The notes below the pieces were generated by a model. It saw only the letters and a list, made by a program, of their open reading frames with translations. It had not been told where the DNA came from and did no database searches. Shown in pieces: positions 1-64,000 of a stretch of DNA of 64,000 nt. This DNA comes from Macrostomum lignano. Its lineage: Eukaryota. Position numbers and translations under genes: made by a program. Location: contig NIVC01002030.1 in the NCBI GenBank assembly GCA_002269645.1, forward strand, positions 108,394 through 172,393, written 5' to 3'. Position 1 is the first letter of the stretch; each line of letters starts with the position of its first letter.

Positions 1-3000
1 CCCTCCTTGGCCTTTTTGAGCACTCCGGTGAACAGCTGGACAATGTCAGGCGGCACCCCGCTGTCCATTGCCAGGTGCTCCAGCACCATCAGCAGGTCCG
101 TCTGGCCTAGCTTGCGGAGACCTTCGCTGCGGAACACCCATACAGTCTTCTGGGAGCAGCAGACCACTGGAGCAGTGGAGCAGGTATGTGAGGTAGTGAG
201 AGTTGATACGGGTTAAGGGGGCAAGTCAGGGGTAATCCAACAGGGGAAATCCAACAGGGGAATCCAACAGGCGAAATCCAACAGGGGAATTCCAACAGGG
301 GAAATCCAACAAGGGAAACCCAACAGGGGAAATCTAACAGGCGAAATCCAACAGGAGAAATCCAACAGGAAATCCAACAGAGGAAAACCAACAGGGGAAA
401 TCCAACAGGAGAAACCCAACAGGAGAAATCTAACAGGCGAAATCCAACAGGAGAAATCGAACAGGAAATCCAACAGGGGAAATCCAACAGGAGAAACCCA
501 ACAGGGGAAATCCAACAGGGGAAATCCAACAGGGGAAATCCAACAGGGGAACCCAACAGGGGAACCCAACAGGGGAAATCCAACAGGGGAAATCTAACAG
601 GCGAAATCCAAAAGGAGAAATCCAACAGGAAATCCAACAGAGGAAAACCAAAAGGGGAAATCCAACAGGAGAAACTCAACAGGGGAAATCTAACAGGCGA
701 AATCCAACAGGAGAAATCGAACAGGAAATCCAACAGGGGAAATCCAACAGGAAAAACCCAACAGGGGAAATCCAACAGGGGAAATCCAACAGGGGAACCC
801 AACAGGGGAACCCAACAGGGGAAATCCAACAGGGGAAATCTAACAGGCGAAATCCAAAAGGAGAAATCCAACAGGAAATCCAACAGAGGAAAACCAAAAG
901 GGGAAATCCAACAGGAGAAACTCAACAGGGGAAATCTAACAGGCGAAATCCAACAGGTGAAATCGAACAGGAAATCCAACAGGGGAAATCCGACAGGGGA
1001 AATCCAACAGGGGAAATCCAACAGGAAAAACCCAACAGGGGAAATCCAACAGGGGAAATCCAACAGGGGAAATCCAACAGGGAACCCAACAGGGGAACCC
1101 AACAGGGGAAATCCAACAGGAGAAATCCAACAGGCGAAATCCTACAGGGGAAATCCAACAGGGAAAATCCAACAGGGGAAATCCAACAGGAAAAATCCAA
1201 CAGGGGAAATCCAACAAAAGAAATCCTACAGGGGAACCCAACAGGGGAACCCAACAGGGGAAATCCAACAGGGGGAATCCAACAGGAAAAATCCTACAGG
1301 GGAAATCCAACAGGGGAAATCCAACAAGGGAAACCCAACAGGGGAAATCTAACAGGCGAAATCCAACAGGAGAAATCCAACAGGAAATCCAACAGGAGAA
1401 ATCCAACAGGAAATCCAACAGAGGAAAACCAACAGGGGAAATCCAACAGGAGAAACCCAACAGGGGAAATCTAACAGGCGAAATCCAACAGGAGAAATCC
1501 AACAGGAAATCCAACAGGGGAAATCCAACAGGGGAAATCCAACAAGGGAAACCCAACAGGGGAAATCTAACAGGAGAAATCCTACAGGGGAACCCAACAG
1601 GAAAAATCCACACAGGGGAAATCCAACAAGAGAAATCCTACAGGGGAACCCAACAGGGAACCCAACAGGGGAAATCCAACAGGGGAAATCCAACAGGCGA
1701 AATCCTACAGGGGAAGTCCAACAGGGGAAATCCAACAGGAGAAATCCAACAGGGGAAATCCAACAGGAGAAATCCAACAGGGGAAATCCAACAGGGGAAA
1801 TCCAACAGGGGAAATCCAATAGGAGAAATCCCACAGGGGAACCCAACAAGGGAACCCAACAGGGGAAATCCAACAGGGGAAATCCAACAGGGGAAATCCA
1901 ACAGGCGAAATCCAACAGGGAAAATCCAACAGGGGAAATCCAACAGGAGAAATTAAACAGGGAAATCCAACAGGGGAAATCCAACAGGGGAAATCCAACA
2001 AGGAGAATCCGACGCGGAAAATCCAACAAGGGAAATCCGACGCGGAAAATCCAACAGGGGAATCCAGCAGGAATAATGCAGCAGGGATAATCCAGCAAGG
2101 ATAATCCAGTAGAGATAATCCGCTCAGCGTCCCAGTGACTCACGCGTGATGAGACGCACTTTGACGGTGACCCGGTTCGGCGCCTCCTGCAGCACGAACT
2201 CCCAGTCCATGGCGTCAGTGGCGTCCTCCTGTTGCTGCCTGACCAGAGTTTTCAACTTCTCTGTCTGCTGCGGCGAGGTGGTCTCTGACGTCGGATCGGT
2301 GATGCAGCGACGCTGCTGTCGCTGCTGCTGCAGAGGAGACGCCGTCCCAGTTGTGAGGGTGTGGCTCTTCTCGACCTGGTCTGAAAGGCGGCCAGTTGGA
2401 TAGCGCTTGGAGAACAGCGCGGGCTGCTGGTCCTGCACTTCCTTCTGTCTGACCAGGCGGGCCTTCGCCAGCTTAAGCGGCGATCTGGCGGCCTTGCTCA
2501 TGGCTGAGCTGGGGGGGGCTCCCCGCCGCCTTGCTATCCTCCTCTCTGTCTGCCCGGCTGAGCAGAGACAGATAGAGAGTGGCAAGGGACTGGACAGCGG
2601 ACAGGCCAAGCGCTAGGCAATCGTTGAAGCGTGGAGCGTCTTCCTAAGTCGCTTGAATTGACCGACTGTCTGCTTCTTTTTCTGTTGCCGCTGCTTTCGC
2701 TTTTCCTGTCTCTTTTTCTTCTTTTACTTATCCGCGCTTCTGCCCTGTTCCGATGGGCTCCTGAGCGATATGAGACTGGGGTCCCTGTGAGCACAGACTC
2801 TGCTCCTTGCTTCCTTCTTCTTCTCTTTCCTCCCAGCGGTGGCGGGAGAGGCTGAGAAGCTATTTGACTCAGGCCAATCCTGGAGCACTCAAACTATTGG
2901 CTTGGCCGCTGTAGGAGATGAGGCTGATGAAGGACTGCTCTGGACTCTAAGCCGGGCTCTCTCTTGACTGGGAATTCATTTTTGCCGAGGAGACGAGGCG

Positions 3001-5216
3001 AGAGAGAGGGGAGCGCAGAAGCCGATTAAATGGAAATTTATATTCGACCGCAAATATAGGCTGTCGGACTTATCGGTGCCGGTCGATAACGACCGCTCGT
3101 CCAATTTTTCTGGGGAAGAACCGGACGGATTTGGGAATGAAATAACTGCAGCGGGAGCCGCCACCTGTGCTGGATTTTTGCCCCTGTCCGCCCTCTGCCC
3201 CAACTTTTTCGATACTCAACTGAAGTCTAGCTATTGGGGTCGCTCTGTAGTGACTGCGAGGAACAGTAAATAGAGATTGCCAGTCTATGCAATGGGATTA
3301 AACCTTTTTCGTAAGAAAACTATTTATTGAACACTTGGGAATGGCGCGCTGCGTGTTAGCTAATCCTCATACTAAGGCAGTAAGAACACAAACAATAGCA
3401 TTTTGAGTATTTCTATTTTGCCTATGGTTAGATAAAGTTGATAGTTGGACAGATCAAGTGGATGATCTTCATTCGCTGCGGCAGCTACCATAGACAATAA
3501 AGCTACAATAGTTCAGTTGGCACTTCCTAGCCCGATGAGATGTCTATGGTCAAAATACCATTATCCCACCGAGACTGACTATGGTAAATCCTCGCTTGGC
3601 GCTGCGCAATCTTAGAAACTGAATCGAACTACTTTGATTAGCCGGCTCAGTCTTGCTTGTCAGCACTTGCTCGAACCGCTGGAGGTTTTTCTATTTCTTC
3701 TGCTGGCAGAAAAAGCTGAAGAAGCCACTGCCCCCCCCCCAAAAGCAGTGCCGTCTCTGATCGAAGCAAACGAGTCCGCCACTCCCGCTTGCCTCCCGCG
3801 GCCATGAATAATGATTGATGACGAGTCGAGTCGCTTCCAGCATGCAGCCTCCTCTCCCTCCCGCTCCATCATTCTTAGGTCAGCTCACGCTCTGCATAGC
3901 CTGAGGCCGCAGTGTTTACCCCATCGACTTTTGTTGCCCTCTGGCTCTGGCTAAGTGAGCCACTCCGCTACTCTCCTCAACCGCTCCTTCCTCCTTCGTT
4001 CTCTCTCTCTCTCTATTCCTGCTCCCCTCTCTTACAAGACAAGAGGCCGGAGGCAATCCATTTCCTTCACCAGAAACCTGCTAGGCTCACTATACTGCAG
4101 ATTTACAAATCTGTGCATCTCGACAGGACTTTAACAAAAACAGCCGGCGTGTTCGGTGTTGGAAATTGAGTAAACTGCTGCCGGGTCAGGGCGATCAAGT
4201 CGGCCCCATTAGCTAAGAGGAACACTACGGTTGCTTGGAGCTTTCATGTATAATCCAGTCTCGTGTTACACGATTGATATAAAGCGGTTTCACAACAGAC
4301 TGACGACGGCAAAAAAGCGGCTCCACATTTTGAGGAAAAAATTCTACTTAGAATGCTGTGACTCCTGAGCACTGTACGCAGGCACGCACTCATATACACG
4401 CTCACACGGGGTGTACAGCAGCCCTTTGACTTTCTAATCGTCAGGCAAGTACACTCCTTGTGCCTCGAGGGTTGGCCCTCAAGGCTGTGAATGTGACAGC
4501 GCACGGAATCGAACCAGGGGGTCCTGCCTGAATTGCTCTCTCCCTGTTGACTCAACTTTGCAGGATTCTGTCATCGACTCAGAAAGACAGCCCTGACAGC
4601 CCCCCCGTCACGAATCCAATCTTATCTCTGCTCGATCTGAGGAAGCAGCCGCCGCGGCTACGAATTTCTGCAAGCAATGCTCTGCGTCGCTCTTCTTCTC
4701 TTCTTATTTTGCACTTTTTAGCGAGAAAAGCAGCGAAAAGCTGCCCTGATTTCCTGCGCTTGCTTCTTCTTTTCTGGAGTGGAGCTGCCGAGCGGCGCGA
4801 TGAGGCTGGGGAAGCCCAAGCCCCTCGACAGCTCAAAAGCTTTGATTCCGGCAACTGAGGGGGCAGGGTTGGCTGGCGATAAGCATGTCGCACTAGCCGC
4901 AGATACAGAGGAATGTATAATGTATGTAATGTGTAGCGAAATTGCTTTGGAAAATGCACCCGTTTCGCTAGTACGCTTGTAAGCAACATTATTTTCGGCT
5001 TAGTTGTGAGACAAATTTCAGACGGCTACAATTTCGCTATTAAGTAACTATCGGTAGCGCCAAACTGCATACTACTTACTTACTAAGTAGTTTAAATATG
5101 TAACTCTTTGATCTCGGAAATTTTCGGAACAGTTTAAAGGGATCGATTTGAAATGGCGGGCAATGATTTATTGAGCCGTAAACCGATCAACAAAGGCTTT
5201 TTAAAACTGCCTCAAC

Positions 5217-5258
<42 letters not shown>

Positions 5259-5690
5259 TAAAGATATGCATGAATGAGCCTGTTTAATATACACGGTATA
5301 TCCGGGTAACTCTGTACTCTATAAGATACACTGAGTCGCTTTTTAAAAAAGCTATTTTTTGCCACAGTCCAAAATTTAGAAACATTTATGCAAAAAAAAT
5401 TTGCACGCTAAACTCTTTACTGCCAGTAGACAGCGATGCAACTTACCCTTTTGCTGTTGCTGTTGCGGGTCAAAGTCCAGCTGGCTAGTCAGGGTGGACG
5501 AGTTCGGTAGCTGCTGTCTGCCCGTCTCCCTGGCCGCCTTTGACAGCTGGCTCAGCACCGACTGGCTCTCGGCCAGCCGCTGGTAGTACTCGGCCGCGTG
5601 AGGCTGCGAGTTCGAGCGGGACCTCCGGCCTGGACTGCCTCTGCGGAATTTGGGAGGAGCCAAGCCTGCACCGCTGCACTGCCCGCTGCT
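1..5690 (-). CDS. ZFYVE9: SARA/endofin (ZFYVE9/ZFYVE16)-like protein, partial; exons 5690-5447, 2557-2144, 166-<1 (continues off the window)
   Basis: Manual splicing with canonical GT/AG and matching phases gives ...QQQEDATDAMDWEFVLQEAPNRVTVKVRLITLVCCSQKTVWVFRSEGLRKLGQTDLLMVLEHLAMDSGVPPDIVQLFTGVLKKAKEG. This matches my recollection of the SARA C-terminal region (FVL...VKI...CC...W.F...G...GQ.E...L..L.....P.DI...F). No FYVE motif seen. Confidence 0.7.
233..2075. repeat. Intronic minisatellite, ~14-bp unit AGGGGAAATCCAAC with variants and higher-order blocks
   Basis: Direct tandem repeat; source of the many LLDFPCWISPVGF ORFs. Confidence 0.97.
4362..4530 (-). mobile_element. Putative tRNA-derived SINE, family 2, copy 1
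   Basis: Box-B-like GGTTCGATTCC on the minus strand; shares CCTGAGCAC, GTACGCAG, GTCAGGCA, GGGTT.GGCC.TCA and AATGTGAC...CGGAATCGAAC with 36620-36830. Confidence 0.5.
5219..5256. repeat. (CT)n microsatellite
   Basis: Direct. Confidence 0.95.
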
Positions 5691-5738
5691 CTGACGAAAG
5701 AAAACTGCTGAACTGCTCAATAGCCAATTGAGTTCAGC

Positions 5739-6806
5739 ACATCGAATCCAATCTATCGAGTCCAATCAATCAAGTCCAATCTATCGAGTCCAACCCATTG
5801 AGTCCAACCCATCGAGTCCAACCCATCGAGTCCAACCTATCGAGTCCGATCTATCGAGTCCAACCCATCAAGTCCAATCTATCGAGTCCAACCCATTGAG
5901 TCCAACCCATCGAGTCCAACCCATCAAGTCCAATCTATCGAGTCCAACCCATTGAGTCCAACCCATCGAGTCCAACCCATCGAGTCCAACCTATCGAGTC
6001 CGATCTATCGAGTCCAACCCATCAAGTCCAATCTATCGAGTCCAACCCATTGAGTCCAACCCATCGAGTCCAACCCATCGAGTCCAACCTATCGAGTCCG
6101 ATCTATCGAGTCCAACCCATCAAGTCCAATCTATCGAGTCCAACCCATTGAGTCCAACCCATCGAGTCCAACCCATCGAGTCCAACCTATCGAGTCCGAT
6201 CTATCGAGTCCAACCCATCAAGTCCAATCTATCTATCAAGTCCAACCCATCGAGTCCAATCTATCGAGTCCAACCCATTCAGTCCAACCTATCGAGTCCG
6301 ATCTATCGAGTCCAACCCATCAAGTCCAATCTATCAAGTCCAATCTATCGAGTCCAACCCATCAAGTCCAATCTATCAAGTTCAACCTATCGAGTCCAAC
6401 CCATCGAATCCAATCTATCGAGTCCAACCCATTCAGTCCAACCTATCGAGTCCAACCCATCGAATCCAATCTATCGAGTCCAACCCATTCAGTCCAATCT
6501 ATCGAGTCCAACCCATCGAATCCAATCTATCGAGTCCAACCCATTCAGTCCAACCTATCGAGTCCAACCCATCGAATCCAATCTATCGAGTCCAACCCAT
6601 CAAATCCAATCTATCGAGTCCAACCCATTCAGTCCAACCCATCGAGTCCAATCAATCGAGTCCAACCCATCGAGTCCAATCAATCGAGTCCAACCCATCG
6701 AGTCCAACCTATCGAGTCCAACCCATCGAGTCCAATCAATCGAGTTCAACCCATCGAGTCCAACCTATCGAGCCCAACCCATCCAGTCCAACCCATCGAG
6801 TCCAAC
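5739..6806. repeat. Minisatellite, 14-bp unit ATCGAGTCCAACCC / ATCGAGTCCAATCT
   Basis: Direct tandem repeat. Confidence 0.97.
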
Positions 6807-7387
6807 AAACTCAGCCCAGAGCTTTTCTAGTCAAGCAAATACTAGTCGCAGATAATAGTGAAATGAATAAATTTCCCCATAGCAGACTCAAACAGAATTC
6901 TAATTGGCTTATCATTGACTGTTAGTTAACACGAGCGGGCTCTGTGCTCTCCCGCCAGGAATCGCCCGGCCAGATGAGCGTGACTGAGACTCGGAAACCG
7001 TTTCGGTTGTTTCAGCTCCGACCCGCGCAGATGGCCAGCCCATTGCTTGTTCAGTGCGACTCTACCTTCGATCTAACCCAAAATTAGATTTATATCTAGC
7101 ATCTATATATCTATGCTGGTAGGATCCAACGCATTGAGTGCGTGAGCACATTAGTGCTATGCTCAAGCTCTATAGTAACCCCGGCACGCTATGAACTCAA
7201 GAGAGTCCCGACTCTGAGCACTTCCGATTTAGTTGTTCACGGGTCTCAGGTGTGGGGGCTAAGCGAATCTTTGCTGGTTAATGACTGGCAGGCCTGTTAC
7301 AATGGTTTCTTTACCGACAGTGGCTCTCTGGCTGGCTCCAGTGAAAACCGAATTATTTCTAATAGAATCCATGCATTCCGGTTTGCA

Positions 7388-8892
7388 TGGCTGGTGTTGT
7401 GACTGGAGATGCAATCGGGACTATTGAGATGTGCATTGCTGATGTTGTGACTGGAGATGGGATCGGGACTATTGAGATGTGCATTGCTGATGTTGTGACT
7501 GGAGATGGGATCGGGACTTTTGAGATGTGCATTGCTGGTGTTGTGACTGGAGATGCAATCGGGACTATTGAGATGCGCATTGCTGGTGTTGTGACTGGAG
7601 ATGGGATCGGGACTATTGAGATGTGCATTGCTGGTGTTGTGACTGGAGATGCAATCGGGACTATTGAGATGTGCATTGCTGGTGTTGTGACTGGAGATGG
7701 GATCGGGACTATTGAGATGTGCATTGCTGATGTTGTGACTGGAGATGCAATCGGGACTATTGAGATGTGCATTGCTGGTGTTGTGACTGGAGATGCAATC
7801 GGGACTATTGAGATGTGCATTGCTGGTGTTGTGACTGGAGATGCAATCGGGACTATTGAGATGTGCATTGCTGGTGTTGTGACTGGAGATGGGATCGGGA
7901 CTATTGAGATGTGCATTGCTGGTGTTGTGACTGGAGATGGGATCGGGACTATTGAGATGTGCATTGTTGATGTTATGACTGGAGATGGGATCGGGACTAT
8001 TGAGATGTGCATTGCTGATGTTGTGACTGGAGATGGGATCGGGACTATTGAGATGTGCATTGCTGGTGTTGTGACTGGAGATGCAATCGGGACTATTGAG
8101 ATGTGCATTGCTGATGTTGTGACTGGAGATGGGATCGGGACTATTGAGATGTGCATTGCTGATGTTGTGACTGGAGATGGGATCGGGACTATTGAGATGT
8201 GCATTGCTGGTGTTGTGACTGGAGATGGGATCGGGACTATTGAGATGTGCATTGCTGGTGTTGTGACTGGAGATGCAATCGGGACTATTGAGATGTGCAT
8301 TGCTGATGTTGTGACTGGAGATGGGATCGGGACTATTGAGATGTGCATTGCTGATGTTGTGACTGGAGATGGGATCGGGACTATTGAGATGTGCATTGCT
8401 GATGTTGTGACTGGAGATGGGATCGGGACTATTGAGATGTGCATTGCTGATGTTGTGACTGGAGATGGGATCGGGACTATTGAGATGTGCATTGCTGGTG
8501 TTGTGACTGGAGATGGGATCGGGACTATTGAGATGTGCATTGCTGGTGTTGTGACTGGAGATGCAATCGGGACTATTGAGATGTGCATTGCTGGTGTTGT
8601 GACTGGAGATGGGATCGGGACTATTGAGATGTGCATTGCTGGTGTTGTGACTGGAGATGCAATCGGGACTATTGAGATGTGCATTGCTGATGTTGTGACT
8701 GGAGATGGGATCGGGACTATTGAGATGTGCATTGCTGATGTTGTGACTGGAGATGGGATCGGGACTATTGAGATGTGCATTGCTGATGTTGTGACTGGAG
8801 ATGGGATCGGGACTATTGAGATGTGCATTGCTGATGTTGTGACTGGAGATGGGATCGGGACTATTGAGATGTGCATTGCTGATGTTGTGACT
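7388..8892. repeat. Minisatellite, 48-bp unit (GATGTTGTGACTGGAGATGGGATCGGGACTATTGAGATGTGCATTGCT), ~31 copies
   Basis: Highly homogeneous tandem repeat; open in several frames. Confidence 0.97.
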
Positions 8893-9276
8893 ATTGAGTT
8901 GCAAAACTTAAGAACTCCTCGGCAGACAGCTCAAGCTGATGTAGGTATAGACTCACATGTTGTTGCCCATTGCGACTTGGGCGATTTCTATAAAACTGGG
9001 TGGCTGCCTGACAACAGAGAGGAGTTCGTGTGTACGAGTAGTGTATGCACTCGACGACGGTGCATGGTGCCAGCTGGAGTCGCCTGCTAAGGGACTAAAA
9101 AAGTTGAGCTTTTTCTTTGGCAGATTTATCTTGAAAATCCCAAATGGGCGGAGGAGCCAGCCAGTGAGCAGTTGCTCCCAATATCTCATCCCAGGTCTCC
9201 CCTCATCCCAGTGATTCGCAGCAAATCCTCCAATAATTTTGCAACTTTCTCAGGCTCACAGGCCTTTTCTAACTGG

Positions 9277-9485
9277 CTGGATGCATAGCAACTGGGATGT
9301 ACCATAGACACTGACTGCATAGCAACTGGGATGCACCAGAGATACTGACTGCACAGCAACTGGGATGTACCATAGACACTGACTGCATAGCAACTGGGAT
9401 GCACCAGAGATACTGACTGCACAGCAACTGGGATGCACCATAGACACTGACTGCATAGCAACAGGCGAAATACCATAGAGATGCA
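9277..9485. repeat. Minisatellite, 34-bp unit ACCATAGACACTGACTGCATAGCAACTGGGATGT
   Basis: About 6 tandem copies. Confidence 0.92.
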
Positions 9486-10009
9486 GACTGCATTTCTCCT
9501 TCCTCCCTAGAGTCCCATAGATAGCAAAGTGCATGCACACCCTAATTCTCTTAGCACAGCGCAGCCTAATCTCCAGGCCACATTAACGCTAGATGGCTCT
9601 GCATACGGACGTGATTCTTCCGCTCGGTCACTCCGCCCCCCCCCCCAATCTTCTACCGAATCGCGGCCCAGATTCCGAAGTTCGAATTCTGAAGCGCGCA
9701 ACCTGGCAAGTCCAGTCTGCCTCGCCGTCACCCCTTAGGCGCCAGTCTGGGGTTTCCCACCATGGGTCTGCGGGGCTCCCTGCCACTCCACTGGCTCAAT
9801 CGATTCCCGCAGATTCATCGATTAGACGTCCTCTTCCCGTCTTGCCAAGCGGGTTAGGGCGATTTCTGCCTGGGAGGCCCAGTTGCATTGGGGAAGAATA
9901 TGTTGCAAAGTTTTCATAGGAAAATTGCTGAGAAACAGCTGTGCGCACCGATTCTGCCAAATGTTGAACACTTGCGAGTCTTTCTGTGGCTTGTCGTTTT
10001 CTGTGGATC

Positions 10010-10460
10010 TTGTTCTCTCACTTCTCCTGCCATTCTCTCGCTTCTCCTGCCATTCTCTCGCTTCTCCTGCCATTCTCTCGCTTCTCCTGCCATTCTCTCG
10101 CTTCTCCTGCCATTCTCTCGCTTCTCCTGCCATTCTCTCGCTTCTCCTGCCATTCTCTCGCTTCTCCTGCCATTCTCTCGCTTCTCCTGCCATTCTCTCG
10201 CTTCTCCTGCCATTCTCTCGCTTCTCCTGCCATTCTCTCGCTTCTCCTGCCATTCTCTCACTCCTCCTGCCATTCTCTCCCTTCTCCTGGAATTCTCTCA
10301 CTCCTCCTGCCATTCTCTCCCTTCCCCTGCCATTCTCTCACTCCTCCTGCCATTCTCTCGCTTCTCCTGCCATTCTCTCGCTTCTCCTGCCGTTCTCTCC
10401 CTTCTCCTGCCATTCTCTTCCTTCTCCTGCCATTCTCTCGCTTCTCCTGCCATTCTCACT
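10010..10460. repeat. Minisatellite, 20-bp unit CATTCTCTCGCTTCTCCTGC
   Basis: Direct. Confidence 0.96.
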
Positions 10461-11142
10461 CTCTCTTTCCCTTCTTCCCTCTCATTCAATCCACTCTTAT
10501 CTCTCTTCCGCCTTCTAATCCTTTCCTCTCTCCATCCTACTGAGCTTTCAGCATCAGTTGAGAGCTCCCTCAAACCTCTTGAAGCCCAGACTCCCTACAT
10601 GCCGACCTCCCCCCTCAATCTCCATCGCCGAGCTCCTCGGGGGCCGCGCAGGCAGAGAAAGTCTGGGCATTCGAGAGACCCCAGGCGGCCGGCCATTGTC
10701 CGGATCGATGAGGACTGGAAGACTCGCCCCCCCCCCATCTATTTATCAATCCTTCAATTCTCGCCCGGACAAAAATTCAGTCAGTTAGTTTGCACGACCG
10801 CGGTCTCTAAGTGATCTGCTGGGCCCAGTCCAGTGACCCATAGGGATTATTTAGCTTGCTTTCGGCTTCGGAGGAAGGCAATTGAAGGGAGAAAGTTGAG
10901 CGGCGGGGATATGGGAAGCGAGGCGAGAGGGCTGCAGGCTGCAAACGGAGATACAGCGGGCCGCGGATTAACCGGCCGGCCAGCAGATTGAGTGAGGAAG
11001 GAAGCGGGTGAGCTGGGAGATGAAGCTGGGCTCAGAGCAATTGGAATTGGCTGGAGGCAGATGAGGGAGACAGCAGGCTGAGGCGATATGTTTAGCGACG
11101 TTTGGGTGCTAACCCGGTTACCCCTGCCGCTGTAATGAGCAT

Positions 11143-12318
11143 GTCTATAGATCTGATAGAGTTAGACTAGATCTGATGGAGTTAGACTAGATATAATAGA
11201 GTTAGACTAGATCTGATAGTGTAAGACTCGATCTGACAGTCAGACTAGATCTGATAGAGTTAGACTAGATCTGATAGAGTTAGACTAGATCTGATAGAGT
11301 AAGACTAGATCTGATAGAGTTAGACTCGATCTGACAGTCAGACTAGATCTGATAGAGTTAGACTAGATCTGATAGAGTTAGACTAGATCTGATAGAGTAA
11401 GACTAGATCTGATAGACTTAGACTAGATCTGATAGACTTAGATTAGATCTGCTAGAGTTAGACTAGATCTGATAGAGTTAGACTAGATCTGATAGAGTTA
11501 GACTAGATCTGGTAGAGTTAGACTAGATCTGATAGAGTTAGACTAGATCTGATAGAGTTAGACTAGATCTGATAGAGTTAGACTAGATCTGATAGAGTTA
11601 GACTAGATCTGATAGAGTTAGACTAGATCTGATAGAGTTAGACTAGATCTGATAGAGTTAGACTAGATCTGATAGAGTTGGACTAGATCTGATAGAGTTA
11701 GACTAGATCTGATAGAGTTAGACTAGATCTGATAGAGTAAGACTAGATCTGATAGAGTTAGACTCGATCTGACAGTCAGACTAGATCCGATAGAGTTAGA
11801 CTAGATCTGATAGAGTTAGACTAGATCTGATAGAGTAAGACTAGATCTGATAGAGTTAGACTCGATCTGACAGTCAGACTATATCTGATAGAGTTAGACT
11901 AGATCTGATAGAGTTAGACTAGATCTGATAGAGTTAGACTAGATCTGATAGAGTTAGACTAGATCTGATAGAGTAAGACTAGATCTGATAGACTTAGACT
12001 AGATCTGATAGAATTAGATTAGATCTGCTAGAGTTAGACTAGATCTGATAGAGTTAGACTAGATCTGATAGAGTTAGACTAGATCTGATAGAGTAAGACT
12101 AGATCTGATAGACTTAGACTAGATCTGATAGAATTAGATTAGATCTGCTAGAGTTAGACTAGATCTGATAGAGTTAGACTAGATCTGATAGAGTTAGACT
12201 AGATCTGGTAGAGTTAGACTAGATCTGATAGAGTTAGACTAGATCTGATAGAGTTAGACTAGATCTGATAGAGTTAGACTAGATCTGATAGAGTTAGACT
12301 AGATCTGATAGAGTTAAA
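11143..12318. repeat. Minisatellite, 20-bp unit CTAGATCTGATAGAGTTAGA with higher-order duplication
   Basis: Direct; the variant CTCGATCTGACAGTCAGA recurs at ~11227, 11325, 11763, 11861. Confidence 0.97.
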
Positions 12319-12763
12319 CTACATGTAGATCTATACACAGATAACGGTCAAACTCCCACTAAAAAGCCTACATGTTTTCAGGAAAACTTCAGAGGCCAAT
12401 TTGAAAAAAGTTCAAACACTTAAAGCAAAGCCCGATGGGACCAAAACGGAAAGCGGCACTGATGAAGAAGCGATGCTGGACTTGGAGGCCGACATCAAGG
12501 ATGGAGGGGGTTGGCGCCAGCTGCCAAAACGAATGAGCAGCAGTTTTGCTATTCTAGCTCGTATCTGTGCAAAGTCAGCGGCCAAGCCAACTTTTTTGCT
12601 CGTGAAATCCGCCTTGTGATTGAATACTCGTGTTTCACCGCCTGCGAGCTCGGGGCAGACCAAACAGATCCCACTGAGACGGCAGCGACAGATAAGTGGC
12701 CGAGGGGAATTTCGAATGAATCGAGACGTTTGGAATTTGAGAACTTGAAATCGAAAATAGAGA

Positions 12764-13030
12764 TGGAATTGGATGAGATGGGATGAGATGAAAGAATAGG
12801 ATTGAGATGGGATAATTTGGGATGAAAAAATGAGATGAGATGAGATGGGATCACATGGGATCAGATGGGGTGAAATAGGATGAGATGGGATGAAATAGGG
12901 TGAGATGAGATAAGATAGATTGAGATGGGATGAGATGGGATGGGATGAGATGAGATGGGATTAAATAGGATGAGATGAGATAATGTGGGATGAGATAGGA
13001 TGAGCTGGATTGCGAGAAAATAAGATGAAA
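12764..13030. repeat. Degenerate GATGA/GGGAT simple repeat
   Basis: Direct. Confidence 0.85.
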
Positions 13031-13290
13031 TAATATAGGGGAAGGAAGAAATGAGATTGGACGTAAAATGCTGTGATACGTTTTTATTAAATCCTTTGAC
13101 TAAGCATCGAATTTTTTAAATTAATTTGGATCTACAAACTAAAAAGAACAGAATATTGAATTGAGAACAGAACAGAGTAGATTTAGATGTTTTCAATTTA
13201 TTTTTCTACTATCAGTAGCGTACTGCAGACATGCCAATAGATTTTTTAAGAATCAAATCAAATATATTGAAAAGGGCTAATACAAACTCT

Positions 13291-13640
13291 GTCAGTTAGT
13301 CAGTCAGTCAGTCAGTCAGTCAGTCAGTCAGTCAGTCAGTCAGTCAGTCAGTCAGTCAGTCAGTCAGTCAGTCAGTCAGTCAGTCAGTCAGTCAGTCAGT
13401 CAGTCAGTCAGTCAGTCAGTCAGTCAGTCAGTCAGTCAGTCAGTCAGTCAGTCAGTCAGTCAGTCAGTCAGTCAGTCAGTCAGTCAGTCAGTCAGTCAGT
13501 CAGTCAGTCAGTCAGTCAGTCAGTCAGTCAGTCAGTCAGTCAGTCAGTCAGTCAGTCAGTCAGTCAGTCAGTCAGTCAGTCAGTCAGTCAGTCAGTCAGT
13601 CAGTCAGTCAGTCAGTCAGTCAGTCAGTCAGTCAGTCAGT
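13291..13640. repeat. (TCAG)n microsatellite
   Basis: Nearly perfect tetranucleotide run. Confidence 0.98.
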
Positions 13641-14694
13641 GGGGGTATCGAGGTCCCATGGCGAGGTCAGAGAGGAGGGCAACTTAATTGGGCGAGAGTG
13701 CCTCTCGAATCGAGAGCAGTTAGCTGGGGGACCGATGAGGGCACCCCCCAGCTGCAGTCGCAATTTTTTGTCGAAGGCAGCGGAAAAGACAGAAAAGGCA
13801 GAGAGATGAAGGAAAGGCAGAGCCTGGGGCGGCAGAGATTTCCCAGTGTAAAGTGACCGCTGCGGAGGTACAGAGGAAAGAAGAGCAGAGCAGCGGGGAG
13901 TTCGCGTAGACAGGAGGGAATCTGGATGGAGACTCAAAGTTTGAACTCCACGACGAAAGGGGAGAAGTGGGAGAAGGCGTGTGGGAAGATAGTGGAATTT
14001 TGGGATACGGTGAGGCGAAGAAGCGGTTTGGGGAGGCGGCTGGCGCTTCAAATTCTCCCGGGCAGGAGGAGAAAAGTCTTTGACATTTTGGGAGGCCTGC
14101 GTCCCTTGGGAAGTGACGCTGCGCTGTGTAAATGCGCCGAGAGCGAGAGAGGGCGGAGAGAGGTGAAGTAAGAAGGACAGTTTTGATGGGGCCTGTTGGC
14201 GCTGGATGGGAAACTTAAAGTGCTGGGAAAAGCAGAAAAAAAGAAGAATGAAGAGACTGGTAGACTGGGGTTTCTCCCTGGATAAGTGTGTAATTTTTAA
14301 CTTTTACCTGTAAAGTTTACCGGAGCCGTCTACCGGACTGAGGCCGCTCACTCGCCTGCTCTGCAGTTCGGTCCGGTTAGCCTGCACGCACGGCGGTTGG
14401 TCTGACTGAATTCACCAGTCGCACTGTTCTGCATAGCCGACTGTCAGCTTCAAACCCGCTGTAGCTGAAATATCGGGGGGGGGGGGTTGGGGGCAGTAAG
14501 CAGCGAATGGGAAGCGAAGGCAGACGATTTGGGATTTGGGAAGACAGGGCAGGGAGACGTCAGCACCTCTTGGCAGTAGCTTTGGCTTACCGAAACGCTT
14601 GGAACAGTTAATGCTGCTGAAAACTACTTGTTAACTGCTGAGATATTTGCTGCACTTTGTTGTTGTTTGCTGCACTTTGATAAAACTAGGTGGC

Positions 14695-15020
14695 TGCATG
14701 TGGCACTGAGGTATCATTGAGGCATAATTTGTGGCACTGAGGCATCATTGAGGCATAATTTGTGGCACTGAGACATCATTGAGGCACAGTTTGTGGCACT
14801 GAAGCATCATTGAGTTACAGTTTGTGGCACTGAGGCATCATTGAGGCATAATTTGTGGCACTGAGACATCATTGAGGCACAGTTTGTGGCACTGAGGCAT
14901 CATTGAGGCATAATTTGTGGCACTGAGACATCATTGAGGCACAGTTTGTGGCACTGAGGCATCGATGAGGCACAGTTTGTGGCACTGAGGCATAATTTGT
15001 GGCACTGAGCCATCATTGAG
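14695..15020. repeat. Minisatellite, 31-bp unit TGTGGCACTGAGGCATCATTGAGGCATAATT
   Basis: Direct. Confidence 0.94.
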
Positions 15021-15739
15021 TTACAACGTGCGAGCATTCCTGCATGGCCTGCATGAGTGGCCTGCTTAACAAGCCACTCAACCCACTTGACCTCCAGCCC
15101 TACAAACTTTCTCTTTCTTTTTTCGCATTCAGCTTCGCCTCATATTTTCTCTCTTGTGCGAAGCCTCTTCAAAATTGTCCCCTGCTTGTGTCCCCCGCCC
15201 GAGGCCAGGATTCGGGGGTCCGGCTCTCGCTTAACTGCACTGCCTGTGACATGCTCAGCAGCTCCTGCTCAGTGCCCCGTAGCACTGCTCTATCTTTCGT
15301 GCATCGAATAAAAAAGTGCTCGACCCCTGCAGTCTTAATGGACAAGTCCAGTTCGCCGTTGCTGCCCCGTTCCTTTCACAAGACACGCAGGAAGCACTCC
15401 GAAAAGCTTAAAAGAGACGACTGCGCTGGGTCGATGACGGTCGGAGCCTCTGCCCCCCCCCTCCCTGCAGCCACAGGAGCTCGGGAGATGCCCAGTTGTG
15501 CAATCTCGAAGATACTCGGACAGAGATGAAGAGAAATTTGGGGAGTCTGCTTGCTGCTTCTTTTATCTGCTTCTTTTACTGCTTCTTTTTTAGAAAGCAG
15601 AAAGATCTGCTTCTTTTTACCTGCCTTTGCGGTCTCCCGCTTTGGCACGGCACGCACGGACTGCATCTGCCATTGCCTGATTTTTGGGCCTCTGGTCCCC
15701 CTGAGCGGCTTCTTTATCCGCATTATCTCAGTGCAATGA

Positions 15740-16550
15740 AACTCAGTCACTCTCAACTAATCAGTCACTCTCAGCTACTCAGTCACTCTCAACTAATGAG
15801 TCACTCTCAACTAATCAGTCACTCTCAACTAATCAGTCACTCTCAGCTAATCAGTCACTCTCAGCTAATCAGTCACCCTCAACTAATCAGTCACTCTCAG
15901 CTAATCAGTCACTCTCAGCTAATCAGTCACTCTCAACTAATCAGTCACTCTCAACTAATCAGTCACTCTCAGCTACTCAGTCACTCTCAGCTACTCAGTC
16001 ACTCTCAACTAATCAATCACTCTCAGCTACTCAGTCACTCTCAGCTACTCAGTCACTCTCAGCTACTCAGTCACTCTCAGCTACTCAGTCACTTTCAGCT
16101 AATCAGTCAATCTCAGCTACTCAGTCACTCTCAGCTACTCAGTCACTCTCAGCTACTCAGTCACTCTCAGCTACTCAGTCACTCTCAGCTACTCGGTCAC
16201 TCTCAGCTACTCAGTCACTCTCAACTAATCAGTCACTCTCAGCTACTCAGTCACTCTCAGCTACTCAGTCACTCTCAGCTACTCAGTCACTTTCAGCTAA
16301 TCAGTCACTCTCAGCTACTCAGTCAGTCAGCCACTCAGTCACTCACAGCTACTCAGTCACTCTCAGCTACTCAGTCACTCTCAGCTACTCAGTCACTCTC
16401 AGCTACTCAGTCACTCACAGCTACTCAGTCACTCTCAGCTACTCAGTCACTCTCAACTAATCAGTCACTCTCAACTACTCAGTCACTCTCAGCTACTCAG
16501 TCACTCTCAGCTACTCAGTCACTCTCAGCTACTCAGTCAGTCAGCCACTC
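15740..16550. repeat. Minisatellite, 18-bp unit TCAGTCACTCTCAGCTAC
   Basis: Direct. Confidence 0.96.
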
Positions 16551-17151
16551 TTATTCACTGTCAATTAATTAATCGTCACGGGCTTGAAAAACAAAAAAGT
16601 GCAATTAAAAAGCCACCTGCCCCACTCCGTCAACCCGCTGTGTATTTTAACCATTTTCACCCAGCCTTTTGTGTAGATGTACGCACAGGCAAGCGGGTGG
16701 TAATTAATTATAGATCAAGTTGAAAAAATCCTCAGCAAAAGTACACTGGCTTCGAGAGGAGCGGAGAGTTTTGCTCGGGAAAAAAGCAGGCCAGAGAAAA
16801 TAGATTATCGATCTCTAATAATCTCTGCAAGTCTTTCCTAAGGAAGAAATTCTAGAAGCATAGAACTGTCAATCAATTATTTTTCTCAAGATCAACAAGT
16901 CAGGTGAGTACGGAACAGGCTCTCAGCCGTGCAAAGGCATAGAAACACAAGTAATATAAAATCGCGGCCAGCGGAAGAAACGATTTTGATACAAAACTGA
17001 GATTCAACGGATTTGTAACAAATCGATAAAATAGTCTCTAAGGAGGAGAGTCAATAGGGTGATTGATGCAGTACAACACCAGGCAAAAACAACAGTCGCA
17101 GGCTTAGAGTGCGGTTTTAGACCGAATGAAAGCGGGCTGTACTGAGGCTAC

Positions 17152-19204
17152 CGTTGGCATGGCAACCAACTGCAGGCTGGCGGCTCCGCCCCGGCCCGGC
17201 CCGGCCCGGCAGTAGGACCCAGGCGCGAAGCCGAACGGTGTCTTCTGTAATAAGAGGCAAAAAAATTAAGCATAACATAAGCTACAGGATTTTTTTCGTT
17301 GCCGGGGGCTAGCCGATTAGCCATGGAATGCAGGCTATTTAATTAGCAAGTGAATTTGTTAATTGATCAGATAGTGCGACTGTGAGCTCATTCTGTACAT
17401 AATACAGACTTGAAATACATAAATGTAGAAAGAGAGGCTGGGTGCTCGACAGGGGACTGGGGCAGAGAGATAAGATTGAGAGCCAATCAAAATAAGCAAT
17501 AAGGAGAGAAAGGGAAGATGGAGTGCTCGACTGGGGACTGGGGCAGAGAGATAAGATTGAGAGCCAATCAAAATAAGCAATAAGGAGAGAGAGGGGGAGA
17601 TGGAGTGCTCGACTGGGGACTGGGGCAGAGAGATAAGATTGAGAGCCAATCAAAATAAGCAATAAGGAGAGAGAGGGGGAGATGGAGTGCTCGACTGGGG
17701 ACTGGGGCAGAGAGATAAGATTGAGAGCCAATCAAAATAAGCAATAAGGAGAGAGAGGGGGAGATGGAGTGCTCGACTGGGGACTGGGGCAGAGAGATAA
17801 GATTGAGAGCCAATCAGAATAAGCGATAAGGACAGAGAGGGAGAGATGGAGTGCTCGACTGGGGCAGAGAGATAAGATTGAGAGCCAATCAGAATAAGCG
17901 ATAAGGACAAAGAGGGAGAGATGGAGTGCTCGACTGGGGCAGAGAGATAAGATTGAGAGCCAATCAAGAGAGAGGCGGAGAAGGCGGATAAGGATAGAAG
18001 GAGATGCGGAGTGCTCGACAGTACATAAGCCTACTGCTTAGAGCATGCATGCATCTAACAGTGCATACCTACTGTCCTTACTTCCCTGCAACTCAATCGA
18101 CCCATAAGCCACTGAAGTACATGTACAATTCATTCAGTGTTTGAAGATTACACCAGAGATGTGGCTATACTATAACAATTTTTGTGTCAAAAGCGATCTA
18201 CAGGTGCGTTTGTTAATTTAACAACAAAATTAGTAAAAGCACACACGGATTTCCGCATTAGGGCCCGCCATTTTTAAGATTAAAAATTCGAAACACGAAT
18301 CCCAACTGCGCTACTCGCAATCGCACTGATTAGGTGTTGATTTTAATCTCGCAATTGCTGGCTCTTGTGAGAGAGGTGCTGCAATCCAGCTGCAAGTGCG
18401 CACTAGCGATTACTAGCTAGTGGTATTTAAGACATCGGTCTCAAAAAGGCTTACTCAAAGGTCACAGCAGCCGGCTGTGCCCATCTCCAATGAGCGGCAG
18501 CTGCAACAGGCGGATTTTTGTTTTACGTAATTGCGAAATTGGGATAAATTCTTACAGCATGAGTAGGACTCTGCTAGGGCACGCATGTTACACGAAGTAA
18601 ATTCAATCGTTTACCGCTTAGCTGCCCTGCCTACTCAGTGCACAAGGGCATTAGCAGCACATTAGTACAAAATTTTAACACAAGTTCGACATCAATAGGA
18701 CGCTAGTAGACACAAACGGTATACATCAAGTACACGAACTATCGTGCAAGCAAATCGGCAGATGAATACAATTAGTGCAGGTGGATAGTACATGCAGAAC
18801 AAAAGTACACAAGAAATACGCCCATAACACTTTCAAACAACTAAACTAACAAGTTCACAATTAGTGAAGGATCGCTAGTACATTAATAACTACCGCACGG
18901 AATAAGCACTGAAATAATAAGCTAAGTATTGTATGCCATGTAAGGATAATCTGGGAGTCAAATTTTGAAAACTCTCAATGTTGTTCCTACTCATTATCGC
19001 CCCAAGGACTCACCCGATTCGGCCTCGATCGCTCAGCCGTCGCGAACTCCGCCGGTTGCTCCGTCAGTGCAGCAGCTGCCGAGCTCCGCTGCCCGGTGGT
19101 GCCCTGAGCCGGCCAGGGCCCGCCGATGCTCGCGCGGCTCTTCTGACTCTGGCCGGACCTGCCGTTGCTGTCGGACCTGCCGCGGTGTCTCCGCTGCTTA
19201 TCAA
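17152..19204 (-). CDS. Candidate coding exons of unassigned gene (19204-19014 and 17244-17152), between the CCP 3' end and the SARA-like exons
   Basis: GC3-rich open frames (VDKQRRHRGRSDSNGRSGQ...RSRPNR; KTPFGFAPGSYCRAGPGRGG...AMPT) bounded by AG and GTGAGT/GTAGCC; phase 0 to 0 compatible; no recognisable domain. Confidence 0.35.
17440..17975. repeat. Minisatellite, ~82-bp unit containing GAGTGCTCGACTGGGG and AGCCAATC
   Basis: About 6-7 tandem copies. Confidence 0.94.
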
Positions 19205-19211
19205 CTAGAAA

Positions 19212-19605
19212 CCCGCCACCCCACAGCACCCGCCACCCAACAGCACCCGGCACCCCACAGCACCCGCCACCCCACAGCACCCGCCACCCCACAGCACCCG
19301 CCACCTCACAGCACCCGCCACCCAACCGCACCCGTCACCCACAGCACCCGCCACCCAACCGCACCCGCCACCCCGCAGTCCCACCACCCCACGGCACCCA
19401 CCACCCCACAGTCCCACCACTCCACGGCACCCACCACCCCACAGTCCCACCACTCCACGGCACCCGCCACCCAACCGCACCCACCACCCCACAGTCCCAC
19501 CACTCCACGGCACCCACCACCTCACAGTCCCACCACTCCACGGCACCCACCACCCCACAGTCCCACCACTCCACGGCACCCGCCACCCCACAGCACCCGC
19601 CACCT
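19212..19605. repeat. C-rich minisatellite, ~17-bp unit CAGCACCCGCCACCCCA and derivatives
   Basis: Direct. Confidence 0.9.
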
Positions 19606-19642
19606 CGAAGCTATACAATGCAAGGAACCCCCAAGCGGTCTC

Positions 19643-37360
<17,718 letters not shown>

Positions 37361-37989
37361 TAGCGGTGCTGACTTCTGCTTGCTCTTGAGCTCTGCTATG
37401 CCTGCTGGCTGTCTACTGGTGCATGGTGGCAGCAGCGGAGCCGCTCTGGTGGGGATTGATTGAGTGCGGCGATGCGAACAGCTCAGCTCCCCTTCATCCC
37501 GTATAGAACTGCACGCCAAATATGCTGGCACATGTCAAGCAGCTTGTCAACCCCCCCCCATAAGGCATGTTTCAGTCCAATGATGAAAGAACTGTCAGCC
37601 GATGAAAGCCCTGATAATGCTAGTAGTATAAATTTTTTGCTTGCACCTGGCTGGCTCTGCCTCTCTTCTAGTAGGCTTCTCCTCCCTTTCCTAGCAGTTT
37701 TTTCACAATGGAGTAGAATGCCAATGGGAATAAATATTCTGCCTCCTATGCTTGGACTCCTGCGCTTGTGTTATTGGCTAGCGAACAGCATGATGGCTGG
37801 CTTCTTGACAGACGGAGTGAAAACTCTTAATAATGTTAATAAGGTTTCACAGCAACTGACGAAGCCATGTCAGTGAGGTATGTACGGTGATCTGAATAGA
37901 GAAAGATGACAAACAGATGGGCGTCTGAAGTCGGAGAGCATGGAAAGGAAGTCCAACATTGATAATTCGGGGGAAATGGGAGGGAAAAG

Positions 37990-38250
37990 AGAGAGGGAGC
38001 GTGAGAGGGAGAGGGGAGAGGGAGAGTGAGAGAGGGAGGAGAGGGATAGTGAGAGAGGGAGGGGAGAGTGAGAGAGGGAGAGGGAGAGTGAGAGAGGGAG
38101 GCGGAGGGATAGGAGAGAGGGAGAGTGAGAGAGGGATGGGGGGAGAGGAGAGAGTGAGAGAGAACGAGAGAGAGAAGGAGAGGGAGAGTTGAGAATGAGA
38201 GAGTGAAAGGGAGAGAGAGGGAGAGAGAGTGTGAGTGAGAGGTGGAGAGT
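37990..38250. repeat. GA-rich low-complexity tract
   Basis: Direct. Confidence 0.85.
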
Positions 38251-39164
38251 GTGATGGGAGCGAGGAGAAGGGGAGCGCAGAGAACAAAGAGCAGCAGACC
38301 AAGAACAAAATACTCAGTCGCGAGGAGCTTCTACTCCAGCAGTTGGCAAGTCAGAGAAAGCAGAAAGCCGAAAGCAGAAAATGAAAGATAGCAGCAGTGT
38401 TGACCCAGCCGGCAGAGCTGGGGCCAACCCAGTAAAAAAGGCAGATAAGCCTGTCACTCACCGCAGTCAATTATCAAAGTTTCCCGACTGCAAAGCACCG
38501 CCTACAAGATTTTGCTAATAAGAATTCTTGGCTAGCAGCAGCAGCCGGGCTGAGTGCACAGATTTTATTTCTTTGCTGCTGTTGCTGCTCTCTGCGGGCT
38601 GAAGAGGCCGAGCGGTCCCTGCTATGCGCAGGTCAGGAGCGCCGCAGTTTAGCTACTGAGCCAGACACGGGCTGCTTGGCCTGCCGCCGCCGCCCGCTGT
38701 TGTTGTTGGAGATTGGGGGGGTGGTGGGGGCGGGGGTGCTGCGCTAGCAGACTGTCTGCCCGCTGCTGCCGCCCCTCCCTCCGCCACCAGCCGCTCTCAG
38801 TTAATGGAGAAGCTTGCGCGCTCAGCCCGCTTACACAGTTGAGTTCTCTCGCCAATGCGCCGCTGCCGCTGCGCCCGCAGCCGCCTCAACTCCGCTGATG
38901 CTCACAGCAGCAGGCCCAATAGCTGCGAGCTCAGCTCAGCCACTGTCTCAAGGCTGCCAGCCCTGTCAATATGTGCGTCGCGCTGATCTTTGGCATTTCA
39001 CTTCTCTGCTTTGCCACTGCTGCCGCAGCTGCCCCCAGTATCCGCTGTCTACTGGCTCCATCCGCTCTGTCCCTGACTATCCGCTATTTTCCTAACTTCC
39101 CGAATGCTTTTTCCCTACCCGCTATCTCTTTGACTTTGACTATCCGCTCTTTCCCTGGATATTA

Positions 39165-39492
39165 TCCGCTCTTTACCTGCCCTTTTCCGCTCTTTACCTG
39201 CCCTTTTCCGCTCTTTACCTGCCCTTTTCCGCTCTTTACCTGCCCTTTTCCGCTCTCTCCATGGATATATCCGCTCTGATTTACCTGCCCTTTTCCGCTC
39301 TCTGCCTAGTTCTATCCGCTCTCTCCCTAATTCTATCCGCTCTTCCTAATTTCGTCCGCTCTCTCCCTAATTCTATCCTCTCATCCTAATTTCATAAAAT
39401 CTCTCACTATCCTCTCTTTCCCTAATTCTATCCACTCTCTCCCTAATTCCACCGCTCTCTCCCTAATTCTATCCGCTCTCTGTCTCTAAAGC

Positions 39493-39585
<93 letters not shown>
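39165..39585. repeat. 21-bp minisatellite (CTCTTTACCTGCCCTTTTCCG), then CCTAATTCTATCCGCTCTC units and (CT)n
   Basis: Direct. Confidence 0.88.
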
Positions 39586-39589
<4 letters not shown>

Positions 39590-40103
39590 TTCTATCCGCT
39601 CTATCCACTCTCAAAACTCTCATCTCCCCTCTTCCTTCAATTTTTTAACTCTCTAAATCATTTTTTATTTCTACGGAAACATTCTTGGCCCAGCTCAGAA
39701 CCCTCACCCAAATCCTAGTCTTTCCCTGCACCTCATTACCTCTCTTGCAGCCTCTTTTCCCCATCAGGCTTAATCTCTGACCAAAACCCACCCACCCCAT
39801 GATTCCCTGTCCGTCTTTGGTCTCTCCTGCCTCATCATCTTCTGCTCCCATCGCTTCTTCCCTCCCTCCTCTTCTCATCCTTTGCACCGCTTGAGACACC
39901 TGCAATTTACGCTTAAGGGATTTTTTCCCTGACACAACTTGTCCATCTGGACTTTTTGCGTTGTTAATTTTTTTACACTTGCGGCTAACAGTGTCGAGAG
40001 TGTCGAGAGTGTCGAGAGTGTCGAAAGCTTTGACAATCTATTCAGACTCCTATTCAGTAGTATAAAAGCATTTCACTGGATTATTCTGAGCTACTGATAT
40101 AAT

Positions 40104-40464
40104 AGGGGTTGGAGCCTTAGGGTTGGAGCCTTAGGGGTTGGAGCCATAGGGGTTGGAGCCTTAGGGGTTAGAGGTCGGGGGTTGGAGCCTTAGGGGTTGG
40201 AGCCTTAGGGGTTAGAGGTCGGGGGTTCGATTCTCGACCCACTCGGAATAATTTGTATCCTTGAGCAAGACACTTAACTCTGCATTGCTTCAGTTCACCC
40301 AGCTGTAAAATGGGTGCCAGCATTAGCTGGGGTAATTGAGGGTGTGTGGCGACCCCCCAGTCCTTGGACTGAACAGCCGTACGCAGCCTTCAGATGCGCC
40401 GCGCAATAGCTGCGGCTGAGCTGTCGGTTGCACATCTGCCCATTAGGGCAGGTGAAATAAAAAA
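40104..40464 (+). mobile_element. CORE-type SINE, family 1, copy B; 5' end expanded into 15-bp GGGGTTGGAGCCTTA tandem repeats (40104-40225)
   Basis: Body near-identical to copies A and C; head partly deleted and tandemly amplified. Confidence 0.85.
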
Positions 40465-40545
40465 GGCTACTGACGCTTATTTCTCGCGAATTGCCAAAAA
40501 AGTACAAGCATCTTAAATGATAAAAAATGGTCGAAACTTCGAAGA

Positions 40546-40600
40546 TTTGCCAGGTTCGAACCAAGGTCGCTGCGTTTGCAGGCGAACGCATTGGTGATTA
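40546..40600 (-). pseudogene. Degenerate tRNA-like fragment (anticodon loop CTGCAAA, box B GGTTCGAACC)
   Basis: Minus strand GCGTTCGCCTGCAAACGCAGCGACCTTGGTTCGAACCTGGC; no intact box A or acceptor stem. Confidence 0.3.
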
Positions 40601-41119
40601 GGCTGGTACAGCTTTGATTATATAGCATTGCTCTGGTTTCTCGTTGCTCCAGCAAAAAAACGAAGTTAATACGCCAATATGCTACTAAAATTGGTTGAAT
40701 AACTTACTATTTGCAAGGCTCTCCATATTTTCGTATTTAACAGAGAGAGACAATATTTGTAACAGTTGTAAAACTTTTAACAACATTGGCGCATCCGCAG
40801 ATGCCATTTTCCAACCCATACTGTTTTTGTCTATAAAAAGACTCAAAATCTACTCAGAACCTGCAGAAATGCCTGCATAAGCTTGGCGTTTATTAAGGGG
40901 GGGGGTGAGGTTGGTTGGTAGCTTCGCTACGCAGTGGGAAGGAGATGATTTATTACTAAATTTAGCATCCGCGCATGCGGCTCTCTACAATAGCCCGCTG
41001 AATTATTATATTTTTATAATAAAAGGCCTCATTTGACTACTGTAACAAGTAGCCAAGTAAGATTTTAACTAGATTATTTAGAACTGCTTAGCTAATAGAT
41101 TCCTGCCCAATAGGTTCGA

Positions 41120-41562
41120 GATAGGGAGAGAGGGGAAGGCGAGAGGCGAGAGGACAGTGAAAAAGTGAGAGGGTTAGGGGAGAGGGTGAGGGGAGAGGGG
41201 AGAGGGGAGAGGTTGAGGGTAGAGGGAAGAGGGTAAGGGGGAGAAGGGAGAAGGGAGAAGGGAGAAAGGAGAGGGGAGAGGGTGAGGGTGAGGGGAGAGG
41301 GAGAGGGTGAGGGGAGAGGGAGAGGGTGAGGGGAGAAGTAGAGGGTGAGGAGAGAAGGAGAGGGTGAGGGGAGAGGGAGAGGGTGAGGGGAAAGGGAGAG
41401 AGTGAGGGAAGTGGGTGAGAGGAGAGGGAGAGGGTGAGGGTGAGGGGAGAGGGTGAGAGGAGAGGGTGAGGGGAGAGGGTGAGGGGAGAGGGTGAGGGGA
41501 GAGGGTGAGAGGAGAGGGAGAGGGAGAGGGTGAGGGGAGAGGGTGAGGGGAAAAAGAGAGGG
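41120..41562. repeat. GAGAGGGTGAGGG-type G/A-rich repeat
   Basis: Direct. Confidence 0.9.
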
Positions 41563-41948
41563 TGATTATTGAATTTCAGCCTGATTGATTTTTCTTTTAA
41601 AGATTTTCCTCGGTTATTATTTCGTACTTGAACTCGGTTATCAAGTTGAAGTATTAAAGGTAAGTAAACAGAAAGTTGCGGTATCTACTGCAATAATGAT
41701 TAAAGCTACTGCTCTAGGTATGCTAAAGCATATTTCTTCGAGCAAAACATGGCTTAGTGTATTTAAGGTTAAGGAAAATAAGTGATTGATAAAGCTAATA
41801 AAGCGTCAATATTGAAGATGCCCTAAACTGAGCATTAGTAATAAATGAGTCTAGTGAATAAATCTGCACTGGTAAACAGATGAAACCCCACCTATGGATA
41901 ATAGACTCAGCGATGGAGTTGAATTCCATAGCATCCCACTTAAGTTCA

Positions 41949-42670
41949 TAGATCCCAGATCCCTATAGATCCCAAATCCCTATATAGATCCCAGATCCCT
42001 ACTATTGATCCCAGATCCCTACTATAGATCCCAGATCCCTACTATAGACCCCAGATCCCTACAATAGATCCCAGATCCCTAAAATAGATCCCAGATCCCT
42101 ACTATAGATCCCAGATCCCTACTATAGATCCCAGATCCCTACAATAGATCCCAGATCCCTACTATAGATCCCAGATCCCTACTATAGATCCCAGATCCCT
42201 ACTATAGATCCCAGATCCCTACTATAGATCCCAGTTCCCTACTATAGATCCCAGATCCCTACAATAGATCCCAGATCCCTACAATAGATCCCAGATCCCT
42301 ACAATAGATCCCAGATCCCTACAATAGACCCCAGATCCCTACAATAGATCCCAGATCCCTACAATAGATCCCAGATCCCTACTATAGATCCCAGATCCCT
42401 ACTATAGATCCCAGATCCCTACAATAGATCCCAGATCCCTAATATAGATCCCAGATCCCTACTATAGATCCCAGATCCCTACTATAGATCCCAGATCCCT
42501 ACTATAGATCCCAGTTCCCTACTATAGATCCCAGATCCCTACAATAGATCCCAGATCCCTACAATAGATCCCAGATCCCTACAATAGATCCCAGATCCCT
42601 ACAATAGATCCCAGATCCCTACAATAGATCCCAGATTCCTACTATAGATCCCAGATCCCTATAGATCCCA
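41949..42670. repeat. Minisatellite, 20-bp unit ATAGATCCCAGATCCCTACT/ACA
   Basis: Direct. Confidence 0.97.
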
Positions 42671-43061
42671 ACTCGGCCGACCGGCCCCGGCCTCGGTCAG
42701 TCAGACAGGAGCACAGCTCGCACACCGGCTCGTACCAGCAGCATCCGGTTTGTTGCCGTGACAACGGCGTCAAGCCGCTGACTGCAAATATGTCGCAGCA
42801 GGTCTCGCACATCACGGCCAGGGTGGCGCCGACGCCGCCATCGACACTGCCGCCGACGCTGTCGAGGTCGCAGAGGTCGCAGTCGACGCTGCGGCCCATG
42901 CGGATGTAGGACGACGAGTCTCCGCTGGCGGCGGCGCACCGGCTGCTGTTCAGTTCGGCGCCGGAGTCGCAGCTGCTGCCGCACCGGCTGAACAGGCGGC
43001 GGAGGGCGCCGGAAAGGCGGCTCAGCTGAAAGCGGCTACGGCGAAGGCGGCCTGCAGACAT
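42642..43061 (-). CDS. Small Cys-rich orphan protein (139 aa), unknown function
   Basis: Strong GC3 codon bias; CAG 5 nt upstream of the ATG; CDLCD, CETCC, CCW and CELCSC motifs; no family recognised. Confidence 0.5.
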   Translation of the reverse strand: MSAGRLRRSRFQLSRLSGALRRLFSRCGSSCDSGAELNSSRCAAASGDSSSYIRMGRSVDCDLCDLDSVGGSVDGGVGATLAVMCETCCDIFAVSGLTPLSRQQTGCCWYEPVCELCSCLTDRGRGRSAELGSIGIWDL

Positions 43062-43582
43062 TTTTTCTGAGCTGGGCTTGAGCTGCCTGCCTGCCTGCCA
43101 ACGTATGCTAAAATACTGGATTGATGCATGAGCGCTGGCTTGGACTGTTATAGTTTATGGTCATTCTCTGCGGGTAGCGTCAGTGTGCGAAAAGCAAGGA
43201 ACACAAAAATTCCAATATAAAATAATGTTCGTATAAGCTACTTGCCAGAAGTAGTTTAACTAACCAACTTTTTGAAAAAATAACGAAATAACTCTAACCA
43301 GAATGCATTGAATCAAGAGGGCTTTTACCACCAAATAAATGTCAGCTTCGTGTGATCTTTTTAGTGGCTCTTGTGCTCGCCTCATGGCTGGGCGCCGGCG
43401 TCAGCCGATGCAACTCCGAGTGCGCGCCTGTGTTTGCCGGTAGGGTGTCTGCAGCGTCAGCCAATCGTATGGCTAGTGCATTCTGTATGCTCTCCAGAAA
43501 TCGGGATTTTCTCGGGTGATTTGTCTATGGTGAAAACCCATTCGTACTAAATGCACTTGCAATATACTGCAAGTCATTCAGG

Positions 43583-43853
43583 GCCCAACTGCTTGGACTC
43601 AACCGCAGGGACATCAGGGCGGTGACCATGGCCCTCTGGAAGTCATGGCTGTTTTGCCAGACATCGCTACCTCCAAGAAAAAATCCGTGGCAAGGAATGT
43701 CCCTTCTGCCTCTCCAGTGTCGAGAATGCGGAGCATTTCATCTGTGAATGCCCCGCCTTTACTCAGGACAGGCTCACCTACCTCCGCCCAAACCCTGACC
43801 TCTCTAAAGTTTTCACGCCCGAGAATCTCAGCCACCTAACGGCTACAGGATGA
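43583..43853 (+). mobile_element. 3' fragment of a non-LTR retrotransposon ORF2 (R1/LOA/I-group-like), frameshifted
   Basis: LLGLNRRDIRAVTMAL//GSHGCFARHRYL...CPFCLSSVENAEHFICECPAFTQDR contains the CX2CX8HX4C C-terminal zinc knuckle; 1-nt frameshift near 43640. Confidence 0.8.
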
Positions 43854-43957
43854 GCAACCATTCACCTCCTTGACTCTCCGAAGGGGGACCGCGCTGCGGA
43901 CACAGGCACCACCGGATCTCCCTGCGCGGCACCGCAGCAACAGGTGTCCGTGGTCGC

Positions 43958-44555
43958 AAGCCCATACCATACCATAGACACAACCCCCATACCATACCAT
44001 AGACACAACCCCCATACCATATCATAGACACAACCCCCATACCATACCATAGACACAACCCCCATACCAAACCATAGACACAACCCCATACCATACCATA
44101 GACACAACCCCATGCCATACCATAGACAAAACCCCATGCCATACCATAGACACAAACCCATACCATACCATAGACACAACCCCATACCATACCATAGACA
44201 CAAACCCATACCATACCATAGACACAACCCCCATACCATATCATAGACACAACCCCCATACCATACCATAGACACAACCCCATACCATACCATAGACACA
44301 ACCCCATACCATACCATAGACACAACCCCATACCATACCATAGACACAACCCCATACCATACCATAGACACAACCCCATACCATACCATAGACACAACCC
44401 CATACCATACCATAGACACAACCCCATACCATACCATAGACACAACCCCATACCATACCATAGACACAACCCCATACCATACCATAGACACAACCCCATA
44501 CCATACCATAGACACAACCCCATACCATACCATAGACACAACCCCATACCATACC
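43958..44555. repeat. Minisatellite, 24/25-bp unit CATACCATACCATAGACACAACCC
   Basis: Direct. Confidence 0.97.
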
Positions 44556-45099
44556 AAAGACGAAATTTGGGCTAAAAACATTTAGGAGAATTTATAATTC
44601 TCGGTTCGTGCTATCACAGCAAACGATTTTACACAGACACCAACAGGAGTATTGTAGCAAATTTGTCAGACAGACAGCTGTGCAACCGTTAACAGCAACA
44701 GTTTGCATAGTTTTTTATTAAACGTATTTGGCTTCGGCTGCAGAAGAACAAAAAATTATGATTTATTCTTGCGCGCAAATTCGAAACGTACCGTGCACAG
44801 GCTGCGGAAATGATTGACTGCGGTGCATGTATGCAGGACCGGACTAACCATGTATGGTTGGGTACGGAAATCAATAGGACCGTGAAGCCCACTGTGGAAA
44901 GGTCACTAAGGCAAGACAGACAGAATTTCTCCGAAGGGGGATTCCAGGCTGGCCAGATAACCGTTTAAGAAAAGTATTTCTGCACAGAATGCCGCCATGG
45001 ACAGCTAAAGTTGAAGGACACGGCACTCGCAGATTGTGAAAATTTTATTTGGAAACATTTCACTGCAAAACTAGAATTTCGTGGAATAAGTCGTGTCTT

Positions 45100-45470
45100 T
45101 TGCCTATGGTATAGGGGTTATGTCTATGGTATGGGGTTTATGTCTATGGTATGGGGTTTATGTCTATGGTAAGTTTCTTGTGTCTATGGTAAGGGGTTTG
45201 TGTCTATGGTAAGGGGTTTGTGTCTATGGTAAGGGGTTTTGTCTATGGTAAGTTGTTTGTGTCTATGGTAAGGGGTTTGTGTCTATGGTAAGTTGTTTGT
45301 GTCTATAGTAAGGGATTTGTGTCTATGGTAAGGGGTTTGTGTCTATGTTAAGTTGTTTGTGTCTATGGTAAGGGGTTTGTGTCTATGGTAAGGGGTTTGT
45401 GTCTATGGTAAGGGGTTTGTGTCTATGGTAAGGGGTTTGTGTCTATGGTAAGTTGTTTGTGTCTATGGTA
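45100..45470. repeat. Minisatellite, 20-bp unit GTCTATGGTAAGGGGTTTGT (inverted relative to the 43958-44555 array)
   Basis: Reverse complement ACAAACCCCTTACCATAGAC matches the left array core. Confidence 0.95.
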
Positions 45471-46157
45471 AAAAACCACAGAGTTCGTCTGTGGTAAAAA
45501 CCCAATAGACAAATTGCAACCCAGAAAGAATCTTAGGAAATTCGCTTTCCAGAGCACAGCTGCTATTTGAAGCCTTCCGTTCTGCATTAATATATTTTTC
45601 GAAAATGTATCTTGATGAGTCAGTCTCAGACAAAACCCATAACATACCATTGGACAAAAGTTAGGCTAAAGTCTTACTTTATTAATTTGCGATTAGAAAG
45701 TACCAAAGGTGATTAAGTAATACATTTTGCAGTGAAAACCGGCGTCCAGTGCAAATGCGGCATTCTTCTACTTTTAGTGGTCCATGGCCGCGGCATTAAA
45801 TTGATGCCCAGCAACTGGCGAAGCTGGCAGCCGCTTACTCAAGGAAGCAGCAATGCACTGCCGAAGTAGAAAAAAAAGTTTGAAAAAAAGCTCGCTTGCA
45901 CAGTACTAATTTCGAATGGCAGTCTGATAAATATAGTTAGCTTCAAATTCTTGCACTAAAAACTAAAGCTTGCAAGGGTTTGCATTTTCATTCGCCATGC
46001 ACGAAGTGCTGCAAAACTGCGCTGAATGTCCCTCAACTCGACAAGCAATGTGTAAGCCGATGCTGCATCACCGCACTGTCCCCAACTGTTCAATTCAAGT
46101 GCGCACCGCAAACGCAGTTTCATGATTTCGCAACGCCTCTGTGCCCGGCTGTTTCTC

Positions 46158-49100
46158 TCAGCCTCTCAGCTGATCCACCATGGCGACCCCCACGGCCGAA
46201 GTCCGCCTACCGCTGAGCAGCCAGTCCAGCTGCCTGGACAGCACGTTGAGCTCACGGCTCTGCGCCTCCAGGCTGTCCAGCATGCCGGCCTGGGCGACGC
46301 CGACCTTGTTGAGCCTGACTGCCGCGGCCGCCGACTCCCCGGTTAGGCTGGCTTCGTCGCCACCGACGCCGACGCCGCCAAACCCGTCGAGCCTCGGGCG
46401 CAGCCGCCTGAGCGTGACGGCCTGGTAAAACAGGTACACCATGTACACGGAGCTCCGCTCGCCGATCGCCGCCAGCTTGTCTGCCGAGGCCGCGTCAGCT
46501 GGCGACGCCGATCGGTCGGCGCCGGTGCAGGCGGAGCGCAGCTGGCGGACCAGCCAGCACAGCAGGTTCCACAGCTCCAGCAGCAGGTTGAAGGGCAGCG
46601 GGACGGCCGAACGGGCGGTGAATTCTTCGTTGAGTTCGTAGCAGCCGATCAGCCACATGGAGCGGGACTCCGCGTCCACTGAGTCCACCGTCTTGCTGAA
46701 CAGCGCCACGATCACGTTCAGGAGCAGGATCTGTACGATGGCGATGTATAGGACTAGCAGGATGTAGTGCACCAGGTCGCTGCCGGGGTGCGCCACGCAC
46801 ATGCTAGCGCCATCCGGCGCGGAGGTGTCGTTGCCGTCGCTGGGGCTGTAGTCGCACACGTTTTCGAGTTCGTCCAGGCCGTATTCGCCTGCGAGGGGAG
46901 TTATAACCCAACCCAATATAATCCAATCCAATCCAATCCAATCCAACCCAATATAATCCAACCCAATACAATCCAATCCAACCCAATCCAATCCAATCTA
47001 ATCCAACCCAATCCAATCCAATCTAATCCAATCCAATCTAATCCAATCCAATCTAATCCAATCCAATCCAATCCAATCTAATCCAACCCAATCCAATCCA
47101 ATCCAATCCAATCCAATCCAATCTAATCCAATCCAATCCAATCCAATCCAATCCAATCCAATCCAATCCAATCCAATCCAATCCAATCCAATTTAACCCA
47201 AAAGCCCCTGTTGCCTAGCCTCCAGTGTGTCCGCAGCTACTTACCCACAATGGCATAAAATGTCCTCCTGATGATGGCCACCGCCAGCTCGGCAGGCGGG
47301 ATGTTCACACTTCTGCCGTTCCGGTGGTAGGCGGCGCCCGGCCAGAGCAGAGCGGCGAAGGCGATCCCGAAGCCGGCCATGACCACAGCCAAGATGTACA
47401 GGAACGGGATGAAGTCGCGCCGGATGACCTGGGACAGCATTTTGAGCTTGACGCCGACAGACTCCAGCACGACCGAGACGAACAGGATGCGCAGCCAGAA
47501 GATGAGGGTGGCCGCTACCACGAAGATGTATCCGACGCTGCGGGAGCGGCGCTCGTGGTCCGGCATCAGGGTGCCAAGCAAGTCCCAATCGCTCGAGCTG
47601 AAGCGGCGAGAGACGAAAGCGATCAAGCCGCAGGTGACAGCCACCAAGTCCAAGATGTTCCAGCCGTCGGAGAGGTAGGTGGCGAGCACGCCCCGGTGAT
47701 AACATGCGACCAGCTCGCGAAGCTCCTCGGCCAGAACGCCCAGCATGGCCAAGTAGCTCGCCACCTCCAGGCTGCTGACGTCACCCTGCGTGGTGCCGAA
47801 AACCTTTTATCTATTCAGCCCTCCTTATCTTTGCTTTAGCAGGAAATAAACGTGGAAGAATGCAACTCTTTTCGGCACCTTCTTGCCGTCAGCTCAGCCG
47901 CATGCCAAACAATCTGCCATCACGCCAATAAGTAAAACTGTCTCACCTGAAAGTCGTGCAAAATCATCAGCGACAGCATGGTCACGGTTGCAAAGTAGAA
48001 CGCTACGCTGGCGCGGAACTTCACGCACGGAGTGTCGTAGAAGCGGTGCAGGTCGGCGGCGCAGGCCCGAAGCTCTGAGCACCAGCCGGGTGGATGCGGC
48101 GGCGGCGGCCGATTGGACGAGTTATTCTCGACAGACTCTTCCTCATCGGCGTTAGCGAGCTCATCCTCTTCAACACCGTCGTCGTTGCCCTCGCCATCCG
48201 AGTCGCCCAGCATTTTGTCCAGGAAGCGCCTCTTCTCCGGATCATTCAGCCGACGCAGCAGGCGCGGCAGGAAGGGCAGCAGCGGCGGCAGGAAGCCGCA
48301 GGCGATGAGCAGCTCGCGAACAAACAACGACTGGCCGGGCAGGGAGCGACTGTTAAAGAACTCGCCATACCAGCGCATGTCCGTGGCCAGCTCGGCGATG
48401 TCCAGCTTGACGAGGCTGGTGACGCAGCCGATGGCGGCCAAGTCAAGCACCGTGTAGTCGGCGTAGTTGGGCAGTGGCTGGCTGATGAAGCTGATGGTCA
48501 GGCAGTTGCCCACAGAGCTGTCGACGTCTTTCACCGCGCGCAGCGTCCGCACCGCCAAGGACTCGCAGATGCCGGCGACGCGGGCTGCGGCCTCGGCGAA
48601 CACGTTGTCCACCTCCGGCCGGCGAGCCAGGGCGCGGAGCAGCGTGGCAGAGAGCAGCGCCAGCGGCACCATGTCGAACTCCTCCTGGCGTAGCAGCACC
48701 GTCACCAGCCGCAGGCGACCTGTCAGCACCGCCCAGGTGGTCAGCGACTGCAGCGGATCGCGCAGCGCCCCGACGGCGTCGATCTCACGAGGGAACACCG
48801 GCTCGCGGGAGCGGAACCGCTCGAAGCCGGTCAGCCGGGCCACCGCCCGGTTCAGCCGGCCGGCCTCCACGCGCCAGCGGCCGTCAGGGGAGCCGGCGGC
48901 CAGCTCCCGGCGAATCGCCTGACACGGCCCACCGACAACAGAAGCCGAGGCAGCCGCAGCGGCGGACGACCCAGAGACCGTCGCCTTGCGGTAGCGGAGG
49001 GCCACCGAGTACAGCTGGCGGATGCGCAGTCGGAGCCGGGCGGCCAGCAGCAGCCAGAGACGCCTGCAGGCGGTCAGCCGCCTCAGCTGGCCAGCTTCCT

Positions 49101-50217
49101 GCGTCAAAAGGACGAGTCGGCCGACACGACCGGCCAGTCGGCCAACCAGGCCGGCCGAGTCCGCCAGCTCTAGATCGGGCGTCAGGCCCAGCTGATGCGC
49201 GTCGACCAAGGCGTCGACCAGCCGCTGGCTCGACATTCCCCGCTCGCTGGCGACCGCCTCCAGACCGGCGAGCCGCTCCTTACAGACCCGGTCGCTCGGC
49301 CGGAACGGCGTCTCCCCGTCAAAGGCGGTGCCTGTGTCGATGCTCAGCAGCTGGGCCAGGTAGGCGCGGCCGGGTCGGCTGGAGAGCAGGTCGCTGGCGG
49401 TCTGGCCCCGTCGCAGGCCCGGCCGCAGGGGGGCAGCCAGGCGCCGGCCAAGGCAGTCCAGGCCATCGGTGTCGCGGCCAACCAGCAGGATGTCAACCGG
49501 CGCCCGGCCTCGCCCGTCCAGAGCCAGGTGGTCGGCGCCGCAACGCAGCAGCAGCTGCAGCAGCTCAGCGTTGCCGGCGGCCGCGGCCACGTGCAGGCAA
49601 GTGATTTTCCCGAGGCCGAGCCCGATGGTGGGGCAGCAAGCCAGCCGCGGTTCCGCCGCCAGCAGAGCTGCCGCGGCAGAATTGTTGCCGGCCAGGCAGG
49701 CGCGATGCAGCGGGTTGTCGCCATCGGCGTCAGTCGCCCAGCAGTCGGCACCGGCGGCGAGCAGGGCGAGCAGGCAGGGTGCGTCGCCGCTGTGGCAGCT
49801 CTCGGCTGCCGTGTGCAGCGGCGTCTCGCCGACATCTTCGCCATTATATTCGAAGCTTTCGTTATCACCGCTGCTGCCGCGATCTTCATCAGCGTCGGTG
49901 AGGTCTGGGTCGGCGCCGCTGGCTAGTAAAAGGCGCAGACAGGCCGGCCGGCACTCAGGCGACACGGCCGCGTGCAGCAGGCGGCGCCGGCAACGGCGCC
50001 CGATGACGCCGGCCTCCTCGCAAGCTGCGCAGGGCGCGTTGGGATCGCCGCCGCTACGCAAAAGCTTTTCAAGGGCGTCAGCATCGTCCAGCTGGACGGC
50101 CGCGTGCATGCGGGATGCGAGATCGGCCTGCTGCATGATAATGCGATGCGGCTGGGTCTGCACTGCCTTCTGCTGCTTCAAATAGCTGGCAGAGAAGACG
50201 GAGCGCCGACATGACAT
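46158..50217 (-). CDS. TRPM: TRP cation channel: TRPM-like core with N-terminal ankyrin repeats; exons 50217-47947, 47785-47245, 46888-46158 (3543 nt, ~1180 aa)
   Basis: Ankyrin motifs (GETPLHTAA, GDNPLHRAC, TCLHVAA..GNAELLQLLL..GAD). TRPM MHR4 motifs (DPLQSLTTWAVL, NYADYTVLDLAA, RWYGEF) and pre-S1 RFYDTPCVKF. TM region WNILDLVAV, IFWLRIL, GVKLKML, FYAIVGE, ILLLNVIVALFS, then P.P.PF.L and a C-terminal coiled coil. Exons join in frame at canonical GT/AG sites. Confidence 0.92.
46908..47193. repeat. (ATCCA)n pentanucleotide repeat filling TRP intron 2
   Basis: Direct. Confidence 0.97.
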
Positions 50218-50309
50218 GCACTGCTACAATTCTTTTGCGCGGGCCAATCACAGCACTTCCAGCAAAGGCAGCCTGCACTGTTAAATTTTTACTTGCCACA
50301 CTGGCTTTG

Positions 50310-51050
50310 TCTCCCCATCGAGCTCCGCTGTCTGCCCACCGAGCTCCGCTGTCCCCTCATCGAGCTCCCCTTCTCCTTGTCGAGCTCCGCTGACTCCCCA
50401 TCGAGCTCCCCTTCTTCTTGTCGAGCTCCGCTGTCTCCTCACCGATTTCCCCTTCACCCATCGAGCTCCGCCGTCTGCCCATCGAGCTCCGCTTTCTCCC
50501 CATCGAGCTCCGCTGTCTCCCCATCGAGCTCCGCTGTCTCCCCATCGAGCTCCGCTGTCTGCCCATCGAGCTCCGCTGTCTCCCCATCGAGCTCCGCTTT
50601 CTCCCCATCGAGCTCCGCTGTCTCCCCATCGAGCTCCGCTGTCTCCCCATCGAGCTCCACCCTTCCCCCGATAAGAGCTCCGCTGTCTCCCCACCGAGCT
50701 TCGCAGTCTCCTCATCGAGCTCCGCTGTCTCCTCCCCGATCTCCCCTTCCCCCGATAAGAGCTCCGCTGTCTCCCCATCGAGCTCCGCTGTCTCCCCATC
50801 GAGCTCCGCTGTCTGCCCATCGAGCTCCGCTGTCTCCCCATCGAGCTCCGCTTTCTCCCAATCGAGCTCCGCTGTCTCCCCATCGAGCTCCGCTGTCTCC
50901 TCCCCGATCTCCCCTTCCCCCGATAAGAGCTCCGCTGTCTCCCCATCGAGCTCCGCTGTCTCCCCATCGAGCTCCGCTGTCTCCCCATCGAGCTCCGCTG
51001 TCTCCCCACCGAGCTTCGCAGTCTCCTCATCGAGCTCCGCTGTCTCGTCA
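50310..51050. repeat. GC-rich minisatellite, 21-bp unit CCCCATCGAGCTCCGCTGTCT
   Basis: Direct; lies between two divergent start codons. Confidence 0.95.
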
Positions 51051-51323
51051 TCCAGCTTCATTGTCTCCCCATCATATCGCTTTGTTGTTGCTTACTATTT
51101 TTCAAACGTCACCCGGACTATAGTATCAGCTTTATATTTGGCGGAACTTACTTTTATCCCATAGACAAAGTGCTGTTCCAATTTCCCTAATATGTCGCGT
51201 AGGTCTTATATTCGCTAGAAAGTATCGATTCAGTAGTTTGTCTGACCAACGAGTGCAATCAGATCTGAGAAAGGACTCAAACAGATCAGTCATCAACAGC
51301 CAGCCCATCACCGCACCGTCCCC

Positions 51324-51923
51324 ATGGCGCACTTCCCTCAACCGGACTGCTGGTGCGCCAGCCTCGACGATGAGATGTGCGAGAGCGACGAGGTCGAGCG
51401 GGCCGCCTCGGCCGGGGCTCTGCACAATTTCTACCCGCTGGAGGCCAATCTGTACCCCGGCGAGCGGATGCTGCGGCCCTTCCCCGGCCTGCTGCTGTGG
51501 GACGTCCGGGATCCACCTGGGCCTCTGGGCTGCAGCATCGCTTATGTGCCGCCGCCGCTGGGCTGGACCACCCTGTACACCAACGCCGGCCTCCAGCTGC
51601 ATGTCTGGGTTGGTGACATGCGGCCGCAGGCTCAGGACACTATGGCGGCGTCGGGCGGAGCCGCTGCGACCGCCGCAGCTTTGTCGTCGTCGACGTCGGC
51701 GTCTGGCGCCGGCTGGCGACCGCCCGCGGGCACCCTGCTGCCGAACTGCAACGGCCAGACCCAGGTGGTTGGCCTGAACCTGCCGCCCGCGCCGCCGGTG
51801 CACGAGCACCGCTGCATCGCCTGCGGCCGGCGGGGCCTCAATGTCGACGTTGTGCCGATCGGAGGAAGCGGCGGCGCCGGCGGCTGCGTCGGCGGCGGCC
51901 GGATGGGCGACCAGCAGAGATGA
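51324..51923 (+). CDS. Intronless orphan ORF (199 aa), unknown function
   Basis: ATG-to-TGA ORF with strong GC3 bias like neighbouring real exons; non-repetitive; W/C/P-rich N-terminal half and HEHRCIACG motif; no family recognised. Confidence 0.55.
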   Translation: MAHFPQPDCWCASLDDEMCESDEVERAASAGALHNFYPLEANLYPGERMLRPFPGLLLWDVRDPPGPLGCSIAYVPPPLGWTTLYTNAGLQLHVWVGDMRPQAQDTMAASGGAAATAAALSSSTSASGAGWRPPAGTLLPNCNGQTQVVGLNLPPAPPVHEHRCIACGRRGLNVDVVPIGGSGGAGGCVGGGRMGDQQR

Positions 51924-53074
51924 CGGACAGACTGGCTTGAATAGTGCTGATCGGAGAGACTGCCATTGCTGTTTTTGTCAGTGCGCAGAGTTCGTTAGGC
52001 TCTGAGTAGCACTAGCGGGTTACTGTGGTCCCAAGGCCGATAATTAGGAGTCGCCATGTTAGCCGTTCTTTCAAAGCTTACTATGAGAAGGGTTTAGTTC
52101 GTAGCTCAGCCATACGGGCCAATTTCTTGCTGGTACGATGTAGGGCCTTGTGAGTCATATCTACAAGTCTGCATGCGTTTCTCAAAGTAAGTGTCTGGGA
52201 AAACACAAAAGCAAAAATTTGCTTTTAAAGTACATCAGCAATCGGTAAAGTACATAAAAAATTGTTAAATCTGCTGTCAAACGTGTAGTTAGCGATCATG
52301 GAATTGGCTTAAGTGTTATAAGCAATGGCCCAGATAGTAGTGAAATGAAGTCGCCCATTTTAAGTATGCCTGTGTACTTTATTACTTTAGTTTGTACTTT
52401 TCCAAGCAGAACGCTTTTAATAGATAGGCTGCTAAAAATATTGATTTTACTGTTAGAAAAGTGTGCAGTTTTGCAGCAAGTTATAGCACGGTGTACTTTT
52501 TAACCATTGCGTTTTTTTCTATTCATTCGAACGCGAACTAAAATTCTTTTAGCACTACTGCAAGTAGGCTGTCGGAATTTTTAAAGGAAAATTCGTGATT
52601 GGCTTTTAATCGCAGTGCGCTTATTAAAACTGGGTGAACTGGAGAACAAAGGCTGCCCCCCACCCCTATCTGGGGTTGGGGTTGGAGCCGAATGAGCCGA
52701 AAGAAATTCATTAAAATATCCCTGCGACAGATGGGCCGGGCTTCTCTGTGTGTTCGAGGATCGTGGATAATTGCCGTCCCGCCGAACAGCCAATATTAGA
52801 GGGAAATGCCATCTATCTTTGGGTCCCCATCGGTTATCCCAGCAGCCCCGGGTCTGTGCTGCCTGCAGAGGGGAACCTGCACCTGCTTTTTATAATCGAT
52901 TGATGACCGAGTTGCCAATTCACCTGAACTGAGTATAGGCCTGCAAGTTCCACAGCCTCAATATTCAGATATTGAATTCACTATTCCCAAGCTTCACAAA
53001 CTTCACAAAGAATTCATAAACTCCACAATACGAGTATAACCACAGAATTTTACAATCCTGAAATTTTTAAATCC

Positions 53075-53745
53075 ATAAACTTCACAAAACCAAAGCTTCA
53101 CAACCCCAAAGTTTCACAACCCCAAAGTTTCACAACCCCAAAGTTTCACAACCCCAAAGTTTCACAACCCTAAGTTCCACAATCCCAAAGTTTCACAACT
53201 CCAAAGTTTCACAATCCCAAAGTTTCACAACCCCAAAGTCTCACAGCCTCAGTTTCACAATCCCAAAGTTTCACAACCCAAAGTTCCACAAGCTCAAAGT
53301 TTCACAACCCTAAAGTTTCACAACCCCAAAGTTTCACAGCCTCAGTTTCACAATCCCAAAGTTTCACAACCCCAAAGTTTCACAGCCTCAGTTTCACAAT
53401 CCCAAAGTTTCACAACCCCAAAGTTTCACAACCCTAAAGTTTCACAACCTCAGTTTCACAATCCCAAAGTTTCACAACCCCAAAGTTTCACAACCCCAAA
53501 GTTTCACAACCCAAAGTTTCACAACCCCAAAGTTTCACAATCCCAAAGTTTCACAATCCCAAAGTTTCACAACCCCAAAGTTTCACAATCCCAAAGTTTC
53601 ACAACCCCAAAGTTTCACAACCCAAAGTTTCACAATCCCAAAGTTTCACAACCCCAAAGTTCACAACCCCAAAGTTTCACAATCCCAAAGTTCACAACCC
53701 CAAAGTTTCACAACCCCAAATTTTCACAACCTTGAAGTTTCACAA
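53075..53745. repeat. Minisatellite, 16-bp unit CCCCAAAGTTTCACAA
   Basis: Direct. Confidence 0.95.
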
Positions 53746-54776
53746 CGCTGCATAAAGGTTTGAGAAAACTCTTCAGTTCGATTGGGGGTATGAAGAAGCA
53801 GAATGTGTCCTGAATATAATTAGGCACGCAACCGGTTTTTATACCTTTACTAAAAAACAAGTCGGAAATGCCTTCAAAAGACTGCGAGAAAAATGGGAGT
53901 AAAAAATAAGACGGAATGCAAATCTTTTGAAAAGCAGAAAAGCTGCGGAAGCATCGCGTCGCGTCCTCCTTCTGGGTCGGCCGTTTGCTCGCGGGCTTAT
54001 TAAATAATACGGGGTTAGAGAGTTCAAGCAGGACTGTATCGAAATTGCCTCAATGAGAATGGGCGGCGGGGCTGAGTAACGAAGGAACTCTTCTTTAATC
54101 AGAAAGCGGAGAGGAGAGAAATACCAACTGCAAAACTGCACTGGGGCCCGGCTCTGATTTCACAAGATTTCAAGCCCCCCATTAGTTTGGCGATTTGCCA
54201 GATGCAAATTCAGGGCATGGGAGGGGGTCGCAAACCACTCGGATTTTAAATCAGATATAATTAAAATCCTTGCGTATACCAGCGTACACTTTGGGAAATT
54301 TTGTGCTTGGCTAAAAATACCCCGTCGACTTAGATGAATAAGTTGCTGGTTGCGACTCCAAGACAGAGACAGACGCCCCAACTTTAATTTCATGTTGCCA
54401 GGCCGGCTTTTTGAGGCTTTTAGGATTCGTGTTTATACATACCCCCCAACCTCAGTTCCGTTTGTTTGAAGCATCGAAAGCCGGCCAGCTCCGAATCTTG
54501 GTGCTGACAAAGCGAAGAAGTCATAAAACTGTTGCTAATTTTACTTCTTCCTTTACGCCCGTTTTGGCTTTAAAGGCTTGTTATGCCGTTCTATTAATAC
54601 CTGAGTTTCCAACTGAACTCGCTAAAATTAGCATTCCCACCCAACCGAAAATTCATCAGCCGCCACCAGCTATACATTCTGTGCCCTTCTCCTGGTGTTG
54701 CTGGTAAAAGAATAACAGAAAATAACAATGATAGAAAATAATTTTTGTTTGCTCAGCCTCAGCCATCTCAGCCAGA

Positions 54777-55062
54777 GGCGGTTGTATCCTAGTGGTCAGA
54801 GCGTCGGACTCACCTGAAGGTCGGGGGTTCGATTCCCGATCCCTTTTGAAACTATTTGTGTCCTTGAGCAAGACACTTAACTCTGCATTGCTTCAGTTCA
54901 CCCAGCTGTAAAATGGGTGCCAGCATTAGCTGGGGTAATTGAGGCTGTGTGTGGCGACCCCCAGTCCTTGAACTGAACAGCCGTACGCAGCCTTCAGATG
55001 CGCCGCGCAATAGCTGCGGCTGAGCTGTCGGTTGCACATCTGCATATTAGGGCGGTGTAATC
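54777..55062 (+). mobile_element. CORE-type SINE, family 1, copy C (near full length)
   Basis: TAGTGGTCAGAG (box A), GGTTCGATTCCC (box B), CORE-like GTGTCCTTGAGCAAGACACTTAAC...CTGTAAAATGGG, shared 3' tail ending in AT-rich sequence. Confidence 0.87.
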
Positions 55063-56124
55063 AATTATTATAGTATTATTACCTAAGCCGGCAAAATGAC
55101 AGATTTTCCAAGGATTCTTCCAGGAAGGATATTTCCAGGCCACCATCGCTGTCTCAGTGCCTGCGCACTTTTCCCGACCCCCAGTCTAAATGAGCTGTGG
55201 GAAATTCGGTCGAAGTTAGTGCCAGAATTGGGAAGCCAAGTTGGGAAGAGCGGACGGGCAGTTCAAGGGCGCATTGGAGGAGGCACGCAGAGCCGAGAGG
55301 ACGAGGGGAGAGCTGCTGAACAGTGTCACATGACGCCGTGGAATTGAAGGACTGGCGGGGGGGCTGGCGCGGGTCCCACTTCGCTGCGGGGTTACGTAAT
55401 CCCCCCCCCCATTCAGCCAGAGGCCCTAGAAGAGAGAGAAGAGAGTTAGGGAGAAGATCTGGGCAAGGAAGGCCTGGCATTGTGTGGGAGGCAGCCCGTC
55501 TGCTTAGCTGGCTCGGGGGGACGGGCATAGAGTGACACCTGCAGTGCCTGGCGGGCGGCGAGGACACAGTTTTGGGGAAGCCTTCGGGTATGCGGGCCAT
55601 GGGCTAAAGGACTGGGAGGCTGGGAGATGAAGATCAAAATAAGAGAGACGACAGGAGAAAGCAGCCAGTGGCGGGAGCGCAGCGGCCGCAGCCTTGAACT
55701 CCGGTTGACCTGACAGCCTCATTCCGCCTCCACGCCCAACCCCCCATCTCTCTTCCCCATCGTGGAGTTCGATTTTGGAATTTGCCCGTTTCGATCGGCG
55801 CGAGGATTTTTGGGGGAAGAAAATACGAGGGGAAGAAATGAAAGCGCCAATTGCGATGGCTGATGAGTCATCGCCAGCAGCCCGCCACATCCCCCATGAA
55901 TATAGTGAAGCCCGTGCTCCCCCTAGTTCAAGCAAATCCCAAAGCAGGAGCAGCCCTCCCGGAAAAATCCCATTCGGGACTTTGGATTGGGAGAAATCCA
56001 CGGAAATATTTGGGATGCGAACTTCCTATAGAGGCCTCGCACTAGCTGGCTGAGGGGGCATCGAAGAAGGAGCGACAAAGACCAAGTTTTGGAACTCTCG
56101 CTGCAGATATGGGAAGAAGGAAGG

Positions 56125-56485
56125 TGAGATGAAGGGAAGTGAGGTGAGATAAATGGAAGTGAGGTGAAGGGAGGTGAGATGAATGAGGTGAGATGAAGGG
56201 AGCTGAGATGAAGGGAGCTGAGATGAAGGGAGCTGAGATGAAGGGAGCTGAGATGAAGGGAGCTGAGATGAAGGGAGCTGAGATGAAGGGAGCTGAGATG
56301 AAGGGAGCTGAGATGAAGGGAGCTGAGATGAAGGGAGCTGAGATGAAGGGAGCTGAGATGAAGGGAGCTGAGATGAAGGGAGCTGAGATGAAGGGAGCTG
56401 AGATGAAGGGAGCTGAGATGAAGGGAGCTGAGATGAAGGGAGCTGAGATGAAGGGAGCTGAGATGAAGGAAGCTGAGATGAAGGG
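56125..56485. repeat. Minisatellite, 15-bp unit GAGATGAAGGGAGCT
   Basis: Direct. Confidence 0.96.
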
Positions 56486-59400
56486 AATTGGGATGATGAG
56501 TAGTGAAAGCCCGAGGACAAGAGATGGAAAAAAATTAAGAACGCTATCACACATGATAAATATACTTTGTATGTGCAAAATTTTCTGTTAACACGTTTTT
56601 TCTCTTCCGCGTAACTGGGGCATCACCAACCATGCTTCCTTCCTATCCCGATTTCTAGCTCGAGTTGTCCTTGACTTAGAGATCTTATTTGAAACAAAGC
56701 CTGTAGGCGCCCGCCCAACCCTCCGCAGCGTTCCTTCCGCCTGAACAAACACGTGACTCTTGTGTCCCAGTTCGGGGCTAGCTAAAATTCTAACAGAATT
56801 TTCTTCCTATAAATGGGAAAACAGGGGGCGGTATACAAACAGAAATTGGGAGAGTCTTTGTCCGAACTGCTGACTAATTGCGCTCCACGTCTTGCGAAGG
56901 TCCGAATCCGCACAAAGCTTTGGAGTCCCGACAGCTTGGGCTCTGTCTGGGCAGTTGGCCTTAACGTTTCTCGAATGGCCTAACTTATATGTATGTAAAC
57001 TGACTTCTAATACAGCATACTCTGGGATATTTATTCCCTTCGATAAGAGATCTCGCTAGTAATTAAGGAATATTGAGGAAGACATGAAAAAAGAAGAGAC
57101 CGTCAATATTCGGGCGGAGTAAAAGGAAGGTAAAAAATCTGAAGTTAGCCATTAACCTGCGCATGCAGCAATTGCGCTCGCTGCAGCACAGGTGCAGGCA
57201 GTGGGGCAGGCCGGTGTAGCAACAATGCTTCCTCGAACAGAAACCATAGGCAGTCGTAGGGGGGGGGGCGCAAACTGGGCTGGCGGAGTCTGAAAATCGG
57301 GTCCCGCCTTGACCAGCCTCCCCACCGCGGAGGCTGCAAATTGCTTCTAATGGAAAGCCAGTCGTGGAGGGGGGAACTGGCAAGTTCCAACCTTCCAAGT
57401 TCCAACCTCCACCAATCCTGTAGTCTCTGCAGCTTTACTTTTCTGTAGGAAAGTAAAGGAATGAAATTACAGAAATGAAGCTCGCATTTTATATAGTTGA
57501 AGAAATCTGGCTGCTTTCGTAAAGAAATTTTCAGCTGACGCAACGTCGGGGCCCAATTATTGGAACTTTGCATCCTCCTTGTGCCCCCGGGTTTTTTGTG
57601 ATGAAGCCAACATTTTGCCATTTTATTGCTTCTCTTGCTCACATATAACTCGGCCCACACGAACGGTGGTAAAGGCGGTGGGATTGAAAGTCTTGTAAAG
57701 TCTTGTCACCACACCTTACCACTCTTTGTTACATGCACTCGCCCCCTTTTTGCCTCAAATTTTCTGTTGCGCCCAATGCAGGACCAGAGCCGATGAGTCA
57801 CGATCTGTTCTTTCTAACCATTTTTTCCATGCCACTACAAGTCTACAAGCCACCTCGGAGTCGGGGCGCTTTCACATATCACAAGATCTAAATTTTCAAG
57901 TCGCCGAAACTTTAGACGACCCAGCCAGCTGTCGCACTCGTTGGAACTGAAGTTCACATCGCCTAAATGCCTAAAAACGTTAACATCATGAAATCGCATG
58001 TACAAACCACTGAGACAAACCCTGAGACAAATTGTGCAGAAGTAAGGACTGATATCTAATAATTTAAGCAATTAGGCTATTTGAAGTTTTGGCGATGTGA
58101 AATGAAGGTTTTATGAAATTCCCAACCTGTCGAGTCTCAGCTCATCTCCCATGCGGACGTACCAGGAAGCCCTGAGAAAAGTCATGGTGATTACAGTGAT
58201 AGGAATTCTGAAAGAAACTGATTCATACATAGCAGATCAATCAGCCATCCATCAAATGATCTTACGATCTTCGTAGGACAAAGGAAGTCGCTTAGTATGG
58301 TTGATTGACATGATGAAAACTGAACTGTAACATCCGTCGTCTGCCAAAATCCTAGAGGGACACGGGTGGGCGAACTGATATTGCTTATACGATTACGAAT
58401 GACTAAAATGAAGGCTGCGTCACGTTCTAAAAATAGCATCACACGACATCTCCATTAGTAATTCATATATGCTTTACTATGCTATACTTTGTTCGGCATG
58501 ACTGCCCTACCGATAAGGCGGAAAACTCTCAGTCCTGCTGGGGTTGGTTCGATTCGAATTAATCAGAATTTTCTCTGCCTTATTTATGGCTTTTCGATGC
58601 AGAACGCACTGGTGGAGCCGCCAAGAATGAATCTCTCAGGAGAAGGAAGAGCGCATTTATAAATATGTTTCGCGTTAAGGGTAAACGAGCTGATATACAT
58701 AAGTGCAGCCATTCAAATCGCCTGAACTTCCACATTTAGCACTTTTCGCAGCCCAATTCAAAGACTTGCTGCTTTGCTGTCTGTCTATCTGTCGCATGCG
58801 CGAAATATAATTATTAGTGTAGCAATTGTGCATTAGCTGGTCCGCATGGCATGCGTTGCCTCGGTGCCTGTTCCTGCCTTAATAACAGAGCCGCAGACAC
58901 GGAAATGAGAGCTACACTGCTGCTATCGCTGCGCACAGGCACATGTACTACACACACACACACTGATACACAGGCTGCACCACGTACCGCTCTACCGAAA
59001 GATAACCAAGCACTCGTAGGCTGTGTGCATGGCGGCTCGATGCGTTCGGTTTAGCTGAGCTCGCCGAATCACTCAACTGACCGAAGGATCGAGTTGAATC
59101 GAGAGAGAGAGAAAGAGAGATCAGAGTGCGCGGGTGGGGACTGTGGAATTAAATTTATGTCAGGGAATGACTATTTTTTTCAATGCGAATTTCGCAATTT
59201 CAGTAAACTATGGAACCGCAGCTACATGACTGGCATGCATGAGTTCAGTTGCTTGTTATCTCAAAATTGTTGAGCTTTGCGTAAGCATACTCACAGTGCG
59301 TTGTAGAGGAAAACAAACCAAATTTACCAAGCACATCTGGAGCGATTTTTGCTGACTAGAACTTTTTGTATGTACTAGCACGATTAGGACATGCTGGTGT

Positions 59401-59499
59401 CTCCTGACTCCTAATATCCATGCGATTCAGAATGAGTCAGCTGAGCTCAGTCACAGGTTTCTCACCAAAATTGTGAAAATCAGGATTGGATCCTGGCTC

Positions 59500-60525
59500 T
59501 TTCTGTGTCAGATTCTGTGAAGCTATATCAGATACTGCCAACCCCTGTGTCAGATGCTGTCAAACTATGTCAAGTAGACACTGCCAAGTGCCAACCCCTG
59601 TGTCAGATGCTGTCAAACTATGTCAGATACTGCCAACCCCTGTGTCAGATGCTGTCAAGCTATGTCAGATACTGCCAACCCCTGTGTCAGATGCTGTCGT
59701 CATGTGTCAGATGCTGTCAAACTATGTCAGGTACTGCCAACCCTGTGTCAGATGCTGTCAAACTATGTCAGATACTGCCAACCCCTGTGTCAGATGCTGT
59801 CAAACTATGTCAGATACTGCCAACCCCTGTGTCAGATGCTGTCGTCATGTGTCAGATGCTGTCAAACTATGTCAGATACTGCCAACCCCTGTGTCAGATG
59901 CTGTCGTCATGTGTCAGATGCTGTCAAACTATGTCAGGTACTGCCAACCCCTGTGTCAGATGCTGTCAAACTATGTCAGATACTGCCAACCCCTGTGTCA
60001 GATGCTGTCGTCATGTGTCAGATGCTGTCAAACTATGTCAGATACTGCCAACCCCTGTGTCAGATGCTGTCAAACTATGTCAGATACTGCCAACCCTGTG
60101 TCAGATGCCGTCGCCATGTGTCAGATGCTGTCAAGCTATGTCAGATACTGCCAACCCCTGTGTCAGATGCTGTCGTCATGTGTCAGATGCTGTCAAACTA
60201 TGTCAGATACTGCCAACCCCTGTGTCAGATGCTGTCGTCATGTGTCAGATGCTGTCAAACTATGTCAGGTACTGCCAACCCCTGTGTCAGATGCTGTCAA
60301 ACTATGTCAGATACTGCCAACCCCTGTGTCAGATGCTGTCGTCATGTGTCAGATGCTGTCAAACTATGTCAGATACTGCCAACCCCTGTGTCAGATGCTG
60401 TCGTCATGTGTCAGATGCTGTCAAACTGTCAGGTACTGCCAACCCCTGTGTCAGATGCTGTCAAACTATGTCAGATACTGCCAACCCCTGTGTCAGATGC
60501 CGTCGCCATGTGTCAGCTGCTGTCG
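59500..60525. repeat. Composite minisatellite of 20-22-bp subunits each starting TGTCAGAT
   Basis: Subunits TGTCAGATGCTGTCAAACTA, TGTCAGATACTGCCAACCCCTG and TGTCAGATGCTGTCGTCATG in variable order. Confidence 0.96.
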
Positions 60526-63500
60526 CTCTCTATCTAAAAGTTCTGGCGCTATCCTAGCTAGCCTAAAAGTTTAAATTTCTAAAAAAACAAGCTGGACATT
60601 CCCTGATGCAACCAAAATATAACTCTTGGATAGTACTGAGCTTGACTGCACTCGGGTTTCGGGACAGTGGGTCCAGTAAAAAGTTTATGAGCCGGCGGCT
60701 TGCCTTCTTTGATCCCAGCCCAGCACTAGGAGCAGGAGGGGAAATTCCCAACGTTCGTCGTGCGCATGATAAAATCGGATCGCTAAATAGCCCCCCCGCC
60801 ACAGATGGTGGGATAAATGCACCGGGAGATTCCGGAGATTTAGACAACACGTTGTTAAGTAGTCCTTGGATTTAGATTGGTAGATTCAGCATGGAGTCTG
60901 CGCCGGACCATTGGTAAAATCTGAACAAAAAGTGACGAAAATGTGACATTTTTTGTTGATTCCCTTGCAGTCACCATGGTGATCTGACAATGACCAGAAA
61001 AAATGATTAGGCTTTCAGTTGTTGCAATGCCAAATAAATGATACCTTATATTATATTGCTCCGTGACCTTTTTGCAAATAGCATTTTGCAAATCGGCGAC
61101 CATCTTGGCTAGTTTGGTTTATTCAATAGTTGAATAGTCTATGGTCATAAGTTGGAGCTTCGACCCACACCCAATTCCGGCCCAAATGTCTATGGTACAA
61201 TACCAGTAATACAACTGACGGCGCCTGGAACTAGACCCAATCACGTGGGTGGAGGTCTCTCACGTGCTTCACTTGCGGAGGGAAGTATGCGTGTGCATTG
61301 CCAGTCCAAAAGAAACACTATTAGACACAGTGTTAGCCATGAATTTTATATTTGGGTTCAAATGGAATACCGTCCATGATATCCACTGGCTTTAGAGAGG
61401 CTTGGCTGAGTCATGTGACATGCTAGACAAGGCCAGACGCGCATTGTCGGTCCCGTGCTCAGCGCTCCACTCCTCTTTCTTTTTCCTCGCATGAGTCACT
61501 CACTCACTCGCTTTCCTCTCAAGCCTGGGCTGAACTCGCGCGCACACTTAGCATGCCGGGGGGGGGGTTGCCACAGCCTGCCCAGAGCTCTCTTTTCCAA
61601 GTCCTATAATAGCTGAGCAAGGATGGGGCGTGCGTGCGGTCCACCACCAACCCTCCCTGCCCCCAGGGGAGTCTGAGCTCAGAGCGCAACCCTGGAGCGC
61701 AAGATGACTCAACGGCGTACAGTCTGAAAGAATTGCCTGTAACAGTCTCCTTACTATCCTTGCAATAGCGCTTAAAATGTGAATTTTTCAATCAATATCA
61801 AATAAACAATGAGGAGCAAATCAATACAGCATGAAGTCAATAGTCAATGCTTGGGGCCTAGCAGCCGACTTAAATAAGCTTCAGTCGGATACATACAAAA
61901 AATTTCTGGCTGATCTTCCTTTCCATTTTCCTGAATTTCCTGAATAGGTCGCATTAGTCAACAAAGCGCCATCCAGCATGACTCATCTGAAACACACTGA
62001 GGCAGCAGCTAGCTATGTGAAAATCCTTCTCTCGCTAAACAAAGACCGAATAGCTTAGCTATCCACGATTAATGCAGGTCTTTAGCTCCAAACATGAACA
62101 GACAGGAAATTGTAAGAATTTAGTTTTGTCTTGGCTCGGGACTCGATTAAGTATATTAATATGTATTTAGCACGGCCGAGAGAGGGGAGCGAAGTCTGCG
62201 AAGAGACGGGGAGCAAGTTAAATTATCGTTAAAAAATGATGACAAAAATCGAACTAAATGAATTGGAAAAATTGCGCGATTAATTTAAGAGAAATTACAC
62301 AAGCTGTGCAAGAAGACGGAGAATGAATAGAGCAAAACACAACACCAATTAGCGTGCTCGGTATTTAACTTAATACAAAAAATCAGTATTTGAGGTTGTC
62401 CGCGGAAAAATTCTGGGGCTTTGACTTTTCCAAATGAATGGTAAATCTCTTGATAACAAGTGCAAAAATAGCCTTGAATGATGATATGACAAAGTTCTGA
62501 TTCGGAATTCTCAATACTCATCAGCCGGTGTCGGAAACACACGTCGCTAGCGAATCACAAGACCGCTTCCAAAATGTGGGAGACCTTGCCGAGTCATGAC
62601 CTCACAGGAGGTGCTGCACAGCTCACTAATTCATAATTCGGATTCAATAATTCAATGTTTCCATGTCTCGGCTCGGTCTCCTCCACATTTAGGAACCTCT
62701 AGCTTTGCACCTGAGTGAGCAGTGTTTAGAAAATATAGCAGACGAGTGTTCTCAGACGCACAGATATACTCCAAGCATAGTGGGAGATATGATATAGGGC
62801 GGATATTTATAAATCTATTGTCACGCAGAGGGGGGAGATGCAGAATTGTTATCGCGGATTAGAACTTCTGGTCAGAGCAATTTGCTATATGAAGTATGAA
62901 TAAATGAAATATAATATAGAGTCCATAGTCCATACCGATATTAGCAGCATCAATCCAGCAGTAAAAATGTACACGGAGCAGGTGAGGGCACCATTTTCAA
63001 ACGATCGCAACAGGTGGTGTTAAATTTGAAAAAAAACGATAGCATTGGTTTTGCAGGCGAAAGTGCAAATATCGAACAGCGATGCAGACACAAAAACTCG
63101 ATGGTCACACCCGCACAAAGATATTCAAAGATATTGCCTATGTTAGCAAAAATAGTCGACACTAAGCTGGAACAGTGGATTAAAATAATTTATCATAGCG
63201 GCTAGATTCCATCAAACTATATAAAATGGGAGGGCATATCTCAAACAGCGAATTTCTGAGGGGGGGGGGGCGATTTGCGGGTACTCGAATTAAATGATTT
63301 TAGTGCCATCAGCTGAGTAAAATGCACTGCAGTTGTTGTGCTTGGATTTGCAGCCATATAAAGCAATAGAAAAATACCTAAACTATATGCTGGATCTCTC
63401 GACGTGAAAAGCTATCTAGATATAAAAGTACGCACAAAATCTCGTTAAAAATTGTCAGTTAAAGCGGACAGTCCGTCTTCAGCTAGGAGCGCACAGTGCA

Positions 63501-64000
63501 AACATCTTTGTCGATGAAAATTGTTGACTAATAAAATTAGGATTAAAATAGATTCAATGGGAAAACCAACTATTAGGAGAGCTGCGATTGAGAAGCGTCA
63601 GTTAGAAAAATAGAGAATGCGGATGCCAGGCCGTTCGGACAAAATTGCAAATTCGCACAGCTAAATGCCTGCCTAATTGACAAACGGAAAGGAAAACTGC
63701 TCTGATTTATAGTTGCTTTTGTTTAGGGTTTTTTTAGAAAAAAGCTATCGGTGAATAAACGCAGGCAGCGGTTAGAAAATCTGACCGAAGTACAAAAAGA
63801 TCGGCAGTGGCAGCGTCATTGAAGTTCGCGTTTAAGTCTCTAGCAAAAAATAAACCAAGCAGTGGCCATCCATTGCGACAAGCTGAGTAAAAAATAGGAG
63901 TTAAAAATATTGAACGAATTTGAGAGCCGCGAATTGAAAATGTGGGGTGAGGGCACTTGTTAAAGCCGCTGAAATGAGTTGATGGATAGCACGGACAGAT

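What the first reader, a model, noticed from the sequence alone, without database searches (positions are those of the whole stretch)
47947..50217. Ankyrin-TRPM hybrid channel
Seen: one uninterrupted 757-codon exon encodes about 5 ankyrin repeats plus a partial sixth (aa ~35-245), a ~240-aa helical Arg/Leu-rich linker, then TRPM MHR4 motifs (WAVL..., YTVLDLAA, W.G), pre-S1 FYDTPCVKF and S1. The fusion therefore cannot be a gene-model artefact. The remaining exons give a TRPM-type S2-S6, TRP helix and coiled coil, with no kinase or NUDT9H domain. Established: canonical TRPM (and TRPS) channels have SLOG/MHR1-3 at the N-terminus and lack ankyrin repeats, which typify TRPA/C/N/V. Inference: a domain-swapped TRP subtype, possibly undescribed, with new gating inputs.
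Basis: partly seen in the sequence, partly recalled or inferred. Interest (0 to 1): 0.8.

Follow-up and report, generated by a model that had tools for sequence, protein, structure and literature searches.

The report
Flatworm ankyrin-TRPM channel, already described
This is a real, intact gene of the free-living flatworm Macrostomum lignano for a TRPM-type cation channel whose usual N-terminal nucleotide-binding (SLOG) module is replaced by ankyrin repeats, but this build is already known from TRPM_MCLZ, the schistosome channel targeted by the drug meclonazepam, so this is a new member of a known kind.

Summary
One uninterrupted minus-strand exon (50217..47947, 757 codons) encodes five ankyrin repeats plus a partial sixth, a helical linker of about 240 aa, the TRPM MHR4 region, pre-S1 and S1. 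Two further exons (47785..47245 and 46888..46158) complete a 1180-aa channel.

The window is Macrostomum lignano contig NIVC01002030.1. No SLOG-coding exon lies anywhere in the window.

The channel core is TRPM-type by three measures:
- A family profile gives E = 4e-89 to nvTRPM2.
- All of the top 60 solved-structure hits by sequence are TRPM.
- The top 35 Foldseek hits are TRPM.

The gene sits in a well-supported, flatworm-only clade of channels with ankyrin repeats and no SLOG domain. M. lignano has at least 12 paralogue groups. The clade also contains single genes from liver flukes and tapeworms. Those parasite members carry the published residue fingerprint of Sm.TRPM_MCLZ.

The "possibly undescribed" reading is refuted. 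Three papers (2023-2026) describe TRPM_MCLZ as a channel with ankyrin repeats and no SLOG domain, and call the group "TRPM-like".

Two things do appear to be new. One is the presence and large expansion of this clade in a free-living flatworm. The other is that this copy has lost most of the meclonazepam-pocket residues.

Most likely function (inferred): a Ca2+-regulated, divalent-permeable cation channel.

Verdict: new member of a known kind, moderate to low interest.

The parts
47947..50217 (-). Exon 1 (757 codons). It runs from the start codon through five ankyrin repeats plus a partial sixth (aa ~35-250), a helical linker (aa ~250-485), MHR4 (aa ~485-660), an acidic disordered loop, pre-S1 (FYDTPCVKF) and S1.
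   Evidence: ORF and donor site. Pfam Ank and PF25508 matches. Sequence match to PDB TRPM4/nvTRPM2 from aa 475 onward. AlphaFold secondary structure.
47245..47785 (-). Exon 2. It encodes S2-S5 and the pore helix. It holds the voltage-sensor-like Ca2+-site residues E778, E781, N800 and D803, and the start of the VGEY filter.
   Evidence: Splice sites and reading frame. Pfam Ion_trans 5.9e-09. Alignment to the nvTRPM2 Ca2+ site.
46158..46888 (-). Exon 3. It encodes the outer pore loop, S6, the TRP helix (W1016...E1026), the PLPFN motif, two long C-terminal helices (rib/pole-like, aa 1069-1105 and 1121-1163) and the stop codon.
   Evidence: The product is colinear with paralogue P0187 to the C-terminus.
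46908..47192 (.). Pentanucleotide microsatellite (CCAAT x57 on the + strand) that fills most of intron 2.
   Evidence: Tandem Repeats Finder. Sequence read directly.
50308..51073 (.). 21-bp minisatellite (about 37 copies) beginning about 90 bp upstream of the start codon. No coding potential related to TRPM was found in it.
   Evidence: tblastn of 186 TRPM-like proteins found nothing outside 46100-50300.

Best explanation
The locus is an intact three-exon gene of Macrostomum lignano. It encodes one subunit (1180 aa) of a tetrameric cation channel of the flatworm 'TRPM-like' clade, whose characterised member is schistosome TRPM_MCLZ.

Anatomy (shown):
- Five to six ankyrin repeats stand where canonical TRPMs have the SLOG/MHR1-2 nucleotide-binding domain.
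- They are followed by an all-helical linker, MHR4 and pre-S1.
- Next comes a voltage-sensor-like S1-S4 domain that keeps the TRPM Ca2+-binding pentad, here E-E-N-D-E in place of E-Q-N-D-E.
- The pore has a VGEY filter with the acidic residue typical of divalent-permeable TRPMs (TRPM1/3/6/7, nvTRPM2).
- The protein ends with a TRP helix and two long C-terminal helices.

Mechanism (inferred): cytosolic Ca2+ binding in the S2-S3 site, probably together with a ligand or lipid in the same voltage-sensor-like cavity, opens a non-selective, Ca2+-permeable pore. This is the cavity that meclonazepam occupies in Sm.TRPM_MCLZ. The ankyrin domain would supply protein-protein or regulatory input in place of ADP-ribose/nucleotide sensing.

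This copy keeps only 3 of the 7 published meclonazepam-contact positions, so sensitivity to that drug is not expected.
For: Source organism: window 26730-32091 is 100% identical to M. lignano NIVC01002030.1.

Gene model: canonical splice sites and an open frame. The product is colinear with the 1176-aa paralogue P0187 from M1 to the C-terminus.

TRPM-type core:
- A single-sequence search of PDB sequences aligns aa 475-1057 to TRPM4 546-1099 and to nvTRPM2 569-1140.
- The family profile gives nvTRPM2 4e-89 and TRPM3 2e-78, and all 60 listed hits are TRPM.
- The same profile scores 49 bits on a TRPN protein against at least 128 bits on every full-length TRPM-like hit (the lowest, a 311-aa fragment, scores 95).
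- The AlphaFold model (pLDDT 72.3, pTM 0.68) has TRPM structures as its top 35 Foldseek hits.

No SLOG domain: there is no LSDAT match in the protein or in 8+8 relatives. There is no tblastn hit to SLOG-bearing TRPMs elsewhere in the window.

Clade: channels with ankyrin repeats and no SLOG are monophyletic. Bootstrap is 66 on the transmembrane region alone and 100 on MHR4 plus transmembrane region.

Link to TRPM_MCLZ:
- The Opisthorchis member P0210 has H861/H865/Y898/E902/R977. That is Sm.TRPM_MCLZ H827/H831/Y864/E868/R943 shifted uniformly by +34 (residues from PMC10788528).
- O. viverrini P0044 shows the published duplication of the channel-domain exon (PMC12861061).

Ca2+ site and filter: with the nvTRPM2 site confirmed in PMC5976436.

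Channel function of the family: Sm.TRPM_MCLZ gives Ca2+ signals and currents in HEK293 cells (PMC10788528).
Against: - No expression or functional data exist for this gene.
- Its exact product was not found in the protein collection, so it may be unannotated or modelled differently.
- No sequence of Smp_333650 itself was available. The link to TRPM_MCLZ rests on a residue fingerprint, the exon-duplication signature and the literature tree, not on a direct alignment.
- The Q-to-E change in the Ca2+ pentad and the divergent pocket could alter or abolish Ca2+ and ligand gating.
- The Pfam MHR4 match of this copy is below threshold (18.6 against 27 bits).
- Deep placement relative to other TRPMs is unresolved: bootstrap is 27 and 9.5 for a sister relation to other flatworm TRPMs.
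Confidence: 0.8

Rival explanations
1. The clade with ankyrin repeats and no SLOG is not a derived TRPM. It would be an old, separate TRP lineage, sister to TRPM and perhaps TRPS, that kept the ancestral N-terminal ankyrin repeats of group-1 TRP channels and never acquired SLOG.
For: In the MHR4 plus transmembrane-region tree the clade branches next to all other sampled TRPMs rather than inside them. [quoted passage not shown] Support for a sister relation to other flatworm TRPMs is very low (27% and 9.5%).
Against: An exhaustive HMMER search of 1.84 billion representatives found named members only in flatworms. An ancient lineage would therefore need losses everywhere else. The clade shares MHR4, the TRPM Ca2+ pentad and the TRP/PPPFN motifs with TRPMs. 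Long branches and a single distant outgroup make a basal position suspect. Flatworm TRPMs with ankyrin repeats plus SLOG exist as possible intermediates.
Confidence: 0.12
2. The gene is a recently inactivated or never-expressed duplicate, one of many paralogues in a polyploid genome, and makes no functional channel.
For: M. lignano has at least 12 paralogue groups. The exact product was not found in the protein collection. The pocket residues have diverged. Microsatellites fill intron 2 and the upstream region.
Against: There are 1180 codons without a stop or frameshift, and all four splice sites are canonical. The protein carries the family residue at all 25 invariant columns of the 24-sequence family alignment; for the 40 columns listed as nearly invariant the output gives this protein's residue but not whether it is the majority one. 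At 44-48% identity to its nearest paralogue it is an old copy, and an old pseudogene would have decayed.
Confidence: 0.08
3. The lack of SLOG is an artefact. A SLOG-coding exon would lie further upstream, beyond the window, and be spliced onto an internal acceptor in exon 1.
For: Flatworm TRPMs with ankyrin repeats followed by SLOG do exist (P0059, P0117). Only 13.8 kb upstream of the start codon is visible.
Against: In those proteins SLOG lies after the ankyrin repeats, not before them. Here the ankyrin repeats run on to S1 in one exon with no room for SLOG. Stop codons lie in frame just upstream of M1. Twenty or more relatives in several species have the same SLOG-less layout and similar N-termini. 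tblastn finds no TRPM-like coding sequence elsewhere in the window.
Confidence: 0.02
4. It is really a TRPN-, TRPA-, TRPC- or TRPV-type channel, which normally carry ankyrin repeats, whose core only superficially resembles TRPM.
For: It has N-terminal ankyrin repeats. NOMPC appears at Foldseek rank 36 and in the PDB sequence search, but only through its ankyrin repeats.
Against: All top sequence and fold matches of the core are TRPM. A TRPN protein scores 49 bits against at least 128 bits for full-length TRPM-like proteins. MHR4 and the TRPM Ca2+ pentad are present.
Confidence: 0.01

Closest known systems
Schistosoma mansoni TRPM_MCLZ (Smp_333650) and its orthologues in parasitic flatworms, the 'TRPM-like' clade (Park et al. 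2024, PMC10788528; Sprague et al. 2024, PMC11731825; Rohr et al. 2026, PMC12861061)
   Same: Both have N-terminal ankyrin repeats, no MHR1/2-SLOG domain, a TRPM-type S1-S6, a TRP helix and C-terminal helices, with no NUDIX or kinase domain. They fall in the same clade (bootstrap 66 and 100). Both genes have three coding exons. The pocket residues equivalent to E868, R943 and Y1117 are kept (E778, R856, Y1021).
   Different: The window protein is only about 21-24% identical to the fluke and tapeworm members. Exon boundaries differ: here S1 lies in exon 1, whereas in parasites exon 3 encodes the whole channel domain. Positions H827, H831, Y864 and H946 are S737, Y741, V774 and F859 here. The Ca2+ pentad is EENDE rather than EQNDE. 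The filter is VGEY rather than the fluke type. The host is free-living, and the gene is one of at least 12 paralogue groups rather than a single gene.
Canonical TRPM channels (nvTRPM2, TRPM3/1, TRPM4/5, TRPM7, TRPM2/8)
   Same: MHR4, pre-S1, the voltage-sensor-like domain with its Ca2+ site, pore helix and filter, S6, the TRP helix with the PPPFN motif, and rib/pole-like C-terminal helices. The profile E-values run from 4e-89 to 1e-57, and these structures are the Foldseek top hits.
   Different: There is no SLOG/MHR1-2 domain. Canonical ankyrin repeats stand in its place. Homology of the linker to MHR3 is only weakly indicated: hhalign E 0.0045 over 84 columns, and a linker-only profile finds nothing in the PDB sequences.
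Flatworm TRPMs with ankyrin repeats plus SLOG (M. lignano PAA85706.1 = P0059; Clonorchis KAG5447154.1 = P0117)
   Same: They are flatworm-specific, with ankyrin repeats at the extreme N-terminus of a TRPM-type channel.
   Different: They keep a full LSDAT_euk/SLOG domain and a full-length PF25508 match. They belong to a different, well-supported flatworm TRPM clade. A sister relation to the clade without SLOG is not supported.
TRPS (ced-11-like; Himmel et al. 2020, PMC7306681)
   Same: It is a TRPM-related lineage recognised as distinct from TRPM.
   Different: TRPS has SLOG and NUDIX domains and no ankyrin repeats. TRPS was not identified among the nearest relatives here.
TRPN/NOMPC, TRPA1, TRPC and TRPV
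   Same: N-terminal ankyrin repeats ahead of a six-helix TRP channel core.
   Different: The core is far less similar (49 bits against at least 128). These channels have no MHR4 and no TRPM Ca2+ pentad; the TRPN outgroup shows T-N-G-K-N at those columns.

Membership tests
TRPM (melastatin) family in the strict sense | Transmembrane core and TRP helix homologous to TRPM rather than to other TRP families | tested here: met
   A single-sequence search and a family-profile search of PDB sequences return only TRPM among the channel-core matches, down to E = 4e-89. Foldseek ranks 1-35 are TRPM. A TRPN protein scores 49 bits against at least 128 bits for full-length TRPM-like hits.
TRPM (melastatin) family in the strict sense | N-terminal SLOG / MHR1-2 domain (Pfam LSDAT_euk) | tested here: not met
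   No LSDAT match in the protein or in 16 clade relatives. No SLOG-like coding sequence in the window. The region is occupied by ankyrin repeats.
TRPM (melastatin) family in the strict sense | MHR4 / TRPM2-like domain (PF25508) before pre-S1 | tested here: met
   This copy alone is weak (18.6 bits, cut-off 27). Seven of the eight relatives scanned pass the cut-off (28.3-45.8 bits; P0037 has 24.9). Alignments to TRPM structures span MHR4.
TRPM (melastatin) family in the strict sense | MHR3 helical domain between SLOG and MHR4 | tested here: inconclusive
   hhalign of the linker against the MHR3 region gives E 0.0045 with probability 7.7% over 84 colinear columns. A linker-only profile finds no TRPM in the PDB sequences. 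AlphaFold models the linker as a confident all-helical domain.
TRPM (melastatin) family in the strict sense | C-terminal coiled-coil tetramerisation helix | tested here: inconclusive
   Long helices are modelled at aa 1069-1105 and 1121-1163. There is no Pfam TRPM_tetra match, and no tetramer was modelled.
Flatworm 'TRPM-like' clade (TRPM_MCLZ type) | N-terminal ankyrin repeats with no SLOG, on a TRPM-type core | tested here: met
   The architecture is as described in PMC11731825 and PMC12861061.
Flatworm 'TRPM-like' clade (TRPM_MCLZ type) | Phylogenetic grouping with TRPM_MCLZ orthologues of parasitic flatworms | tested here: met
   Neighbour-joining bootstrap is 66 (transmembrane region, 309 columns) and 100 (MHR4 plus transmembrane region, 483 columns). 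The parasite members were identified by the H/H/Y/E/R fingerprint with identical spacing and by the exon-3 duplication. Smp_333650 itself was not available for direct alignment.
Flatworm 'TRPM-like' clade (TRPM_MCLZ type) | Meclonazepam-binding pocket residues (H827, H831, Y864, E868, R943, H946, Y1117) | tested here: not met
   The window protein has S737, Y741, V774, E778, R856, F859 and Y1021, so 3 of 7 are kept. This is a pharmacological feature of some schistosome orthologues. It does not define the clade.
Flatworm 'TRPM-like' clade (TRPM_MCLZ type) | Forms a Ca2+-conducting cation channel | not testable with these tools
   Shown only for Sm.TRPM_MCLZ, in HEK293 cells (PMC10788528).
TRPN / TRPA / TRPC / TRPV (TRP families that carry ankyrin repeats) | Channel core most similar to that family | tested here: not met
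   Similarity to NOMPC is confined to the ankyrin repeats.

The most novel reading that the evidence does not exclude
The TRPM-like clade with ankyrin repeats and no SLOG could be an old, family-level TRP lineage comparable to TRPS. It would branch beside all TRPMs and have retained or independently built an ankyrin N-terminus. Its large radiation in free-living Macrostomum (at least 12 paralogue groups, with altered Ca2+ site and pocket) would then reflect a diversified sensory channel repertoire, of which parasites kept a single druggable copy.
Probability: 0.1. Interest if true: 0.6.

Novelty: new member of a known kind. Interest (0 to 1): 0.3.

Why it matters
TRPM_MCLZ is a validated anthelmintic target whose natural activator and physiological role are unknown. 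Finding that its clade is present and strongly expanded in Macrostomum lignano has two consequences. First, it dates the ankyrin-for-SLOG architecture to at least the common ancestor of macrostomids and Neodermata. Second, it offers an experimental route to the native function of this channel type, because M. lignano is a free-living flatworm that can be handled genetically (the latter from my own knowledge, not tested here).

The natural variation among paralogues could also inform structure-activity work on the drug pocket. The variable features are the pocket residues, the S4 F/H/Y position, E-E-N-D-E against E-Q-N-D-E, and the filter type.

The finding does not reveal a new class of channel.

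Tried and rejected
- The first homology search with the full protein was swamped by bacterial ankyrin proteins. The NompC-like hit P0012 shared only ankyrin repeats and was kept as an outgroup.
- Two further word-indexed searches, one with the part lacking ankyrin repeats and one with a family profile, returned only three M. lignano proteins. The family was recovered only by the exhaustive HMMER search.
They were replaced by tblastn with 186 TRPM-like proteins.
- The linker as MHR3: hhalign is weak and the linker-only profile search of PDB sequences was negative. The question is left open.
- AlphaFold with a 4-sequence alignment was unusable (pLDDT 41.5). It was repeated with 24 sequences.
- The first bootstrap run with Biopython neighbour-joining timed out and was re-implemented.
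Whether GenBank annotates this gene is therefore unknown.
- The supplementary FASTA of PMC12861061, which contains Smp_333650, is not held. No direct alignment to Sm.TRPM_MCLZ was possible.
- A sister relation between the clade without SLOG and the flatworm TRPMs with ankyrin repeats plus SLOG, which would suggest an intermediate by SLOG loss, was considered but has no bootstrap support (27% and 9.5%).
Full report
OBSERVATION

The minus strand carries an ORF of 765 codons at 47920..50217. Reading the DNA shows a consensus donor (CAG|gtgaga) that ends the exon at 47947.

A second exon (47785..47245) has acceptor cgcag|GGT and donor GTGG|gtaagt. A third exon (46888..46158) has acceptor tcgcag|GC. 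Both join in frame and give a product of 1180 aa. The exons are about 70% G+C in a background of 42-52%.

Pfam finds ankyrin-repeat families over aa 134-243 (Ank 2.8e-18). It finds a weak TRPM2-like/MHR4 match at aa 485-594 (E 0.0023, below the cut-off) and Ion_trans on exon 2. By eye the repeats begin near aa 35, 76, 128, 164 and 201, with a partial sixth at 236-250.

SOURCE AND CONTEXT

A single-exon Kv channel ORF in the window (28730..30091) is encoded identically on Macrostomum lignano contig NIVC01002030.1 (assembly GCA_002269645.1). The fetched 5.4-kb locus is 100% identical to window 26730-32091. The window is therefore M. lignano, a free-living flatworm. It is crowded with mini- and microsatellites. 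These include a CCAAT array that fills intron 2 and a 21-bp array that starts about 90 bp upstream of the start codon.

IS THE FUSION REAL, AND IS SLOG REALLY ABSENT?

The ankyrin repeats, linker, MHR4, pre-S1 and S1 lie in one uninterrupted exon, so no gene-model error can have created the junction. In-frame stop codons lie just upstream of M1.

tblastn with 186 TRPM-like proteins, more than 65 of which carry SLOG domains, gave 264 hits. All of them fall inside 46100-50300. No SLOG-coding exon exists in the 13.8 kb upstream or anywhere else in the window.

The product is colinear from M1 to the C-terminus with the 1176-aa M. lignano paralogue P0187 (47-48% identity). That paralogue's gene has about five exons, so the single large exon is particular to this copy.

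WHAT THE CORE IS

- A single-sequence search of PDB sequences aligns aa 475-1057 with TRPM4 546-1099 and with nvTRPM2 569-1140. The only non-TRPM hits come from the ankyrin repeats.
- A profile of the part lacking ankyrin repeats, built from 11 family members, scores nvTRPM2 at 4e-89 and TRPM3 at about 2e-78. TRPM1, 4, 7, 5, 2 and 8 score between 1e-77 and 1e-57. All 60 listed hits are TRPM.
- The same profile gives a NompC-like TRPN protein 49 bits, against at least 128 bits for every full-length TRPM-like protein collected.
- An AlphaFold2 model built on a 24-sequence family alignment reached pLDDT 72.3 and pTM 0.68. Its best 35 Foldseek matches in the PDB are TRPM structures, with alignments of 735-1088 columns.

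THE LINKER

AlphaFold models aa 250-410 as a confident all-helical domain. This fits an MHR3-like helical domain and not an alpha/beta SLOG fold.

Sequence evidence for homology to MHR3 is weak. hhalign against the SLOG-to-MHR4 region of 47 TRPMs gives E 0.0045 and probability 7.7% over 84 colinear columns. A linker-only profile finds no TRPM among the PDB sequences. I leave this open.

THE FAMILY

An exhaustive HMMER search of 1.84 billion representative proteins found 702 relatives. The nearest ones all have ankyrin repeats, the C-terminal part of PF25508 and Ion_trans, and none has an LSDAT match.

All named members are flatworm proteins:
- M. lignano contributes at least 12 groups that differ by more than about 50%: Mlig030258, 004154, 033956/026745, 022043/007691, 012389, 011337, 030565, 019746/014463/025374/032509, 020550, 023207, A0A1I8GVB8, and the window gene.
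- Single genes come from Opisthorchis, Dicrocoelium, Fasciolopsis and Schistocephalus.
- A few members are unnamed.

In neighbour-joining trees these proteins form one clade. Bootstrap is 66 with 309 transmembrane-region columns and 100 with 483 MHR4 plus transmembrane-region columns. The M. lignano subclade has support of 91 and 100.

A separate, well-supported, flatworm-only TRPM clade contains proteins that have both N-terminal ankyrin repeats and SLOG (M. lignano P0059, Clonorchis P0117). A sister relation between the two clades has no support (27% and 9.5%). With MHR4 included, the clade without SLOG sits beside all other sampled TRPMs. With one distant outgroup and long branches, I do not regard that position as established.

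COMPARISON WITH WHAT IS KNOWN

The literature settles the novelty question.

- Park et al. (J Biol Chem 2024, PMC10788528) identified Sm.TRPM_MCLZ (Smp_333650) as the schistosome target of meclonazepam. It is encoded in three exons. It has a long N-terminal domain with multiple ankyrin-like repeats, a TRPM-type S1-S6 and a TRP helix. It had earlier been labelled TRPM7-like.
- Sprague et al. (2024, PMC11731825) state that TRPM_MCLZ lacks the N-terminal MHR1/2 or SLOG domain and has ankyrin-repeat modules instead.
- Rohr et al. [quoted passage not shown] They also report a duplicated channel-domain exon in Clonorchis, Opisthorchis and Paragonimus.

I could not obtain the Smp_333650 sequence. The parasite members of my clade nevertheless carry its published fingerprint. 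In O. felineus P0210 the residues H861, H865, Y898, E902 and R977 reproduce Sm H827, H831, Y864, E868 and R943 with one uniform offset of +34. O. viverrini P0044 contains two tandem channel domains, which matches the reported exon duplication. The Fasciolopsis and Schistocephalus members are auto-annotated as TRPM7.

The window gene is therefore a free-living-flatworm member of an already described architecture. None of the papers I read mentions free-living flatworms for this clade, so the Macrostomum expansion appears to be unreported. An earlier survey noted in passing that some invertebrate TRPM hits show a few ankyrin repeats (PMC10725132). Himmel et al. (PMC7306681) describe TRPM and TRPS as free of ankyrin repeats. 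Flatworm TRPM_MCLZ-type channels are an exception to that generalisation.

HOW IT MOST LIKELY WORKS

Shown: the TRPM Ca2+-binding pentad of nvTRPM2 consists of E893 and Q896 on S2, N918 and D921 on S3, and E1110 on the TRP helix (PMC5976436). It aligns with E778, E781, N800, D803 and E1026 of the window protein. All 13 M. lignano clade members have E-E-N-D-E. The trematode members, and 80 of about 100 other TRPMs in the alignment, have E-Q-N-D-E.

Shown: the filter reads FYAIVGEYGLDE. The acidic GE corresponds to the YGE/FGE that is commonest among the other TRPM-like proteins aligned (54 and 14 of about 100); TRPM3 and nvTRPM2 read YGE in the alignments. That an acidic residue here goes with divalent permeability (TRPM1/3/6/7), and that TRPM2/4/5/8 have FGQ instead, is from my own knowledge of TRPM pores.

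Inferred: the protein forms a tetrameric, non-selective, Ca2+-permeable cation channel. It is co-activated by cytosolic Ca2+ at the voltage-sensor-like site and probably by a ligand or lipid in the same cavity, which is where meclonazepam binds in the schistosome orthologue. The ankyrin domain replaces nucleotide or ADP-ribose sensing by SLOG with a protein-interaction or regulatory module.

Of the seven published meclonazepam-contact positions the window protein keeps three (E778, R856, Y1021). The others are S737, Y741, V774 and F859. I therefore predict no meclonazepam sensitivity.

WHAT REMAINS UNCERTAIN

- Expression of this copy.
- Its annotation status.
- The deep phylogenetic position of the clade.
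- Whether the ankyrin repeats were gained in a flatworm TRPM followed by loss of SLOG, or are older.

A pseudogene reading is unlikely. The frame is intact over 1180 codons, the splice sites are canonical, and the protein carries the family residue at all 25 invariant columns of the 24-sequence family alignment.

VERDICT

The domain-swap interpretation is correct. The claim of an undescribed subtype is wrong. This is a new member of a known kind, with modest added value from the previously unreported expansion in a free-living model flatworm.

Noticed in passing
window 28730-30091 (+), and 25279-25761 (-): A single-exon Shaker-type Kv channel gene (453 aa; BTB_2/T1, Ion_trans and Ion_trans_2) lies on the strand opposite a cytosolic-carboxypeptidase-like M14 peptidase gene and within its span. 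The peptidase product is 1151 aa and its gene runs across the whole fetched locus. The Kv gene therefore appears nested in an intron of the peptidase gene.
   Followed up: partly
window 42000-42661, 43957-44561, 45104-45471, 46908-47192, 50308-51073, 53081-53746, 56136-56486; also 100-2100, 7300-9090, 31800-33560, 34300-35220, 59480-60575: The window is unusually dense in mini- and microsatellite arrays (periods of 5-60 bp, 20-57 copies, 82-96% matches). They create many long spurious ORFs on both strands. One array fills intron 2 of the TRP gene, and another sits about 90 bp upstream of its start codon.
   Followed up: partly
proteins P0059 (M. lignano PAA85706.1) and P0117 (Clonorchis sinensis KAG5447154.1): These flatworm TRPMs carry ankyrin repeats N-terminal to a complete SLOG (LSDAT_euk) domain, followed by a full TRPM2-like domain and the channel. 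This is a third architecture, seen in three species. It could be an intermediate in the ankyrin-for-SLOG exchange, but the trees give no support for that.
   Followed up: partly
protein P0044 (Opisthorchis viverrini KER32702.1, 1906 aa): The gene model contains two complete channel domains in tandem (S1, S2, S4-S5 and TRP motifs at 687/734/822/960 and again at 1366/1413/1501/1644). This matches the alternative exons 3a and 3b reported for opisthorchiid TRPM_MCLZ. The annotated protein probably concatenates two mutually exclusive exons.
   Followed up: partly
window 51324-51923 (+) and 34298-35932 (-): Two G+C-rich ORFs look like coding sequence but have no informative Pfam match. One is 199 aa, on the opposite strand about 1.1 kb upstream of the TRP gene. 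The other is 544 aa, with a non-repetitive N-terminal half of about 250 aa before a repeat-derived tail. If the first is a gene, it bounds the 5' end of the TRP gene.
   Followed up: partly
P0060 and P0077 have the Lys/Asn/Ile-rich composition of an A+T-rich genome and branch at the base of the parasite subclade. P0077 has lost the Ca2+ pentad (E-Y-L-N-K).
   Followed up: no
protein P0053 (M. lignano A0A1I8FKH2, 814 aa, named a calponin-homology-domain protein): It matches about 100 residues (residues 230-330 of the 932-aa query that lacks the ankyrin repeats, so about aa 478-578 of the full protein, the start of MHR4) at 44% identity in four stretches. It is probably a fragmentary or chimeric gene model that contains pieces of another paralogue.
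   Followed up: no
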